From contig JBHLPQ010000001.1 of the NCBI GenBank assembly GCA_048939265.1, forward strand, positions 6,726-70,725: a DNA stretch of 64,000 nt. Direction: 5' to 3'. Source of the DNA: Promethearchaeota archaeon. GTDB lineage: Archaea; Asgardarchaeota; Heimdallarchaeia; Hodarchaeales; Hodarchaeaceae. Of the stretch, positions 1 through 64,000 are shown one piece after another. The first letter of the stretch is position 1. Each line of letters starts with the position of its first letter. The translations under genes and the position numbers were made by a program. The notes beneath the pieces are model-generated. The model searched no databases. It worked only from the letters and a program-made list of their open reading frames with translations, and was not told the DNA's origin.

Positions 1-156
1 AAAAATCGAAAGATATTCTCTTGTATGCAGATTAAACAGGTTCATGGATTTTCAATGCCGATACACAATGGATAATAAAAGAAGGGTTAATTAATCCATT
101 TAGCATGAGAAATTTATAATTGATTTTAATTGATGCATACTTAGGAATGGATTCAA

Positions 157-783
157 ATGGCAGCCATTGATATAGTCGATAACTTATTGCACAATCTGGT
201 GTTTTGGAGTTTCCTAATTCTTATTCTAGGTGGTCTCTTGGCAGCATCATGGCTATTGGTGCGATTGGCTGGTGTAAGCTCTGATGATATGTCAGGGATT
301 GTTGATAAATTGTCCTTAGTAGGATTTCCAGTAGGTGTTCTTGCACTTATTACAATAGGGGCTGGATTGCTCTTATGGTCTACAATGGGAGAACCTGGAC
401 CTGAATTTATTGATGAATATCCTGCTTTTGATCTAATTACAATCATTTGTTTGGGAATCCTCAGTCTTGTCTTAATACTTCGACCAATCAAAGATTTCAG
501 AATTGGTGCGTTCATCTCCCTAGCAGTTGGTCTTCTCGGAGCTGGATTATTAATTTTCCTTGGAGCTGAATCAATTCAATTCTTAGCCATTGTATTTGTG
601 ATTATTTTTCTTGCCCTTTATCTCTCAATTAAGTTGATTGAAGACCTTTACCTTCTCGTCGCAGAAGTCTTATCCTCCCCCATAATCTCTATAGCAGTTG
701 GAATTCTTTGTATTATCCAAGGATTACTTCAATTCCTAGGATTTTCAATCGGGGGAATAATAATGTTTTTCCTTGGAGGATAA
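157..783 (+). CDS. Hypothetical polytopic membrane protein (very hydrophobic, Gly/Leu/Ile-rich, about 6 predicted TM helices)
   Basis: The 208-aa ORF is almost entirely hydrophobic. The antisense ORF 153..515 has a low-complexity, basic, atypical composition, so I prefer the + strand. Confidence 0.5.
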   Translation: MAAIDIVDNLLHNLVFWSFLILILGGLLAASWLLVRLAGVSSDDMSGIVDKLSLVGFPVGVLALITIGAGLLLWSTMGEPGPEFIDEYPAFDLITIICLGILSLVLILRPIKDFRIGAFISLAVGLLGAGLLIFLGAESIQFLAIVFVIIFLALYLSIKLIEDLYLLVAEVLSSPIISIAVGILCIIQGLLQFLGFSIGGIIMFFLGG

Positions 784-789
784 GAGAGT

Positions 790-1410
790 TTAACTTTGAA
801 TTTCCAAGCGAACAGGATTCTTTGATATCATCTCAGCAATCTGTTTCAGCTGATCTAGGGGAAATCTAAGCAATTTTGGATCTCCCCGTAACGTGATCTT
901 TAATTCAATATCACCCTCTGGGGGGGCAAAGATCTGATCAATTTCCAGAATATCCAGTGGAGCAAAGAAATCAGCAAAAGTTTTTCGTGTGTCAGATTTT
1001 CTCTCAATAATTTCAATGGGTTTTCTGATTTCAGTTTCGATAAATTGTCTAACTTCATCATTTTCCAGAATATTATACCCATTCCGTGTTAAAAGCACAA
1101 TAGATCCATTCAATTGCTGTGCACGATCCAAGGTCACATTCTGAAGTTGTTTCGGAAATCGTTGTTCAGCTTTAGCGAAAGCAATTGAAACATCAACGTC
1201 GAGTTGTGTGATTTTCTTTTTTCGAAGTTTTTGTTTGCATTTTTTACATAATACTCCGGTTTTCGCACAAAAGTTACAAATAGGGGTTATAACCACGTAT
1301 TTGGCCTCATCGTTTCTATATTTTTTTTCCCAATCCTTAAGTAATCTTAGATTATTTAAATAATTTCTCCTAATAAAAGCAGATTTTATATTATGAAGCT
1401 CATAGAACAC
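790..1410 (-). CDS. Putative nucleic-acid-binding protein with an N-terminal C4 zinc ribbon (CNFC..x6..CKKC) and a KH-like C-terminal region
   Basis: A Cys-x2-Cys-x8-Cys-x2-Cys motif followed by a basic stretch. Downstream composition is reminiscent of archaeal KH/NusA-like RNA-binding proteins. It overlaps the argF stop by 11 nt, an operon-like arrangement. Confidence 0.35.
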   Translation of the reverse strand: MFYELHNIKSAFIRRNYLNNLRLLKDWEKKYRNDEAKYVVITPICNFCAKTGVLCKKCKQKLRKKKITQLDVDVSIAFAKAEQRFPKQLQNVTLDRAQQLNGSIVLLTRNGYNILENDEVRQFIETEIRKPIEIIERKSDTRKTFADFFAPLDILEIDQIFAPPEGDIELKITLRGDPKLLRFPLDQLKQIAEMISKNPVRLEIQS

Positions 1411-2326
1411 TCTTCAATACTGCAGCTACGGTATGTAATCGATTCTCAGCCTCATCGAAAACAACAGAATGCTCACCATAAATTATGTCATCTGTAACTT
1501 CTTCTTCGTGCCGAGGAAGGCAATGCAAAAAGATAAAATCTTTATCAGAGTGCTGAACTAGCTGATTATTAACTTGAAACCCACTAAATTTTCTTAGTTT
1601 CTCTTGTTTTTCTGCTTCCTGACCCATGGAAATAAAAGTGTCTGTTACTACCACATTTGCATCTGTTGCTGCAGCAATAGGGTCGGAAGTCAATTTAATT
1701 TGTTCTGACGATAACGAGCTATTTTTACAGTACTTTAAAACACTAGGATTCGGCTCATATCCTTCAGGTGTTGCTATATACATATTCATTCCCATTTTAA
1801 CGGAAGAAATCATTAAAGAATGACATACATTATTTCCATCTCCAATCCACGCGATATTTACCCCTTTTAGTTTCCCAAGATGCTCTTCAATCGTCATAAT
1901 GTCTGCTAAACCTTGAAGAGGATGAAATAGATCAGAGAGCGCGTTGATTACAGGTATACCCGAGTGTTCTGCTAGAGTTTCTACATCATTATGGTCAAAG
2001 ACCCGAGCAAGAATTCCAGATACCATTCGACCTAAAACTTTTGCTGTATCATACAACGATTCGTTTACTCCTAGTTGAATGTCGTCCTTTCCTAAAAACA
2101 AGGCATGGCCCCCTAGCTCGACCATTGCTGTCTCTGTTGACACACGAGTCCTAGTAGATCGTTTTTGAAAGATCATTCCCAAGGTTTTTCCTTTCAAGGG
2201 TTGATCCCTCACATATTGGGGCCTATTGGCTTTAAATTTCAAAGCTTCATCTAGAAAAAACCGGATTTCTTCAGTTGAAAGATCTTTAAGTGTTAGTAAG
2301 GACCTTCCTTTCATATTTATCGTCAT
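1400..2326 (-). CDS. argF: Ornithine carbamoyltransferase
   Basis: STRTR carbamoyl-phosphate binding motif near the N-terminus, HCLP motif (FLHCLPRHEEEVTDD) and a length of about 308 aa, typical of OTCase. Confidence 0.9.
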   Translation of the reverse strand: MTINMKGRSLLTLKDLSTEEIRFFLDEALKFKANRPQYVRDQPLKGKTLGMIFQKRSTRTRVSTETAMVELGGHALFLGKDDIQLGVNESLYDTAKVLGRMVSGILARVFDHNDVETLAEHSGIPVINALSDLFHPLQGLADIMTIEEHLGKLKGVNIAWIGDGNNVCHSLMISSVKMGMNMYIATPEGYEPNPSVLKYCKNSSLSSEQIKLTSDPIAAATDANVVVTDTFISMGQEAEKQEKLRKFSGFQVNNQLVQHSDKDFIFLHCLPRHEEEVTDDIIYGEHSVVFDEAENRLHTVAAVLKSVL

Positions 2327-2354
2327 GATTTATCACCCTAAACTGATTTGTGAC

Positions 2355-2648
2355 CTATTCAAAAGCTCCTCCATGAATGACTGGAATAAAAGCTATTGTG
2401 TCTTCATTTTTCACCGTTGTGTTCATACCATTTAATACAGAAATTTCTTGTTGATTAATGAAAATTAAAAGAGATCGTTTCGTCTCTAAAGACTCAGAAA
2501 AGAAACTTTTCAGTTCTTTGAATTTTGGATCTTTTATCAGCTCTGATACAATTTCTCGTAGAGATATCTCTGAAGAAATTTGGTAAGATAAGGATTGCTG
2601 TTTTAAGTCATATTGTAAAGATCCTAAGAATAGGAGGCGTGCGATCAT
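2355..2648 (-). CDS. MoaD/ThiS-family ubiquitin-like small protein with a 3-residue tail (AFE) after the Gly-Gly
   Basis: The C-terminal region ...ISVLNGMNTTVKNEDTIAFIPVIHGG-AFE matches the MoaD/ThiS beta-grasp consensus (VNG...L.DGDEVAIIPPVSGG). The N-terminal FLGSL..L resembles MoaD FFARLRELLG. Confidence 0.6.
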   Translation of the reverse strand: MIARLLFLGSLQYDLKQQSLSYQISSEISLREIVSELIKDPKFKELKSFFSESLETKRSLLIFINQQEISVLNGMNTTVKNEDTIAFIPVIHGGAFE

Positions 2649-2676
2649 GGGAACATCAGTTTCATTACTTGGAGGA

Positions 2677-2778
2677 TGCGCCGACCGGGAGTTTCAGTAA
2701 TGCTCTAATTAAGATTACATTTGAACCCGGGTCACCAGCTTGGGAGGCTGGAGTCCTACCAAACTAGACTATCGGCGC
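2677..2778 (-). tRNA. tRNA-Gly(CCC) containing a ~29-nt non-canonical intron in the T-loop (between positions 59/60 and 61). No encoded CCA.
   Basis: Manual fold of the minus strand: acceptor GCGCCGA/UCGGCGC, D-arm GUC..GAC with GG, anticodon stem CCAGC/GCUGG with loop CUCCCAA (U33, anticodon CCC, A37), T-stem CCGGG + loop UUCAAAU, then an inserted GUAAUCUUAAUUAGAGCAUUACUGAAACU before the 3' T-stem strand CCCGG. The intron can form a GUAAU/AUUAC helix. Confidence 0.7.
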
Positions 2779-2790
2779 ATGATAATTGGC

Positions 2791-2821
2791 TATTTAAACA
2801 ATTTTTAGTGTGAATTTAAAT
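2791..2821 (-). promoter_or_regulatory. Candidate archaeal TATA/BRE region upstream of tRNA-Gly (TTTAAATA and ATTTAAAT motifs)
   Basis: AT-rich box-A-like motifs 13-43 nt upstream of the tRNA 5' end on the transcribed strand. The spacing of the nearer one is too short for a TSS outside the tRNA, so the distal one is more likely. Confidence 0.3.
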
Positions 2822-2866
2822 GAAATGTCCTGCAACGTGGAAAAAATAAAATCAAAAACATAATCT

Positions 2867-3610
2867 TTAACGAAACACGTCAGTTTGACGATCCCTAATC
2901 AAAATTGTAGTAGAAATATCATCTTCTTCATATTCCACTCCCCGTACAATAATAACTGGTGTTCCCTCGTCAGATTGCCCCATCACAAGACCTGCTGCCG
3001 CAGCTACTTCATCCGCTTTAGCAACAACAGTTGATTTTAATTCATATCCAAAAAGATCTTTTCGTCCCCTTAAATCGTCAATAGGATTAATTCCTGCAAC
3101 TCCAATGGCAACGTTGACCGTACCTGCTCTGAGAGGGCGACCAAAGGTATCAGAAATAATAACAGCAACATTTATCCCTAATTCTTTGAATATTCGGTCT
3201 CTTATCCGTTTTGCTGATAAATCAGGATCATTAGGAAGACCAATAACAGTTTCACCTGGAGTGTTGGATTTATCTACGCCACTATTAGCACAAATAAAGC
3301 CGTGTTTAGTCGCAGTTATCAGGACATGCTCATTCATACGAATGATCTCACTACTCTCTTGAAGAATGACCTCAATTTTTCTTGGATCCTTATCTTGAAG
3401 CTCCGCAACAGATAACGCGAAGGAACTTGGATTAATTTCAGCAAGGTTGTATACTTTATTCTCCGCTTTGGAAACAATGGTATGAGCAATGACAAGGATA
3501 TCGTCATTTTCCAATGTAATTTTCCGTAATTCTGTAACCAAGATACTCTCGAGATCATCTCCTGGATTAATAAGAGGAAAGTCTCGAAGAGGAAAAATTG
3601 TGACTAACAT
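2867..3610 (-). CDS. cofE: CofE-family protein (coenzyme F420-0:gamma-glutamyl ligase-like)
   Basis: N-terminal PLINPGDDLESIL, ICANSGVDKSN, ISDTFGRPLRAGTVNVAIG and GQSDEGTPVIIVRG blocks match remembered CofE signatures. Length of about 247 aa fits. Confidence 0.7.
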   Translation of the reverse strand: MLVTIFPLRDFPLINPGDDLESILVTELRKITLENDDILVIAHTIVSKAENKVYNLAEINPSSFALSVAELQDKDPRKIEVILQESSEIIRMNEHVLITATKHGFICANSGVDKSNTPGETVIGLPNDPDLSAKRIRDRIFKELGINVAVIISDTFGRPLRAGTVNVAIGVAGINPIDDLRGRKDLFGYELKSTVVAKADEVAAAAGLVMGQSDEGTPVIIVRGVEYEEDDISTTILIRDRQTDVFR

Positions 3611-3753
3611 CGACTTTAAAATCCTAAAAAGAGTATTTAAGCCTCAGACCGCTCATCGTTCATCATTAATAACTTCTGTTCCCTAAGCTGTCATCATTGG
3701 CAGGACTGATATTAAATTAAATCTCAGATTAATATATATTTGTAGCTTACAAA

Positions 3754-4518
3754 CTAAATTCCAAACTCTGAGGGGCGAGTTTTTACCTGTTCTGTTAGAT
3801 CTTGTAACAATCGTCGTACTTTCTCGGTTTGCGTAGTATTCCCCACTTTGTGGTATTTTTCGTGAGCTTTTGCAAGGAGATCGATTACTTCCTTAACATT
3901 TTCTCGGGCACTTATTAATGCTCTTGCTCGTTGATATAGTGCATGGGCCTCATATCGTGTTGGATCTTCTCGTCCTAATTTGAACTCCTCGACTGCTTTC
4001 TCCAAATAATATGCCTTATCAAAATTTGAATCCATCGCTGCTGCTCTTTGTACAAATGAGCGAGCCCGAGCTCGGGCTGCTTCCATTTCTAGACCCGTTG
4101 TTTGATAAAGAGCAGCTGCAGATTCATATAAACGTGCTGATTCGATAAATTCCCCTTCTTTGGCTTTAACTTTAGCAAATTCTCCTTGAGTTTGAGCTTG
4201 AATGGTTCTAGCTTGTTTTGCTTCTTCAGAAAACCCCTCTGTTGAGAATTTAACATTCGCTTTTCCAAAACATCGGATTGCATCTAGAAGATTCATATCA
4301 AGCATATTTATGTAACCCTTGGCACAAAATTGATACGCTTCAGCTCTCTGACTGAGTTTCTTCTGATCTCCACCTTTGAATAACTTTGAGGCCTTTTTAA
4401 AACTCTCTAAAGCCTCGTCATAGCGCTGAGTTTCATAAAAAACTATTCCTTGATCGAATTCCTCTTGTGCTTTTTTGGTTTTACTTCCTTTGAATAATGG
4501 TATACCCGTCAACTCCAT
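3754..4518 (-). CDS. Hypothetical all-alpha, TPR-like/helical repeat protein
   Basis: 254 aa, Ala/Lys/Glu-rich with repeated amphipathic helices (EALESFKKASKLF, KAYYLEKAVEEFK, YEAHALYQRARAL). No catalytic motif recognised. Confidence 0.4.
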   Translation of the reverse strand: MELTGIPLFKGSKTKKAQEEFDQGIVFYETQRYDEALESFKKASKLFKGGDQKKLSQRAEAYQFCAKGYINMLDMNLLDAIRCFGKANVKFSTEGFSEEAKQARTIQAQTQGEFAKVKAKEGEFIESARLYESAAALYQTTGLEMEAARARARSFVQRAAAMDSNFDKAYYLEKAVEEFKLGREDPTRYEAHALYQRARALISARENVKEVIDLLAKAHEKYHKVGNTTQTEKVRRLLQDLTEQVKTRPSEFGI

Positions 4519-4987
4519 GATCCTATATTTTCTAAACCCCTGAGATTTGTTAAATACCTTTTTATTTCCAGCTTTGTAAGATTATCGTTGGTCAAAAATT
4601 TTTTCTAAGATCGAAGGCTAGGAGGAATATGTTTCATTCCAAGGAGAATCTTTGAATCATAATTTTCAATGATAAAATGTCATGATTGATGCCTATACGT
4701 CTCCTAGATAATTCGTTTTGATGACTATTTCTGGAAGGATGCTTCAATTCGAACAACTTTCAGTAATAATTACTATAGAAATAGTGCTTGAAAAACCTCG
4801 ATGCTGATAAAAAACAAGATCACTATCTAATTAGTCATATGAAATAAAAAGGGGTTTTCTTTAAAAAAGATAATTTATTCTATTCATTCGATATGGATAG
4901 ATAAATAAAGAAAGGTAAATATTCAAGAAGTTAAGAAATACTTTCTCGCATCGCTCTCCAACTTTTAAAATAAACAGGAACTACTCC

Positions 4988-7900
4988 ATGAAAATTATAA
5001 CAGAGGATCCTCTTTTTGGTGGAATAAAAGTGAAAAGAATACAAAACAATAAAATCTTCTTCCTCTTCATAGTATTATTATTTACCTATTCAGCTCAGGG
5101 ATTCATTCAGTTTTTTCAAACTGAGTCTATAGATTCCCACTCTTCTTCATTAGGTAATAGACAAGTCCCACCCCTTCAGGAAAATGGTCTTTCATCCTCC
5201 TCTTCTCCACGTACTGGGATCATTCCACCTTCAGGCTCTCGTCACTCTCCTCGGGCTGGTGTAAACGAAATAGTTGATGGAGGGTTTGTTTATTTTCCTG
5301 GTGACACGATTCACATCAGAAATCGGTTTAATATTCCTAACTATGATTTTGCAATATTATCTCAAAGGATTGATATTTATCTATTCAATAGTAGTGATAC
5401 TCCCGAAAATGTCTCAACCCACTTCGTCAAGTCAGATTATACTAATGGTTCGAGACCCGCCGAAGAACCCTCAATTTCGGATGATCCTCAACTTGGCTGG
5501 CTTGATACCACATTTCAAATTCCCACTTGGACAGAATTAAATGCTATGGGTATCGATGCTGATGATAATGTAACAATTTACCAATTCTATCCCTCATACA
5601 ATGTAACTTCTGAAATCTCTGGATGCCCACCTTTTAATCGAACTGATTCTTTTATCATTAGTGGCTATGCCATGTTTTCTGTTGATGCTCCTGGTTTGGT
5701 GAATCCTATTAGTGGGGACAATAGCTTTCGGCAGGGAGAAAATGCCACCGCTTCATTAACCGCAATTTCAGGGGTAGATCCTGTACCAGACGTAGCAGTT
5801 GACTGTTCCCTCTATTTCAGTAATGATATAGAAATTCTAAATGGAACCAATGGGTTCAACTATTATCTTCAAGATTCGTTGGGAAATCCATCAACTACAA
5901 CAGATTCGAATGGTAAGATCTACTTATTCGTGAATACAACCTATCCTACCACGTCTGAGAATGATTATTATTGTAATGTTACAGCCAATTTCGATGGAAC
6001 TGGTTTTTACACTAGTAATTACGTTCCTGGCAATCCAAGCACTAATACAGAGACAGCCTCGGTTGATTTCACGATTGATAATCAGGAAGACATCGTATCT
6101 ATTGATTTTATATCTGCCATTGGCGATACATCTGGTTGGCCAAAAGGGGAGAATGATTCCTGGCCCCTGAATCCCCCACTTGAAAACATCACGATTGTGA
6201 CATTTAGAGTTCAAGCTACTACCTCGTATAATGGGACCTCAACTCCCTATATCCTTGAGGGCATTCCTGTTAACGTAACTTTAGATTTCGGGGGTGGTTG
6301 GCCAGCAGGGGTAACCCTCAGTGCTGTCCCAGGATTTTCGTATAATGGTAGCTGGGCTTTCACTAATAGTGCTGGACTTGTCCAATTTAATATCACTGCG
6401 ATATATCCTACTTATTATGGTCAAAAAACCCCAACTATTATTGCGAGGGCAAATTTGCAGAATAATTCAGCTTTATCCTACCCCTATTCTTCTGTTTTAT
6501 TGCCCCATCGTTTTCTGACTTCTGCGACTGGTGTTAATGCTACCACTTCCAAAGTGATCAGTATTGACCATGATTTTTGGATTGGAGAGATTTCCTCTTC
6601 GCTAAACGACACTAGTATCCGACCAGGAGAAGGAGCGAGACTAGCGACGCAAATCTATGCTTATGGGGATTATTACGATGACCAATACCATCAGTCAATC
6701 TCTCCAATTGGCACCCTTCCTGTGAAAATTGAATTAATCCAACAGATTCCTGGCGTTAGTATTATTAATACGAATCCTGTTGCTCCGAATCCGGGCTACC
6801 ACTATACGGATATAAATGGCTGGATATATGTGGATATTAGCACAACCTTTGGGGTCACTCCTGAATACTATCTCAACCTGGGAATTAAAATAACGGTCGA
6901 TTTTGAAAATGATTCAAATCCCCGCTTGATTGGTCCGTATCATGCTGGTTATGATACTTTTGCAGAATTCGACAAAACATGGAATACAATCCAGAGAAAT
7001 CTTGACATTGATGCTAATTATATACTTTGTAACATCTACACAAGAGATCTTATTGAGAACGGAATATCCTACCCTTCTTCTAGCACAGAAGCAAAAATCC
7101 TCCGTCCAGGTGACGTCTTGGATGTTTATTTTGAGGTCGAAGAGGTCATAGAGGCTATTTCTTTAGGGAGTATTCCTGTAAACGTCTCACTGAGTGTCTC
7201 TGATCCAGAGGTCTCAATAGGATTCATTTATTCTGATGGTGAAGCAAGACCGAACTACCATAAAACAAGAAGTGATGGATATATAGCGATTCGTGTCACC
7301 ACTACCAGTAGTCTAAAACCTCAAGTAATTCAACTCAAAGCAATAGCCGATTTTGCCAATGACTCTTTGCCCTGGCATGTAGGCCCGAAAAATTACACTC
7401 AATTCATTGGGAATAGCTCATATTCTGAGATCATTTTTGACATTACTATTAATCCTCAATATTTTACGGGCAGTATTTATAGGCCTAATCCATCTATAAA
7501 TCCGAATGCCTCGTTAGTCGTTCAAGGCGAAACCTTTGAAATCAGATTTGATTTAAGGCTCACTTTTCACAATACTGGAGAAATTCTTCCCCTGGCCAAT
7601 GCTCTCATTGACGGAATCTCCATTACTCTCCTAGTAAACGGTACAACGAACTACGGCCTTTATAAGATGCGAGTGCTAAATGAGACTCTTTTAGAAGCCT
7701 CCAGTCAAAACACTGTTGATAGCACAGTAATTTTTTATGTCCAAACAAATGTTTCAGGGTCCACTGTAGAAGATACATACAATATCTCTGCTAGCGCTAA
7801 TTTTGGAGCTGCTAAGGGATGGATTTATAATATTACTCATCCGTCGGTACCTACAGGGGAATTGTCAGGAGACTGGGTCAATGGTTCCTCCGCAGCTGAT

Positions 7901-10189
7901 TTTGCTCACATTAAAAACATTAATATTATCGTTCGGAATATTGACAAAATCACTACTAGAATGGGGGAAATTACTGATGGATCTCATACTGATGCGGGAT
8001 TCAATGCTCTTTCAGACCACTATGAGGTCTATAGAGGGACAAGCTCGATAAATGTGACTGGTGATTATTTAGACTCTGAAACTAAGGGAGGTATTTATCC
8101 AGCCACTATTGTCATCTCGTTCAATTACACAGGGGGTACTTATGATCATCCAACTACAACCTCTACTGATGCAAATGGCGAATTTTTTGTGATTGTTACC
8201 ATACCTAACTGGTTCCCATTAGAAAACATTACCATATATTGTTGGGATCAAGGAAACCCAATTCCAAGAGAAGGACGAACAGGTGTATCTAACGTTAGGG
8301 TAGTTTCCACTATTGATTTAACTTATAATCTGAGCGGTTTCACGGGTAACTCTGTTTTTATAGGGGAAAGCGTGACCGTTTCTGGAACAATAACGGATGA
8401 CCAAGGGAATGATATATCTGCATATTTGGTTAACAGTTTACGTGTAAGTGGGTGGAATGGAACTCATGAATTTGCGCCTATAGTAGGAAGTGCTACAGGT
8501 ACAAACTATAATCTAGTTTATCTAACACCATATGACTTTACTGGGGATAGTCTGATTATAAGGTTAAACATCACTGACAATCCACAGCTCCTTCATTATC
8601 GATTGAATTCTGCAGAACAACTCATCAATATCTACCATGATTTCGAAATCATCTCCCTACAAATCTATTTTCCCTCTAATGATACTCTTGTCGACATTAG
8701 CAATAATAGCATATATTTAATTACTGGAATCATGAATCGAGACATTGAATTAAGGGGAACACTTCAAGATTCTACTGGACGTACACTTTGGGGGAAATGG
8801 ATACATGATTTCTGGAATGAATCAAGTATGTTACCTCAGCTCGTAAATATCGATGGAAATTATTCCCTAACTCGTGCATTTCCAGGATGGGAAAATATCA
8901 CATCCTTCAGCTGGAGCATTTATCATGAGTTAGACAATGGTTCCCTGCTGGAAAAGCGTTATTCCATTACTCTGCAATGGGAGGTTTACGATGAGACTCC
9001 TCCCTCAATAGTCATAATTGATCCAGTAACCATTGGGAGCCTAGCAATTCTCTCAGAAAATGCTACTACAATACTCAATGCTACTGTTTTTGACCCTGAT
9101 TCAGGATCAGGGGTTGTTTCAGTTGGTCTTGGTAGTGTAATTCTTTGGATTGATGGAACAAGCTATCCAACAACTCAAAACGGACAGAACTACTTTTATA
9201 ACTGGGATACTGCAAGTCCAGAGGATAAAACCTATAACATCACAGTCGAAGCTTTTGATTTAGGAAATAATCAGTATTCAACCGAGATCACAGTTGTTTT
9301 TGATATTATTGACCCCACAGCAACCATACAATACGATAGTAATAATAGTTATCTTATGGTTGACTCATCAGGGGTTGTAAGTATTTCAGGTTCCTTAGCT
9401 GACTCGGCTTCAGCATCAGGGGAAAATAGTGGTGTGGATAACTCCTCAATTAGCCTCATTATCCGAAATGATGCTTCAATAGTCCACACTCTCTCTAGTG
9501 GAGATCTTAATATTGATCAAGATACCTATTCGTATAATTGGCAAATATATGATCCTATTACTCTGATTCGGGATCCCCGTTACACCTCAGAAGTTGCCTG
9601 GACATTAATCTTAACTGTTAATGATAGTATTGGAAATTCGTTACAGATTGTAGAATCGGTGAACCTTGACAATGTTGACCCTGATTTGATAATTTCTCAA
9701 GAGCCCGATTTAACAGTCGATGAAGATGTTGAAATTGCAGTAATTTTCACGGACGCAGTAGATCCCACTGATTTAGGAAGTGGCGTTAACACTGATACCT
9801 TAGAATTCGAGCTGGTATCTGAGGATACACAGGATGTTCTTTCCTCTTACACTGCCTCTGACACTCAAGTAACCTTGAGCTCCACAAGTGCATCCTTGAA
9901 ACTAGATATTTCATCCGAGCCAGATGGTGATTACTTCATTAGGACAAGGATAGCGGATAATACCGCGAATATACAAGAAGTATCTTCCAGAGTCTTTACC
10001 ATTTTTCATGCACCAGAGACATCTGCACCCCCTCAAACCTCAGAACCCTCAGGTCCGAATGGTACTCAACCCCAAGTGGTTTTCAGAGTTAATCTATTTC
10101 AGTTAATTCTATTTCCCACTTTGGCGATGGGGGGCGGTGTAGGTGTAGCAGCTTTGTATGAGAGAGTCAAAAAAATGCGAAATTTATGA
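4988..10189 (+). CDS. Giant secreted/cell-surface protein (1733 aa) with an N-terminal signal/anchor, dozens of N-glycosylation sequons, a Pro/Ser/Thr-rich stalk and a C-terminal TM helix with a basic tail. Candidate S-layer or adhesin.
   Basis: Hydrophobic N-terminus (FFLFIVLLFTYSAQG), very many NxS/T motifs, beta-rich Thr/Ser/Asn/Tyr composition. The C-terminus is ...SAPPQTSEPSGPNGTQPQ..LILFPTLAMGGGVGVAALYERVKKMRNL. Confidence 0.7.
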   Translation: MKIITEDPLFGGIKVKRIQNNKIFFLFIVLLFTYSAQGFIQFFQTESIDSHSSSLGNRQVPPLQENGLSSSSSPRTGIIPPSGSRHSPRAGVNEIVDGGFVYFPGDTIHIRNRFNIPNYDFAILSQRIDIYLFNSSDTPENVSTHFVKSDYTNGSRPAEEPSISDDPQLGWLDTTFQIPTWTELNAMGIDADDNVTIYQFYPSYNVTSEISGCPPFNRTDSFIISGYAMFSVDAPGLVNPISGDNSFRQGENATASLTAISGVDPVPDVAVDCSLYFSNDIEILNGTNGFNYYLQDSLGNPSTTTDSNGKIYLFVNTTYPTTSENDYYCNVTANFDGTGFYTSNYVPGNPSTNTETASVDFTIDNQEDIVSIDFISAIGDTSGWPKGENDSWPLNPPLENITIVTFRVQATTSYNGTSTPYILEGIPVNVTLDFGGGWPAGVTLSAVPGFSYNGSWAFTNSAGLVQFNITAIYPTYYGQKTPTIIARANLQNNSALSYPYSSVLLPHRFLTSATGVNATTSKVISIDHDFWIGEISSSLNDTSIRPGEGARLATQIYAYGDYYDDQYHQSISPIGTLPVKIELIQQIPGVSIINTNPVAPNPGYHYTDINGWIYVDISTTFGVTPEYYLNLGIKITVDFENDSNPRLIGPYHAGYDTFAEFDKTWNTIQRNLDIDANYILCNIYTRDLIENGISYPSSSTEAKILRPGDVLDVYFEVEEVIEAISLGSIPVNVSLSVSDPEVSIGFIYSDGEARPNYHKTRSDGYIAIRVTTTSSLKPQVIQLKAIADFANDSLPWHVGPKNYTQFIGNSSYSEIIFDITINPQYFTGSIYRPNPSINPNASLVVQGETFEIRFDLRLTFHNTGEILPLANALIDGISITLLVNGTTNYGLYKMRVLNETLLEASSQNTVDSTVIFYVQTNVSGSTVEDTYNISASANFGAAKGWIYNITHPSVPTGELSGDWVNGSSAADFAHIKNINIIVRNIDKITTRMGEITDGSHTDAGFNALSDHYEVYRGTSSINVTGDYLDSETKGGIYPATIVISFNYTGGTYDHPTTTSTDANGEFFVIVTIPNWFPLENITIYCWDQGNPIPREGRTGVSNVRVVSTIDLTYNLSGFTGNSVFIGESVTVSGTITDDQGNDISAYLVNSLRVSGWNGTHEFAPIVGSATGTNYNLVYLTPYDFTGDSLIIRLNITDNPQLLHYRLNSAEQLINIYHDFEIISLQIYFPSNDTLVDISNNSIYLITGIMNRDIELRGTLQDSTGRTLWGKWIHDFWNESSMLPQLVNIDGNYSLTRAFPGWENITSFSWSIYHELDNGSLLEKRYSITLQWEVYDETPPSIVIIDPVTIGSLAILSENATTILNATVFDPDSGSGVVSVGLGSVILWIDGTSYPTTQNGQNYFYNWDTASPEDKTYNITVEAFDLGNNQYSTEITVVFDIIDPTATIQYDSNNSYLMVDSSGVVSISGSLADSASASGENSGVDNSSISLIIRNDASIVHTLSSGDLNIDQDTYSYNWQIYDPITLIRDPRYTSEVAWTLILTVNDSIGNSLQIVESVNLDNVDPDLIISQEPDLTVDEDVEIAVIFTDAVDPTDLGSGVNTDTLEFELVSEDTQDVLSSYTASDTQVTLSSTSASLKLDISSEPDGDYFIRTRIADNTANIQEVSSRVFTIFHAPETSAPPQTSEPSGPNGTQPQVVFRVNLFQLILFPTLAMGGGVGVAALYERVKKMRNL

Positions 10190-10339
10190 AAATCAGGTCA
10201 CCAAAAATATACGTCAATACTGACATATTTATATGAATAAGTAATATAAATCAGAAAAGAAATTAAAAGTAATATTGGTATTAAATCGTCTACTCATCTA
10301 GATTAGTTAATAGAAGGACAAGAAAGACCAAAAAACATT

Positions 10340-10867
10340 ATGAGAATTGTGATAGGAATGAAAGAACTAAATTATTTTGCCCAAGTATTAAATCTATTTG
10401 ATCTACTTCTACCTATTATTGTTGTTGGTGGTTTAATTATTGGAATTGTGTTGTTCTATTTTCGACGACAAATTATGGAGACCATCGGAGGAGGAGGAGT
10501 AAAGAAAACTATTCTGGAACAAGAAATTGAACAACGCCTTGTTCAAATTCGACAATTGGCACGACAACAAATGTTTAGAGAAGCATCGATCCTCATGTGG
10601 CAAACGATGACTCTTGCATCTGAAGGTTTTCTTGGTATTGGTCGTACACCGAATGAATCCGCACGTCAACTCGGTGTTAGACTGATGAATCGTGGGGATT
10701 TAGATCCGAGCGCTATTAATGCTATTGTGATGGTTTTTGAAAAAGCCCGATACAGTCAAGCTCCTCTTACAACTCAGGAATTCAAAGATGGATTGTCGGG
10801 ACTTCATCAATTCCTTCAAACAGCCACATCTGTTGGTGAGATAGCTGAAGTAGCTGAAGAGTATTGA
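10340..10867 (+). CDS. DUF4129-like membrane-anchored protein (MoxR-module accessory)
   Basis: N-terminal TM helix followed by a GRTPNESARQL....VFEKARYSQAPLTTQEF pattern typical of DUF4129 (TPxE ... ARY..p.t..e). Confidence 0.5.
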   Translation: MRIVIGMKELNYFAQVLNLFDLLLPIIVVGGLIIGIVLFYFRRQIMETIGGGGVKKTILEQEIEQRLVQIRQLARQQMFREASILMWQTMTLASEGFLGIGRTPNESARQLGVRLMNRGDLDPSAINAIVMVFEKARYSQAPLTTQEFKDGLSGLHQFLQTATSVGEIAEVAEEY

Positions 10868-10919
10868 TCATTTACATATAACTGATGAGATTAATATAGT
10901 AAAGACTAAGTGAGACTTT

Positions 10920-12668
10920 ATGGTAGATCGAACAACCTCTGCACTGATCATCCTAGCCATTTTCATTAGTTATCCTTTTGCAGCAGCATTCTTACTGGGT
11001 ATAGTAGCTGTAGATAGAAACACAACTAATTTTTCCATTTATAATGAAGGTTGGAATGGAGCTAGTGCATTCAAGAAAATGTTCGAAGAATATGGCGACG
11101 AAGGGGAAGGGGGTCAAATCTCTACTATTGTTGGCAGTAATAATGTTCTAAATCGTTTAAATGCTTCTGAATCCAACAGTTCTCTCATCATATTAGGCCC
11201 AGCAGTCCATTATGATTTTTCCGAAGCATTAGCTATTGTTTTTTACGCTATTAAGGGAGGACGAGTTTTAATCGCAGATGACTTTGGCACAGCTAATGAT
11301 ATCCTTGGAGTTCTTTCTATCTTTCTAGGAATGATGGCACAGATAGATTTAGGTGGTTTGGGGTACAGTGATGCGACAGGAGGGACAAATATCTTTGGAT
11401 TTGAAACAACTACAGACAATACTACAACTACAACCACCACTGAGTCATGTGATCTCGGTGCAAATTTCCCAATTGCTGGAGTTGCCATTAATGGGAGCCT
11501 ACTAGTTGACCAAGGTAGCTACAAACCTCCTACCCCTCTCACGCCGATATTTCATTCTCCTGTTTCAGTTACTCAAGGTACCAGCTATCGAATGCCAGCC
11601 CCTTGGGTCACTGAATTTACAGAGGGGCTCAGTGGTAATGGTGTTGTGGGAAATTTTGCTTCAATCATAACAATGAAGGTTCGTTATCCAGTTAACGCGA
11701 CAGAGGACCCCATTACAGGAGAATGCCAAGTCTCTTATGAAACTAAATGGGTGCCAATGGGAGAGTTTCCAGCTTCTCTATCCAACGCGTTTTCTGATGT
11801 AAAAAGCCAAGTCTCTAATTTAAATATCCCTGATTTTTCCTTCAGTTTTCAAATCGCTGTCCTCTATAGCAGTAGTGAGGCATGGTTAGAATCTGATATT
11901 GAATTAGCAAAGCAAGATGTTAATAAAATAGGCCCAAATGTGACTGAATGGGGAAACCCAACCATTGGATTTCCAGTTTTTGTTTATTTTCCTTTTCCTC
12001 TAGGAGGAGACTTAACCATCTGTTCAGATCCCTCCATTTTCATCAATGAGTATATTGATGATGAAAGAGAAGAGTATGATTCAACTTACGATAATAGAGC
12101 TTTTGCTCAAAATGTAGTCGATAAAATGATGACAAGTCGGCCAGGTCAAACAATCATATTTGATGAAGGACACCTTGCAAATCACCCTTTATCACCAACC
12201 CTCCCACTTAGTTTATATCTGAAATTTCTCGATATGATTTCAATGTTTCCCCTCTTTGCGTGGGCTTTACCAATTGGAGCAATTATATTATCAAGACGAT
12301 TTATGCCGAAAAGAACACAAGCTAAACCTCTTCTGTTAACCCGTGTTGAACGATATTATGGGCGTAGCTTTTTCGCAGTTAAAATGCGTTGGTTCCTTGA
12401 ATATCAACAATATTCGCGCGGTTTAGAACTGATATATCGCCGTTTAAGGCGTAATTTAATTCGCCGCTACAATCCAGAGGTTGACCTTACCCCTGAAGTG
12501 GCCGCTACTTACTTAGCAAACGAATTTCCCGATCGTTTCACTCATAGAGGCATTACTGATGGGTTAATTGCAATCGAACGGATTATTGATAGTCGAGCTG
12601 CGATTTCTGAACAAGAATTTTTAGATCACTATCTATTCCTAAAAAACATTGGAGTAGAGATAACTTAA
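10920..12668 (+). CDS. DUF4350-like (GldG/GATase1-like) extracytoplasmic domain protein with a Thr-rich linker, a TM helix and a C-terminal DUF4129-like segment
   Basis: N-terminal signal/TM, a SLIILGPAVHYDFSEALAIVFYAIKGGRVLIADDFG block resembling DUF4350, a TTTTTTTT run, the TM MFPLFAWALPIGAIILS, and a C-terminal LTPEVAATYL...ISEQEF motif. Confidence 0.5.
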   Translation: MVDRTTSALIILAIFISYPFAAAFLLGIVAVDRNTTNFSIYNEGWNGASAFKKMFEEYGDEGEGGQISTIVGSNNVLNRLNASESNSSLIILGPAVHYDFSEALAIVFYAIKGGRVLIADDFGTANDILGVLSIFLGMMAQIDLGGLGYSDATGGTNIFGFETTTDNTTTTTTTESCDLGANFPIAGVAINGSLLVDQGSYKPPTPLTPIFHSPVSVTQGTSYRMPAPWVTEFTEGLSGNGVVGNFASIITMKVRYPVNATEDPITGECQVSYETKWVPMGEFPASLSNAFSDVKSQVSNLNIPDFSFSFQIAVLYSSSEAWLESDIELAKQDVNKIGPNVTEWGNPTIGFPVFVYFPFPLGGDLTICSDPSIFINEYIDDEREEYDSTYDNRAFAQNVVDKMMTSRPGQTIIFDEGHLANHPLSPTLPLSLYLKFLDMISMFPLFAWALPIGAIILSRRFMPKRTQAKPLLLTRVERYYGRSFFAVKMRWFLEYQQYSRGLELIYRRLRRNLIRRYNPEVDLTPEVAATYLANEFPDRFTHRGITDGLIAIERIIDSRAAISEQEFLDHYLFLKNIGVEIT

Positions 12669-12710
12669 TCTTAATTAAACCGTACTGATGATCTTTAAGA
12701 TAAATTAGAA

Positions 12711-13778
12711 GTGAAAGAAATGAGCAAAACCGATTTGAAAGGGAAAGATTTCACTAGTGATGAATTAACTTATGAAATGCTGGATGTTCACGATATAGCT
12801 CGTGCATATCAACAAATAATGGGAGAAATCCGAAAAGTATACATCGGAAGGACTGAAATCTTCGAAATGCTTTGGATTGCTATGTTAACGGGTAAGCATG
12901 TCTACCTCGAAGGCGTTCCAGGTATAGGGAAGACTTACATGGCAGAAACCTTTTCTAAAGTCCTTGGAACTGAATATAAACGAATTCAATTCACGCCAGA
13001 TATGCTTCCTTCAGATATCGTTGGAACAAATATTTTTAATCCTAAAACAGGAACCTTCCGACTAAAGAAGGGCCCCATTTTTGGTAATGTTATTCTCGCA
13101 GATGAAATTAACCGAGCTCCTCCGAAAACACAATCTGCAATGCTTGAAGCTATGGCTGAACGACAAGTTTCAATCGAAGGGGAAACGCACAAGCTCGAAC
13201 AACCATTTGTTGTTATGGCGACAGCAAACCCTGTTGAACAAGAAGGAACATATCCCCTCCCTGAAGCTCAATTAGACCGTTTTATGATTAAAGTTATCGT
13301 TCACCATTCTTCTCCTGACGATGAATTACGAATTATTAAATTTAAAAACGAACCCGTCCCCGCGACACTCAACCAAGTTGTTTCTCCTCAAACAATTGTA
13401 GCTATGATGGATGTGGTAAAAAGAGTCTATGTTTGTCCTGAAATCCTAGAAATGATACGTGATATCACTGTTTCAACTCGAACTGACCCACGGTTAGTCT
13501 TGGGATGTTCTCCTCGTGGGAGTGAAAGTCTTTTGTTGTCAGGAAAAGCTAGAGCTGCTATACATGGTCGTGAATATGTCATTCCAGATGATATTCTTTT
13601 AATGATACCTCATATAGTACATCATCGCCTTATACTCAAACCTGAAGCTGAATTAGAAGGAATCACGCAGATTCGTATTGCTGAAGATGTTCGAGATGGA
13701 TTGGTGCTACCAGTAGACCCAATAGAAGAAGAAGCAGTCTATGAAGAGTATTATGAAGAAGAAGTATACGAAGAATAG
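12711..13778 (+). CDS. moxR: MoxR-family AAA+ ATPase
   Basis: Walker A GVPGIGKT, Walker B ILADEINRAPPKTQSAMLEAM, and AAA_3/MoxR architecture with a C-terminal lid. Acidic C-terminal tail. Confidence 0.9.
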   Translation: MKEMSKTDLKGKDFTSDELTYEMLDVHDIARAYQQIMGEIRKVYIGRTEIFEMLWIAMLTGKHVYLEGVPGIGKTYMAETFSKVLGTEYKRIQFTPDMLPSDIVGTNIFNPKTGTFRLKKGPIFGNVILADEINRAPPKTQSAMLEAMAERQVSIEGETHKLEQPFVVMATANPVEQEGTYPLPEAQLDRFMIKVIVHHSSPDDELRIIKFKNEPVPATLNQVVSPQTIVAMMDVVKRVYVCPEILEMIRDITVSTRTDPRLVLGCSPRGSESLLLSGKARAAIHGREYVIPDDILLMIPHIVHHRLILKPEAELEGITQIRIAEDVRDGLVLPVDPIEEEAVYEEYYEEEVYEE

Positions 13779-13806
13779 GAAGAGTTTTTACTAGGTGTAA
13801 ATGTGA

Positions 13807-15279
13807 ATGCTTTCATCCCGAGGAGCCTTCATTGCAATTGGAGGTATATTATTAATTTCTGTAGGATTAAGTGCCAAAGGAATCGGTACTGTAGCTACAA
13901 TGTTCCCCATTCTCTCAGGTGAAGAAGGATGGGAAGCTACTGAAGAACCAGCTCCAACAAACGGAAACACAACTTCAATGGCAGACTTATTCAGACCGTT
14001 TGAAATTCTGAATAGTTCTCCGATAGTAGATTATGGCATGTTCCTTGGTACTTTATTGTTGTTAGCAAGTATCATTGGTCTACCCTTTTTCCGTGTGTCA
14101 GCTAACGCATCACTTATACGAGTTACACGTACCGTGGATCGAGAGAAAGCTTTTGCCGGGGAGTATGTCCATGTGACGGTTAAAATTGAAAACACTGGAC
14201 GCCGCCGAATGGACTTTTTGGAGATCTATGATGCCATTCCTGATATGTTTGAAATCGCCTTAGGTGAAAACTTCATTATTACTCAGCTTGAAGGTAGAGA
14301 GACTAAGGAATTCTCCTATATCGTTCAAGTAAGTACACGTGGAGTTTATCGCATTGGACCAGTGAAGGTCATCATTCATGATAGATTAGGATTTTATTTT
14401 GAAGAAGACATAAGGCACTTCTATACAGAAATTCTTTGTTATCCTTCGTACGAAGATATTAGGCGGATGGAAGCATTGAGTAAACGAAGACAACAAGGAA
14501 AGATGTTTGGGGCTCATAAAACAAAACAGAAAGGAATGGGAGACGATTTTCACGCATTAGCACGATACTACCCTGGTGCCCCCTTCAAATCTTTAGATTG
14601 GAAAGCTTTCAGCCGTACAGGGGAACTCATGGTTAGAGAGTTTGAATCAGAGAAGAATATTCGGATGGTTGTCTTTCTAGACCATAGTGGCAGTATGGGA
14701 GCTGGACTTCCTTTTAATACGAAACTAGACTTCGCTATCCGCTCTGTTATGCTAGTCATGAAGATGGCAGAAGAACGTCAAGATTTATTCGGAATGGTAA
14801 CATTTGCTGACCGACCCACATCTTTTCTTCCACCAGGAGGAGGAAAAGCAATGTTCTTTCAATTACTGGAAATTCTAGCTCTCGTAGAACCTCAAGGTCG
14901 ATCGGATCCTTTAGCTGCAGTAGATTTTGTGATGCAGAGGGTACCTCGTGCCTCATTTTATGTTTTTCTGACTGATCTTGAATCCTCTGATTCAGAAATT
15001 TTCACTGAAGCTGCAAAGCGCGCCCGTGCAACTAAGAACAACATAACTGTAATTTCCCCTTTCGGGCCGCTTTTTGAAACCAAGCTCAGTGATCTAACAG
15101 CCACAGAACGAGCTATAGCAGAAGCAATTTTCGAGGAGTATCTTGGATACAGAAAACAAGTAGAAGATAGATTGAGAGGATTGGGTGTCGAAATCATAAA
15201 TGTTGGCCCTGATGATATGCTTCCCAATGTAATTAAGACATATATGGAAGGAAAACAAGCAGGAAAAGGAACTGTGTAA
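13807..15279 (+). CDS. DUF58 protein with a von Willebrand factor A (MIDAS) domain
   Basis: Two N-terminal TM helices, the DUF58 core, and a MIDAS motif VFLDHSGSM (DxSxS). Canonical partner of MoxR. Confidence 0.8.
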   Translation: MLSSRGAFIAIGGILLISVGLSAKGIGTVATMFPILSGEEGWEATEEPAPTNGNTTSMADLFRPFEILNSSPIVDYGMFLGTLLLLASIIGLPFFRVSANASLIRVTRTVDREKAFAGEYVHVTVKIENTGRRRMDFLEIYDAIPDMFEIALGENFIITQLEGRETKEFSYIVQVSTRGVYRIGPVKVIIHDRLGFYFEEDIRHFYTEILCYPSYEDIRRMEALSKRRQQGKMFGAHKTKQKGMGDDFHALARYYPGAPFKSLDWKAFSRTGELMVREFESEKNIRMVVFLDHSGSMGAGLPFNTKLDFAIRSVMLVMKMAEERQDLFGMVTFADRPTSFLPPGGGKAMFFQLLEILALVEPQGRSDPLAAVDFVMQRVPRASFYVFLTDLESSDSEIFTEAAKRARATKNNITVISPFGPLFETKLSDLTATERAIAEAIFEEYLGYRKQVEDRLRGLGVEIINVGPDDMLPNVIKTYMEGKQAGKGTV

Positions 15280-15282
15280 AAT

Positions 15283-16680
15283 ATGCCCGCAGGACAAGCA
15301 ACAGCTCATTTCTTTCGGATTTTATATATCACAATATTTGTGATTTCTGCGGTCTTGGTTCTTGTCAGTATTGATCCTTCTATGTTTGATTTCGCACAGG
15401 TCTTCAATATCTTAGAATATATTATGTTGATAGTGCAAGTGCTAATCCAGGCTTTCGCTGGTGTAGCATTAAGCTTAGTATCTATGATTGCCTCAATTAT
15501 AAAGGATATTCCTTTCATCGGGGATATCCTTCCCTTCGGGAATGTTCAATCTAATGGATATAGTAGTATGGTCAATGCTCTTACAGCCATTACCAATCCT
15601 GAAAATGGTTTTTTCCCACATTCCAGCGCAACAACGATCACTTCATTTATTGAAGATTTTGGGAACTTTGTGGGAGCTACTACAATCCTGATTCTTCTTC
15701 CCGTTGCGTTTCTCTCAGGAATTGGATTTCTTCGTGAGGGAGACACGAAACTAGCGATATATTCATTTTTAGGGTTTCAACTTATCGTAATAATTGCCAT
15801 TTTTACAGAAAAGATCAATATATCCACAACTATCAATGCAGATGTATCAACTTCAACATTTTTCTTGACGTACATAATTGAAAACTTAATAGCAATGATC
15901 TTGAGTCCAATTTTCACCCTTGGATTTATATTATATCTTCTATTAGAAATCGCTTTTCAAACCTCCTATACTTTGAATATTATTGAACCCATGACTGAAC
16001 GAGAAAAAAGAATCCAAGGACACCTAAAGAGAATTCGCACTTTTGTCCCCTTATCGGAAGAAGAAAAGGGAAAAGAGCAATCTATTCAGAGCGTACAATC
16101 AAAAAAGTTTGATCTGCTTGCAGCGAGTTATCTACGAGAGATGGTCGAAAGACGTGTCTTTAAGAAAGGAGAAGTAATGCGGGATGCAAAATCAACCATG
16201 CGTTTACAGTCATATCTCGCAAGTTTAAATCAAAGTGATCCTGAAACTGATTTAAAATTAGCAGCAAAAACTGCTCAACCTGATATTTCAGCACTACTTC
16301 GACATTTTGTCCCAGCAATGGTTTTCCGTATCATTGCAGTCACAATTCTGGCTTATATTATTATTTCGCCAGAAATTCTTCTTAATCCTTTAGTAGGAAG
16401 TTCGTTTCCAGCACTTTTGCACAGTCTGGAACTCGGCCAACCTGAATTTCAAACAATTGCCATTCTCAATATAGTATTACTTTTTATTCTCATCAGTGTA
16501 ATTCTTCATTTCTTTTCTGGTGGAAGAACTAGTAAAATCGTCGAAAGAGTTGTTCAACAGATTGATACACTTGTAGACTTTGATAGGGCTCCAACACCAG
16601 TTGCAGCACCAGCTGCCGATGAACCATCTGAAGAAGAGGAAGAGGAACCTCCTTCCGATGAGGAAGAAGAAATTTCCTAA
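15283..16680 (+). CDS. Polytopic membrane protein with a C-terminal acidic (EEEEEEPPSDEEEE) tail, last gene of the MoxR module
   Basis: Multiple hydrophobic segments and a low-complexity acidic C-terminus. It starts 4 nt after the DUF58 stop. Confidence 0.45.
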   Translation: MPAGQATAHFFRILYITIFVISAVLVLVSIDPSMFDFAQVFNILEYIMLIVQVLIQAFAGVALSLVSMIASIIKDIPFIGDILPFGNVQSNGYSSMVNALTAITNPENGFFPHSSATTITSFIEDFGNFVGATTILILLPVAFLSGIGFLREGDTKLAIYSFLGFQLIVIIAIFTEKINISTTINADVSTSTFFLTYIIENLIAMILSPIFTLGFILYLLLEIAFQTSYTLNIIEPMTEREKRIQGHLKRIRTFVPLSEEEKGKEQSIQSVQSKKFDLLAASYLREMVERRVFKKGEVMRDAKSTMRLQSYLASLNQSDPETDLKLAAKTAQPDISALLRHFVPAMVFRIIAVTILAYIIISPEILLNPLVGSSFPALLHSLELGQPEFQTIAILNIVLLFILISVILHFFSGGRTSKIVERVVQQIDTLVDFDRAPTPVAAPAADEPSEEEEEEPPSDEEEEIS

Positions 16681-16705
16681 TTCTATTATTCAAGGAATTA
16701 ATAAA

Positions 16706-17239
16706 ATGTCAAGATTGGATCCTGAAAGCACTGAAGCAAGAAAAGCGATATCTAAGGAAGTACCTGGCTATAATCGCTATGAGAAACAATCAGATAGAAA
16801 ATCGAGTGAAACAGCAATACGAGATTATCTTGAATCACGTCTTTCAAGTTGTTTGGATGATATAAAAAAGATTCAAGAAGCTGCTTTAATGAGTCAAATG
16901 ATAACAACCTGGTCTGACCTTGATCGCTTAGTCTCCAGTTTTTCAGATATTCGACACATGATAAAACAGACTGAATATGGAATTAGTACCTTTTTTGACT
17001 CCAATGTAATCAAAGAATTTGATCTAAGTTATCTTTATACATTAGAAAATACTATTATCAACATCATAAGTCGGTTGGATGATAAAATAGGAAGTTTTGA
17101 TGAATCTATTGAAAGTGGTATGCTTTCGGACAGCAGCCGTTTAACCAATGAAATCTTAGATGATTTATCTGCTATTAGGGATGCATGGGAAGAACGGAGG
17201 AAATTAATTTCTGATTTTCAGAAATTAGGTCTAGTTTAA
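16706..17239 (+). CDS. Hypothetical cytoplasmic protein (about 177 aa). Start placed at the internal ATG (MSRLDPEST...) to avoid a 100-nt overlap with the upstream gene.
   Basis: The ORF 16580..17239 overlaps 15283..16680. The downstream ATG gives a non-overlapping gene with a plausible upstream AT-rich/GGAG region. The start choice is an inference. Confidence 0.4.
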   Translation: MSRLDPESTEARKAISKEVPGYNRYEKQSDRKSSETAIRDYLESRLSSCLDDIKKIQEAALMSQMITTWSDLDRLVSSFSDIRHMIKQTEYGISTFFDSNVIKEFDLSYLYTLENTIINIISRLDDKIGSFDESIESGMLSDSSRLTNEILDDLSAIRDAWEERRKLISDFQKLGLV

Positions 17240-17484
17240 TTTGTAATTTATAGTGTAACCTTTACGGATTTGTATCCTTATTTTCTTCAAATCAACATCT
17301 TTCATTAGCTAAGTAGAAGTGAGTATGCATAGATAGAGTCTCTGGGCACCATCATATAGCCACATTATGAGCAGTTCAAACTTCAAATATTTATAGCTCA
17401 CGATTTTTTCTTCCAACAAGCCTTAGATAGAATAAGCTTTGGTTTTTTTCCAAACCTGGCTCAAAACTGATAGGTGGTTTTTGT

Positions 17485-18762
17485 TTGAGCGAAGAAAATG
17501 TAATTAATCGCTATATCTTAATAATACCAGCCGTAATAATCCAATTATGTCTAGGTTCGATTTATGCTTGGTCAAAATTCCAAACAGCTTTGGTTAGTGA
17601 AACTGGAGTTTATGCTTGGGATAAACTTCTCACTCAACTCCCATTTACCGTTGGTTTGGCTTCTTTTGCTGGATTCATGATTTTTGCAGGAAGATGGCAA
17701 GATAGGGCTGGACCGAAAAGGGTCGCTACAATTGGAGGGATCCTTCTAGGGATTGGGTGGTTTCTTGCAGGTTTTGTCGATATTATTGCAGGTGAAAATG
17801 AATTACTAGGATTTCTTTGGATTGCGTTGACTTATGGCTTAATAGGTGGTGCAGGCATTGGTTTTGCTTATGTTTGTCCCATTGCTGCTTTGGTTAAATG
17901 GTTCCCTGATCTTAAAGGATTAATTACTGGGATCGCAGTCGCAGGATTTGGTCTTGGCGCATTTTTCCTTCTATTCATTGAAGAATTTTTGATAGAAGAT
18001 ATCAGCAATGGTCAAATCAGTTTAGCCTTCTGGGTTCTGGGTATCCTTTTCCTGGTTCTCGTAGTAGGGTCAGCTCAAATACTACAAAATCCTCCTGAAG
18101 GGTGGAAACCGCTAGGATATACTCCAAAACCTAGTCAAGTTACATCCGTAGGAGATAAGAGAGATTTCGAGCCAACAGAGATGGTTCAAACCCCTCAATT
18201 CTGGCTTCTATGGCTGATGTTTATTCTGGCAGCGGCAGCTGGATTAATGACCATCGGAAATGTGACAACATTTACTAAAGATCAACTAATCTTAGGAGGA
18301 ATCTCTCCAGAGGATGCAAGTGTCCTAGCAGTGACAACAGGATCGTTTCTGTCAATTTTCAATTCCGCGGGAAGGATTGTATGGGGTGCTGCTTCAGACA
18401 GACTTGGAAGGATCATTACAATGATGATAATGTTTGGCACCCTTGGAGTTGCTATGTTTTTCTTCGGAATACAGCAAGAATTTCTCTTATTATTGATAGG
18501 AGCATGCTTAATAGGCTTCTGCTTTGGTGGTAATTTCGCTTTATTTCCCTCCGCAACAGATGACTACTTCGGTACAAAAAACCTTGGACGAAATTATGGT
18601 CTGGTTTTTACGGCTTATGGTGTTGCAGGAGCTTTAGGACCTTTCATTGCTGGAGTACTTGCATACAACGAAGCTTTCCCCATTCTCGGAATTCTGGCCT
18701 TCTTGGCTGCAGCTCTAGCTATCGTCACAGAATATTTGGCCCGAAGAAAAGCCGTTGTGTGA
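17485..18762 (+). CDS. MFS transporter (12-TM, oxalate/formate antiporter-like family), TTG start
   Basis: 425 aa, two 6-TM halves, a GxxxDRxGRR-like loop (GAASDRLGRI) between TM8 and TM9 and an MFS loop motif between TM2 and TM3. Confidence 0.8.
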   Translation: MSEENVINRYILIIPAVIIQLCLGSIYAWSKFQTALVSETGVYAWDKLLTQLPFTVGLASFAGFMIFAGRWQDRAGPKRVATIGGILLGIGWFLAGFVDIIAGENELLGFLWIALTYGLIGGAGIGFAYVCPIAALVKWFPDLKGLITGIAVAGFGLGAFFLLFIEEFLIEDISNGQISLAFWVLGILFLVLVVGSAQILQNPPEGWKPLGYTPKPSQVTSVGDKRDFEPTEMVQTPQFWLLWLMFILAAAAGLMTIGNVTTFTKDQLILGGISPEDASVLAVTTGSFLSIFNSAGRIVWGAASDRLGRIITMMIMFGTLGVAMFFFGIQQEFLLLLIGACLIGFCFGGNFALFPSATDDYFGTKNLGRNYGLVFTAYGVAGALGPFIAGVLAYNEAFPILGILAFLAAALAIVTEYLARRKAVV

Positions 18763-18769
18763 AGAAATT

Positions 18770-18806
18770 ACGTCTCTTAAAGACGTCAATTTTTTCTTTT
18801 TTTTTA
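18770..18806 (+). terminator. Hairpin (ACGTCTC-TTAA-AGACGT) followed by a long T-run
   Basis: Perfect 7-bp inverted repeat immediately after the MFS stop, followed by TTTTTTCTTTTTTTTT. Archaeal terminators are oligo-T tracts. Confidence 0.45.
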
Positions 18807-19008
18807 ATTATTTTTACTTATTAAACGTAATTAGTCCACAGTTATTGTGTCTTAACTTTTTAATTAGACCACCTCCCAAGAATTGGATAAGCTAAAACTC
18901 AATTACAATAAGAGAAACAAACTTCTTATTTTTTTGATAAAAGCTTTGAAATCGGATTATAAAGCTATAATTACCGTTGAATTCAAGTTTAGTTTTATAT
19001 GACGATTA

Positions 19009-21066
19009 ATGAACAAAAAAATGGGCGATAATATGTCTGAGATGACAGAAACAGAGAAAGAAAAATCAAAAAAATATTATCCTCTTCCTGAGCTGGCGGA
19101 AAATGCCAGAATCGCTAATATGGATGCATACTTCGAAAAATGGAAATATTCAATCGATAATATGGAAGAATTTTGGGCTGAAGAAGCAAAAAAGCTAGAT
19201 TGGATAACCCCTTATGAAAAAGTGTGGGTTCCCCCAACCGGAGAGAAAGATGAGTTTGTAGGCAAATGGTTTGCTGGAGGAAAACTAAATACCTGTTATA
19301 ATTGCCTTGATCGATGGGTTGAGAAGGGATATGCAGACGAGGTAGCCTTAATTTGGATGGGTGAAGATGATACAGTGAAAGAATACAGCTACAAATCACT
19401 CCTGATAGAAGTAAATAAAGCAGCGAATGCATTGAAGTCTTTAGGGGTTAAAAAAGGAGACCGTGTATGTATTTGGTTACCAATGGTTGATACACTCGCT
19501 ATCGTAATGCTAGCATGTGCACGGATTGGTGCTATCCATTCTATTGTATTTGGTGGATTCTCAGCAGAATCAGTGAAAGATCGAATTGATGATTCCGAAT
19601 GTAAAATCTTGGTTGTTGCGGACGAAGTACGGCGGGCAGGAAAAAACCGGCCAATGAAAGATAATCTTCGGGGTATCATTGAAACTTGTGATTCAATTGA
19701 AAAAGTAGCAGTCATCAAGCTTACCGGGGGCGATGTTTATGAATACAAAAAGGATGTAGATTTCTTAGCACTCATGAAGGAGCAATCCTCAGAATGTGAT
19801 TATGAAATAATGGATGCAGAGGATCCACTTTTCATTCTCTATACAAGTGGGACAACAGGAAAACCCAAAGGTGTTGTTCATACCACAGCTGGTTATTTAG
19901 TTTATGGAGTATCAACAAACTATTATGTCTGGGACTATTCATGCTTACTTGACTTGAAAGGAACAACCCCAGCAACACGAGATGTCTGGTATTGCACTGC
20001 TGACATTGGTTGGATAACTGGTCATACACAAATCATCTATGCACCGTTATCGTTAGGAGCTATTTCCATTATGTATGAAGGAGTTCCTACATACCCACAC
20101 CAAGGAAGATTTTGGGAGATCTGTGAGAAGTTCGGTGTCACTCACTTCTATACTGCTCCAACTGCAATCCGAGCATTAAAGAAATTCGGGGATGAACATG
20201 TCACAAAATGGGATTTGTCTAAGTTGAAAATGTTGGGAACAGTCGGAGAAGTATGCAATTGGCCCGAATGGCGTTGGTATTGGGAAATTGTAGGAAATGG
20301 CACAAAGGAAGATAAGCCTATTGGCCGTCCAATAGTAGATAGTTATTGGCAAACTGAAACTGGTTCTTATATGATGGTGAATCTCGGTGCAATCACCCCT
20401 ATGAAGCCTGGAAGTTGTACCTATCCCTTCTTCGGGATTAATCCTGTATTATTGGATGATGATGGGAAAAAAGTTTCCCAACCCAATATCCAAGCCTATT
20501 TTGCTTATGATATGCCTTGGCCAGGATTGATGAGAACAGTCTGGGGTGACCATGAGAGATTTGTAAACACTTATCTCACTCAATTTGAAGGTCATTACTT
20601 TACAGGAGATTATGCACTGATTGATGAAGAAGGGTACTATTTCATACTTGGCCGATCAGATGACGTTATTAAAGTTTCTGGTCACCGTCTTGGTTCCGCT
20701 GAGGTTGAAGCAGCTGTTAATTCTCATCCTAAAGTAGCTGAAAGTGCAGTTATCCCCTATCCTCACCCAGTCAAAGGTTCAACTATCTTTGCTTATATAA
20801 CACTTATGGAAGGCGCCGAACCATCTGATGAACTAAAGAAAGATATTCAAAAGCACGTTCGAACAGTAGCAGGGCCAGCTGTTTATCCGGAGATCATCAT
20901 GTTTGCTGAAGCAGTTCCTAAGACACGATCGGGAAAGATTATGCGCCGAGTCCTGAAAGCTGTGGCTGAAAAGAGAGATATTGGTAATGTTATGACTTTA
21001 GCCAACCCAGAAGTCGTTGAAGAACTTATTGCCCGCAGGAAAATGATGGGTGAAATTAAGTTCTAA
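19009..21066 (+). CDS. acs: Acetyl-CoA synthetase (AMP-forming) or a closely related short-chain acyl-CoA synthetase
   Basis: YTSGTTGKPKGV AMP-binding motif, WYCTADIGWITGH, YWQTETG, GDY...DEEGYY..GRSDDVIKVSGHRLG and the C-terminal PKTRSGKIMRR motif. Length 685 aa. Confidence 0.9.
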   Translation: MNKKMGDNMSEMTETEKEKSKKYYPLPELAENARIANMDAYFEKWKYSIDNMEEFWAEEAKKLDWITPYEKVWVPPTGEKDEFVGKWFAGGKLNTCYNCLDRWVEKGYADEVALIWMGEDDTVKEYSYKSLLIEVNKAANALKSLGVKKGDRVCIWLPMVDTLAIVMLACARIGAIHSIVFGGFSAESVKDRIDDSECKILVVADEVRRAGKNRPMKDNLRGIIETCDSIEKVAVIKLTGGDVYEYKKDVDFLALMKEQSSECDYEIMDAEDPLFILYTSGTTGKPKGVVHTTAGYLVYGVSTNYYVWDYSCLLDLKGTTPATRDVWYCTADIGWITGHTQIIYAPLSLGAISIMYEGVPTYPHQGRFWEICEKFGVTHFYTAPTAIRALKKFGDEHVTKWDLSKLKMLGTVGEVCNWPEWRWYWEIVGNGTKEDKPIGRPIVDSYWQTETGSYMMVNLGAITPMKPGSCTYPFFGINPVLLDDDGKKVSQPNIQAYFAYDMPWPGLMRTVWGDHERFVNTYLTQFEGHYFTGDYALIDEEGYYFILGRSDDVIKVSGHRLGSAEVEAAVNSHPKVAESAVIPYPHPVKGSTIFAYITLMEGAEPSDELKKDIQKHVRTVAGPAVYPEIIMFAEAVPKTRSGKIMRRVLKAVAEKRDIGNVMTLANPEVVEELIARRKMMGEIKF

Positions 21067-21089
21067 TTACTCCAACGATCTCTCTCCCC

Positions 21090-21099
21090 TTTTTTTCAA
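21090..21099. terminator. Oligo-T tract (CCCCTTTTTTTC) between the convergent acs and DUF167 genes
   Basis: A T7 run directly after the acs stop in an intergenic region shared by convergent genes. Confidence 0.3.
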
Positions 21100-21141
21100 A
21101 AATGATTTAGATTTTCTCTCGTTTTTCTCATTTCTTTACTT

Positions 21142-21432
21142 CTATTTGGTCTCCCCTAGAGCTTCCAATATCTGTTTAGATGATATGTTTCTGAGCCGGA
21201 AGATCTTTCTCGAGCTAGTTTGACCAGACTCTAGGATTACATCAGTATGGAATTTCTTTCGGAACATTTTTAGAAGCTTTTTATTGGCTTTTCCCTTAAT
21301 AGGAGGTTCCTTTATAGTTACAATGAGTTTTTCAGAATTAACAATGAACTGGTCTTTGTTTCGAAGAGTTTTAACTTTAGCTGTTACTAAAGTATCTTTA
21401 TCAACTTCTTTCAACCAGGTCAAGCTCGGCAC
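21142..21432 (-). CDS. DUF167 / YggU-family small protein
   Basis: VKTLRNKDQFI....KLIVTIKEPPIKGKANKKLLKMF...VILESGQTSSRKIFRL matches the YggU consensus (v.v.p.a....i.....l.v.v.app.dGkAN..l...la........v.i..G..sr.K.v.i). Confidence 0.6.
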   Translation of the reverse strand: MPSLTWLKEVDKDTLVTAKVKTLRNKDQFIVNSEKLIVTIKEPPIKGKANKKLLKMFRKKFHTDVILESGQTSSRKIFRLRNISSKQILEALGETK

Positions 21433-23384
21433 TTTAGTCCATCTTCTGAAATCTCAGTTATTTCTGAAAATAAAATTTCTTGTAATGAAAATCGTTCTTT
21501 TATAACCATAAGTGCCTTCTTTAACGTCAGTTGTTCTTCCATCCATATGAAGTTCAAAAAATATCGTGCTAAATTGCTTGGCCACAGGCTCTTTTCGAAA
21601 GAAGTATCCAATGCCAAGGAAATCCGACGTCTTAAACGGTTAACATATTGTTCGGATGATTTTTTCCCTAAACGTTTGATTATCTCAATTGGATTTTTTG
21701 AAGTCCAAAGGATGGAAAAGTTTCCCTGGTAGACGGAAAAACCATATATTAATCCAGTTTCTTCATCAGCCCTATATAATGGTTTGCCGATGAGATATCG
21801 GAAAGTTTCTGGGATCGAATGAAAGTACACTCCAATTTTTGCGTGAATTTTATCTGAGAAATTGAATGCTGCCGCAGGAAGAACTGAATAGAATGAAGCA
21901 GTTATCTCATGAGGGGAGATTAGGAGACGCTCCCGGTTACACATAAGCCACAAATTCTCTGCAGAGAAAGCTTCTCCTTCTCCTATTTGAAGCTCTTTTG
22001 TAAAAGTTTGTCGGAGTTCAGCTAACGTTTCCTTTCCCAATCCTTTTAAATATAAATCCAATAAATATGAAGGAGGCACTTTCCGTTCAATGACTAAACA
22101 TTGACCGAAAGGAGTTTCATGCATAATTCCAGCAATTAACCCAAAATCAGAACCAGCCATCCCGATAACTTTCTGATTAATGTGAGTTTGTTGAGAAATC
22201 GCCTCTCCTTTTGCGGGAATCCATGCTGGAATACTAATTTTTTTCAAATCTTCATTTTTCACTATTGGAAGTTCAAAAGAAGATGTATCAATTAATTCTG
22301 ACTCAATGAACCAGGCTTTCGTTAATTGGGCTTTTGCAGGGACTACTTCAAGTCCAAGGAGACTAATCCACTGGTTAACAAATGATGGTTGTAGAGCAAG
22401 TTCTTCAGGAATTTTTACCGCGTTAGCGATTTTATTCTGAATTTGTTGTGTAGTGATTGAATTTAAATCGAGACCGAGTTGATTAAAAATATCTCCATAT
22501 CCTTTCTTTAATGTGGACATTGAAAAAGGTTTTTCTTTGACAATAGGTAGAAAAATTGATTTATTTACAACAATAGGTGGGCGAAACAACCCAAGGGGGG
22601 TTTTATTAGGATCGTATGCAACAAATCCAACTAGACCCCATGGAGAGGAAATTCTCTTATCATCTGGCACTTCAATTTGAACTTCAGCAGGAAGCTCCTC
22701 CTCTTGATCTTTTGTTAGCAATGGTAGCTGAAGACTTCGATCCATTGGCTGAATGACTTCATCTAGATTAAAAATGTCTTTTCCAATTTCAGCGATTGGA
22801 TCGATTAAAGATCTTAAGATCTCAAGTTCTACATCATCGAGTTTTTCCCGTCTCTGTGTCAATTCATCCTCTGGAGTTATACCCTCTAAGTATTTTACCC
22901 AAATCTTCTTGAATTCTCTAACTAGGATAGAAATTTCTTCATTGTCCGTAATTTCCAGAAAAGAATCAATAAATTTTTGCATATCAAAGTTTAATGTTTT
23001 TTCCGAGGATTTCATACGAAATATCTTATCCTGTATGCGTAACTGAAGTTTTTTTTGCTTTTTTACTAATCTATTTTGCTCTGTAACCAGATCAGTAAGA
23101 ATTTTTTTCGATTCGTTCTTAGATAGTACTTTTGCCTCCCAAGCTTTGATTGTTTCTTTTATCTTGGCATCAATCTCGGTCAGGGATTGATTAAGACGTT
23201 CTAATTCATTATCAGTCTTTTTTAATCCAAAAATATCCAGAAATGGTGTTAACTGATTTTCAATGTTTAAGGAGCTTCTCATCCCATCAAGGATCTGAAC
23301 ATACTGATTTTCGTCAATCAGGTCTTTTTGACGAAGAGAAATGAGAAATTTCTGAAACTTAAAATGAGAAGACAATTCAACCAC
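21420..23384 (-). CDS. Large conserved hypothetical protein (654 aa). The N-terminal ~250 aa are coiled-coil; the C-terminal globular region is of unknown family.
   Basis: Long uninterrupted ORF with coding-like composition and no motif I can assign. Its stop overlaps the DUF167 start by 13 nt (likely operon). Confidence 0.5.
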   Translation of the reverse strand: MVELSSHFKFQKFLISLRQKDLIDENQYVQILDGMRSSLNIENQLTPFLDIFGLKKTDNELERLNQSLTEIDAKIKETIKAWEAKVLSKNESKKILTDLVTEQNRLVKKQKKLQLRIQDKIFRMKSSEKTLNFDMQKFIDSFLEITDNEEISILVREFKKIWVKYLEGITPEDELTQRREKLDDVELEILRSLIDPIAEIGKDIFNLDEVIQPMDRSLQLPLLTKDQEEELPAEVQIEVPDDKRISSPWGLVGFVAYDPNKTPLGLFRPPIVVNKSIFLPIVKEKPFSMSTLKKGYGDIFNQLGLDLNSITTQQIQNKIANAVKIPEELALQPSFVNQWISLLGLEVVPAKAQLTKAWFIESELIDTSSFELPIVKNEDLKKISIPAWIPAKGEAISQQTHINQKVIGMAGSDFGLIAGIMHETPFGQCLVIERKVPPSYLLDLYLKGLGKETLAELRQTFTKELQIGEGEAFSAENLWLMCNRERLLISPHEITASFYSVLPAAAFNFSDKIHAKIGVYFHSIPETFRYLIGKPLYRADEETGLIYGFSVYQGNFSILWTSKNPIEIIKRLGKKSSEQYVNRLRRRISLALDTSFEKSLWPSNLARYFLNFIWMEEQLTLKKALMVIKERFSLQEILFSEITEISEDGLKCRA

Positions 23385-23487
23385 ATTAGATTAAGCCAAA
23401 TAACTACGAAAAACCATACAATGATGGATGTGTGATCCGTCAGCTGAGATTATTTATCATGAAGTTTACTTACTCTAATTTAAGAGG

Positions 23488-24516
23488 TTATTCCTTTTCC
23501 TCAGTGGCAGCATCTGTTTTTTCTTGTATACTGTCTGGCATCTCAAAATCGAATGGTGGTTGTGTAGTGATAATAACACCATCTTCCTTAGTAATAATGA
23601 ATGTATGTTCATATTGGGCAACAAAACTCCCTTTATCATCTGCTAAAGGAGGATATGCAATAACTCCACCACCATTTAGGAGTTCACGTATTGCAAACCG
23701 GACACGCGCCTGATTAAACTGATCGTATGAGGTTAACCACCGTTCAGCAAAAGGCAAAGTTTTATATTTCTTATAGGTTGTTGAATAAATCTTTCTTGAC
23801 ACTGGATTCCGTAATGGTACGCGTTTTGGAAGCAGCATATAGATATACTTTGTACCAACGACCTCATGAACGCTCCCAGTCCCAGATGATGCAAAAGTTT
23901 CTAATGCGTAAGCCTCTCCAACCTCTAATGCCCCCTCTGCAGGATCATAGGGGGAACTAATATTAGGTAATCGTTTATCACCATGTAATTCATATCTGCC
24001 AAGTTTGTGGCCTGTTAATTCCCGAATAGGGCGATATCCATATCCAGTAATTGCTTCTTCAATTCGCTTACCAATTAACGAAGGTAATGTTCCTGCCTGA
24101 ATAATCTCTATTGCAGCTTTAAATCCTTCTTCTGCGGCTTTCTTCAAGTTTTTAAGATCAGGAGAAAGAATTATTGTCACAGCAGTATCCGCAATATAGC
24201 CATTACAGTGAACACCAATATCTAATTTGACACTCCCTTCATCAGGGATCACAGTCTCATCCCCATGAGGACTAGAATAATGAGCTGCAATGTTGTTAAT
24301 TGATACATTGGTTGGGAAACCTAAACCATCTGCTCCTTTTTCTAATATCAACCCCTCAGCAGTTTCACATATCCGGATAATGGGTACACCAGGTTTAATC
24401 AATTCTTTCACTTGGTTTAAAACTTCATATCCGATCTGTCCAGCCTTGCGGTAAAAGTAAAATTTCTCTTCTTCTGTTATTCCTTCTTCCGAGGTCCAAT
24501 CAGACATACCATTCAC
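23488..24516 (-). CDS. map: Methionine aminopeptidase, type 2 (archaeal/eukaryotic class) with an N-terminal extension
   Basis: GFPTNVSINNIAAHYSSP, KLDIGVHCNGYIADTAVTI and C-terminal blocks match the MetAP2 pita-bread signature. 342 aa. Confidence 0.85.
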   Translation of the reverse strand: MNGMSDWTSEEGITEEEKFYFYRKAGQIGYEVLNQVKELIKPGVPIIRICETAEGLILEKGADGLGFPTNVSINNIAAHYSSPHGDETVIPDEGSVKLDIGVHCNGYIADTAVTIILSPDLKNLKKAAEEGFKAAIEIIQAGTLPSLIGKRIEEAITGYGYRPIRELTGHKLGRYELHGDKRLPNISSPYDPAEGALEVGEAYALETFASSGTGSVHEVVGTKYIYMLLPKRVPLRNPVSRKIYSTTYKKYKTLPFAERWLTSYDQFNQARVRFAIRELLNGGGVIAYPPLADDKGSFVAQYEHTFIITKEDGVIITTQPPFDFEMPDSIQEKTDAATEEKE

Positions 24517-24670
24517 CTGTTTTCATTCTAGGTTTTGTTTCTAGGTCATACTCGTTGTTTTTACAAACAAATAAATAAACGATGTTTCGAACTTATCTCA
24601 CACAGATTAAAGGTTTAACGAGAAGATAAAAGATCCGATCATAATCGATACCCTCTCTGAGGAGCAACTT

Positions 24671-25894
24671 ATGTCTGATGAAAACATTCTAGTCAGAGTC
24701 AAACAGATTCTGACACAAAAATATTGTACTTCTGCTGATGAAACTGTGGAGACAATTGGTCAATGTGATAACCTAGGGGAAGCATTAGTTTCAACAGATT
24801 TTCCCGAAAAAGATTTTTATATTCGCATCCTCCAACACCTCCGACTTTTCTACAATTCCGAGTTTATGATCTACAGTGATCGAATCAAAAAAGCCCTTTC
24901 ATCATACCAAAAATTACAGACTGGAATACTAGAAACTCAAACGCAATATCCCGATCTATATTCACAACTCCAGTATGACATTGATCGGCTTGTTTTACGT
25001 ATAGATGCTCGAATCCAAGAGACCCGCGCTCGGATAGCTGAAGCTGAAAATGATATGGTTCAAGCAGATGTATTATATGTTGAGACAATTAATCGTTATA
25101 ATAATGAATTAACGCTAGAGCAGAATAAAAGCGATTATGACCATTATTTCAATTCTTTAGGGATTATCTTCTTCATCACAGGTCACCTATACCGATTGCG
25201 AGGAAAAAATTCTTCTAACGCTGAAGATCTATACCTTGCTTTAAGAAATTTGAAAAAAGCACAGTTTCTAGGGCATTCTGACAGTGAAATTTTGAATCAG
25301 ACCTTTGAGGATATTAAGACTATAACCGTAGGAAAATTAGAACACCAAGCAGAATTGCTCTTTACTCAAGGACTGACAAATTCAGAAGCAGATCAATTTG
25401 ATATAGCAAAAGCCAATTATCAGAAGTCAGCTCAACTGTATCATTCATTAAACAAGCTTCAGAAGAGCGTGGAGTATGAACTCCAAGAACAAATTCAAAA
25501 TTCTTCATATTATGAAGCAACTGCGAAAGCATTTATGATACAAGATAACAATGAGCAAGCTGCCCTTCAATTCTCCTATGCAAACCAAACTTTACAAAAA
25601 GTCCTTCAAAAGCTACCCAGTGATTCCCTGAGACAGTCCTTTCAACCCCAAATCAGATACTTTCAAGCAATGCAGCTATTTTGTCAAGCTGTTACAGAGT
25701 ATGACAACATGAGTCCAGAAGCGATAGACCATTTTACAGAAGCGCGAGAGAAGCTTGAGGAAGCAAAAGAGATGGCTGATGAGAATCAAAATGTTCCATT
25801 ATCCAAAGGTTGTACTGAAGCATTAAACAAACTCGATTCGTATCAAGAAATTGCAGGGATTATGTTCCAAGAAACTGACAGCGATGAGTCTTAA
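24671..25894 (+). CDS. Hypothetical all-alpha protein (407 aa), Gln/Glu/Leu-rich
   Basis: Long ORF with helical repeat-like composition. No enzymatic motif recognised. Confidence 0.4.
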   Translation: MSDENILVRVKQILTQKYCTSADETVETIGQCDNLGEALVSTDFPEKDFYIRILQHLRLFYNSEFMIYSDRIKKALSSYQKLQTGILETQTQYPDLYSQLQYDIDRLVLRIDARIQETRARIAEAENDMVQADVLYVETINRYNNELTLEQNKSDYDHYFNSLGIIFFITGHLYRLRGKNSSNAEDLYLALRNLKKAQFLGHSDSEILNQTFEDIKTITVGKLEHQAELLFTQGLTNSEADQFDIAKANYQKSAQLYHSLNKLQKSVEYELQEQIQNSSYYEATAKAFMIQDNNEQAALQFSYANQTLQKVLQKLPSDSLRQSFQPQIRYFQAMQLFCQAVTEYDNMSPEAIDHFTEAREKLEEAKEMADENQNVPLSKGCTEALNKLDSYQEIAGIMFQETDSDES

Positions 25895-26208
25895 TCTGAA
25901 TGTAATTGGGATAAGATTACGTAAGCTTCTAGTAAAGGTATCGATAGTTCTTGTGCCAGCTCTTCTGGATGAATTTTAGGGTTTTTAGGGAGGATTTTTT
26001 GGCGTGTCCACGCCAAATTAGCTGCAAAACCTGGGATCTCGCCCATCAAAGGCTCTAATAATGCGATTAGTTGTTCTTTACTTAGTTGTTCCAATAAATA
26101 TGGAGATTTTTTTCGTTCGATGATTCTAGGTTTCTTCTTCTGAAGTTTTGACGATACACTCGGTTTTTTCTCCCTTTTTTTGGGGATAAAATTAGAGAGA
26201 TCAGACAT
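25891..26208 (-). CDS. Small basic hypothetical protein (105 aa), possibly DNA/RNA binding
   Basis: Lys/Arg-rich N-terminus (KKREKKPSVSSKLQKKKPRIIERKK) then a helical region. Convergent 4-nt stop overlap with the upstream + gene. Confidence 0.35.
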   Translation of the reverse strand: MSDLSNFIPKKREKKPSVSSKLQKKKPRIIERKKSPYLLEQLSKEQLIALLEPLMGEIPGFAANLAWTRQKILPKNPKIHPEELAQELSIPLLEAYVILSQLHSD

Positions 26209-26302
26209 TCAACCATGTCACCATAGAAATCCGACTCCTAATGTATTAAAAATTTTTTGTGGAAAGTGAAACCTGAGATTTGATACCGGAAAATGGAATA
26301 TT

Positions 26303-26632
26303 TTGGAGATCATTCTAGAGATGTCAAAAAAACAAACTCAAAAAAAAGGTGGGGTCAGGCGACTTGTGTTGGATGTGTTAAAACTCCATGATCCATCGAT
26401 AGTTTCCTTTGCAACTGCTCTGGAGCAGGTTGCTGGAGTAACTGCAGTAAATTGTACCCTTGTTGAAATAGATGCGAAAACAGAGAATCTTAAGGTTGTA
26501 CTCGAAGGATCTGATATGGATTTTAACCTCATTTCTGAAACAATAACCGAATTACATGGCTCTATACACTCAATCGATCAAGTAGTCAGTGGAGCTCGGT
26601 TTGTTGAAGCTGTTGAAACCCCACAAGATTAA
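26303..26632 (+). CDS. DUF211-family protein (COG1888-like archaeal small protein)
   Basis: GVRRLVLDVLKLHDPSIVSFATALEQVAGVTAVNCTLVEIDAKTENLKVVLEGSDMDFNLI..HGSIHSIDQVV closely follows the DUF211 consensus (RRLVLDVLKPHEPSI...GV.GVNI.V.E.D.ETE.LKI..EG.DIDF..I...IE..GG.IHSIDEV). Confidence 0.65.
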   Translation: MEIILEMSKKQTQKKGGVRRLVLDVLKLHDPSIVSFATALEQVAGVTAVNCTLVEIDAKTENLKVVLEGSDMDFNLISETITELHGSIHSIDQVVSGARFVEAVETPQD

Positions 26633-26760
26633 CTGCACCTTTCAGTCAGTATTCCCCTAATTACAACCTACCATAGAAAGGAAAATGGTATCCGTCCTAT
26701 ATGGGAAGAGACACCCTCAATCTAGGGAATAATTAGACGCAGTCAGTTTAATTACAAGAA

Positions 26761-27072
26761 TCAGTCGCGAAGCTCAATAGACGTTTCAGGAAATCCTTCA
26801 TCAACTAGAATTGGTGAAATCGATCGAAGAAAATTACCCTGAAGCTCAATTCGGCCATCTTTCGTTGTTCCACCTGTTGCTAAACTCTTCTTCAGACGTT
26901 TAGACAGGCTTCTAAGATCGATATCTTTAGACAGTCCATCAATGACCGTCACCTCACGTCCCCATTTTCGTTTTTCAATAAAAACCCGAATTGACGTTTG
27001 TTCTTCTCGTGCAATATCAGAGCAAGCGCATAACTCTTCTGGCAGACCGCAGGTCTTGCAAATACTACCCAT
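26761..27072 (-). CDS. sui1: Translation initiation factor aSUI1 (eIF1 homolog)
   Basis: ICKTCGLPEELCACSDIAREEQ..IRVFIEKRKWGREVTVIDGL.....DLRSLSKRLKKSLATGGTTKDGRIELQGNF matches the archaeal SUI1 zinc-ribbon + SUI1 fold. Confidence 0.9.
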   Translation of the reverse strand: MGSICKTCGLPEELCACSDIAREEQTSIRVFIEKRKWGREVTVIDGLSKDIDLRSLSKRLKKSLATGGTTKDGRIELQGNFLRSISPILVDEGFPETSIELRD

Positions 27073-27196
27073 TTTTATTTATTAACCTCAGATTTTCAGT
27101 TTGCTAAATAATTAATTAGCTGATCCATCTTTATCTTGAATAAAATATAAACCTATCGAATAATTGCAAAATGTCGAAAACATCTATTTGGTTGTT

Positions 27197-27343
27197 TCAA
27201 TCAGTTTTCAACCTTTTGATAATTGGAGGACGCTTTTTCAACAATATTCGGTGGCCACAAATAATGCACCGAATTCCAGGTAAAGTTTCTAATTCCGCAG
27301 GGTCAATCTCCTGGTGGCATTTTTGACATAGATATGTCGTCAT
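27197..27343 (-). CDS. rpoP: DNA-directed RNA polymerase subunit P (Rpo12/RpoP, RPABC4 homolog), 48 aa. Not in the supplied ORF table because it is under 60 aa.
   Basis: Manual translation: MTTYLCQKCHQEIDPAELETLPGIRCIICGHRILLKKRPPIIKRLKTD. It has a C-x2-C...C-x2-C zinc ribbon with the RCPYCG.RIL.K.RP pattern characteristic of Rpo12, and sits between SUI1 and an ABC operon. Confidence 0.7.
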   Translation of the reverse strand: MTTYLCQKCHQEIDPAELETLPGIRCIICGHRILLKKRPPIIKRLKTD

Positions 27344-27609
27344 ATTTTCAGCCTTCAATCCTTAAGAAGTCTCATTTTGATTTCTCTTATAAAAAGCGCT
27401 TAAAAGACAACTTGATAAAATTTGCTATAGTAGGAGTATCTTTTTAGAGGACAAAAGATCAATTTAGGTGAATACCTCAACCTTGATAGAATATCTTATA
27501 AACTAAAGGGAGTAAATTTTGAATATTATAATACAAAAGTGGTGAATTGGGCGACTTTGAATGGATTCAGCCGTTTTGAATGTGCATGAACATCATTGGG
27601 GTATAACTC

Positions 27610-30501
27610 ATGGGAAAAACGCGGATTCTTAAAGGAAGAATTCGCTTACTTCTGCAATTTTCCAGAATTAATCTGCATATATCTGCCATTACACTCATAG
27701 GTTTAACTATTGCGTTATCAGTCGTTTCAGCGTCGTTTATCTATTTAGAATCTAATCAAGCTAGTTACTATCTGAAAAGAATCCAAGATCTACGAGAAAA
27801 GAATTACATTATTTATGAAATTTCGAATGAGACTTCACCTTATCTTCATTACAATGTCCTCCCTCTTATTCAAGAATATATTGAAGAAGAACTCAATCAA
27901 TCTGGCCTAGGAGAGACCTTTCAACCTCATTCGTTATATCCACTGTTCCACTTGGGTAATTACATTCGATTCTTGAACCAAAGATCAAGCACTCTAATTG
28001 GAATAGATCTGAATGAAACAATCCTTTCTGACTGTGTTAATGGAAGCAAATTACCAGTAGAAGAAAACGAAGTAATATTATATTCTTCTACTGAGGGATT
28101 ACCATTGGAAATAGGCAACTACTTCAATATTTCTAAATCTTATAGAGATTCTTCGGATAATTATCAGGAATATAATTTTTCACTAAAAATATCTGGTTTA
28201 ATTACATCTACTTCAATTAATCAGACCTCTCCTCTAAAAGAAATCTTTGATGAGGAATATGAGGACCTTATTCTAATCACAGATTATCACAGATTTTACA
28301 CCTTAATTCAAACTATGAACTCTGAGTTAGAAGCACTAATAGCGCAGGATAGTATATTTGCAGAAGAAAATTTCTTTATGTTTCTAAAATATTTTTTCTA
28401 CCTTGATTTAACATCAATTGATCAAAAAAACGTCATTCAAATAATGGATGATTTATTGAAGTACTACAAAGCACTTTGGTATGTACAACCTTTTGAGGGA
28501 AATTTATATTTCAACAGAAATAGCCATGTTTTTTATAAAATAGAAGAGGCTACTACCAATTTTGATAGATTCTATTACTTGTTTTTAATTCTAAGTGTAC
28601 CAGCTTTCATACTTGCATTTTTATTAGTCAACTTCTCACTCAGTCTTATCAATGAAAGACGAAAGAGATCTTTTACATTACTAAAAATGAGAGGAGTCTC
28701 TACCAGTTTTATTTTTTTAATTTTAATCCTCGAGACTTTTATCTTAGCACTATTATCTTCTTTTTTGTCGATCATTTTAGGTATTGCTGTTTTTATTGTA
28801 CTGTCCTCAACAACCGGATTCCTTCTCTTTGATGCTAATAGACTACCTAAAGCAATGGTTATATCCCCGACAACTATAAGCTTCCTCATCATTTTCGGTC
28901 TAGCATTTACAATATTGTCTCATTTTAAAGCCACCTTTAAATTAGCTAGATCGAAAGTGGTTGAACTTGAGCGAGTAGCAAGTAAGAAGAGGAGAAGAAA
29001 GCCAAAAATGTGGGGAGGAAATCTTGACATAAATCTGTTGATAGTCGGAATCCTTGGATTTATTGTGTTTTATTCTCTTATGACAATTCTTCTGAACTTA
29101 GATCAACGAGAAAATGAAGTTTGGATGACAATCATTATTCTGATTATAGTTGTCATGGTATTTTGCCAATTAGCAATTCTCATTGGAGGTATTTTCACGT
29201 TTAACAGAATTATTCCAATTATTCTTCATCATCTAGGAAATTATTCATGGAAAAAAGATTGGCGCTCATTGGCTGTGGCTACCAGAAATTTATCGGTGTC
29301 TAGAATAACTAAACATGTCACCCTTTTGATAGCATATACTATTAGTTTTCTTATGATACTATCAATACTTCCTTCGACGATGTACAACAATGTTGTTGAT
29401 CATGCGTATTATGGGGTAGGCTGTGATATCAAGATATACACTGGAGCAAACGAGAATATCAATATGACGGTGGTCTCTAATTTAACGGCTGATTTAAATT
29501 CAATTCAAGGACTAGCAGCTACAGGTGTCACACGCCTTCGATATAACTTAATTCAAAAGGTTGAAGAGGATTATGAATATACTGTGCATCATAATTTCAT
29601 TGGTATTGATCCAAATTTTCATCAAATAGCGTACTGGCGAGATTATTATGATGATTCATCACTTCAGAAAATGGTCACATTACTACATAATTCCTCGGCC
29701 AAGTATCCAATTATTATTGATTCATTTTCAGCAAGAAGAGAGGAACTTGAAAACCTAGGAACATATTCTATAATTTCCAATAGTTCCGAATTAATAGAAT
29801 TGACTGTTGTAGAAATAAGTAACTGTTGGCCGACATGGTGGACTGGTGAAAATGTACTTAGCATGATAACTAAGAGATCGCTCATAGAGAATTTGTCTCT
29901 ACTTCTTGGAGGGGAGGATAACTACATGAATGCCGATATATGGTGTAAAGTTTCACCTAGTTATGATAAAGATGATGTGATTGATCAAGTAATAAATGTC
30001 ACATCTTTTTATGGTATCTCACAAGATGACATCGAAAATACAATTAAAAAAGTACAAATCGATCCTGAATCCTTATCTGATATTGCTTTTTGGATTATTA
30101 CTAATTTCAACTATTTAGTATCTTTATCAATAATCTTAATCATGATAATCCTCTTCACTACGGTTAGGATTGCAAGTCACACTACAGAAATTGGTTTAAG
30201 TAGAGCATTAGGAATGAAAACTAAACAAGTGTTTCTATTAATGTTTACAGAACCACTAATTCTTTTTCTAATCAGTGGAATCCCTGGGATCATATTTGGT
30301 TCATTTTTCACCTTCTTCCTCTTACAATGGACAAATCCACTTCTCACTTTAGGAGCGGGCCCCCCATTTGTGGTATATCCTAATTATTTTTCAGTATTTT
30401 TAATCTATAGTTCTATTTTTGTTGTAACTTTGCTAAGTGGCTTACTAGCATCGATAATTGCTTCTAGAGCGAACATTTCTAAAATTTTAAAGGTGGAGTA
30501 A
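27610..30501 (+). CDS. ABC transporter permease, fused double FtsX-domain (MacB/BceB-like) with two large extracytoplasmic domains
   Basis: 963 aa. TM1, a ~300-aa extracytoplasmic region, a 3-TM FtsX block, a second ~270-aa extracytoplasmic region, then a C-terminal 4-TM FtsX block (…GLSRALGMKTKQV… motif). Confidence 0.8.
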   Translation: MGKTRILKGRIRLLLQFSRINLHISAITLIGLTIALSVVSASFIYLESNQASYYLKRIQDLREKNYIIYEISNETSPYLHYNVLPLIQEYIEEELNQSGLGETFQPHSLYPLFHLGNYIRFLNQRSSTLIGIDLNETILSDCVNGSKLPVEENEVILYSSTEGLPLEIGNYFNISKSYRDSSDNYQEYNFSLKISGLITSTSINQTSPLKEIFDEEYEDLILITDYHRFYTLIQTMNSELEALIAQDSIFAEENFFMFLKYFFYLDLTSIDQKNVIQIMDDLLKYYKALWYVQPFEGNLYFNRNSHVFYKIEEATTNFDRFYYLFLILSVPAFILAFLLVNFSLSLINERRKRSFTLLKMRGVSTSFIFLILILETFILALLSSFLSIILGIAVFIVLSSTTGFLLFDANRLPKAMVISPTTISFLIIFGLAFTILSHFKATFKLARSKVVELERVASKKRRRKPKMWGGNLDINLLIVGILGFIVFYSLMTILLNLDQRENEVWMTIIILIIVVMVFCQLAILIGGIFTFNRIIPIILHHLGNYSWKKDWRSLAVATRNLSVSRITKHVTLLIAYTISFLMILSILPSTMYNNVVDHAYYGVGCDIKIYTGANENINMTVVSNLTADLNSIQGLAATGVTRLRYNLIQKVEEDYEYTVHHNFIGIDPNFHQIAYWRDYYDDSSLQKMVTLLHNSSAKYPIIIDSFSARREELENLGTYSIISNSSELIELTVVEISNCWPTWWTGENVLSMITKRSLIENLSLLLGGEDNYMNADIWCKVSPSYDKDDVIDQVINVTSFYGISQDDIENTIKKVQIDPESLSDIAFWIITNFNYLVSLSIILIMIILFTTVRIASHTTEIGLSRALGMKTKQVFLLMFTEPLILFLISGIPGIIFGSFFTFFLLQWTNPLLTLGAGPPFVVYPNYFSVFLIYSSIFVVTLLSGLLASIIASRANISKILKVE

Positions 30502-30509
30502 TGATTTAA

Positions 30510-31388
30510 GTGCTAATTGAATGTAAGGATCTTATCAAAATCTACCCCTCACCAGTAGAGGGACTGATGTTCCCTGCTTTACGGGGATTAGATCTATCTA
30601 TAGAAAAAGGAGAACTAATCTCAATAATTGGTCCTTCAGGAGCAGGAAAATCAACTCTTCTTCGTCTCATCAGTGGATTTGATCTCCCTAGTTCGGGTGA
30701 AATTTGGTTTGATGGTCGCTTACTTAATCAGTTTTCTGAAGAGGAGCTGTATGATCATCGAAAAAAGGTTGGGATCATGTACCAATCTCCAAGAGATAAT
30801 TTAGTATGGGGATTATCAGCCATTGACAATGTTTTGTTCCCTATGCGATATTCAGGCAAGTTTGGTGAAAACCAAAAACAAAAAGCACAGGAATTACTAG
30901 AAAAAGTAGGATTATCAGGAAAAAGTAAACGAAAACCAACCCAACTATCTGGAGGAGAACAACAAAGAGTAGCTATCGCAACTGCATTAGCAAATGACCC
31001 TCTTGTCTTGTTAGCAGACGAACCGACTGGAGAACTGGATAGCACCACTACAAGTAGTATAATTGATTACTTTAAGGAATTAAAGAACAATATGGGATTA
31101 ACGATATGTGTGGTGACTCACGATAGACGTTTCTCTAAATTAACCGATAAGACTTACAAGATTCAGGATGGTCGATTGACCACTCTTCAGGTGGGCTACA
31201 TTAGAGAACAGATTTTTGAACAAACTGAAGAGACAGCTATCATCGATTCGCAAGGGAATGTAAGACTCCCTGTAGAAGTTCTAGAACTTCTTAAAGGAAT
31301 ATCTTCTGTGAGAATTGTGATTAAAGAAAATAAAATCGAATTAATCCCAATAGTAACAGAACTGGAACGTGATAAGGAGGGGAATTAA
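30510..31388 (+). CDS. ABC transporter ATP-binding protein with a C-terminal AbrB/SpoVT-like (swapped-hairpin) extension
   Basis: Walker [11 protein letters not shown]-loop, signature LSGGEQQRVAIA, Walker B LLADEPTGELD, H-loop VTHD. The C-terminal ~50 aa (IDSQGNVRLPVEVLELLKGISSVRIVIKENKIELIPI) resembles AbrB/MazE DNA-binding/regulatory domains. Confidence 0.85.
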   Translation: MLIECKDLIKIYPSPVEGLMFPALRGLDLSIEKGELISIIGPSGAGKSTLLRLISGFDLPSSGEIWFDGRLLNQFSEEELYDHRKKVGIMYQSPRDNLVWGLSAIDNVLFPMRYSGKFGENQKQKAQELLEKVGLSGKSKRKPTQLSGGEQQRVAIATALANDPLVLLADEPTGELDSTTTSSIIDYFKELKNNMGLTICVVTHDRRFSKLTDKTYKIQDGRLTTLQVGYIREQIFEQTEETAIIDSQGNVRLPVEVLELLKGISSVRIVIKENKIELIPIVTELERDKEGN

Positions 31389-31391
31389 AGA

Positions 31392-32075
31392 TTGGGGAAA
31401 TCTGAAGTCTTATACCATTTAGAAAGCTTACAAAGATTTTATACCAGTAAAGCTGAAATAGTTAAAGCTATTGATGGTATTGATCTTGATATACATGTGG
31501 GCGATTTTATTGCCATTCTTGGCCCTTCTGGCTCCGGAAAAACCACTTTTTTGAATATTCTTGCAGGTTTGGATAAACCAACGGGAGGAAACCTAATTTT
31601 TGATAATACAGATATTTCCACTCTTAATGATTCTGAACTTTGTGATATTAGACGGTTTGACATCGGGATTGTTTTTCAATTTTTTAATTTACACCCCTCT
31701 TTTACAGCACAGGAGAATATAGAGTACCCAATGATGATAGCGGATGTTCCATACAAAGAACGAGAAATAAAAGCAGCAGATCTTCTTAAACAAATGAACT
31801 TGTATGATAAAAAGGATAATTACCCAATCGAAATGTCGGGTGGTGAAAAACAAAGGGTGGGAATTGCTCGAGCGTTGGCAAACGATCCTAGAGTACTCAT
31901 TGCTGATGAACCGACTGGTGATTTAGATTCAGAAAATGCAAAGCAGATTATTGAGTTACTACTGGACATCAATAACCGAGGGACAACTATCGTCATGGTG
32001 ACGCATGATGAATCCCTCTTATCAGAAAAAATGTCCATTCTGTCTCTTGTAGATGGAAAAATAATTAATCCTTAA
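31392..32075 (+). CDS. ABC transporter ATP-binding protein (second NBD of the + operon)
   Basis: GPSGSGKTT, MSGGEKQRVGIARALANDPRVLIADEPTGDLD, MVTHDES. Confidence 0.9.
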   Translation: MGKSEVLYHLESLQRFYTSKAEIVKAIDGIDLDIHVGDFIAILGPSGSGKTTFLNILAGLDKPTGGNLIFDNTDISTLNDSELCDIRRFDIGIVFQFFNLHPSFTAQENIEYPMMIADVPYKEREIKAADLLKQMNLYDKKDNYPIEMSGGEKQRVGIARALANDPRVLIADEPTGDLDSENAKQIIELLLDINNRGTTIVMVTHDESLLSEKMSILSLVDGKIINP

Positions 32076-32192
32076 TGCTAAATTACCAGAGATTATTTTG
32101 CTACTTCTGCAGTGATTTCTCTCATATAGAGCTCCTAAAATACCACTTGATAAAATTTACCATATATTGATGATTTCATTAATAAACCAATA

Positions 32193-32951
32193 TCAGATTG
32201 TTTCCAACATAACATCTTGAATTCCTCTTTCATAGAGAAATTGAGCTCTAGAAATTTGAGGAATATCCTTTGTTGCGATTCCATCTTCCAGTAGTAAAAC
32301 TCGATCTCCATCCTGAGGAATATTGTAATCATGAGTTGAAATTATGAGGAGACCATTGATTTCTTTGGCTTTTTGACGAAGTAATCTCATCAATTCACAG
32401 CCAGTTTCAATATCTAGAGCCCCTGTTGGTTCATCAGCTAGAATAATCAAAGGTGAGGTAATAAGAGCTCTGGCAATCGCAACTCGTTGTTTTTCTCCTC
32501 GAGACAGTTCATCTGTATACATATCTATTTTCTCTCCTAACCCAACTTCTTTCAACAAACTTGCTATTTGGTTAGTATTTGAATTTCGGGATACTTTATT
32601 GATCATGAATTTTAGTTCTAAAGTTTCACGGCAAGTTAATCCTAAATGCAACTCAAAGAATTGAAAAATTATCCCCAGGTTATCTCGACGAAATTCTGTC
32701 CTTTCCTCTTCAGTCATTCTGAATATATTCTGATTATTTATCTTTACATTTCCTTCTGTTGGCTCTTCAAGGCCTGCAAGCAAGTTCAAAATAGTCGATT
32801 TTCCTGCACCGCTTGGTCCCATGATGATAATTGTTTCACCAAGAGAAGCACTGAAAGAAATTCCCTTTAGAATTGTAGCTGGGATGCTCCCCCCAATAGA
32901 GTATTGTTTTTTCAAATTCTTTACTTGAAGTATTTGATTTATAGTTTTCAT
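32193..32951 (-). CDS. ABC transporter ATP-binding protein with a degenerate signature motif (LSRGE)
   Basis: [24 protein letters not shown] (the second G of LSGGQ is replaced by R), [16 protein letters not shown]. Confidence 0.9.
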
Positions 32952-32973
32952 TGCTAACCCCTACAGGCACTTT

Positions 32974-33687
32974 TCAATTATTCTGTCCGTTAATCATGAT
33001 CTCTTTCATTTTACCTTCTTTCATAATGAAACAGTGATCGGTCTTCTTAACCATTCTCAAGTCATGTGTAACCATGACAATAGTTTTTTCCAGATTGTCA
33101 CAGGATGTACGGAGGTAGTTAACGATTTTAAGTGCGTTGACAGTATCAAGTTGACTGGTTGGTTCGTCCAGAATGAGTAAATCTGGATTATTAGCTAAAG
33201 CAATAGCAAGACTCAACCTTTGGAGTTCCCCACCAGATAATTGAAAAGGTTTCCTCGAAGCTTTTGTTTCCAGATCTACCTGTTTAAGTAAGGTTTTGAC
33301 CCTTGTCTTCCCCTCTTGTAAATTGGGATGAGTTGAACATAAGACTATTGGAAAAAAAACGTTATCAAAAACACTAAGATCCCATATAACATTCTCCCGA
33401 GGATTTTGTAACATTAAGCCAATATGTTTTCTGTAATAAAAGAGTTTTTCTTTTGTTGATAGTTCATTAATGAGATGATCTTCTATTTTAATAAATCCAG
33501 CGGATGGTTCCAACAGGCCTGTGATAATCATTAACAGTGTAGTTTTACCACAACCACTAGGCCCTAAAATGCTGATAAATTCTCCTTTATGCACCGTGAG
33601 ATGTATTCCTCTTAAGGTAGCTTTCTTTACTTTGGATTTTTGTGGATATATCTTAATAATATCCTCACAGTGTAAATATGGTTGCAT
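32974..33687 (-). CDS. ABC transporter ATP-binding protein
   Basis: GPSGCGKTT, LSGGELQRLSLAIALANNPDLLILDEPTSQLD, MVTHD. Confidence 0.9.
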   Translation of the reverse strand: MQPYLHCEDIIKIYPQKSKVKKATLRGIHLTVHKGEFISILGPSGCGKTTLLMIITGLLEPSAGFIKIEDHLINELSTKEKLFYYRKHIGLMLQNPRENVIWDLSVFDNVFFPIVLCSTHPNLQEGKTRVKTLLKQVDLETKASRKPFQLSGGELQRLSLAIALANNPDLLILDEPTSQLDTVNALKIVNYLRTSCDNLEKTIVMVTHDLRMVKKTDHCFIMKEGKMKEIMINGQNN

Positions 33688-33690
33688 TTC

Positions 33691-36558
33691 TTAATCCTCC
33701 TGTTCATATTGTTTTAATAACAAACCAGTTGAATATCTCTGCTGTATAATATTTGAAGGAATAAGTGAAATGATCACGAAAATGAGAAACCAGATGAAAT
33801 ATGGAATGAATGCATTGAATGGAAGAATGACTGGGGGATATAACCCACTTTTTTGCAGCCATAAAATCGATTGAGAGGAAAAATAAATTATACAATATAA
33901 GATTCCAGTGCATGTACCAATAATTAATGCTGTAAAAATTACAAAAACACTTTCTATCAGGGTAACTAAAAAGATTTCCTGTTTCTTCACTCCTAACGCT
34001 CGTTCAAGAGCATGTTCTCTTGTCCGTCGATTCTGTTGAAACATACCAAGAAGTAAGACGCAGCCACAAGCGAGTACAAGAGAGACAAGAAGAACAACTT
34101 GCTGAGAATCTATAAACTGATCCCAAGATCGATTAACTTTCATATTCATTATTTCTTGAGATGTCCACGATATTTCTGCTAAATAATCTTCTTTCAAAAT
34201 TTGAAGTACTTCTGGAGAGATTTCTGAATCAGTATTGATTAAAAAATAATGTTTCTTTACAATTGAACTTGGTTCATCCGATATTGCCTCTAAACCCTGA
34301 AGGAAATCTTTATGGATAATCATAGCTTGATCCCCAGGGGACCTGGCAATTAATGGATAAATTTTAAATGAAGAAACCACTGTGACATTCGCTATAGGAT
34401 GAATAAAATATTCAAAATGAGCTGAAAAGTTTTCTGCCAATAATTGGAGATGATATAAACTATCAATTTTAAGATCCTGTAAGAAAAGAAATTGTTTACT
34501 GACACTCACCTTGGATTTATTGGTCAGAATGGCTTTTTGGAAAGCAGCCATGGAGGGGGTAAACTCTAACTGCCAATGATTGTATCCAACCTCAAAAAAA
34601 GTTTCAGGATCAATACCTAATAAAGCAATGGATGAACTACTAGAGATCATTCCGAAATCATCCCATTCCGCGTCAAAATCCATATTAGCAACCGTTATTT
34701 TTGTAAACACACTTTGTGAGGGAAGGTTTTCTGTTAAAAAGGTTGTTAAGGCTGCTTCCTTTGTTTCAGGAAATCCAATTCTATAATCAGCTCCAACAAC
34801 AAATCTGGCTTGCTCTATCATATGAAAGTTAGCGGAAGCATGTGACGTTAAAAGACAAAAGGAATAGAAGACAAGTAAAGTAAGAAATAACCAAGTATCT
34901 GAAAATGATTTACGAAAACGGTTAATGTTTTTTAGAGCAAAAGTAGGGAGGCTGTTTCCCCTTTTCCACAAAGAATTTGACAAGAATATCACAAAACTCG
35001 AGAATATGAATCTTAATGAGAAGAGGAGTCCAATTGTTAGACATACCAATGAGATTGTAACTAAATATTGTGTGAATTCCTTTAGCCCTACCCATATATC
35101 TAATACTGGAAGAAATATTTTAGGAATATCAAGTAAGTTCACAATGAAAGAAAAAGCAATAATGATGATCCCAAACAATATCATCTTCAAAGCCCAAGAG
35201 TGTATAGTTACCTCTTCGCTTTTTCTGAAACTGGGTAAATCCTTCCCCAAGTAAACTCTAACTATATTTCCCGCTATTTTTCCATAAACCATTCCGTTTA
35301 TCATGATCGAAATGAACAATACATAAAGAAACCAATTGTTAATGTTGAGGATTAATAACGTTGTTGTACTCATGAATGAAATTAAAAAAACGCTTAAGAT
35401 TACACCTAGTAATCCTCCCAGTAGGAGTGTTCCCAATATACTCACTCCTACTTCAAAGACAAGTAGTACAAAGATTTGTTTTAATGAGAACCCTCGTATA
35501 AATAATGATTGATTTCGCTTTAATCGAGAAAAGTTAGTATTATCTACAACATAATTCGTGAAGTAAAGAGAAATGATTATCACTGGCAATGAAAGGAATA
35601 AAAATTCAAAAAAACGAGTTTCCCATAATCTCTGAAAATCATTCAATTTTCTCTCTAAATAATCTTCACCCCAAGATAATCCTTGTATATTCCGTTTGAA
35701 GAGTTTTAGTCGCGATAAATATAATCCCCGATCTTGAGCTTTCAACTTATCCACATTGAATAATAAAAAGAATTCGATGTAACCTCTTCTTTCTTTTTTT
35801 GGATTAGAGGAAGAGATCCCAATTTTTTTTACAAGAGATGAATAATCATTTTTCCTAGTAATAAGACCATACCGATAACCGATATTGATACCTGTAATTC
35901 CCCTAAGCTGTTTAAGGTATTCATAGTACGATTCACGGGTTGGAAATTGATTTGATTGGAAGAATGGAAGGATCCCCACGATTTTTAGGGGAAAAGAAGA
36001 ATTTGGATATATTGCAGAAAAAGAGTAGTTTGAATTGATTGTATACTCATTCTTTTCTCTTTCAGGTATCATCAAGATCGTTTCATTAGCGTTTTGGGGC
36101 AGCCTGCTTTCAGGAAGAAGTAATGTTTCAAGGACACTTGCTTTATCATCCTCAAAAAAATATGTGTTCCCAAGGAGATGACTATCCCCCCAGGTGGTTG
36201 TATTCTGATTTCTACTAGATATCCCAGGTTCTATCCACGATCCCTGCAGAAAATTTTGTAAGTCAGTGTCATTTAGTTGGATTTCGATATTTCTGATGAT
36301 TTGATTGAGAGATGCCATTTCAAAGGCTAGATAATTTGCTGAAAAACTAATTTCTAATTTAATATGGTATCTGTATTCTTCAGATAACTCTCTTCGTGTG
36401 GCCATAAATAATGCATCACTATTTGAATCTAAAATAATGCAAACAGAAGTAACTACTGCCATAATTAAAGCTAAAGAGAAAATAATAGGGAACAAATTCC
36501 TCCTATTTCCTTTAAGTAATTTAATATTCAAAAGGAGTTTCTCAACCACCATAATCAC
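33691..36558 (-). CDS. ABC transporter permease, fused double FtsX-domain (paralog of 27610..30501)
   Basis: 955 aa with the same topology as the + strand permease: N-terminal TM, large extracytoplasmic domain, FtsX 3-TM block, second extracytoplasmic domain, C-terminal FtsX block (ERALGVKKQEI motif). Confidence 0.8.
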   Translation of the reverse strand: MIMVVEKLLLNIKLLKGNRRNLFPIIFSLALIMAVVTSVCIILDSNSDALFMATRRELSEEYRYHIKLEISFSANYLAFEMASLNQIIRNIEIQLNDTDLQNFLQGSWIEPGISSRNQNTTTWGDSHLLGNTYFFEDDKASVLETLLLPESRLPQNANETILMIPEREKNEYTINSNYSFSAIYPNSSFPLKIVGILPFFQSNQFPTRESYYEYLKQLRGITGINIGYRYGLITRKNDYSSLVKKIGISSSNPKKERRGYIEFFLLFNVDKLKAQDRGLYLSRLKLFKRNIQGLSWGEDYLERKLNDFQRLWETRFFEFLFLSLPVIIISLYFTNYVVDNTNFSRLKRNQSLFIRGFSLKQIFVLLVFEVGVSILGTLLLGGLLGVILSVFLISFMSTTTLLILNINNWFLYVLFISIMINGMVYGKIAGNIVRVYLGKDLPSFRKSEEVTIHSWALKMILFGIIIIAFSFIVNLLDIPKIFLPVLDIWVGLKEFTQYLVTISLVCLTIGLLFSLRFIFSSFVIFLSNSLWKRGNSLPTFALKNINRFRKSFSDTWLFLTLLVFYSFCLLTSHASANFHMIEQARFVVGADYRIGFPETKEAALTTFLTENLPSQSVFTKITVANMDFDAEWDDFGMISSSSSIALLGIDPETFFEVGYNHWQLEFTPSMAAFQKAILTNKSKVSVSKQFLFLQDLKIDSLYHLQLLAENFSAHFEYFIHPIANVTVVSSFKIYPLIARSPGDQAMIIHKDFLQGLEAISDEPSSIVKKHYFLINTDSEISPEVLQILKEDYLAEISWTSQEIMNMKVNRSWDQFIDSQQVVLLVSLVLACGCVLLLGMFQQNRRTREHALERALGVKKQEIFLVTLIESVFVIFTALIIGTCTGILYCIIYFSSQSILWLQKSGLYPPVILPFNAFIPYFIWFLIFVIISLIPSNIIQQRYSTGLLLKQYEQED

Positions 36559-36769
36559 CCTCTAAGTTGAAACCACCGTTTTCTGTTCTTCTTAATACAC
36601 CTCTTTAATAATCCATCATCACTTCAATTATACCTTTAGTCCATTGCTTACATAATGATGTTCACCTGTGAACATGTCCTATTTTTTAACCCTATCCATT
36701 TTTCATGTAAAAAATAGTTAATCCTTAGTTGTTAATATTTTCCCTTCTAAGAAGGCTATTCTACTACTT

Positions 36770-37183
36770 CTACAGTGAACGTTTGAGATTCGACTTAACA
36801 AAATCTACAATGTCCTTGGTATCAGTTCCAGGACCAAAAATTCCCTTGATTCCAATTTCGTTTAACTTTGGAACGTCTACATCAGGAATGATCCCACCTG
36901 CGACAACAAGAGTATCGCTTATCATCTCATTCTGTTTGAGTAATTCAATTACTTTCGGAAATAACGCCATGTGAGATCCACTTAAACTGGAAAGTCCAAT
37001 GACATCAACATCCTCTTGAAGTGCTGCTTCAACTATCTGCTCTGGACTTTTATGCAGTCCAGTATAAATGACCTCCATTCCTGCATCTCTCAAAGCTCGT
37101 GCAACGACCTTTACACCTCGGTCGTGTCCATCTAATCCAGGTTTTGCTAATAGAACTCTAATTTTTCGGGTCATTATTTTCAC
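36770..37183 (-). CDS. mcmB: Methylmalonyl-CoA mutase, B12-binding (small) subunit
   Basis: DxHxxG cobalamin-binding motif ([12 protein letters not shown]) and a Rossmann-like B12-binding domain, about 137 aa. It lies directly downstream of the large subunit. Confidence 0.9.
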
Positions 37184-37192
37184 CTGAAAATA

Positions 37193-38908
37193 TCAGATCA
37201 ATTGATCTCCCTTCCATTCTCCAAAGACCTCTCTTAAAACATCACATATCTCACCAACAGAGGCATAAGCTTTCACAGCTTTCAGAATAGGAGGCATCAA
37301 ATTGCCAGCGCCTTCAGCAGCCTCACGTACCTCAACCAACGCGTCATTTACCGCCTTATTGTCTCGTTCCTTTTTGGTTTGGTGCAGACGCGCTATCTGT
37401 CGTTCTGCTATTTCTTCTCCAATTTGAAGGAGAGGAACCTTGATTTCTTCTTCCGAGCCATATTCATTAACTCCTACTATTACCCGTTGGTTTTCCTCTA
37501 TTTCTTTTTGATATAGATATGCTGCATTCGCTATTTCTTGTTGAAAAAATCCCTTTTCTATCGCAGGTATGACCCCACCCAACTGTTCAATTTTGGAAAA
37601 ATATTCTTCAGTTTGTTCTTCCATTTCATTTGTCAATGCTTCTACAAAATAGCTTCCTGCTAAAGGATCAATCGTATTTGTTACACCACTTTCGTGAGCA
37701 AGAATCTGTTGAGTTCGTAGTGCAATTTCAACTGCTTCCTCACTAGGTAAAGCTAATGCTTCATCTAGCGAATTTGTGTGGAGAGATTGAGTTCCACCCA
37801 ATACTGCTGCGAGTGCTTGGATAGTAGTACGTACAACATTATTATAAGGCTGTTGAGCAGTTAAGGAGCATCCTGCAGTCTGAGTATGAAAGCGTAACCA
37901 CATTGAACGGGATTTTTTTGGCTGATATTTCTTAATGTGACGAGCCCAGATACGACGGGCAGCACGATACTTAGCTATTTCTTCAAACAGGTCATTATGT
38001 GAATTAAAAAAGAAAGATAACCGAGGAGCAAAGTCATCGATATCCATACCAGCTTCTACGGCCCATTTCACATATTCTAGTCCATCAACTAAAGTAAAAG
38101 CAAGTTCTTGAACCGCAGTTGACCCTGCTTCGCGAATATGATATCCAGAAATAGAAATAGTATTCCAACGAGGAACGTGTTCTGAACAATACTTAATAAT
38201 ATCCACTATAATTCGCATCGATGGTTTTGGAGGAAATATATACGATTTTTGAGCAATAAATTCTTTAAGAATGTCATTTTGAATGGTTCCACCAATTTGA
38301 TCGGGCCTAACCCCTTGTTTTTCTGCTACTGCAATGTACATAGCGAGTAATATCGCTGCAGGAGCATTAATTGTCATTGATGTGGTCACCTGATTGAGGG
38401 GAATTCCATCAAACAAGATCTCCATGTCTTTTAATGTATCAATAGCCACACCTAACTTGCCAACCTCTCCAAGGGACATGGGATGGTCAGATTCACGACC
38501 ATAAATCGTAGGGAGATGAAAAGCCACACTCAATCCTGTCATTCCGTGCTCTAGAAGAAACTTAAATCTTTGATTTGTCTCTTCAGCGCCTCCAAATCCC
38601 GCAAATTGACGCATGGTCCATAAACGACCCCGATACATAGTCGGTTGAACGCCTCGTGTGAATGGAAACATACTTGGATATCCTAAGTCATCTTGGTAAC
38701 CCCAATTAGAAGGCAGATCTGTAGGATCATATATTCGATTAATAGGTTGACTAGAGGTTGTCATAAACTTCTGTAACCGCTCTGAATGTTTTTTTGTAGC
38801 GTTCTTGTAGATCGATTCCCATTCTTTGCGTTTTCGTTTGATATCATCTAAAGAATTGGCTTTTTCTTCCATTGGAGTTCTTCCACTCTTTGTTGTATTC
38901 GAAGTCAA
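37193..38908 (-). CDS. mcmA: Methylmalonyl-CoA mutase, large (substrate-binding TIM-barrel) subunit
   Basis: 571 aa. Blocks such as [33 protein letters not shown] and the [12 protein letters not shown]-like region match the MCM N-terminal domain. Split-subunit archaeal arrangement. Confidence 0.9.
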
Positions 38909-39450
38909 TACTCAACACCTTTTCGGGCTAATATCTGCTTTTGATATGGATGTTTATGTTCACAAATCTCTGTATAATAATCAGCAAGATCAATTAATAC
39001 ATTAGGCGCGTCTCTGCCTGTTAAAACCAACTCAAGATTTTTAGGTTTTTGCTTGATGATATCAATTACCTGTTTTTCAGATATTAATTTAAAGTCCAAA
39101 GCAACGTTAATCTCATCTAAAATCAAAATATCCCATTTCTCTTCTGTAATGGCTAATTTAGCACGATCTAAAGCAGCTTTAGCTTCATCTAAATCAATTT
39201 TCTTCGGATTATCCTTATTGACAAACTCAGGTGTCCCATACTGAAGAATGGTTATTTCAGGAATAGTCTGTATAACTCTTAATTCCCCATAATCCCACCC
39301 TTTTTTCATAAATTGGATAATCAATGACCGAAATCCATGTCCTGCAGCTCGAAGTGCCAATCCTAAAGCAGATGTCGTCTTCCCTTTCCCATTACCAGAA
39401 ATAACGTGAATTAATCCGAGCTGAGATGTTTCAATGCTTTCCTCATTCAT
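38905..39450 (-). CDS. cobO: Cob(I)alamin adenosyltransferase (CobA/CobO/BtuR family)
   Basis: [33 protein letters not shown]-loop signature of the CobA family. Its stop overlaps the mcmA start by 4 nt, so it is co-operonic with the mutase. Confidence 0.85.
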
Positions 39451-39591
39451 TATATCGACCCTAAATCTACTTGTTGGAATGTTTAAAGGAATGATACTCG
39501 CTTCATTAAATCATTCAATTCCTCTCTACCAAAAGATAAGAGATTTATTTCCTTCTCTTTTCTTTGAAAATAGGCTTTATTCTTGAAGCTC

Positions 39592-39605
39592 TAAATAAAT
39601 AACCT
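39592..39605 (+). promoter_or_regulatory. Archaeal TATA box (TAAATAAATAACC) about 30 nt upstream of tRNA-His
   Basis: An A/T box-A-like motif centred about 30 nt upstream of the predicted tRNA 5' end. Confidence 0.4.
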
Positions 39606-39629
39606 CTTAAAAGGTCTTTCAATTACTCT

Positions 39630-39730
39630 GGCCGACGTAGGATAGATACGAGCAGCTGACTGCTTGTAGTACAATGGTAGTCTCGGAGGTTGTGGCCCTT
39701 CATGTCCGGGTTCGATTCCCGGTGTCGGCC
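39630..39730 (+). tRNA. tRNA-His(GUG) with an encoded G-1 and a ~27-nt insertion (non-canonical intron) in the D-arm region. No encoded CCA.
   Basis: Manual fold: G-1 then acceptor GCCGACG/UGUCGGC, discriminator C73 (the G-1:C73 pair is diagnostic of His), anticodon stem GGAGG/CCUUC with loop UUGUGGC (anticodon GUG), T-arm CCGGG-UUCGAUU-CCCGG. The 5' half between the acceptor and anticodon stems is about 27 nt too long and contains a GCAGC/GCUGC hairpin, consistent with a BHB intron. Confidence 0.6.
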
Positions 39731-39901
39731 CTCACTTTTAACACAAGATTTTATATATAAATCACTGCTACAATCACCCTCAGCTTTATTTTGTCAGTTA
39801 TGCATCTCTCTTCGGATTTCTTGGTAAAAATAAAAATGAAGATACCTTTTTTCTATTAAAGGATCCTTACTTAGAGTTGCCATTAAAGAGCCTGAAGATT
39901 A

Positions 39902-41044
39902 CTATTCCATATTCGCATGAACTATTGGAGGATCACCAGGAGTTATTGTGATTAAATTTCTTGAAACTAACTCCTCTTGTAACATTTGTTTGAGCCTCGT
40001 GGGATGTGCACCAACAGACATGGCAAGTGTAGGAAGATCTAGAGAACCTCCAAGATTTAGTAAAATCAAGATTGAAGCATATAAGGGATGGGTGGAAAGT
40101 AACCTCTGAGTGTATTCCAAGATTATATTACGTTGAGTACGTTCATCATATATTTTGGTCAGTTTTTCTTGAAGGGTTTTCTGCTCCTCTTCGGCCATTG
40201 TAAGAGCTTCTTCCAGACGAGATACCGTCATTTTATACTGTTTAGAGTCTACTTCATGTCGTTCAATTTCATTCTTTAAGCGGGTCTGCATTTCTTCTAT
40301 CTCTAAATCATAATCCTGACGTACCTGCTTTAATCGTTGTTGTACAGCCTCTTCTAACATCCGAGCATAATAATCTTCTTGTATTTGATAGGTTTCAGCA
40401 ACTGAGGCTAACGCCTCTTCAATATCTTTTTCGTGGATCTTTTCATTCTCTTTTAATTTTTCAATTAACGCCTCTTTCGCAGCTAATTCTGATCTAATCT
40501 CCACAACGCTTTTTTGGGTTAGCTGTTCCTGCTCTTGAAGGCTTTGAACTTGATTCTGCAACCGTTTGATTTCTATCTCTTGTTGTGCGACTTTATCCTT
40601 ATTTTCCTCATAAATCTGACGGTTTTCCTCCCGCTCGTGTTCAAACTGAGACAGCTGTGTATTCTTGTCTTTGATCTGGCCTTTTAAGGTCTTAATCTCT
40701 GCCTCGAATACTTGAATTTGTTCTTCTGTAACAGAAGAAGTGACTTCTTGAAGGAATGTCGCATCACTTTGAATGATTTGGCGAATCCGACCCAAAGATT
40801 TGAGTGTAATACGGGTCAATTCTCCATCTACAACACGTGCGGTCTCCTTCCTGATTATTTTAATAAATTCTTCTAAATCTTTGTAAGTAAAATGTGGAAG
40901 GCCTTGGGTGACGAAAGAGCTTTTCGCCCCAGAAATACCTACACCAATCTCCTGCTGAGCAACCTCTCGATCTTTAGCCATTTCATTAATAAACTCTAAA
41001 CCATACTCCTTCAGCGTTTTTTGTGCCATATATCTTTCCTTCAT
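39902..41044 (-). CDS. Hypothetical coiled-coil protein (380 aa) with a C-terminal winged-helix-like segment
   Basis: Central ~250 aa are heptad-rich with Glu/Gln/Lys/Leu. No enzymatic motif. Confidence 0.4.
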   Translation of the reverse strand: MKERYMAQKTLKEYGLEFINEMAKDREVAQQEIGVGISGAKSSFVTQGLPHFTYKDLEEFIKIIRKETARVVDGELTRITLKSLGRIRQIIQSDATFLQEVTSSVTEEQIQVFEAEIKTLKGQIKDKNTQLSQFEHEREENRQIYEENKDKVAQQEIEIKRLQNQVQSLQEQEQLTQKSVVEIRSELAAKEALIEKLKENEKIHEKDIEEALASVAETYQIQEDYYARMLEEAVQQRLKQVRQDYDLEIEEMQTRLKNEIERHEVDSKQYKMTVSRLEEALTMAEEEQKTLQEKLTKIYDERTQRNIILEYTQRLLSTHPLYASILILLNLGGSLDLPTLAMSVGAHPTRLKQMLQEELVSRNLITITPGDPPIVHANME

Positions 41045-41115
41045 ATATTGAGAAGAATCTCGCTCATAATTTAATTTAAATTATAAAATTTTCAGCTTCC
41101 TTTAAATCATTCTAC

Positions 41116-41883
41116 ATGACGAATGAAAAAGAGGCCTCTCTCATGTCAGCAGAGCAAAACAATGTACTGTTTCAGAAATTCAATCTTTCCTTAAATCTAA
41201 AATTACCTCTAGCATTACTCATTGAAGCTCTTACACACCCGTCCTACAAATCAGTAGATCCTAATATTCGTGATAATCAACGACTTGAAACGCTTGGAGA
41301 TTCCGTTATTGATCTTCTCGTTCTTAATTGGTTCTATCACAAGGATGTAATGACTGAAGGAATGTTAACGAAGAAACGGGCCGAAATTGTCCAAAACACC
41401 ACATTAGCGAAAATAGGGAAAGACTTACAATTAGACTCAATCCTACGCTGTGCACCAGCTTATATAATTCAAGAAAAAGATATTGCTGATACTATTGAAG
41501 CCATCTTCGGAGCAGTATTCGTAGCTAATGGATTGTCTTTATGTCAGTCGCTGTTATTACAACTGTTTGAGGATCTTTTAGATAATGCTTTGAACTCCGA
41601 TGAGAATGAAAGCTTTATTCTAGGCCAAAATGAAATTAATCCAAAAAATCAGCTCCAGGAATTTTTTCAGCAGCGGTATTTACCTGAACCTATATATCGA
41701 TTACTTAAAAAGGAGGGGAGTGATCATGAACCAAGATATTGGTATTTATGTCAAGGAACATACCAAGAGGAGATTGTGAAAGGGGAAGGATTTGGAAAAA
41801 ATAAAAAAGAAGCGCAGAAAGACGCTGCCCAAAACTTGCTCAAAAAACTCATTCACTTGGAAAATCAGGTTAATTGTGATTAA
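41116..41883 (+). CDS. rnc: Ribonuclease III (bacterial-type, catalytic domain plus C-terminal dsRBD)
   Basis: RNase III signature HPSY....NQRLETLGDSVIDLLV, a second acidic cluster DTIEAIFGAVF, and a C-terminal dsRBD (NPKNQLQEFFQQRYLPEPIYRL...GEGFGKNKKEAQKDAAQNLLKKL). Confidence 0.85.
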   Translation: MTNEKEASLMSAEQNNVLFQKFNLSLNLKLPLALLIEALTHPSYKSVDPNIRDNQRLETLGDSVIDLLVLNWFYHKDVMTEGMLTKKRAEIVQNTTLAKIGKDLQLDSILRCAPAYIIQEKDIADTIEAIFGAVFVANGLSLCQSLLLQLFEDLLDNALNSDENESFILGQNEINPKNQLQEFFQQRYLPEPIYRLLKKEGSDHEPRYWYLCQGTYQEEIVKGEGFGKNKKEAQKDAAQNLLKKLIHLENQVNCD

Positions 41884-41902
41884 GCAATGTTTCAAAGAAC
41901 TT

Positions 41903-42298
41903 CTATTTCAAGGGGACAAATTGTGATCCTCTTGTGGCTCCAATACCAGGAGCGGAGTGCTTAACCTGTTTACAGGTGGGCGCAAACTCCCCTAAATAAT
42001 GTCCAAGCATTTCTGGGAGAAGATTGACACGAAGAAACTCCTTACCGTTGTAAACCTGAACAACAGCACCAATAAGTTCGGGAAGAATGATGAAATCGCG
42101 GCAGTGCGTTCGAATAGGCCGTTTTGATTCTTTGCTAGCCAGAATGCGTTCCATTAGTTTAATGTGCTGAGAACTCATTCCACGGGTCAGAGATCGACGC
42201 TGGCGAGCAGGAAGGAGGGAAATAAATTCATCCATGGATTTTTGACGGAGTTCATCGAGTGTAAATCCACGATAACGAAAACCACGACGTGATGACAA
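41903..42298 (-). CDS. rps19: 30S ribosomal protein S19 (uS19 / S15e-type archaeal form)
   Basis: FRYRGFTLDELRQKSMDEFISLLPARQRRSL....THCRDFIILPELIGAVVQVYNGKEF...PEMLGHYLGEFAPT.K.VKHSAPGIGATR matches archaeal/eukaryotic uS19. Confidence 0.85.
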   Translation of the reverse strand: MSSRRGFRYRGFTLDELRQKSMDEFISLLPARQRRSLTRGMSSQHIKLMERILASKESKRPIRTHCRDFIILPELIGAVVQVYNGKEFLRVNLLPEMLGHYLGEFAPTCKQVKHSAPGIGATRGSQFVPLK

Positions 42299-42659
42299 TT
42301 AAATTCACCTTTACTTTCATATCCAGGGAAAATAAGATAGGGTTAAAAAAAAGTAGGTAGACCATCTGATGGAGGAGAGTTAAGAAAATTAAATGTATTA
42401 AAAATGCTGTATTATAAAAAAGGTTAGAATGGAGAATTTAATGTGTTGTAGAAACCAAAATAGCTGAAATAATGAATAGGCAAGGAAGAGGCAGAAATTC
42501 TTCAAAGGATTTGAAATGCGTACATGAATCAGTGGGAGGAGATGATTTTTATAACGAAAAAATCGTAACCTTAAATGTTTAAAACAAGCCAATACTACGT
42601 GTAAAGGTTAAAAAACAGGAAAACAATAGAGGATTCAGGATTATTCCTCAATCTTTAAA

Positions 42660-43136
42660 ATGGTTGAATTTGAAGTGCCGAATTACAAGATCTCCGTCTT
42701 TGGGTTAGATGCAGACCGCACTGCGATTGCAACAGGACGGAATATGCGAATTTCGCCAAAGCATGCTCGTGAAATTTGTCATGAATTAAAAGGGAAATAC
42801 TTAGAAACCGCTCAAGAATATCTTGAACAAGTAATCGCAGGAGAAAAAAGTGTTCCTTTCAAACGATATCGGAAAAAAATACCTCACCGACGCGATTTAC
42901 AGAAATGGCCAGCAGGGCGTTACCCCCAAAAGGCAGCAAGGGAAATTCTCCGAGTCTTGGAAAATGTGGAACAGAATTCCTCATTCAAAGGATTAGAGGT
43001 TAGCCGGTTACGAATAACCCATATTGCGGCTCAAAGAGGACGAAAAATCCGAGGAATTATGCCACGAGCCCATGGACGGTCATCACCAAGCAATCAAACA
43101 TTAACTCATGTCGAGGTAGTGGTTACGGAGGAGTGA
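42660..43136 (+). CDS. rpl22: 50S ribosomal protein L22 (uL22)
   Basis: Archaeal uL22 pattern (ISPKHAREICHELKGKYLETAQEYLEQV....GLEVSRLRITHIAAQRG), in position before uS3. Confidence 0.85.
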   Translation: MVEFEVPNYKISVFGLDADRTAIATGRNMRISPKHAREICHELKGKYLETAQEYLEQVIAGEKSVPFKRYRKKIPHRRDLQKWPAGRYPQKAAREILRVLENVEQNSSFKGLEVSRLRITHIAAQRGRKIRGIMPRAHGRSSPSNQTLTHVEVVVTEE

Positions 43137-43139
43137 GGG
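43127..43139 (+). promoter_or_regulatory. Shine-Dalgarno-like GGAGGAGTGAGGG immediately upstream of the rps3 start
   Basis: A purine-rich GGAGG stretch ending about 2-7 nt before the ATG of the internal operon gene. Confidence 0.3.
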
Positions 43140-43140
43140 A

Positions 43141-43932
43141 ATGGCTGCAAGAAAAGAGTTATTAAATAGGAATTTGCAATACGTTCAAGTAAGTGAATAC
43201 CTAAATGATGAATTACAGTTAGCAGGGCAAGGGAAGGTTGAGATTCATAAAACACCAATGGGCCATCGAGTGGTAATCCACGCTGTACGATTAGGAATGG
43301 TGATTGGGAGACGTGGACGAAATATTAGAAAAATCACTGAAATTCTAGAGCATAAATTCGGATTAGAAACTCCTCAACTAGAAATCAAAGATCTTGAAAA
43401 TCCTAGACTTAATTCCCGAGTAATGGCTGGTAGATTAATTTCACAAATTCAAAAGGGGTTCCACTTTCGTAGAGCAGGGTATGCTTTAGTTCGACGAATC
43501 ATGTCCGCAGACGCACGAGGTTGCGAAATTACAATAAAAGGCAAATTAACCTCCCAACGAGCACGTGCGGAAGTTTTCAGAGAAGGGTTCGTGGCAAAAT
43601 GTGGAGAGCCTTCAAAAAGATACGTCGAAGATACAGTAATGGAAGTAACACTCAAACAGGGAGTTATCGGGGTACATGTAAAGATTATGCAACCCGATGC
43701 AGTACTCCCTGATGATGCCGTACTCATACCAAATGTTTTTGGTGAACCAAAAGATGAAGTGATCATCGAGGAAGAAGAAGAATTTGTCGAAGAAGAACTA
43801 AAACCAGAAACTGAGGAAGAGCCCATACCTGAAACGAAAGCAGAAGAAGATATAATTGAAGCGGATCCTGAAGATGCAATTGAAAAAAGTGAAGAATTGC
43901 TGAAAGAGGAAGATTTTGAAGAAGAAAGGTGA
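43141..43932 (+). CDS. rps3: 30S ribosomal protein S3 (uS3) with an acidic C-terminal extension
   Basis: KH domain (RLGMVIGRRGRNIRKITEILEHKFG), the uS3 C-terminal domain, then a Glu-rich tail. Confidence 0.9.
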   Translation: MAARKELLNRNLQYVQVSEYLNDELQLAGQGKVEIHKTPMGHRVVIHAVRLGMVIGRRGRNIRKITEILEHKFGLETPQLEIKDLENPRLNSRVMAGRLISQIQKGFHFRRAGYALVRRIMSADARGCEITIKGKLTSQRARAEVFREGFVAKCGEPSKRYVEDTVMEVTLKQGVIGVHVKIMQPDAVLPDDAVLIPNVFGEPKDEVIIEEEEEFVEEELKPETEEEPIPETKAEEDIIEADPEDAIEKSEELLKEEDFEEER

Positions 43933-44150
43933 TAGAAACGGCAATATTAAGGAAAGCTGAGATTCGGAAATTGTCTCTTCCTGAACGGGAGAAGAAGTTA
44001 AAAGAATTGAAAACCGAATTATTGACATTGAGAGGCAAAGCTAAAACAGGATCAATTGAATCCGCCGGTCGTGTCCGTGAACTAAGACGAACAGTGGCAC
44101 GAATCCTTACCATTAATAAGGAAGAGCAAAATGTCCCGAAATCACCGTGA
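43929..44150 (+). CDS. rpl29: 50S ribosomal protein L29 (uL29), GTG start
   Basis: LRKAEIRKLSLPEREKKLKELKTELLTLRGKAKTG..ESAGRVRELRRTVARILTI matches the uL29 helical hairpin. The start overlaps the rps3 stop. Confidence 0.8.
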   Translation: MIETAILRKAEIRKLSLPEREKKLKELKTELLTLRGKAKTGSIESAGRVRELRRTVARILTINKEEQNVPKSP

Positions 44151-44418
44151 AGTATCACTAGAGAGAAATCTATTAAGAATTAGGTTAATAAATCGTCAAT
44201 GCGAAATTGAATATTCAGGCAATGTATTTTCAGGACAAATTAGGAACGAAACAAAAAATACCTGGGAAATAATGACCACATCAGGGTTGAAAACAATCCC
44301 AAAGGATCAAGCTAAATTACGAATCACAATTAATAACCAATCATACAAAATAAATGGTAACCAAATGAAAGGACGATATGAAGATCGCATTAAGCGTATG
44401 AGGAAACGTAAATGGTGA
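44131..44418 (+). CDS. rnp1: Ribonuclease P protein component 1 (Rpp29/Pop4 homolog)
   Basis: Conserved operon position between uL29 and uS17 in archaea. The Sm-like beta region is followed by the C-terminal GRYEDRIKRMRKRK basic tail typical of Rpp29. Confidence 0.65.
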   Translation: MSRNHREVSLERNLLRIRLINRQCEIEYSGNVFSGQIRNETKNTWEIMTTSGLKTIPKDQAKLRITINNQSYKINGNQMKGRYEDRIKRMRKRKW

Positions 44419-44756
44419 AGAAAAAGTATTCACGACAAATTGGAATCGCCCCGACACCTAAGAGGACGTGTGATGACCAGAACTGTCCCTTCCATGGAAC
44501 ATTATCTGTTCGTGGACGAATTATTGAAACAAAAGTGATTTCAGACAGAATGGACAAAACAGTGACAGTTGAAAGACCATATCTGGAATTAATAAGGAAA
44601 TACAAACGTTATGGGCGATCAACAATACGAATGCATGCTCATAATCCCCCTTGCATCGACGCGAAGGTGGGAGACCATATACGAATTGGAGAATGTCGTC
44701 CACTATCAAAAACCGTTTCTTTCGTTGTAATTGAAAATCTTGGGAAAGGAGAATGA
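44412..44756 (+). CDS. rps17: 30S ribosomal protein S17 (uS17)
   Basis: GIAPTPKRTCDDQNCPFHGTLSVRGRIIETKVISDRMDKTVTV.....KYKRYGRSTIRMHAHNPPCIDAKVGDHIRIGECRPLSKTVSFVVIE matches the uS17 OB-fold. Confidence 0.85.
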   Translation: MVKKKYSRQIGIAPTPKRTCDDQNCPFHGTLSVRGRIIETKVISDRMDKTVTVERPYLELIRKYKRYGRSTIRMHAHNPPCIDAKVGDHIRIGECRPLSKTVSFVVIENLGKGE

Positions 44757-44760
44757 TAAA

Positions 44761-45177
44761 GTGAAAAAAAGAAGATCATTAAGGCTTGTAACAAGGCGAA
44801 TAACACGCGCACTACCCACTGGAGCTATTGTAAGAGTGGCAGATAACTCTGGGGCAAGAATGATTCAGGTAATTAGTGTGAAAGGGCATAACACCCGATT
44901 AAGAAGACAACCAGCTGCTAGGGTCGGGGATATGATCGTATGTTCAGTCAAAAAAGGAACCCCAAAACTAAGAAGGCAGATAGTCCACGCCGTTGTAATT
45001 AGACAGAAAAAACCCTATAAACGATCAGATGGGAGTTGGGTATATTTTGAAGATAACGCAGTAGTAGTCACAAACGAACAAGGAGAACCACGTGGAAGCG
45101 AAATCCGAGGAGCCGTATCAAAAGAAGCTGCTGATGCGTGGCCACGAATTGCGAGTACTGCAAGAGTGATTTCCTGA
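44761..45177 (+). CDS. rpl14: 50S ribosomal protein L14 (uL14). The GTG start is chosen just after the rps17 stop; the alternative in-table ATG at 44731 would overlap rps17.
   Basis: TRALPTGAIVRVADNSGARMIQVISVKG...VGDMIVCSVKKGTPKLRRQIVHAVVIRQKK......FEDNAVVV matches the uL14 consensus. Confidence 0.8.
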   Translation: MKKRRSLRLVTRRITRALPTGAIVRVADNSGARMIQVISVKGHNTRLRRQPAARVGDMIVCSVKKGTPKLRRQIVHAVVIRQKKPYKRSDGSWVYFEDNAVVVTNEQGEPRGSEIRGAVSKEAADAWPRIASTARVIS

Positions 45178-45180
45178 AAG

Positions 45181-45606
45181 GTGAAAAAAATGGGTACAAA
45201 GACTCGAGATCCATCGAAACAAAGACGCAGGCTATACTCCGCAGACTCATTTCATCGATCAAAACTGATGTCAGCACGACTCTCCAAAGACCTACGAGAG
45301 AAGTACAAGGTGAGAAAAATGCCCGTACGAACAGGCGATACGGTCTATATTACCACGGGCGACTTCACTGGGACAGAAGGGAAAGTACTCTCTATCGATA
45401 CGAAAAAACGACGATTAGCAGTTGATGGAATTGCCCGCGAGAAAGCAGATAAATCAAAAGTAATGTACAAAATTGACCCCTCAAAAGTGGTTATTCGGCG
45501 GTTTGGAAAAGTAGATAGATCACGAAAGAAGATTCTTGAGCGACGGGCAAAAATGGAACTGGAAATTGACGAAGAGGACATCAGCGTTGTGGAAGAAGAG
45601 GAATAA
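45181..45606 (+). CDS. rpl24: 50S ribosomal protein L24 (uL24, KOW domain) with an acidic tail
   Basis: KOW motif (KMPVRTGDTVYITTGDFTGTEGKVLSIDTKKRRLAVDGI) and archaeal operon position. Confidence 0.85.
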   Translation: MKKMGTKTRDPSKQRRRLYSADSFHRSKLMSARLSKDLREKYKVRKMPVRTGDTVYITTGDFTGTEGKVLSIDTKKRRLAVDGIAREKADKSKVMYKIDPSKVVIRRFGKVDRSRKKILERRAKMELEIDEEDISVVEEEE

Positions 45607-45620
45607 TGGAGTAGAGAACA

Positions 45621-46403
45621 ATGGGTAAGAAAGGAAGTCCCCGACATAGAAAACGATTAAGTGCTCCAATCGCATATCCTATCCCAAGAAAGCATGGAAT
45701 CTTTACAATCAGACCTTACCCGACACGAAGTACAAGGGAATCTTCGATCCCGTTAGGAATTGTAATTAGAGAAATATTAGGATACGCCAAAACCCTTTCC
45801 GAAGTTAAAAAAATACTCAGCAAGAAAATAATCAAAATTGATGGAAAAGTGCAAACTAGCTATAAATCTAGCTTAGGACCAATGGATATATTGGAAATTA
45901 CCAAAACGGAGGAATATTTTCGGCTAACCCCCTACCGTGGCAAACGAAGATTCAAATTACACCCAATTACCAAAGATAACGCTCATCTAAAAATGCAACG
46001 AATCCAAAGAAAACAGACAGTCAAGAATAACTTAATTCAACTTACATTTCACGATGGGAGGAACTACTTAATGGATCCTAAAGAGAAGTACAAATTTCCT
46101 ATACAAGAACTTGCAGCCAAAGACAGTGTGATGTTCAACCTGGAAGAAAAAATAATCGAAGATCATTTCCCCTTTACTGAAGGTAACACCGCATTAATTA
46201 TGGGAGGACATAATGTAGGAATCGTTGGCAAAATCCAAGAGATTGAAGCTCAAAGCGGTCGGAGAACAAAAACAGTTACTTTAGAAACAGAAGAAGGAGA
46301 AATAAAAACAACAGATCAACATCTATTTGTCATCGGCCGAGAAGAACCAGTCATTGAAATACCACAAGTAATCATCACCGAGGATACTCAAGATGAGCTT
46401 TAG
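45621..46403 (+). CDS. rps4e: 30S ribosomal protein S4e (eS4)
   Basis: GSPRHRKRLSAP..YPIPRK.G.F..RP.PTRSTRESSIPLGIVIRE matches the eS4 N-terminus. Length 260 aa and position after uL24. Confidence 0.85.
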   Translation: MGKKGSPRHRKRLSAPIAYPIPRKHGIFTIRPYPTRSTRESSIPLGIVIREILGYAKTLSEVKKILSKKIIKIDGKVQTSYKSSLGPMDILEITKTEEYFRLTPYRGKRRFKLHPITKDNAHLKMQRIQRKQTVKNNLIQLTFHDGRNYLMDPKEKYKFPIQELAAKDSVMFNLEEKIIEDHFPFTEGNTALIMGGHNVGIVGKIQEIEAQSGRRTKTVTLETEEGEIKTTDQHLFVIGREEPVIEIPQVIITEDTQDEL

Positions 46404-46995
46404 AAAAAGAACTCTCCCAACAGAAGAAGAAGAAAGGAAACCAGTTCCACTCACAGATGCCGAAAAAGCCTATGTAAAAGAATGGAAAGCACATCCAATG
46501 CGAAAACCACGCATTTTAAAAGTGTGCGTGAACTTTGCAGTAGGATCATCCGGACCAAAACTGGAACAAGCTAGAGAACTGTGTGAAATCTTAACAAATC
46601 AAGCACCAGCAGATGGGAGAGCAAAAGAGTCTGTTAGAGGATTTGGTATTAGAAAACATGAACCCATCGCAGTATTCACAACGCTAAGAGGAGAACTTGC
46701 TGAAGAATTCCTGAAGAAAGCGTTTTGGGCTGTAGAAGATCAAGTTTCACAGAGAAATTTTGATAGACATGGAAACCTATCATTGGGAATAGACGACCAC
46801 CTAAAATTACCCAATATTAAATACGATCCTAAAATCGGAGTTCACGGATTTGATACAACAGTAGTTTTGGAACGCCCTGGTTATCGAACAAATCGACGGA
46901 GATCACGGAGAATGAAAATCCCAGCTAGCCATAGAATTACTAAAGAGGAAGGTATTGCTTTTTTCAAGCATGAGTTCAATCTTGGAGTTGTCTAA
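46393..46995 (+). CDS. rpl5: 50S ribosomal protein L5 (uL5)
   Basis: [38 protein letters not shown].......[20 protein letters not shown]....FLKKAFWAV matches uL5. Confidence 0.85.
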
Positions 46996-46996
46996 T

Positions 46997-47155
46997 ATGC
47001 ATAAGATGTCAGAGCCAAAGAAAAAGTTTGGGAAGGGAACACGTACCTGTCGGAGATGTGGGACACATAGAGCAGTTATACGAAAATATGGATTGTACAT
47101 CTGCAGACGATGTATCCGAGAAATTGCAGACGACTTAGGTTTTAGAAAATATTGA
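46997..47155 (+). CDS. rps14: 30S ribosomal protein S14 type Z (uS14, zinc-binding). Start moved to the internal ATG after the rpl5 stop.
   Basis: [45 protein letters not shown] is a canonical Zn-ribbon uS14. The in-table start at 46955 would overlap rpl5 by 40 nt. Confidence 0.8.
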
Positions 47156-48021
47156 CAGCTAGACGAACTCCATTCCAACAAATTCAACAAGTAATCCGAG
47201 ACCAAGAAATTCTACCAGAAAAAAAGCTTGCACTATTACCAAAACGCTGGAAGCGAGTAGGGGAAGTAGGGATATTAAATCTGAACCCAGAACTCTTACC
47301 CTGGAAGAGAGAAATAGGGGAAAAATATCTAGAATTCTTACCAGAACTAAAGACAATTGCACATAAAGTTGGAATAACAACTGCCACGATAAGGCAACCT
47401 GATAATGAGGTTCTAGCAGGAGACACCAATACAGTCACGCTACACAAGGAGTTAGGCTGTAAATTCTGGATAGACGCGCTGAAACTGACATTTTCCAATG
47501 GAAATCATGCAGAACGACAAAGGATGATAAGAATCTGCCAGAAACGGGAACAAATTATTGATATGTTTGCCTGTGTTGGAAACTTGTCATTACCAATAGC
47601 TGTTCACAATCCAGCTGTTAAAATAAAAGGAATTGAAATCAATCCAGAGGCATTTGAGTTCTTGAAAAAGAATATTCAGGTGAATCAGGTTAAGGAACAA
47701 TACCAAGCAGTATTTGGGGATAACCGGAAAGTCACACCAAAGGATTGGGCAGATCGAGTAATTATGGGATATTTCACCAGTGATAATGCTCAACTTGCTG
47801 CTGCCCTTACGAGTTTAAACCAAGAACATGGAGGAATCATTCATGTTCATGGATTATCTAGCTCACGTAATCCAACTGATTGGCATCCACAAATACAAGC
47901 AGTAATTGAAGAATCATTTCCTCATCTTATAATTAAAACTAATTATAAAAAAATTATCAAGACAGTCGCACCAGGCATTAACCACTATGTTAATGATATA
48001 GAAATACTATCCAATAAATAA
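47152..48021 (+). CDS. tRNA methyltransferase of the Trm5/Taw2 (Met-10+ like) class, TTG start
   Basis: SAM-dependent MTase motif I in a Met-10+ context ([16 protein letters not shown]...[21 protein letters not shown]), length 289 aa. The start overlaps the rps14 stop. Confidence 0.7.
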
Positions 48022-48072
48022 GATGCAATCAGGGAAGGAAATCTGTCCACAGGGGCAATAAAAAAGATAAGC

Positions 48073-48966
48073 TTATTGTTTTTGCATGAAAGAGAGAAAT
48101 TCAGTAACTTGAGAATGAATATCACGAGCCTCCTCCTTAGAAAGAAGATAATTATCATGAATAACAGCATTACGGAGAGAGTTGAGGCGATTGAAAAACC
48201 GTTGGTACTGAAATAGCCCATAATGGGCCACTTTAGCATCTAAACCTGTTTTAAAGTTCCCATCGAGGCTCAACACCTCTCGCACTGTTGAATGAGCATA
48301 ATGGATGAAAGCATTAAGATAAATCAGATTTTCTCCTTTTGTCCCTTCTTCAAAGCATTCTAATGCAAGGTTCCAGACATTCTCTGCTTCAGGAGGTATT
48401 TGAAAAACAATCTTTGATTTAACTACAGGAGTAGAAATAACTGAAGGCCCATTGGTTTCAGGCTCATTAATCTGGGGAGATTCATCAGAAACATCAAGAA
48501 GTTCATCTGTTTTTGGAATTCCAGGAGGAAAGGATAGACGAATTTCTAACTGTTGTAGAATAGAATTTAACTCTGCTGTAATAGAAGGGTGGGATTCTAA
48601 CCTCGCTTTGGCCTCAATAAGAAAGAAAGATGCTTTGAGGAATTCATCTTTAGATTTAAAAATATCTGCAATCCGTAACCAAGTACTTACATCCTCTGGA
48701 CACCATTTAGTAGCCTCAAAAAATAGCTTTACTGCCTCAAGATCTTTGCCTTCTTCCTTCAGGATCATAGCTCGTAAAATCCAGAAATCTATCAACAGGG
48801 ATACGTTATTATTGCTTAATTCCCTAAGGGAGGCAATATGAACAGAATCAACATCCCCAGAATCATCAGCTAAGATTAATTCAACAATATCGATAATGGC
48901 TTCTCCATTAGGATGAGTTTCTAAACTCCTAACGAAATTAGAAACTAATTGGCTAGTTCCTTCCAT
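48073..48966 (-). CDS. TPR-like N-terminal domain fused to a C-terminal HEPN-like domain (putative RNase or RNA-binding protein)
   Basis: The N-terminal helical repeats are followed by a ~110-aa C-terminal helical domain ending in LNSLRNAVIHDNYLL, an Rx4HxxY arrangement like HEPN/HepT catalytic motifs. Confidence 0.45.
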   Translation of the reverse strand: MEGTSQLVSNFVRSLETHPNGEAIIDIVELILADDSGDVDSVHIASLRELSNNNVSLLIDFWILRAMILKEEGKDLEAVKLFFEATKWCPEDVSTWLRIADIFKSKDEFLKASFFLIEAKARLESHPSITAELNSILQQLEIRLSFPPGIPKTDELLDVSDESPQINEPETNGPSVISTPVVKSKIVFQIPPEAENVWNLALECFEEGTKGENLIYLNAFIHYAHSTVREVLSLDGNFKTGLDAKVAHYGLFQYQRFFNRLNSLRNAVIHDNYLLSKEEARDIHSQVTEFLSFMQKQ

Positions 48967-49121
48967 TGTTATTAACCGAAAAGTCTTAACATGTCAATTA
49001 TGAAAAAAAGATCTTTTACATTATTCTTACCTGTAGTTCTTTTTTAAAGTCCAAAAAAAAAGAAAATAATGATCGTAATCATTTCAGTAAGATACTGGAA
49101 AAAGGAGCCCTTTTGAAATTA

Positions 49122-50144
49122 TTAATCTCGAACAAATTCTTCCATAATTTTATCGGGTATCTCTATGGCAAATTTACAAACCATATCGCCCCATAATGCA
49201 GTCTGTAGTGGTTCAACATTTATAGCTTGATCAAAAATCTCATCCCAATATAATTTGAAATAACCTCCACTACAATAACAAAAATTTGGAGAAATCTCTT
49301 GTTCCGTTCCATCTTTGATGGCTCCCCGTACCCAAGGACAATAACACCAATAGTATCGTTTCATGTGATCTGAGTCAGCAGTCAAGAATCTTTTAATTTG
49401 ATAAGGAACTTTTGAAATAATAATCTTATTATTGTCCCGGACACCTGCACCCATGGTAGGGATTGATTTTATATACTCAAAGACTTCATCGTCAACTAAT
49501 TGAGCAAACATAGCTGTTCCATCATTTTTATGCCGCTCAACCTCGCTCAGGAAATCTTGACGTTTCAGCGCAAGAAATTGATCTAAATCCTTTAATTCTT
49601 GGAATTTCTCTTTATCGGTACCAACTGGTTGGCCACCATGTAAACAGGGCCGAAGCAACGCAATTGTCTTCTCCTTCCCTAGTTTATCTTCTAATCTTCT
49701 CATAACTAATTTTGTCACTTGAGGCTTTTTCTCAGGATGAGCTCCTAGAGGAGGAATTTCTATCCCCTCAAAAATTTCCTCTCGTACTGCTTCGCCATGC
49801 CAGTCAGCTATGCGATCATAGATAGTGTTCATGGCGGAATAGGATTCAGCGATGTCAAGTAATTCCTCCATGTGATGATGTGCTTCGATGAAAGGGAAAT
49901 ATCTCCAGAGTCCAATAACAAGGTGTCTTGCTGTTTCTTTATCGTTTAAAGCCAGCTGGTCAGCATACCTGATCAATTTTCCATAAGAAAAGGAATTTAT
50001 TGTCTCATTCTCTTCCTTAAGAAACTCAATAAAACCACGGATAGCTCCAAGGAGGTTGGGTATCTCAGTTTCTGGAACTTTGTTTTCTAAAAGAAAGGAT
50101 CTGTACTCTTCCAGCTGATATTCGTTTTTCTCCATATTGCTCAC
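49122..50144 (-). CDS. Hypothetical protein with a His cluster (EAHHHMEE) and a Cys-rich C-terminal module (CLHGG...CYCPW...CYCSGG...CKFA), possibly metal-binding
   Basis: 340-aa ORF with conserved-looking Cys/His spacing. No family assignment from memory. Confidence 0.4.
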   Translation of the reverse strand: MSNMEKNEYQLEEYRSFLLENKVPETEIPNLLGAIRGFIEFLKEENETINSFSYGKLIRYADQLALNDKETARHLVIGLWRYFPFIEAHHHMEELLDIAESYSAMNTIYDRIADWHGEAVREEIFEGIEIPPLGAHPEKKPQVTKLVMRRLEDKLGKEKTIALLRPCLHGGQPVGTDKEKFQELKDLDQFLALKRQDFLSEVERHKNDGTAMFAQLVDDEVFEYIKSIPTMGAGVRDNNKIIISKVPYQIKRFLTADSDHMKRYYWCYCPWVRGAIKDGTEQEISPNFCYCSGGYFKLYWDEIFDQAINVEPLQTALWGDMVCKFAIEIPDKIMEEFVRD

Positions 50145-50261
50145 GGTTCCCGTGAGTAATTGTCGAGTATATTATAGTCAAAAACTTTCCTTTCACTGCA
50201 AAATATCGAAGACTCCATTGATTGAGAAGGATAAGTGAATAATATCACTAATCCCCCTCTT

Positions 50262-52955
50262 TTATTTCCTCTTGAATCTATCTCTGAATAGTACAAGAAT
50301 ACCAAGAGATAATGAGAGTGTAAGGAAGCTAGAAAAAGAGGTAATGCGCGGGGTACCAGGTTCTCCAGATGTCGTAGTAGTAGTGGTATCTGAGAGCATT
50401 GGAAGAGTAGCACTTACTTCATCAGAATACTCACTCTCACCAATGGGGTTAACAGCAGTGACAACATAATAATAGGTGGTTTCACGAACGATTGTAGTAT
50501 CCTCGAAAAATGTATTGGAAGTGTCTTCTAAGAAAGAATAACTGCCACTAGAGGTACCACGATAGATGTTATAATGCGAAATCGCACGTCCACCAGTATC
50601 AGTAGGAGGAGACCAGCTCAAATGAATATTATCCTCACTAGGAGTGGCAAGAAGACCTCGAGGAGGTGTAGGAACTGTCGCAGGAACAATTGGAGTTGCC
50701 CACGCTTCATTAGAGAAGAAACTTTCCCCAGCGCTGTTAACAGCAGTAACAACATAATAATATGTAGTCCCAGCAACAACGGTAGAATCATCGAGAGTAG
50801 TTCCAGTAGTAGAATTTAAAAAAGAATGGCTCCCACTGGAAGTGCCACGATAGATGTTGTAATGTGTAATCACACTTCCACCGTCATAACTGGGAGGAGC
50901 CCAATTTAACGTTACAGAATGCTCCCCTGCGGTAGCTTGAAGGTTTAATGGAGCACTTGGGAGTTCTAAGACTTCATACTTTCTTAATTCAGATCGATAA
51001 TTATTACCCAGGGAATCATTCCCAAAAACCTGAACTGTATGAACTCCTACAGGAGGCATAAGAATGGTAGTATTACCCAGAGTAGTGATATTTGCCCCAC
51101 CATCGAGAGAATACCCTGTCCAGAAGGGGGGAGTTGGAGTCGTATAATTTAGGAGTAAACCCTCATTCAGATTATCTCCAACATAATAATTCGGATCCCA
51201 ACTGAAACCAAAGGCATCCCATTGAGTGGCTCCAAAATAGGTAGGGATATCACTAGCTAAATACAGTTCATCTAGTGTATCTAAATCATTTTGAAATTCA
51301 ACATTCTGGACACGACTAATTTCAGTCCCATTTTCATTGGCGACAGTCCAGGTAAATTGACCATTCGCCCCGAGCTCACAATCGAACTGGATGGAATGAT
51401 GGTACCATTCATAACTGACAAGATCCGATATTGAATGCCAAGTAGTCCCATCAGAATACTCAAGGTTACTTAAAGTAGCACTAACAACATTAATTCGGAT
51501 TTCAACAGCAATTGTATCATCAAAAGCACGTAACTGGAGATAATGGGTTCCTGTGTAAGGCGCATGGATATTCTCTACAAGGGTGTAGAATTGAATGGTG
51601 CCAGTATTGGGAGGAGTATTAAAATAATGAACGCCATAGGTGTACGTCGCAGCTTGAGCATCACCAATGTGAAGAACCTTCTTATGACCGTAAATAGGGC
51701 CGTCATGAACCCCAATTCCAACATACTCCCCAGCTGTTGAATACTCATCAAGAAATTCAAGTTCTAATCCTGTGGCAGTATGACGTTCATTCTCAAAGCC
51801 AAAGGTCGCAGGATAATACCCACTCATTGGGGAGTTATACACTGTAGCCTCAGGGGAATGTAATCGGATCGGATCATTTATTATGGAAGATAGAGGTTCA
51901 GATTCAGCACATTTTCGAACAAAAACCCAATCACAACGGATTTCAGGAGAACCAGTGCCATCATGCCATGTACGGGCGCGGACTGCATGACCCATGCCCC
52001 AAGAGTCAGTTGATTGAAGAGCCTCACCATACCAAGTACCAGGGCCAGCATACATATCCATGGTAAGAATTCGAACCTGTAACGGAAGAGTGGGTATGGT
52101 AGAACTGTTTGTATGAGCAATAACAGCAGTTCCATTATCAAATTCAGCCAGAGAAGCATGTATCCGTCGAATCTCATGGGTAAACCAGGTTTCATATGAG
52201 AGGGCATTATCGGTAACTTCCCATCCTACTTCATAAGTAAAATTTCTAGTGAAAAAAGTATCACTTGGACCATAGGTACGACCTGTAGAGACTCCATTGG
52301 CCCCTTTGGCTCCATAAGTTTGGCCATGGTTAACGTAAAAGTCACTAAAACCAATATGGACACTAGACGCATGATCACTAGGAGTATCCGTCTGTAAAGA
52401 AACAACACCCCCAGCGACATCGGAAGTACTATAGGTATCACTTTCAGTTGTCCACTTACTCGAATCAATAACTGAACCAAGAAAATCATCGAAAAAGAGG
52501 AATGTGGCTTCCCCATCGCTTCCAGAACTAGCAGCAGTATTACCAGAAAACATATTGAAGGAGGAAGTACCTGCATCAGGAATCTTTACCCAAATGATTG
52601 AGGTGCCAATTGAATCCCAGAGTTCTATCCAATAAGATAACGGATTATTCTTCAAATCAAAAAATCGAATATCCGCCCCACTTATCTGTGCACGGGAATA
52701 ATCGAAGTTAGAAGGAGTTAAGACAATTTTAACATTGTAATCGGGAGTAGGGGTGGACTGATCTAAAGCAATCAGACTGTGATAAGTCCAACCTGCAGGA
52801 ATAATAGAAGCCCTTAGTACACTACTGTTTTCAGGAATCATCTCTTCAGAGAGAGAATTCTCGGTTAAAAGACTCCGAGAAGAAAAAGGAAGATCTTCTA
52901 ATGAAGTTAAAAAAATACAAAAAATAATGGCAATTAAGATTAGGCTCTTTCTCAT
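50262..52955 (-). CDS. Secreted/anchored surface protein: signal peptide, DUF2341-like domain, a central beta-rich (LamG/jelly-roll-like) region, two tandem fibronectin type III domains, a poly-Thr linker, and a C-terminal TM helix with a basic tail
   Basis: N-terminal MRKSLILIAIIFCIFLTSL. Residues 70-150 match the DUF2341 pattern (YNVKIVLTPSNFDYSRAQISGADIRFFD..NNPLSYWIELWD....IWVKIP......MFSGN). Two FN3 repeats both contain ..WxPP..GG..I.HYNIYRGTSSGS..F......TYYYVVTAVN..GES. The C-terminus is TTTTTTSGEPGTPRITSFSSFLTLSLSLGILVLFRDRFKRK. Confidence 0.7.
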   Translation of the reverse strand: MRKSLILIAIIFCIFLTSLEDLPFSSRSLLTENSLSEEMIPENSSVLRASIIPAGWTYHSLIALDQSTPTPDYNVKIVLTPSNFDYSRAQISGADIRFFDLKNNPLSYWIELWDSIGTSIIWVKIPDAGTSSFNMFSGNTAASSGSDGEATFLFFDDFLGSVIDSSKWTTESDTYSTSDVAGGVVSLQTDTPSDHASSVHIGFSDFYVNHGQTYGAKGANGVSTGRTYGPSDTFFTRNFTYEVGWEVTDNALSYETWFTHEIRRIHASLAEFDNGTAVIAHTNSSTIPTLPLQVRILTMDMYAGPGTWYGEALQSTDSWGMGHAVRARTWHDGTGSPEIRCDWVFVRKCAESEPLSSIINDPIRLHSPEATVYNSPMSGYYPATFGFENERHTATGLELEFLDEYSTAGEYVGIGVHDGPIYGHKKVLHIGDAQAATYTYGVHYFNTPPNTGTIQFYTLVENIHAPYTGTHYLQLRAFDDTIAVEIRINVVSATLSNLEYSDGTTWHSISDLVSYEWYHHSIQFDCELGANGQFTWTVANENGTEISRVQNVEFQNDLDTLDELYLASDIPTYFGATQWDAFGFSWDPNYYVGDNLNEGLLLNYTTPTPPFWTGYSLDGGANITTLGNTTILMPPVGVHTVQVFGNDSLGNNYRSELRKYEVLELPSAPLNLQATAGEHSVTLNWAPPSYDGGSVITHYNIYRGTSSGSHSFLNSTTGTTLDDSTVVAGTTYYYVVTAVNSAGESFFSNEAWATPIVPATVPTPPRGLLATPSEDNIHLSWSPPTDTGGRAISHYNIYRGTSSGSYSFLEDTSNTFFEDTTIVRETTYYYVVTAVNPIGESEYSDEVSATLPMLSDTTTTTTSGEPGTPRITSFSSFLTLSLSLGILVLFRDRFKRK
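50406..50957 (-). repeat. Tandem in-gene duplication encoding two FN3 domains (about 88 aa each) of the 897-aa surface protein
   Basis: The protein-level repeat ...HYNIYRGTSSGS.SFL..T.......T.V...TYYYVVTAVN..GES occurs twice back to back. The underlying DNA shows corresponding similarity (complements of GTTAACAGC.GTGACAAC near 50451..50462 and 50736..50747). Confidence 0.6.
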
Positions 52956-53120
52956 GCAATCATCTCTAAAACTGAGGAATATAAGGCAGAATTTTCATCT
53001 AAGGACAAAATATAGTTTTACATACATTTGATAGTTTAAAAGGTTAGGTAACAGTATGAAAAGGTCTGCATGTAAGAGATTTGTTAAAATATCATCTCTT
53101 ATAATGAAAATTGCTTCAAA

Positions 53121-53648
53121 TTAAAGATTTAGAATCCTTAAATACTGGGTCCACGGACCAACATCATCTTTGTATCGTAAAGCTAAAGCCTCTAGAATCT
53201 GGAATAAATGGGTCAAATCATGAACAACCCAGGTGGCTAAATGTTGTTGTAACGTGACTTCCCCAAAATCAGGATGAATACCTGTTTTATGAAGATCATC
53301 AATAGTTACAGATTCTTTTAAAACCTCAAGATTTTGTGTTCGAAGAGCTGCAAACTGAGAAAGTCGCTCTGAAAGCCCTAGATGCTTATCAAAACCCTCA
53401 CGATTAAAAGGAGGAAATTCTTTCGACCCCTCTGGTGAAAGCATTATCTGCATGCGAGGAATCCAATCAGTTTGTTCTCCAGCAATCAGATGACCAATGA
53501 CCTCTGAAGGAGAAAAGGCTTGGTCGTGTTTGTGGAAATCAACCCAACTGCTAGCAAGACCTCCCAATAATTCTTGTAAGATGTGAGGTGTACGAGATAA
53601 AATGTCAATTGCTTCATGGATGTCATAAACCATAATTATACCAACCAA
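53121..53648 (-). CDS. DinB/YfiT-like (DinB_2 superfamily) putative metal-dependent hydrolase/thiol transferase
   Basis: 175-aa four-helix-bundle-like protein with spaced His residues (H..., VIGHLIAGEQTDW, VVHDLTHLFQI) typical of the DinB_2 His triad. Confidence 0.5.
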   Translation of the reverse strand: MVGIIMVYDIHEAIDILSRTPHILQELLGGLASSWVDFHKHDQAFSPSEVIGHLIAGEQTDWIPRMQIMLSPEGSKEFPPFNREGFDKHLGLSERLSQFAALRTQNLEVLKESVTIDDLHKTGIHPDFGEVTLQQHLATWVVHDLTHLFQILEALALRYKDDVGPWTQYLRILNL

Positions 53649-53758
53649 TCTGAATGGAGAGAGCCAAATACACTTTAGAAATTACCAAAATGCACTTCCA
53701 AAAAGACCAAAAACATATGTATATGAAAGCGTTTTGCTCACAGCCCAACGAATGAAAA

Positions 53759-55057
53759 ATGATAGTAAGGGCACTGAAATCCTTTTTAGGAATTGATCCC
53801 TTACCTGAACCAGCTCAACAATTACTATTGAAAACTGTTGGCTCATTTATATTATATGATACGGTGTGGAGTCTTTCCACCGCGTTCTATGTCCTTTTTG
53901 TCATTGATACCGTAGGGATTGAACAATTAGGAATACTCCTAGCGATCAGTTTTCTCATCCAGGCTATTTTCGATTACCCATCGGGTGTGATTGGAGATTG
54001 GATTGGTCAAAGGTGGATCCTCTTGGTTGGTTTCTTCTTGGAGGCGTTAGCTTTTGGTATTTTGACAATTGCTGATTCTTTCCCGAGTTTACTACTTGTG
54101 TATGTCATCAGGGCAATCGCGTTTTCACAACAATCAGGAGCAATAGAAACCTGGCTTGACAATAATTATAAATTGGCAACTAATGAGGCCGATCCGCAAA
54201 GAAAGATCTACAAGTTCTTCATGGGACGAAGGATGATGTTCGGGACCATGGTTTATGGAATCGCTACGGTATTAGGAGGGATTTACGCAATGATTTCTTC
54301 CCGAAGAGATGTCTTCCTCATCCAAGTTATAGGCTGGATATTAACAGCTCTCCTATTTTTCTATATTATTAAAGACTTTCCTGGAATCGAGCGGCCAAAA
54401 AAATCACTCAGGAATTACTTTAGCTTACTAAGAGAGGGAATTCAGTTTGTACTCACAAGTAGAATCTTGTTACTATTCATTATAGGCCTATGCATAGGAG
54501 AAGGGTTGGCAGCTCTCTGGTATGAACTAATATTATTTCCAGTGTATTTTGGTTACACTGGATCTGATGGTGGAGTAGGAATTCTGCGATTTGTCATTTT
54601 GATAATTGGTACACTCTTAACATATTACGCGGCAAAAATAGCAACAAGAGTAAAAATAATCCGAATCCCCTGGTTACGGCTCGTAGACACAGTATTTTTC
54701 TTTTGGGGGATTGCACTCTTAACACTGTTCTTTCCAATTAAGTATAATACGTATACTCCACTAGCAATCATCGTACTGATAATAAATTATTCAGCAATTT
54801 GGTTCTTTTACCAAATTGGAAATATTATTGCCCAACAATTCTTCTTGGATTATGTACCCGATCGAAATCGAAATTCCATCTATTCCTTAATACCAACTCT
54901 ATTATTACTTATAACAGCGCCAGGGGCAGTTATTGGAGCATCTTTAATAAAGAATTTCGGTTATTCGGTAACTGCTTTTATTTTAGGGGGGATGGGATTA
55001 GTCGCAGTTGCCTTTTACTATTTCTCTGTACGCTTAATACCAGAAAAAAACTTATAA
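53759..55057 (+). CDS. MFS-type transporter (12 TM)
   Basis: 432 aa, hydrophobic throughout, with MFS-like loop motifs (GVIGDWIGQRW between TM2 and TM3). Confidence 0.7.
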   Translation: MIVRALKSFLGIDPLPEPAQQLLLKTVGSFILYDTVWSLSTAFYVLFVIDTVGIEQLGILLAISFLIQAIFDYPSGVIGDWIGQRWILLVGFFLEALAFGILTIADSFPSLLLVYVIRAIAFSQQSGAIETWLDNNYKLATNEADPQRKIYKFFMGRRMMFGTMVYGIATVLGGIYAMISSRRDVFLIQVIGWILTALLFFYIIKDFPGIERPKKSLRNYFSLLREGIQFVLTSRILLLFIIGLCIGEGLAALWYELILFPVYFGYTGSDGGVGILRFVILIIGTLLTYYAAKIATRVKIIRIPWLRLVDTVFFFWGIALLTLFFPIKYNTYTPLAIIVLIINYSAIWFFYQIGNIIAQQFFLDYVPDRNRNSIYSLIPTLLLLITAPGAVIGASLIKNFGYSVTAFILGGMGLVAVAFYYFSVRLIPEKNL

Positions 55058-55186
55058 CAAAATTTAACTTCATCAATGAAGCCAAAATCTCTCGTTAGTT
55101 TCTAATTTAATCTAAAATTTTGCACAAATCTTCTGTTTTTTAAAGAATAATCACAATCTGATATACCCAATTCGGAATGATTAGCT

Positions 55187-56170
55187 TTGACCAATACAAG
55201 GTTATTACTGGGGGTTCTTGCTACAGTCCTGATAATTTCATCTCTAGGTTTTATTATGCTATTGGTATTTAGTAACCCTGGATTTTCTATAAAGGAGATT
55301 GCAAAAGTAAATACAGGCCAAAATACTTATTATATACAAGTTCAACAGGATTTAGCTGTTGTTTCTGACATTGATTTAGGTGGTTTACGAATTTATAACA
55401 TATCAAATCCAAATCAACCAATTGAAATAGCTACATATGTTGACGGCCCCGCTGGTCCTCATGATATCCGAATCAAAAATAATTTAGTGTTTCTAGCAGA
55501 CAGGGACGATGGGTTAGAAATAATTAACATTAGTAATCCCCTGAAACCAACCTTAATCTCAAAAATCAATACTGGCGGTTATGCCTGGGGAGTAGATATA
55601 GTGGGTGATCTTGTCTATGTTGCAGATCATAGCACAGGATTGCACATCATAGATACCAAGAATCTCACAGCTCCAAAAGAAATTGGGAATTATACCAATA
55701 GAAGCTATAATTGCGTCCATATAGCAACAAACAAGATAGCTTATGTCACTAGTGACCTAGGTTATGTCCACTTGATTGATGTATCAAATCCAAAAAACTG
55801 TACGCTAGTTGGAACGTTTAATAATGTCATATCACCTTGGGGAGTAACAACTAAAGATGATCTAGCTTATATTGTCGATTTCAGTGGAGGTTTTAAGATA
55901 ATCAATACAAGTAATCCTAGTCAACCTGTTGAAATTAAATCAATTAATGCAATGGGGGCTTGTTTAGATGTCTTTATACATAATGATCTGGCTTTTATCT
56001 CCAACTGGAGAGAGGGACTCGCAATCTATGACGTATCAGATCCTATAGATCCCCAATTTATAATGCAATATGACGAGTGTAAAGAGACAAAAATGGTCTG
56101 TGTTCAGAACGATTTGATTTACGTAGCGGATGGCTATTCAGGGGTACGAATTCTAAAAATTAGTTCTTAA
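55187..56170 (+). CDS. LVIVD-repeat beta-propeller protein with an N-terminal membrane anchor/signal
   Basis: Seven repeats of the form [DL][LI][AV][FY][VI]..D...G[LF].I.[ND][IT]SNP..P (for example LVFLADRDDGLEIINISNP, LAYIVDFSGGFKIINTSNP), characteristic of the LVIVD repeat (PF08309). N-terminal TM LLLGVLATVLIISSLGFIMLLVF. Confidence 0.7.
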   Translation: MTNTRLLLGVLATVLIISSLGFIMLLVFSNPGFSIKEIAKVNTGQNTYYIQVQQDLAVVSDIDLGGLRIYNISNPNQPIEIATYVDGPAGPHDIRIKNNLVFLADRDDGLEIINISNPLKPTLISKINTGGYAWGVDIVGDLVYVADHSTGLHIIDTKNLTAPKEIGNYTNRSYNCVHIATNKIAYVTSDLGYVHLIDVSNPKNCTLVGTFNNVISPWGVTTKDDLAYIVDFSGGFKIINTSNPSQPVEIKSINAMGACLDVFIHNDLAFISNWREGLAIYDVSDPIDPQFIMQYDECKETKMVCVQNDLIYVADGYSGVRILKISS

Positions 56171-56228
56171 GATCTTCAGTATAACTTCTCCTTCTTTTTT
56201 TTCTGAATTAATAAGGCGTGCATCAGAT

Positions 56229-57179
56229 GTGGCTAGATTTACAGTAATAAACTTTATTAAACTCAAGAACCATAATATGGGGATTATGATGAGTCAAATG
56301 AAAAATTTACCCACAGGTATTATATTGTTAATATCCGCATCCGCATTTGTAGCAGGACTAATTCAGACTGATTTGACTTCTAATAGTGTCACACTCAGTC
56401 AAGAGAAGAAATTACTCGAAAATAGGCTTGATCGAATGCGAGAGAAGGCCAATGATATCTATATCCATGAGTTGGTTACTATTAATGAAGCTACTCACCG
56501 AGCTACTGAAATAAGATTATTAGACATCGATCTCTCCCACAATATTGCAAGTATGACTGCTGATGAAGTAAATAGCGTTTATTCACAAATTAAATTCCTA
56601 TTAGAGCAAATGAAATCCTACTTGGAGGCATTAGACCTAGCAAAAATGTATAGTCACTTCCAAGTTAATGATAGTGATTATGTCATCGCATCGGAGGAAG
56701 AAGATGGTTATGAATATACCATCACAAAGCAATACCACAATGAAAACAAAGTCATTGAGAATCAGACAGCAAACATGGTATACGGATTTCTCTACAGCTA
56801 TCTAGAAGTTAGCTCGTTGGGGGCACCAGGGTGGTTCTATTACCCTGTAGGGGATTTTCGAACGTTTTTATATACCCCATTAAAAGCAGTTCAAGATGAA
56901 ATAGATGATTTAGCAGTACGAATTGATACATTAAGCTTCAGAGCAGATAGGATCGGACTAGGCGTTTCATTAACCGCAATAGCAGTCATTCTTTCAGCAG
57001 CAATGGCCACGAGAATTAATGAAAAGAAAATGAGTTACGACCTGTCAGTCATACAATCAAACCTCGATGAAGGGAAGACAGAAATAATTACTGAATCAGA
57101 TCTGATTTCCATCCCAGTCCTTCTGATGGCCGCCACACTGTCCATCTTAGGAGTGATCATTCCCATAGTGTTTAGCTGA
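56229..57179 (+). CDS. Hypothetical membrane-anchored coiled-coil protein (N-terminal and C-terminal TM helices)
   Basis: N-terminal TM (TGIILLISASAFVAGLIQ), a long helical middle, and two C-terminal hydrophobic segments. Confidence 0.4.
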   Translation: MARFTVINFIKLKNHNMGIMMSQMKNLPTGIILLISASAFVAGLIQTDLTSNSVTLSQEKKLLENRLDRMREKANDIYIHELVTINEATHRATEIRLLDIDLSHNIASMTADEVNSVYSQIKFLLEQMKSYLEALDLAKMYSHFQVNDSDYVIASEEEDGYEYTITKQYHNENKVIENQTANMVYGFLYSYLEVSSLGAPGWFYYPVGDFRTFLYTPLKAVQDEIDDLAVRIDTLSFRADRIGLGVSLTAIAVILSAAMATRINEKKMSYDLSVIQSNLDEGKTEIITESDLISIPVLLMAATLSILGVIIPIVFS

Positions 57180-57328
57180 TACCCCATATTAGAAGAATAA
57201 GTCAAGCTTCATGACAGAAAGTGATGGTGTACGGAGAACAGCAACCATAGAAGTGGCAAAATCCCGAAAAAACGAAATAATTGCCCCATTAAATTGCTTT
57301 ATTAATAGATGAAAGACTGCGCGGAAGT

Positions 57329-58096
57329 ATGAGCTTCGTTCAAAGGAATCTAAAAGCAATTGTAGTGATAGTTGCAGTTGTTGCCATTACCTCGGGAGCG
57401 GTTTTCGCCGTAGTTGTTTTCAACTCTAATGCAAGAATCAACGTAACATTATTATTCAACGCGGGAGTAATGATTGAAGTAGAAGACACTAGGATCTATA
57501 TAGATCCATATGATTTGCCATTGAGATACTCAGATCGTCCAGCAGATGTAATACTCATTACACACGACCATGGAGATCATTATGAACCAATGTCTATTGA
57601 TTTGCTTGTAACAGAGGACACCCAATTATTTTTCCCAGCCATAATGAGTCAAGAAGTGTCTGAATATGGAGCAGAGGCCGTACAGCCAGGAGATACGTTC
57701 ACATTCGATACTTTCAATATGACATGTTTCTATATGTATACAATGCCTGGATCTGATCAATCAAGTCATCCCAAGGAGAATAACTACACTAGCTACATTA
57801 TTGAGCTGGAAGGAATGACCATGTTTCATGCAGGCGATTCCTGGGAAATTGTGGAATATGAACAATTGACTGGAACGATAGATCTAGCGTTTCTTCCACT
57901 CGGGCCTGGATGTCAAACCATGACAGAGATGGCTGTAGTAAGAGTAATCGAAACAATCGAACCGAGTTATTTCATCCCTATTCATTACACGGAAGAAGCG
58001 AAAGAGGACTTTTTAGACCTATACAAGGAAAGCGTTGAAGACTGTGGCTGTAGATTGATTAACCTAGACTATTACGAATCGTACGGATTTAACTGA
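57329..58096 (+). CDS. Secreted MBL-fold metallo-hydrolase (intact HxHxDH motif: THDHGDH)
   Basis: N-terminal signal/TM (AIVVIVAVVAITSGAVFAVVVF), ILITHDHGDHYEP, and downstream His/Asp residues at MBL spacing. Confidence 0.7.
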   Translation: MSFVQRNLKAIVVIVAVVAITSGAVFAVVVFNSNARINVTLLFNAGVMIEVEDTRIYIDPYDLPLRYSDRPADVILITHDHGDHYEPMSIDLLVTEDTQLFFPAIMSQEVSEYGAEAVQPGDTFTFDTFNMTCFYMYTMPGSDQSSHPKENNYTSYIIELEGMTMFHAGDSWEIVEYEQLTGTIDLAFLPLGPGCQTMTEMAVVRVIETIEPSYFIPIHYTEEAKEDFLDLYKESVEDCGCRLINLDYYESYGFN

Positions 58097-58131
58097 TTGA
58101 AAATCCCCTTCCCCTATCAAGTGTGTCATAA

Positions 58132-58959
58132 ATGCGCTTTAAGAAGCCAGCAACCATAATAATCCTATTATGGGTCATTTTAACCCCAGCCGTGGTAGCT
58201 AATACCAACGAAAATAAGGTAACTATCACACATATTAAAAGCGATAACCAATACCTCAATGTGTCAATGGTGTGCATTGAGGGAAATGACACAAGAATAT
58301 ACATCGATCTGTTTGATATCCCTCAAGAATATGCTGACAAGCCAGCAGATGTGATTTTCATCACTCACAACCACTCAGCTCATTATGACCCAACATCAAT
58401 CGATTTGGTCGCCCAGAACACGACCACATTTATCGGACCCAGTGTCTGTGATGAGTTCATCTCCAAATATAATGGGACTGGAATAGTTCCAGGAGATAAT
58501 GGAACTGTTGCAGGGATCCAATATGAAGCGTTCAGAGCCTACAATACCGCACACCCGTATCAGGACAACCAAAGCGGCTATATCATCACTATAAACGGGT
58601 TTAGAATATTCCATACGGGAGATACGGGAAATATTCCTGAATTTCAGGATTTAGAAGGAACAATTGACGTTCTTATACTCGCAGTAGGGAGCGACTATGC
58701 AACAATGACGTTTGACGATGCCATCGACACCATTGGGGTAATTCAACCTGACTATTTCATCCCAGTTCATTACTTAAGAATGAGTATCACTAGTTTTATC
58801 GAGGAATGCGAAGAAACTTATCCTGACCTCAAAATTTACACAGACGAACTGGTGTTACCAGAAGAAACGGAAGGAGGGGTATCAGGGTATGTCTTGATAG
58901 TGTCTGCTTGTGCTATAGCAATGCTAATTATTTATCGCAAAAAAAAGAAGCATCCTTGA
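58132..58959 (+). CDS. Tandem paralog MBL-fold protein with a degenerate metal-binding motif (THNHSAH, Asp replaced by Ala) and a C-terminal TM plus Lys-rich tail
   Basis: Colinear with the upstream paralog (..TRIYIDL.D.P.EY.D.PADVI.ITH.H..HY.P.SIDL..), but the HxHxDH Asp is Ala. The C-terminus is EGGVSGYVLIVSACAIAMLIIYRKKKKHP. Confidence 0.65.
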   Translation: MRFKKPATIIILLWVILTPAVVANTNENKVTITHIKSDNQYLNVSMVCIEGNDTRIYIDLFDIPQEYADKPADVIFITHNHSAHYDPTSIDLVAQNTTTFIGPSVCDEFISKYNGTGIVPGDNGTVAGIQYEAFRAYNTAHPYQDNQSGYIITINGFRIFHTGDTGNIPEFQDLEGTIDVLILAVGSDYATMTFDDAIDTIGVIQPDYFIPVHYLRMSITSFIEECEETYPDLKIYTDELVLPEETEGGVSGYVLIVSACAIAMLIIYRKKKKHP

Positions 58960-59191
58960 ATTGAACCTCCAGATTGAAGGGGTACAGCGGAGAATTATAG
59001 GAAGCATTGTAAATTTTGAGAAATGCGAATGATGGGTATACAAATAGGAAAACAATGAAAGAATATCCTCTAATAAGTGGAACTTTAATAACGGGAAAGC
59101 AGAATCATTGATGGTAGTAGATGGCAGGAGTAGAGGCTACTTCCAAGATTGAATTCCCTACAATATAAGAAACAAGGTGTGAGAAATAAGA

Positions 59192-59572
59192 ATGAAAGAT
59201 TTAACAATACGAGGAGAAGATCGGCCTGGTACTCTAGCTGATACAGGAGAGAGACTAGGAGAAGCTAACATCAATATTGAAGGGATCACAGGGTGTCGCT
59301 GCGAAGGAAAAAGAGAGCTTCATGTTTTACTGGAAGACACCTCGGTAGCTCGACGGGTCTTAGAGAAAGCTCAGATCGACGTGATAAAAGAACGGGAAGT
59401 TCTTGTGGTGGAGATTGAAGACCAGCCCGGTGAATTGGGAAGGATCACCCGGAGAATTGTTAACAATGGAGTTAATATTAACCTGGTCTACCTAGCAACC
59501 AAGAATCGATTAGTCTTGGGAGTTGATGATCTAGATAAAGCCAGAGGAATCTTGAAGCAAAAAAACCCATAA
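59192..59572 (+). CDS. Small tandem ACT-domain protein
   Basis: Two ~60-aa halves, each with a G-x-L ACT-like loop (EDRPGTLADTGERLGEANINIEGI ; EDQPGELGRITRRIVNNGVNINLV). Confidence 0.5.
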   Translation: MKDLTIRGEDRPGTLADTGERLGEANINIEGITGCRCEGKRELHVLLEDTSVARRVLEKAQIDVIKEREVLVVEIEDQPGELGRITRRIVNNGVNINLVYLATKNRLVLGVDDLDKARGILKQKNP

Positions 59573-59609
59573 GAGAAATCGGAAAAATAAACTGTCTGAG
59601 GTACAGCCA

Positions 59610-60281
59610 ATGAAACTAGGTGAATTCACAGAAGCACAAATCCTAGCATTAGCAAAAACAGCATATGAAAAAGGGAGTGCGCAATTCTCAATAAAAGTCA
59701 ATAAAACTGCTCTCATAGTCGTGGACATGCAAGAGGAGTTTGTAAAACCTCACTGGACACCCTTTTGGATCCCAGAAGCAACACGACAAGTTAATACGAT
59801 TAAAACATTAATAAACACCTGTCGGGAGAAAGGAATACCGATTATCTATACAGCAGTAGCATATACCCATTTTCGGAAAGATCGGCCTAGTACAGGAGAC
59901 CTGATGCCAAACCGATATTCAGAGCTGGGAATTGAAGATCCTGTTATCTTCAGAGATGGACACATTTGGGAGGAACTCACGCCATTAACAGAGGAAATTG
60001 TGATCTATAAACCCTCCTATGGGGCGTTCTATGACACCCCCTTGGAAACGATCCTTCGAAATCTGGGGAAAGATACTATCATCATTTGTGGGACATTAAC
60101 GAATTATTGTTGTGGAATGACCGCACGGCAAGGATACGAGAGAGGATTCAAAGTCATTCTGGGGAGCGATGTGACTTCAACAAATGACCCAGAAATGCAT
60201 GAAGCAGAATTAAAAGTCTTAAGAGCGGGATTCGCTCGAGTTCTTACCTCAGCTGAGATTATCAAGGAGCTAAATGTGTAG
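59610..60281 (+). CDS. Isochorismatase-family cysteine hydrolase
   Basis: ALIVVDMQEEF (catalytic Asp), a conserved Lys region, and the catalytic Cys in IIICGTLTNYCCGMTARQGYERGFKVILGSD. Confidence 0.8.
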   Translation: MKLGEFTEAQILALAKTAYEKGSAQFSIKVNKTALIVVDMQEEFVKPHWTPFWIPEATRQVNTIKTLINTCREKGIPIIYTAVAYTHFRKDRPSTGDLMPNRYSELGIEDPVIFRDGHIWEELTPLTEEIVIYKPSYGAFYDTPLETILRNLGKDTIIICGTLTNYCCGMTARQGYERGFKVILGSDVTSTNDPEMHEAELKVLRAGFARVLTSAEIIKELNV

Positions 60282-60480
60282 GAGATCCTGCAAATTTTTG
60301 GAGTAGAATTTAGACTTATTACTCAAGGAAATACGGTGAAAAACAAACTGAAAAAAAAGTCTTATTTCCAAATTTTACTTAGAAATACGCTTCCTTCCAT
60401 TTTTTGAAAAAATTGGTCTTTAGTTCCTACAAATTTAAAGGTAGTAAATGTAGTAAAAACCATTTATAACCAGCTAACGT

Positions 60481-60531
60481 GAATTGGATTAAGTAGTGTA
60501 CGCCACCAAGCTAAATCTTTAATGAACTCAG
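60481..60531. repeat. Copy 1 of a diverged ~50-nt direct repeat (AATTGGATT...CCA-AGCTAAATCTTTAATGAACT) in the 3' flank of the PIN gene
   Basis: A 20-21-nt near-identical core (AGCTAAATCTTTA[A]ATGAACT) plus an upstream AATTGGATT block shared with 62285..62345. Confidence 0.55.
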
Positions 60532-60537
60532 TTACAA

Positions 60538-60969
60538 CTATTGTATTGAAGTCAAGCGTAGGATATCAGGAATTTTATCAAAATCTGAATCAAAAGAAGC
60601 AATCCGACTGAGGTTCAAGACTTTCATGGCTTGATACAGACAGGCATCATCAAAATCCAGACCGAGCGAGACCATATGATCGGTAGCTTCAATTTTATCA
60701 AAAATAGATAACTGATAAATTTCAAGGCCTTTGTAAGCAAGTAAGGAGAGAAGAAAGCGTTTAATTTCAGAAGGAGATTTACCATAATGTTCCAAGATGA
60801 TAATAATGGAATCAATCGTAAAATCAGTAATATAACCCTCAACGTCTTTCTGGAGAACAGCTTTTAGGATACCTGCAGCTGCTGGTGCCTTTTCTTGATT
60901 GAGTTGGACTTCCAAGAAGATGTTTGCGTCAATTAACATGAACAATCCCAGACGATTATTATTGCCCAA
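60538..60969 (-). CDS. vapC: PIN-domain ribonuclease toxin (VapC-like)
   Basis: MLIDANIFLE (first acidic residue), plus DFDDACLYQAM and ASFDSDFD acidic motifs at PIN spacing. 143 aa. An 11-nt overlap with the upstream small gene. Confidence 0.75.
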   Translation of the reverse strand: MGNNNRLGLFMLIDANIFLEVQLNQEKAPAAAGILKAVLQKDVEGYITDFTIDSIIIILEHYGKSPSEIKRFLLSLLAYKGLEIYQLSIFDKIEATDHMVSLGLDFDDACLYQAMKVLNLSRIASFDSDFDKIPDILRLTSIQ

Positions 60970-61234
60970 CGCGAAATTCCGAGGCTTTATGCTGGAGCTC
61001 TACCGAGGTAAGAGTGATCCCTTCCAGTTGGCCTCGGATGACTTCAATCGGATCCTTAGGAATGTTCAAATTGTCCAAGTTAGTCGCATACTCTTGAAGC
61101 CACCTCTTGAAGGCAGCTTCCGCAGCTTTACTCAACGACCCTTTTCCATAACCAAAGACTTTCATGGCCGTTTTTCGAAATTCTGCCTCAATTTGAGGAT
61201 CAACATAAACCTTGATGCCCTTCATGATAATCAA
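60959..61234 (-). CDS. vapB: Putative VapB-type antitoxin (ribbon-helix-helix-like)
   Basis: 91 aa, upstream of and overlapping vapC. An RHH-like pattern (KVYVDPQIEAEFRKTAMKVFGYGKGSLSKAAEAAFKRWLQE). Confidence 0.55.
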   Translation of the reverse strand: MIIMKGIKVYVDPQIEAEFRKTAMKVFGYGKGSLSKAAEAAFKRWLQEYATNLDNLNIPKDPIEVIRGQLEGITLTSVELQHKASEFRVGQ

Positions 61235-61402
61235 GAAAAAATAGGGCCCTAAGATATAAAAATCTTACCACCTTAAGATCCTTATCAAAAGTAACCTTCC
61301 CACATCAAATGTTGATAATTCCTTCTTACCTCCTAAAACAGGATACCCTCCTTAAAAATTAAATAAATTATTACAATCAAACCTAGGATCATAATAACCC
61401 AG

Positions 61403-61921
61403 TTAGATATTGAACATAACATAAGGAATCCCAAAAAAAGTATCCCCAATTAGATCCTTAATCTGGTTCCGGGTGCTGTTTGTATCGTAATAGATTTCTA
61501 CTTCCCCTTTTCCAAGACAGCGCTCTACTAATGAAACAAAAACATAGCCAGGGCTAATATTTTCAATTTGCTCAACCGTGTCGAGATGTTCATTATAAAT
61601 TTGTTCTGCTTGACTCATATCAGGTAATTGGTCACAAGGAACCCGTTGAGAATCATGCTGAAGAATTAAAAATGGTTCAACTACCCAGTAAAGAATGACA
61701 GCTCCCCCAAGTATAGTACCTGAGATAAATACAACCAATAGAATCCAGGTTTTTTTGTGTTGAAAATCAAAAAGCTGATGCAATTGGCTCCATATTATCC
61801 TTCGAAAATTAGATATAAAAAACCTTCCCTTGAGAATCATGCTCAACAAGATAGCAGTTAAGTTTTGGACGGTTAATATTGATATCATCATAGGAGGGAT
61901 GTATGAAGTACTTTGTTCCAA
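61403..61921 (-). CDS. Hypothetical membrane protein (2 TM) with an extracytoplasmic C-terminal domain
   Basis: Hydrophobic segments ISILTVQNLTAILLSMIL and ILLVVFISGTILGGAVILYWVV. No family assigned. Confidence 0.4.
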   Translation of the reverse strand: MEQSTSYIPPMMISILTVQNLTAILLSMILKGRFFISNFRRIIWSQLHQLFDFQHKKTWILLVVFISGTILGGAVILYWVVEPFLILQHDSQRVPCDQLPDMSQAEQIYNEHLDTVEQIENISPGYVFVSLVERCLGKGEVEIYYDTNSTRNQIKDLIGDTFFGIPYVMFNI

Positions 61922-61942
61922 ATAACAAATAATCTAGATTAT

Positions 61943-62101
61943 GTGATATTTCAGATTTTAGTGGCGTATGGCCCGCTTACGCGTCCAGAAATGTTTTAAT
62001 TAACAGGTATTGCACGGAGCTCAATCTATAATGGCTTACAACGATTAATAGCGAATGGATATGCCGTGGAGTATACAGAGAAGAGAAGTCACACGGGATG
62101 A
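61943..62101 (+). pseudogene. Small winged-helix (MarR/PadR/TrmB-like) gene interrupted by an in-frame TAA at 61997..61999
   Basis: Conceptual translation (GTG start) VIFQILVAYGPLTRPEMF*LTGIARSSIYNGLQRLIANGYAVEYTEKRSHTG. The stop falls between helix 1 and the recognition helix of a well-conserved wHTH pattern (ILxxxGPLTxxEl..xTGIsrSsvy..L.rL...GyV). Confidence 0.35.
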
Positions 62102-62284
62102 CCAACTACAGTGTTTGATGCCCTATTATGAGATGTGTTAGATAAATAACTTGAAAAGGAATTCCAAGCGCTGGGGGATTGATTGTTTTTATTTGGACAG
62201 TGGGATTAGCACTTCTTCTTATATGGTGTATTAGTTTGTTAGGGATATTAACTTATTTTACCAACTACTAAGATAATAGTTAAA

Positions 62285-62345
62285 AAATTGGATTCTGATA
62301 AATACTTCCTGTATGTTGCCAGCTAAATCTTTAAATGAACTACAT
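62285..62345. repeat. Copy 2 of the diverged ~50-nt direct repeat (AATTGGATT...CCAGCTAAATCTTTAAATGAACT) in the 3' flank of the MarR gene
   Basis: See copy 1. Same orientation, 1.8 kb apart. Confidence 0.55.
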
Positions 62346-62374
62346 AGGCAGAATTTCACGTAAAGCTTGATGTT

Positions 62375-62806
62375 TTATCTTTCTAATTCTCCTCTCGAAG
62401 TGACTTTGCGGAGTAAACGTGCGAGGGTATCCACTTCTTCCTTCGTTAAATGGTCAAACATCTCCCGAGTTATTTCTATTGTTGCTTCAAATCTTTTAAT
62501 CACAAGCTTATGTCCTTTATTGGTCAGATTCAGAACCACTTTACGTCGATCATTGGGATGGCCTTCCCTCGTAACAAATTCATATGCTACTAGCCTATCT
62601 ACTATGTTTGTGGCTGTACTTGGAGCCATCTGGAATTTGTCTACCAGATGTTTCATAGTACAAACTGGTATTTCACTGATTTGACGTAATACTTCGGCCT
62701 CTTGAAAAAGTAATTCTAATTTATCTTCAAAAAGCGTGTGCTTAGAATATTCTGTAAAGATATCAGCTATTGCACTTAATATTTGTTCTTCTGATTCGTT
62801 TCTCAC
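62375..62806 (-). CDS. MarR-family transcriptional regulator
   Basis: MarR wHTH (CTMKHLVDKFQMAPSTATNIVDRLVAYEFVTREGHPNDRRKVVLNLTNKGHKLV), 143 aa. Confidence 0.8.
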   Translation of the reverse strand: MRNESEEQILSAIADIFTEYSKHTLFEDKLELLFQEAEVLRQISEIPVCTMKHLVDKFQMAPSTATNIVDRLVAYEFVTREGHPNDRRKVVLNLTNKGHKLVIKRFEATIEITREMFDHLTKEEVDTLARLLRKVTSRGELER

Positions 62807-63082
62807 TGATCATCTTCCCTATTCCATTTATTGAAAGAAAATAAATTGATTATTTATAAATATTTTACTTTTGAACATTTCTATATGGAATATTCCGAAA
62901 TCGAAGCAAATATAAAGTTTTTTTGTACTGTGCCCATTGGTAGTTTAACAGTCTAATGGCTGATTAAACAATAAAAAAACATATCAATTAACCCCTAATA
63001 TGTTGAGTTGGTGTGAATAATAACAACTGCTTCAAAGTGGAATTCTTCTAATGTATATCACACCTTTCATACTACTGTACCT

Positions 63083-64000
63083 GTGGTGTCGTGGTTATCG
63101 AATTCTCAGGGAGTTACCGTATATATCAGTGACAATGTGAAAAACATCTATGGTTATACACCTGAAGAGATTTATATTGCAAAAGAAGATTTATGGTATG
63201 GTCGAATCCATGCTGATGATCAGCGACAAGTTCGCAGCAAATTTTCCGCTTTTATAGAGAATGGCACAGAATATGATGTAGAATATCGTATCCAGAAAAA
63301 AGATGGGACGTGGATCTGGATTCGTGATAAAGCTTTAGCTATTTATGAGTATAAAGGAGCCAACTACGCGTATGGAGTCTTCTTTGACATTTCTACGTTG
63401 AAAAAGCGTGAACAATTCTTGCAGAGTATCATTAGCCATACTCAAGATGGTTTAATGATCCTTGATGCCAATGGAGTAGTTAGAGAGTGGAATCCTCCTA
63501 TGGCTGAGTCAACCGAAATTCGGGCCCAAAAAGCGATTGGTTCATCCTTCTGGGATGTTTTATCCTCACTGATCCCTCTAAAGTCACATAGATCATCCTA
63601 TTTAAAACTTATCAAATCCCAATATAAGGAATTTATGGCAGGGAAATCCCCATGTCTGAGTAAACCATTTGAGATCCAACTTAATATCAACAACAGACCC
63701 AAAGTCTTTCGCTTATCCTTTTTTCCAATACAAATTGGGGAATGTCGATTATTAGGGAGTTTTTGGCGTGATATTAATTATCAAAAACAACTGGAAAATC
63801 GTCTCCAAAAACAATTCCTCCGCTTTGGTTTAGAGGATCAATCCGTTTATCTTGTAAATGAAGTGGGGCCACTCATTTCGAAAGAAGCATTTAGTGATCT
63901 TCTCAACAATGGCTATATGGGTTTTGTTATCTCACGTACAACAGATATGATCCAATCCTCCAACTATCCTGATACTTGCAAGTTTCTTTGGTTAGCAGAT
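63083..64000 (+). CDS. PAS-domain sensor protein, 5' partial/uncertain start (no in-frame ATG before the first PAS; a GTG at 63083 is assumed). The CDS runs off the 3' end of the window.
   Basis: Two PAS/S-box-like segments (NIYGYTPEEIYIAKEDLWYGRIHADD....EYDVEYRIQKKDGTWIWIRDKA ; LMILDANGVVREWNPPMAES....). The frame is open from 63017 to the window end. Confidence 0.55.
   Translation, partial: MVSWLSNSQGVTVYISDNVKNIYGYTPEEIYIAKEDLWYGRIHADDQRQVRSKFSAFIENGTEYDVEYRIQKKDGTWIWIRDKALAIYEYKGANYAYGVFFDISTLKKREQFLQSIISHTQDGLMILDANGVVREWNPPMAESTEIRAQKAIGSSFWDVLSSLIPLKSHRSSYLKLIKSQYKEFMAGKSPCLSKPFEIQLNINNRPKVFRLSFFPIQIGECRLLGSFWRDINYQKQLENRLQKQFLRFGLEDQSVYLVNEVGPLISKEAFSDLLNNGYMGFVISRTTDMIQSSNYPDTCKFLWLAD

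Follow-up and report, generated by a model that had tools for sequence, protein, structure and literature searches.

The extra length of a histidine tRNA gene

How does a tRNA gene whose outer arms all look normal come to have a D region far too long for a tRNA, and would the surplus be removed from the transcript or kept in it? The question is raised by a tRNA-His(GUG) gene at positions 39630-39730 (+) of the stretch of DNA analyzed here (64 kb in full; called the window), where the oversized D region can be read directly in the sequence. We consider it very probable that this is a functional tRNA-His(GUG) gene whose D-loop is interrupted, at 15/16, by an archaeal intron of 29 nt that is spliced by protein enzymes. 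The parts of the gene and the signals around it, named according to that reading, are as follows.

39592-39602 (+), TATA-like A/T-rich box TAAATAAATAA, 28 to 38 nt upstream of G-1
39630-39645 (+), exon 1, G-1 through G15
39630 (+), encoded G-1, read directly in the sequence
39631-37 and 39723-29 (+), acceptor stem GCCGACG/UGUCGGC, 7/7 paired including one G-U
39638-39 (+), U8 and A9, in exon 1
39640-43 (+), D-stem 5' strand GGAU, also the 5' strand of helix H in the splice motif
39644-45 (+), A14 and G15, bases 1 and 2 of the 5' bulge
39675-39730 (+), exon 2, U16 through C73
39675-79 (+), U16 G18 G19 U20 A21, the start of exon 2
39680-83 (+), D-stem 3' strand GUCU, followed by C26, in exon 2
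39685-39701 (+), anticodon arm GGAGG-UUGUGGC-CCUUC, with anticodon GUG at 39692-94 and G37
39702-05 (+), variable loop AUGU, 4 nt, in exon 2
39706-22 (+), T arm CCGGG-UUCGAUU-CCCGG, in exon 2
39730 (+), discriminator C73, opposite the encoded G-1
39736-39739 (+), TTTT run, 6 nt after C73

The prokaryotic tRNA-His identity set is present: the anticodon GUG lies in a loop of 7 nt, and the encoded G-1 faces C73. The G-1:C73 pair is GC in 11/11 aligned tRNA-His sequences, and CCA is not encoded at the 3' end. An earlier reading made from the sequence alone had named the gene as tRNA-His(GUG) with the G-1:C73 pair and canonical acceptor, anticodon, and T arms, all of which we read directly in the sequence. 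It had put the excess between the acceptor and anticodon stems at about 27 nt; the stretch measures 47 nt, compared with the 18 nt expected with a 7-nt D-loop, so that the excess is exactly 29 nt. Within it, GGAU is followed by a 36-nt stretch and then by GUCU. The TATA-like box that the same reading placed about 30 nt upstream is present, and A/T-rich boxes lie at a similar distance upstream of most orthologues; its role as a candidate archaeal promoter element is plausible. The TTTT run may be an archaeal transcription stop, and T runs also lie downstream of most orthologues.

Relatives carry exactly 29 nt or none

We searched for the pattern UAGGAUA, a gap, GGUAGUCU, six bases, and UUGUGG, allowing inserts of 0 to 30 nt in genomes and of 13 to 43 nt in metagenomes. 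Hodarchaeales matches had an insert of either 0 or exactly 29 nt and nothing else; beyond these, the search returned a single bacterial tRNA-His and a single chance match to something other than a tRNA. The insert was carried by 12 distinct sequences including the window, the 11 others having exactly 29 nt at the same site. Six further Hodarchaeales sequences were intronless, with the D-loop AAYGGUA and without exactly those 29 nt. The comparison with these six, from which the window gene differs by a precise 29-nt insert, bears out the proposal of the sequence-only reading that the gene holds a noncanonical D-arm intron.

The insert was also found without recourse to the tRNA sequence, in two loci (L002 and L003) retrieved through a neighboring protein. 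The genes that flank the tRNA gene in the window are listed below; archaeal-type ribosomal protein genes flank the locus as well.

37193-38908 (-), MCM, methylmalonyl-CoA mutase
38905-39450 (-), CobA, ATP:corrinoid adenosyltransferase
39902-41044 (-), hyp380, a protein of 380 aa with no Pfam match
41116-41883 (+), bacterial-type RNase III with a dsRNA-binding domain

Loci retrieved with hyp380 had a tRNA-His gene with an oversized D-loop in the same place, both in the complete chromosome CP070695.1 (hyp380 protein identity, 86%) and in a 63%-identical relative. Wherever the flanking sequence sufficed, CobA-MCM and/or hyp380 adjoined intron-bearing and intronless genes alike, and the same CobA-MCM locus was demonstrated for 5/6 intronless sequences. 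Homologues of hyp380 and of the F420 ligase of the window came almost all from metagenome-assembled genomes labeled Hodarchaeales, Hodarchaeota, Heimdallarchaeota, or Promethearchaeota, and the host is accordingly placed in the Asgard order Hodarchaeales. A single origin followed by several precise losses or transfers appears more likely than repeated gain, because the intron-plus and intron-minus forms interleave on a rough neighbor-joining tree of CobA and MCM and because the introns of the window clade and of the intron-bearing clade farthest from it share 66% identity.

Boundaries of the insert and the D arm left by its removal

The insert comprises the following elements.

39646-39674 (+), intron, 29 nt, Sprinzl site 15/16, the exact 29 nt missing from intronless orthologues
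39646 (+), A, intron base 1 and third base of the 5' bulge
39647-39668 (+), h' hairpin, 22 nt, with 9 bp (39647-55/39660-68) and the loop CUGA (39656-59)
39669-72 (+), GUAC, 3' strand of H, within the intron
39673-74 (+), A A, bases 1 and 2 of the 3' bulge

The hairpin stem is UACGAGCAG/CUGCUUGUA. A GCAGC/GCUGC hairpin had been noted before; the hairpin is there, with AGCAG/CUGCU as its core and a stem of 9 bp. Folding the single sequence gave the cloverleaf arms plus this 9-bp hairpin inside the D region. When 39646-39674 was excised, ARAGORN called a 72-nt tRNA-His(gtg) at default settings, and the remaining D arm was GGAU-AGUGGUA-GUCU with a 7-nt D-loop; the junction in the spliced tRNA would read GGAUAG followed by UGGUAGUCU. 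A normal D arm after removal was the point on which the sequence-only reading had staked its intron. The D stem and the exon boundaries, which that reading had left uncertain, are settled by the comparative data, in which the intronless D arm is GGAU-AAYGGUA-GUCU.

In the chosen register, all sequences have a purine at position 15 and a pyrimidine at position 16. A shift by 1 to 2 bases would put U at position 15 in the L018 clade, and a register giving a pyrimidine there was disfavored. When exon 1 was taken to end at column 14, 15, or 17 of the alignment, none of the resulting splice registers had bulge-helix-bulge (BHB) geometry. Boundaries shifted by 1 to 2 nt would yield the same or a nearly identical product and, judging from the sequence, are conceivable.

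A relaxed splice motif at the D stem

The archaeal splicing endonuclease acts on a helix H of 4 bp whose two strands each carry a 3-nt bulge, and it cleaves between the second and third bases of either bulge. For the canonical intron at 37/38, the 5' strand of H consists of positions 32-35 (PMC4090602). The corresponding layout in tRNA-His is GGAU, AG^A, the 9-bp hairpin of 22 nt, GUAC, and AA^U, that is, an intron of 1+22+4+2, and this layout places the end of exon 1 at 39645 and the start of exon 2 at 39675.

The BHB search around the D region, which had been suggested along with the sequence-only reading, gave a divided result. No strict motif at any exon/intron boundary yielded a sensible tRNA, and the candidate, HBh' at 39646-39674, surfaced only under a relaxed rule. 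H of the window gene has 3/4 pairs and the outer helix h has 0, so that the motif belongs to the relaxed HBh'/BHL form and not to the strict hBHBh' form. Across all 11 aligned sequences H has 2 to 3 of its 4 pairs and always contains an internal G.A or A.A mismatch. Nevertheless, pairing of H was 70.5% in the BHB register, compared with 18 to 61% in slid registers and 45.5 ± 7.5% at random.

On the basis of this geometry we propose the following course of splicing. The gene would be transcribed from the promoter about 30 nt upstream. In the precursor, GGAU would pair 3/4 with the intron's GUAC (39669-72) to form the central helix H, leaving the bulge A-G-A (39644-46) between H and the 9-bp h' hairpin (HBh', the relaxed BHB form) and the 3' splice site A-A^U (39673-75) after H with no closing outer helix. 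The archaeal splicing endonuclease would cut after the second base of each 3-nt element, and an RtcB-type ligase would join the exons. GGAU could then switch partner to GUCU, giving the D stem and the 7-nt D-loop AGUGGUA, and RNase P would leave the encoded G-1 in place. Neither EndA nor RtcB was found in the window among the 37 of its 43 ORFs of at least 150 aa that were scanned against Pfam. An (αβ)2 EndA with an L1 loop and broad specificity is present in four Asgard genomes, including that of a Heimdallarchaeote (PMC5829648).

In one clade (L018, L019, L022, and L025) the 3' end of the intron, GACUA, is perfectly complementary to UAGUC in exon 2 (alignment columns 40-44 with 49-53). Such a conformer, if the predicted pairing forms, would have the 3' splice site within a hairpin loop of 4 nt and would compete with H.

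Introns of the same layout in tRNA-Gly(CCC)

The second tRNA gene of the window and its counterparts in two relatives are also interrupted.

2778-2677 (-), window tRNA-Gly(CCC), with a T-loop intron of 29 nt at 2719-2691, site 59/60
L031 2432-2585 (+), tRNA-Gly(CCC) with three introns: 31 nt at 15/16, 20 nt at 37/38, and 29 nt at 59/60
L032 2389-2508 (+), tRNA-Gly(CCC) with two introns: 19 nt at 37/38 and 29 nt at 59/60

The motif of the window tRNA-Gly is a perfect hBHBh', in which h is the T stem, H is UUCA/UGAA, and h' is GUAAU/AUUAC; the bulges are AA^U and AC^U, and the layout, 1+22+4+2, is identical to that of tRNA-His. Excising the intron gives the T-loop UUCAAAU and a tRNA-Gly call by ARAGORN, whereas the unspliced gene is missed by both ARAGORN and Rfam. 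The L031 and L032 genes likewise became detectable by ARAGORN only after in silico splicing.

The 15/16 intron of L031 tRNA-Gly has an HBh' motif, with the D-stem 5' strand serving in H (GUCU/AGAU, 4/4), the bulges AG^A and AG^U, and no outer helix. It shares with the tRNA-His intron the site, an H built on the D-stem 5' strand, bulges of the form A-R^N and A-N^Y, and the lack of an outer helix. The two tRNAs differ in that H is perfect (4/4) in the tRNA-Gly introns of the window and L031 and has 2 to 3 of 4 pairs in tRNA-His, and sequence similarity between the tRNA-Gly and tRNA-His introns is undetectable. The 59/60 intron is exactly 29 nt in three relatives (L029, L031, and L032). The idea that every intron of this lineage is 29 nt long was rejected, the tRNA-Gly introns of relatives being 19, 20, 29, and 31 nt long. 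The expectation that this lineage is rich in noncanonical introns is supported, in that both tRNA genes of the window are interrupted and the tRNA-Gly genes of relatives have one to three introns.

Removal, retention, or decay

We measured covariation on the alignment of 11 tRNA-His sequences, in which columns 9-15, 47-54, and 61-66 are fixed by the search pattern, so that conservation there is no evidence. Mean pairwise identity was 88% in the exons (pattern-fixed columns left out), compared with 54% in the 29 intron columns (minimum, 21%). Both sides had changed in 7/9 pairs of the intron's h' helix, which was 89.9% paired, and RNAalifold recovered the hairpin unaided.

These data bear first on whether the 29 nt might be kept. 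A mature tRNA-His with an extra hairpin arm in the variable alpha region of the D-loop (positions 15-18) is, in our judgment, improbable, and the data speak less firmly against it than against the other rivals. The length of the insert and the dimensions of its hairpin are invariant in 12 diverged sequences while the stem covaries, a constraint (29 nt throughout, with 9 bp and a 4-nt loop) tighter than that on the h' and loop of typical introns. Moreover, the central helix of the BHB is imperfect and its outer helix missing, and the cloverleaf with the D stem and the hairpin is predicted to be slightly more stable than the conformer with H in 10/11 sequences. Against retention stand the six interleaved Hodarchaeales sequences (five at the same locus) in which precisely these 29 nt are missing and the D-loop has its normal 7 nt, as well as the freedom of the hairpin to change in sequence, seen in the 54% identity. 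The bulge, the hairpin, and the 4-nt spacing, furthermore, match both the strict BHB intron of the window and the 15/16 HBh' of L031 nucleotide for nucleotide. No tRNA that keeps an extra arm in its D-loop is known to us, which also counts against such an arm, as does the known richness of Asgard archaea in introns of this type (PMC11291895). That the retained arm would have a structural role, for example in tRNA-His recognition or regulation, the mismatched H then being no splice signal, seems to us quite improbable.

Next we weighed an intron of the same length placed 5' of the D stem (between 7/8 and 10/11), with GUAC/GUCU as the D stem, which we regard as very unlikely indeed. A repeated UAG (39638-40 and 39667-69) makes the excision of 29 nt, 39638-39666, arithmetically possible, and Rfam aligns its model positions 8-63 to 39667-39722, taking GUAC as the 5' strand of the D stem. 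However, GUAC/GUCU contains a U.C mismatch, and this stem was rejected because the corresponding bases of relatives (GACU, GACG, GUAA, or AUCA) cannot pair with GUCU. GGAU, in contrast, is used by the intronless orthologues and by the independently found L002 and L003, and neither the strict search nor a manual check found BHB-like geometry at the boundaries in question.

That a palindromic insertion, random or mobile, has reduced the gene to a nonfunctional pseudogene or fragment is scarcely credible. ARAGORN finds no tRNA here and the Rfam match is barely at threshold, but compensatory changes preserve every stem in the 11 diverged sequences, the position of the gene within the locus is conserved, a genome scan able to match both forms found no second matching tRNA-His in any intron-bearing genome (including the 4.94-Mb CP070695.1), and the insert is neither repeated in the window nor present in viral contigs. 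The acceptor, anticodon, and T stems are 96 to 100% paired in the 11 sequences, with compensatory substitutions, and the G-1:C73 and acceptor pairs are retained in all orthologues. The tRNA-His gene thus evolves under the constraints of a tRNA, and covariation together with synteny rejects the pseudogene.

Two other origins or fates of the hairpin were considered. A repeated, mobile, or viral element was rejected: neither the insert nor its hairpin is repeated anywhere else in the 64-kb window, and a search of viral contigs with the 3' two-thirds of the tRNA-His gene gave no match. Processing of the hairpin by the RNase III encoded at 41116-41883 was judged unlikely, since a classical substrate of RNase III needs a longer helix than 9 bp.

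Likeness to known introns

The removable 29-nt intron that we favor would be an ordinary example of the known archaeal, enzyme-spliced type and no new kind of element. D-loop introns have been spliced experimentally in the pre-tRNA-Glu(UUC) of Methanopyrus kandleri, one of the relaxed D-loop HBh' introns shown to be spliced in that species (site 20b/21; PMC5829648), and in the pre-tRNA-Thr(UGU) of Aeropyrum pernix, whose EndA splices it (PMC3241643). These introns and that of Hodarchaeales tRNA-His are alike in being short D-loop introns with a 3-nt bulge between a 4-bp helix and the intron hairpin, whose removal is expected to need an EndA of broad specificity; with M. kandleri, the tRNA-His intron also shares one bulge left unclosed by an outer helix. 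The Hodarchaeales case differs in its Asgard host, in the tRNA concerned, in the site (15/16), in an H that is always mismatched, and in that splicing is here deduced from comparison and geometry.

Closer relatives offer a second parallel. In Atabeyarchaeia and Freyarchaeia 92 to 95% of tRNA genes contain introns, many of them noncanonical, and tRNA-His(GTG) of Atabeyarchaeia-2 is listed with a 39-nt intron from gene position 14, in the D arm (PMC11291895, including Supplementary Data 4). These archaea belong to the same phylum-level group as the lineage of the window, and their tRNA genes are mostly interrupted, often outside 37/38. The tRNA-His intron described here belongs to another class (Heimdallarchaeia), is 29 rather than 39 nt long, and lies at another exact site. 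The multi-intron tRNA genes of Thermoproteales, which Sugahara et al. reportedly described in 2008, resemble it in their frequent noncanonical introns, relaxed BHB motifs, and patchy presence among close relatives; their hosts are hyperthermophiles of the TACK group, whereas the Asgard lineage considered here is mesophilic.

The literature searched yielded no account of tRNA introns in Hodarchaeales, and our results add this order to the Asgard groups with intron-rich tRNA genes, alongside Atabeyarchaeia and Freyarchaeia. The constant mismatch in H and the strictly conserved 29-nt size are the points of note. Interleaved lineages that have or lack the intron at a single locus provide a natural series for studying intron loss or gain, and a substrate with a mismatched H and no outer helix would be useful for testing the specificity of the Asgard splicing endonuclease.

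Detection by standard tRNA finders

Standard finders miss both tRNA genes of the window. ARAGORN found no tRNA in the raw 64-kb sequence, although two genes are present, and the Rfam tRNA model matched only 39667-39722, with 29.1 bits, right at the gathering score. Intronless orthologues of tRNA-His scored 47 to 55 bits with this model, compared with 27 to 35 bits for interrupted ones. An exhaustive excision followed by ARAGORN at relaxed thresholds was dropped as nondiscriminating, 594/675 excisions having been called as tRNAs. Hodarchaeales are currently seen as the closest archaeal relatives of eukaryotes, and annotations of their genomes made with such tools can seem to have no tRNA-His, because ARAGORN and Rfam miss the interrupted genes or barely reach them. 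The same concern about annotation has been raised for Asgard genomes generally (Kaneta et al. 2018).

Other features of the locus and the window

Several minor observations concern the surroundings of the two tRNA genes. The RNase III gene adjoins hyp380 in both relatives' loci with gene calls that we examined (L002 and L003), and RNase III of the bacterial type is uncommon in Archaea. The ribosomal protein S19 gene (41903-42298, -) is inverted relative to L22-S3 (42660-43932, +), likewise in L002 and L003. Farther along, after the S4e and L5 genes, lies a gene for a tRNA methyltransferase of the Trm5/TYW2 family, which acts on G at position 37 (47152-48021, +). In one relative, L013, a HEARO RNA (5239-5475, +; 96.7 bits), the omega-RNA of IS200/IS605 elements, is inserted between the CobA and tRNA-His genes. 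Finally, a candidate C/D-box sRNA lies at 3642-3701 (-) of the window; its match to the Rfam sR1 model is below threshold (24.1 bits, E = 0.052), and AUGAUGA and CUGA boxes are present.

Follow-up and report, generated by a model that had tools for sequence, protein, structure and literature searches.

We report that an open reading frame of an Asgard archaeon of the Heimdall group encodes a complete class-1 RNase III which, judged by its residues and fold, should be catalytically competent, and which is best read as a native, vertically inherited gene of that group. Among the sequences compared, the combination of an active-site asparagine and lysine was found in eukaryotic RNase III and in the Asgard family to which this protein would belong, and in no bacterial-type sequence. 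The presence of this pair in an Asgard RNase III family is, on the alignments, a new observation. Taken jointly, the enzyme, the native gene and an Asgard family with a six-residue active site form an explanation that we consider highly probable. The gene, rnc, lies in a window (the whole stretch of DNA analysed) of 64,000 nucleotides, and it is composed as follows.

41116..41883, plus strand: rnc, class-1 RNase III open reading frame (255 aa)
41215..41562, plus strand: all-helical RIIID catalytic domain, residues 34-149 (Pfam PF14622/PF00636)
41275..41304, plus strand: signature motif NQRLETLGDS, residues 54-63, including catalytic E58 and D62
41395..41397, plus strand: codon of N94, the eukaryote-type active-site Asn, equivalent to human Dicer N1742 (PMC13334501)
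41476..41499, plus strand: KDIADTIE, residues 121-128, with K121, catalytic D125 and E128 (PMC13334501, PMC8138440)
41602..41634, plus strand: flexible linker between RIIID and dsRBD, residues 163-173 (pLDDT <50)
41641..41850, plus strand: dsRBD of alpha-beta-beta-beta-alpha order, residues 176-245 (Pfam PF00035 dsrm, E 8e-14)

The preliminary description had read the frame as an RNase III that is intact and includes a dsRBD, and this is borne out by the Pfam domains, the signature motif (quoted as NQRLETLGDSVIDLLV, residues 54-69 of the product), all four catalytic acids and the AF2 model. According to Pfam the 255 aa hold a single RIIID and one C-terminal dsRBD and nothing else. Ribonucleas_3_3 matched residues 34-149 with an E-value of 9e-23 and Ribonuclease_3 matched with 3e-16, the scores being 81.3 bits for PF14622 (cutoff 35) and 60.4 bits for PF00636 (cutoff 27), and the dsRBD displays the canonical motifs NPKNxLQE, H204 and KKEAQKxAA. 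Translation could instead begin at M10 (41143), in agreement with the majority of homologs. The AF2 model had a mean pLDDT of 88.7, with values mostly between 81 and 99 in the RIIID blocks, and its top Foldseek matches were the RNase III enzymes of E. coli, Aquifex and Thermotoga (probability 1.00), those of E. coli and Aquifex being RNase III-dsRNA complexes. The nuclease domain alone aligned to M. tuberculosis 2a11 with a target-normalised TM of 0.83 and an rmsd of 2.0. The mitochondrial ribosomal protein mL44, which has an RIIID-like plus dsRBD fold, was also among the Foldseek matches and gave a weak Pfam match (PF22935). mL44 is a structural protein of the ribosome; its identity to the query is 17-21%, and the query retains all catalytic residues.

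The four catalytic acidic residues of the RNase III superfamily are E40, D44, D107 and E110 in Aquifex, and on careful alignment all are present in the query, where E58, D62, D125 and E128 align with the catalytic acids of E. coli and Drosha. They are invariant in the 37 sequences of the query's own clade (37/37), in which N94 is likewise retained in 37/37 and K121 in 35/37. That the protein is a catalytically inactive, dsRNA-binding pseudo-nuclease is very improbable in view of these counts and of the well-formed RIIID in the AF2 model, even though the third catalytic residue, D125, is replaced by N, G, S or A in 26 of the 51 sequences of the wider Asgard-containing cluster and the query scored 153.1 bits against TIGR02191, the NCBIfam bacterial RNase III equivalog, under its curated cutoff of 166.25. 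By homology, the two catalytic domains of an RNase III homodimer would make up a single processing centre, where a staggered double cut of dsRNA would proceed by two-metal-ion catalysis; dimerisation, dsRNA specificity, Mg2+-dependent chemistry and activity are what we infer for the present enzyme from this homology.

One for one, E58/D62/N94/K121/D125/E128 of the query correspond to E1705/D1709/N1742/K1806/D1810/E1813 of human Dicer RNase IIIb, K121 being equivalent to human K1806 and mouse K1790. N94 and K121 align with LVSN/KLYAD in Rnt1, IVNN/KRYAD in Dcr1, LVNN/KAMGD in Dicer b and LVNN/KTLAD in Drosha b. In human Dicer, N1742 and K1806 are part of the active-site set and K1806 stabilises the phosphorane intermediate (PMC13334501), and mutation of mouse Dicer K1790 inhibits cleavage (PMC8138440); for the roles of the Asn and the Lys we relied on these two papers and on PMC3431858. 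The Asn+Lys pair was found in 35/37 close sequences, in 33/51 of the wider Asgard-containing cluster, in 4/4 further Asgard-tier sequences and in 12 of 13 Rnt1, Dcr1, Dicer, Drosha and dictyostelid domains. The two residues occurred together in 0/82 and 0/72 bacterial-type sequences (0/154).

The surroundings of the pair also deviate from the bacterial pattern. The bacterial RBM4 loop motif (LGxGE..GG / GxGE..GG..S) is absent from the query, which reads CAPAYIIQEKDIAD; its loop is short and non-bacterial (CAPAYIIQE) and stands before KDIADTIE. Bacteria had E at position 116 in 55/57 sequences. At position 121, which precedes the third catalytic Asp by four residues, they had S in 67/82 and 53/72; this Ser is not in the query, which has K121. 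Where E. coli has its E38-equivalent the query has Q55, as do Dicer RIIIDb and Drosha RIIIDb, and its C143 is shared with Drosha-like units, while at E182 and H204 the dsRBD is as in bacteria and unlike Drosha-like units. The query thus shares with eukaryotic RNase III (Rnt1 4oog, K. polysporus Dcr1 3rv0, Dicer RIIIDa/b, Drosha RIIIDb) the six-residue set E,D,N,K,D,E and the lack of the bacterial RBM4 motif, but it is without the Rnt1 N-terminal domain, a second RIIID, PAZ, helicase and platform.

The enzyme had been introduced as "bacterial-type", a term that is apt for its domain architecture and overall fold but not for its equivalog score (153 bits where bacterial Rnc requires 166), its missing RBM4 motif or its Asn/Lys pair. 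Among solved structures, bacterial class-1 Rnc (E. coli 7r97, Aquifex aeolicus 2ez6/2nug, Thermotoga 1o0w) gave the best matches in both sequence and structure. The likeness extends to the single RIIID with a C-terminal dsRBD in about 230-255 aa, the four catalytic acids and the dsRBD motifs LQE, GPxH-type His and KKxAxxxAA. The query, whose identity to bacterial Rnc is no more than 29-36%, differs from it in having neither LGxGE..GG in RBM4 nor Ser121, in its shorter loop, in Asn94, Lys121 and Q55, and in its position beside archaeal r-protein genes and not era/lepA or smc-ftsY. Bacterial rnc neighbourhoods are typically era/lepA or smc-ftsY, and a bacterial smc-ftsY-ffh example was present among our loci (L086).

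The genes around rnc that are referred to below are the following.

26761-27072, minus strand: aSUI1
27197-27358, minus strand: RpoP
39630-39730: tRNA-His (GUG) with a 29-nt intron, 1.4 kb upstream of rnc with one gene between
39902..41044, minus strand: 380-aa coiled-coil protein, divergent from rnc, its position kept in 5/7 loci
41045..41115, no strand: AT-rich divergent promoter region of 71 bp, common to rnc and the coiled-coil gene
41801..41826, minus strand: terminator-like hairpin and T6 run inside the rnc 3' coding region
41884..41902, no strand: 19-nt spacer from rnc stop to uS19 stop (7-37 nt across 7/7 related loci)
41903..42298, minus strand: uS19, inverted relative to the remaining r-protein cluster and convergent with rnc
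42660..47155, plus strand: r-protein operon uL22, uS3, uL29, Rpp29, uS17, uL14, uL24, eS4, uL5, uS14
44131-44418, plus strand: Rpp29, a member of this operon

By gene content the window is archaeal (Asgard, Heimdall group), as had been claimed on the basis of aSUI1, RpoP, eS4, Rpp29, uS19 and intron-containing tRNA; these were confirmed, together with uL24 (L26/L24P family), L17e-type uL22, uS3, uL29, uS17, uL14 and uL5. The r-protein cluster does adjoin rnc, the uS19 stop lying on the opposite strand 19 nt from the rnc stop. The tRNA described as a neighbour is real and holds a 29-nt intron, yet it is separated from rnc by the coiled-coil gene. ARAGORN called no tRNA in the window with default settings; with the intron option it gave a doubtful tRNA-Pro call, which became tRNA-His when the intron was removed manually. 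The 71-bp region upstream of rnc contains a TATA-like TTTAAATTATAAAA, and the transcript of rnc probably starts with a short leader or none. For the protein upstream of rnc, PADLOC gave weak coiled-coil (SMC-like) matches and none stronger, and in L083 its position is held by a shorter protein that matches over about 118 residues at 66% identity.

The arrangement of rnc convergent with uS19, followed by the uL22-uS3-uL29-Rpp29 operon, recurs in seven related loci (including L081, L083, L084, L091, L092 and L093), two of which belong to complete genomes (L081 and L083, Heimdallarchaeota chromosomes of 4.94 and 3.16 Mb). The order of the r-protein operon is identical in L081, L083, L084 and L091. 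Across loci rnc identity is 57-78%, in the same rank order as the r-protein identity of 82-98%, and rnc is the fastest evolving gene of its neighbourhood. Its composition (GC 36.6%, GC3 31.6%) and codon-usage score, compared with 32 neighbouring genes as had been suggested, fall inside their range and mark the gene as native. The more divergent Asgard homologs lie on contigs without linkage to r-protein genes, and the synteny may because of this be a frozen accident in one family.

These data bear on one of the two origins first put forward, a recent horizontal acquisition of a bacterial rnc. Such a transfer could be argued from the architecture and overall fold, which are closest to bacterial Rnc, from the mean RIIID distance of Asgard sequences, which is lower to bacteria (1.09-1.27) than to eukaryotes (1.35-1.40), and from reviews that derive archaeal RNase III genes from bacteria by HGT (PMC5303251, PMC4571572). 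It is nevertheless effectively refuted, and we give it hardly any weight: composition is native, synteny is kept in seven loci and divergence is congruent with that of the r-proteins; the nearest relatives that carry a name are Asgard throughout, similarity dropping sharply before the bacteria, whose best identity among the matches listed is 29-36%; and the RBM4 motif and Ser121 are missing where Asn94 and Lys121 are present. The identities are from a profile search of genome contigs, in which the bacterial rnc matches listed made up the named bacterial reference set. A transfer in the distant past, into an early ancestor of the Asgard archaea, is possible. The other origin first suggested, a lineage-specific addition to RNA processing, comes closer, but the lineage is broad, with named family members from Heimdall, Hod, Loki/Prometh, Thor and Odin MAGs.

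The family was searched among cluster representatives of 1.84 billion proteins, of which 14 matched at E<=1e-30. The nearest 20 or so representatives were Asgard wherever named, and the named members of the top tiers were annotated as Heimdallarchaeota, Hodarchaeota/Hodarchaeales, Heimdallarchaeaceae, Promethearchaeota, Thorarchaeota, Odinarchaeota or plain "archaeon". The contigs of divergent members are archaeal, with genes for histone, thermosome, Arf GTPase, CDC48 and RNA polymerase subunit D. In a profile search Asgard sequences scored 209 bits or more, with named bacteria starting at about 160 bits, a score gap that is the main contribution of this search as it missed several of its own input members. 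We propose here that these proteins constitute an Asgard RNase III family, spread over the Asgard archaea and set apart from bacterial Rnc by the missing RBM4 motif and the six-residue, eukaryote-type active site. Three sequences outside the Asgard cluster (P0110, P0183 and P0060) carry N and K as well, and lie on ORFan-rich contigs.

In a bootstrapped NJ tree of 219 RIIID+dsRBD units the close clade was supported at 0.91 and a eukaryotic Drosha-like clade was also supported; the deep nodes had bootstrap values of at most 0.1, with no supported clade of Asgard with eukaryotes. Quartet support for an Asgard-eukaryote grouping was 83-88%, and 52-58% once the diagnostic and RBM4 columns were removed, against 49% in a CPR long-branch control, so that relative to this control the quartets held no additional Asgard-eukaryote signal beyond those columns. 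Drosha ranked above most bacterial enzymes in a PDB sequence search, but this rank is the sum of two domain matches of about 36 bits each and is not evidence of affinity.

It is possible, although we would put it forward with low confidence, that no other prokaryotic family is related as closely as the Asgard one to the RNase III domain of eukaryotes, and that the six-residue site of Rnt1, Drosha and Dicer was inherited via the archaeal host lineage and not the mitochondrial endosymbiont. This host-derived origin is offered as a hypothesis because no extra signal was found outside the active-site and RBM4 columns and because the deep nodes of the distance tree do not exceed 0.1. The host lineage may itself have taken the six-residue RNase III from bacteria long before. 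The literature agrees with the preliminary description that RNase III is rare or sporadic in archaea (PMC5303251, PMC7758197), and the standing account of the origin of eukaryotic RNase III leans mainly on this rarity, the enzyme being "rare in archaea" and there through sporadic HGT (PMC5303251, PMC4571572); an origin from the host lineage is mentioned as an alternative that "cannot be ruled out" (Koonin 2017, PMC5303251). Three observations bear on that account, namely that RNase III appears stable and vertically inherited in a Heimdall-group lineage, that the named members of the family are distributed over several Asgard phylum and order labels, and that the family carries the eukaryote-type pair. 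It is from this group that a heimdallarchaeial ancestry of eukaryotes has been proposed (Eme et al. 2023). If the host-derived origin is true, the nuclease component of RNAi, together with RNA processing of the Rnt1 type, would be placed on the archaeal side of eukaryogenesis, next to the PIWI-like Argonaute of Asgard archaea. Should the residue pattern be convergent, the gene would still be a clean case of an archaeal RNase III subfamily fixed at the edge of an r-protein cluster. The origin question is made directly testable by phylogenetics and simple biochemistry.

With this gene a nuclease that by homology would be dsRNA-specific joins the Asgard RNA-metabolism toolkit, beside the RNA-guided Argonaute already described. 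In our literature search the sole earlier published Asgard rnc found was the one flanking HrAgo1 in the Lokiarchaeon Ca. Harpocratesius repetitus (PMC11217426), which by its published description also encodes an RNase III domain and a dsRBD but belongs to Lokiarchaeia and to an operon with Argonaute and helicase, and not to an r-protein cluster. As guide generation was proposed for that neighbourhood, a Dicer-like enzyme of guide-RNA biogenesis partnering an Asgard Argonaute has to be considered here, and the eukaryote-type active site and the fast evolution of rnc are compatible with conflict or silencing. For the present gene we regard this role as improbable. The HrAgo1 host is another organism under another accession, and the rnc it carries is not the present gene and sits in other surroundings; Argonaute, PAZ/PIWI and helicase genes are absent from the window, neither Argonaute nor helicase lies within 10 kb of rnc in L081, L083 and L084, the PADLOC defence search gave no match for rnc, and the conserved neighbours are r-protein genes.

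Those neighbours could instead suggest an enzyme whose primary task is pre-rRNA processing, cleaving the leader-trailer stems of 16S and 23S rRNA as happens in bacteria and replacing or supplementing processing by BHB/EndA, given that rnc abuts the r-protein/Rpp29 cluster in seven loci. Yeast Rnt1 acts in pre-rRNA processing, and bacterial RNase III does so too. The latter is documented in PMC11404451. Asgard archaea have circular rRNA intermediates, however, and EndA and RtcB were found in every archaeal genome searched in that study (PMC12918454); a primary role in rRNA excision is therefore not needed. The intron of tRNA-His in the window is of the kind removed by EndA and consistent with an active splicing endonuclease, and the divergent Asgard homologs have no linkage to ribosomal genes. 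EndA and rRNA genes themselves are absent from the 64-kb window. The pre-rRNA role is improbable, if slightly less so than the Dicer-like one, and a replacement of BHB/EndA processing, as the first description had implied, is unlikely.

From context alone we infer, tentatively, a housekeeping turnover of dsRNA tied to ribosome and r-protein expression. That rnc evolves fast would suit an accessory or conflict-related function no less than core ribosome biogenesis. A candidate substrate is offered by the conserved tail-to-tail junction, where the hairpin and T6 run at 41801..41826 are likely to mark where the uS19 mRNA ends; in that case its 3' part would run antisense to rnc. The 3' end of this mRNA and the rnc mRNA could form a sense/antisense duplex, and its cleavage might close a feedback loop. 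The first run of at least five T past the uS19 stop lies 55-91 nt within the rnc coding sequence in 6/6 measurable loci, but it is not independent evidence because the A-run that gives rise to it also encodes the conserved Lys-Lys of the dsRBD. In 3/7 loci a run of at least five T follows 12-20 nt after the rnc stop, and read-through of rnc into uS19 is therefore not conserved.

A conserved block of 76 nt in the spacer between uS19 and uL22 was considered as an ncRNA and rejected, as it had no Rfam match, contains a TATA-like box and is flanked by r-proteins that are themselves 87-98% identical. We read it as the putative promoter and leader of the operon. A metagenome scan for the block returned just three further copies, every one of them in the same synteny.

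The rnc product (the query) is a native Asgard RNase III in which a bacterial-like architecture is combined with a eukaryote-like active site. As proposed in the preliminary description, the open reading frame at 41116-41883 (+) encodes 255 aa, in which Pfam finds both an RNase III catalytic domain (RIIID; residues 34-149; PF14622, E 9e-23; PF00636, E 3e-16) and a dsRNA-binding domain (dsRBD; residues 176-245; PF00035, E 8e-14). The signature motif reported there is present as NQRLETLGDS at residues 54-63, and alignment to E. coli RNase III and human Drosha matches the claimed catalytic acidic residues, E58, D62, D125 and E128, to the ones in those enzymes. E58, D62 and E128 are invariant in a 43-sequence homolog alignment, with D125 in at least 90%, and each of the four is found in 37 of 37 sequences of the query's own clade. 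An AlphaFold2 model built from the alignment was confident (mean pLDDT 88.7), with a nuclease domain made up of helices throughout, residues 163-173 as a disordered linker and an alpha-beta-beta-beta-alpha dsRBD; its top structural matches were RNase III of E. coli, Aquifex and Thermotoga, followed by mL44, Drosha, Dicer and Rnt1. The bacterial equivalog model NCBIfam TIGR02191 matched over its whole length, yet with 153 bits it fell short of the cutoff of 166. Judged by homology, the query is expected to work as a homodimer, an Mg2+-dependent endonuclease specific for dsRNA. The earlier interpretation, a bacterial-type enzyme in an archaeal genome, holds for architecture and host; the active site, however, is eukaryote-like and the gene is native rather than a recent import.

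In a column comparison between groups, several positions of the active site and its surroundings set Asgard sequences apart from bacterial ones, and some of these positions carry the state of the eukaryotic enzymes, as checked on PDB-entry sequences.

Asn and Lys regions of RNase III sequences
Query: IVQN (N94); KDIAD (K121)
S. cerevisiae Rnt1: LVSN; KLYAD
K. polysporus Dcr1: IVNN; KRYAD
P. stipitis Dicer: LIDN; KVYAD
Human Dicer RIIIDa: KVSN; KSIAD
Human Dicer RIIIDb: LVNN; KAMGD
Human Drosha RIIIDb: LVNN; KTLAD
E. coli RNase III, equivalent regions: LVRG; SILAD

Residues E58, D62, N94, K121, D125 and E128 of the query correspond one-to-one to E1705, D1709, N1742, K1806, D1810 and E1813 of human Dicer, the active-site set that has been treated quantum-mechanically (PMC13334501). 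In that study K1806 is credited with stabilising the phosphorane intermediate, and mutation of the mouse residue K1790 is noted to inhibit catalysis (PMC13334501; see also PMC8138440, PMC3431858). The Asn+Lys pair was present in 35 of the 37 sequences of the query's clade, the remaining two having Arg at 121, in 33/51 members of the wider Asgard-containing cluster (12 more with one residue) and in all four further Asgard-tier sequences. Rnt1, Dcr1, Dicer, Drosha and dictyostelid domains carried it in 12 of 13 cases and Drosha-like units in 6 of 11, the other five having one residue. None of 82 named bacterial sequences of many phyla had the pair (three Asn only, one Lys only), nor had any of 72 further bacterial-type sequences. 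The query also lacks the bacterial loop motif RBM4 (LGxGE..GG), having a shorter APAYxIQEKD loop instead. Some of its dsRBD residues, E182 and H204, differ from those of Drosha-like units and match bacteria.

In a bootstrapped neighbour-joining tree, support was 0.91 for the query's clade, 0.59-0.86 for a eukaryotic Drosha-like clade and negligible at every deep node. Quartets built from all RIIID columns paired Asgard with eukaryotes in 83-88%, where a long-branch CPR control gave 52%; once the diagnostic and RBM4 columns were removed, the share was 52-58% and that of the control 49%. The mean Asgard-eukaryote distance exceeded both the Asgard-bacteria and the eukaryote-bacteria distances. 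Taken together, quartets, tree and distances indicate that the eukaryote link rests on a few functionally coupled active-site characters. The likeness in Asn and Lys may have arisen by convergence, or an ancient bacterial origin may have been followed by modification; a host-derived origin of eukaryotic RNase III, as judged from these sequence comparisons, is possible but rather doubtful. The Asgard RNase III makes the origin of the eukaryotic module testable.

Published accounts treat archaeal RNase III as rare or sporadic, its genes having come by horizontal transfer (PMC5303251, PMC4571572, PMC7758197), and a review-style statement holds that archaea are without it (PMC11404451). The sole mention of an Asgard rnc in the open-access papers searched was as a neighbour of HrAgo1 in a Lokiarchaeon (PMC11217426). 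That gene is flanked by Argonaute, whereas neither Argonaute nor helicase was found in the 64-kb window or in the 10-kb flanks of three relatives. In those papers neither an RNase III family conserved among Asgard archaea nor its r-protein synteny or eukaryote-type Asn/Lys was described, although an earlier description may exist elsewhere. The enzyme is of a known kind, and what is new is the eukaryote-like active site within a bacterial-like architecture.

The rnc gene is not a recent transfer. Horizontal acquisition from bacteria, one origin initially suggested, is contradicted as a recent event by native composition, shared synteny and Asgard nearest relatives. The gene has 36.6% GC and 31.6% GC3, and the proposed comparison with neighbours placed its synonymous codon usage mid-range among 32 other window genes. 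Among 1.84 billion cluster representatives, all scanned with HMMER, there were 13,556 RNase III relatives, only 14 of them at E<=1e-30. Homologs at 52-93% identity were all of metagenomic or MAG origin, and their named sources were all Asgard (Heimdallarchaeota, Hodarchaeota/Hodarchaeales, Promethearchaeota and one Thorarchaeota label). The next tier under the query's cluster, at 35-43%, bore the names Heimdallarchaeota, Hodarchaeota, Hodarchaeales, Heimdallarchaeaceae, Odinarchaeota, Thorarchaeota, Promethearchaeota and 'archaeon'; all four contig-placed members were clearly archaeal by histone, thermosome, CDC48, RNA polymerase subunit D or Arf-family GTPase. Bacteria were distant, as the suggested search for bacterial versus archaeal relatives made evident: Asgard sequences scored at least 209 bits in the profile search and the first named bacteria (Acholeplasmataceae, Anaerococcus) about 160, and the best bacterial loci had 29-36% identity (591 confirmed among the matches listed, GTDB species representatives).

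In about half of the wider Asgard-containing cluster (P0044-P0166) the third catalytic residue, D125, is replaced (n=51; N 18, G 3, S 2, and A, H and E 1 each), with E58, D62 and E128 retained. These more divergent homologs could be paralogs that have lost activity or partners in a heterodimer, or the pattern could stem from misalignment. The best non-Asgard matches include proteins of 480-800 aa (P0088, P0090, P0106, P0121, P0186 and P0115; also P0080, P0091, P0103, P0145 and P0161), some with two complete RIIID+dsRBD units in tandem and others with a compact 'mini-Drosha' layout, RIIIDa-RIIIDb-dsRBD, that group with Drosha in the neighbour-joining tree.

The surroundings of rnc comprise the following features.

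39630-39730, + strand: tRNA-His(GUG) with encoded G-1 and a 29-nt intron
39902-41044, - strand: 380-aa coiled-coil protein, divergent from rnc, 71 bp between start codons
41903-42298, - strand: uS19, inverted and standing alone
42526-42601, uS19-uL22 spacer: 76-nt conserved block GAATCAGTGGGAGGAGATGATTTTTATAACGAAAAAATCGTAACCTTAAATGTTTAAAACAAGCCAATACTACGTG
42660 onward, + strand: uL22 operon, uL22 to uS14, then a TYW2/Trm5-type tRNA methyltransferase gene

The archaeal nature of the window, asserted from its translation genes, was borne out by eS4, archaeal uL24 (L26/L24P family), L17e-type uL22, uS19, uS3 and uL29, along with uS17, uL14, uL5 and zinc-ribbon uS14; Rpp29, aSUI1 and RpoP are likewise encoded, as stated. 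In CP070695.1, a complete 'Candidatus Heimdallarchaeota archaeon' chromosome of 4.94 Mb, the r-proteins are 82-98% identical to those of the window. An intron-containing tRNA, also claimed, is the tRNA-His, which default ARAGORN missed and a gathering search with Rfam matched in part only; with the 29 nt taken out it is clean. The intron (about 39639-39667) lies at a non-canonical site near the acceptor/D-arm junction, where a GTAG repeat blurs its exact borders.

One arrangement is common to seven loci: the window, L084, the complete Heimdallarchaeota chromosomes L081 and L083, and the metagenome contigs L091-L093. In all seven, rnc is on the forward strand and meets an inverted uS19 tail to tail, their stop codons 7-37 nt apart. 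Past uS19 follow a divergent spacer (361-405 bp in four aligned loci) and uL22-uS3-uL29-Rpp29-uS17-uL14-uL24-eS4-uL5-uS14-TYW2, as far as each contig reaches. Identity of rnc to the window (L093 78%, L081 68%, L092 64%, L084 63%, L083 57%) ranks the loci as r-protein identity does, as co-inheritance predicts. None of the four contig-placed members of the 35-43% tier had rnc next to uS19, so the r-protein linkage is specific to the query's clade. The fastest-evolving gene of the neighbourhood is rnc, at 57-78% identity across the loci. In L081 it stands at 68%, against 82-98% for TYW2, CobA, the coiled-coil protein and the r-proteins, a gap suggestive of constraint on the nuclease being relaxed or of diversifying selection.

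PADLOC gave no defence match for rnc. A primary role in rRNA excision is unlikely, since a published study reports circular rRNA intermediates from Asgard archaea and located EndA and RtcB in every archaeal genome that it searched (PMC12918454), and the window tRNA intron is of the EndA-removed kind. Of the conserved local features, only the tail-to-tail junction of rnc and uS19 would give rise to a substrate. In 6/6 measurable loci the first T5+ run past uS19 falls within the rnc coding region, 55-91 nt in, and in the window a hairpin precedes it; the 3' end of the uS19 mRNA is therefore predicted to be antisense to rnc mRNA. The A-run that supplies this T-run also codes for the conserved dsRBD Lys-Lys, so that it is no independent evidence. 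On this heuristic basis, a uS19/rnc mRNA duplex would be a plausible autoregulatory or coupling substrate.

The archaeal S10/spc-type cluster is split at uS19/uL22, without uL3/uL4/uL23/uL2 upstream, and remains so in 7/7 loci as far as contigs reach. More r-protein genes usually come after uS14 in this cluster, where the TYW2/Trm5-type gene is found here. The 76-nt block is near-invariant in four aligned loci, its 33-nt core recurs in three more contigs, and a TATA-like TTTTTATAA lies within it at 42546-42554. The block had no Rfam match and probably represents the uL22-operon promoter together with some 80 nt of conserved 5' leader. The coiled-coil protein keeps its position in 5/7 loci (77-86% identity), and in L083 the place is taken by no more than a shorter protein that matches over about 118 residues (66% identity). 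It had no convincing Pfam family, and its PADLOC matches (LmuB, JetC) were weak and due to the coiled coil only. Three further features lie elsewhere in the window.

4988-10189, + strand: 1733-aa ORF, no Pfam domain at E<=0.001
10340-16680, + strand: DUF4129, DUF4350, MoxR AAA+ and DUF58-VWA gene set, after the 1733-aa ORF
27610-36558: two mirrored head-to-head modules, each a ~960-aa protein and two ABC ATPase genes

The second is a module of MoxR-VWA type. The ~960-aa proteins have an FtsX-like permease domain at the C-terminus, and an FtsX/ABC module of similar kind lies near the rnc homologs in L081 and in a further locus, L088.
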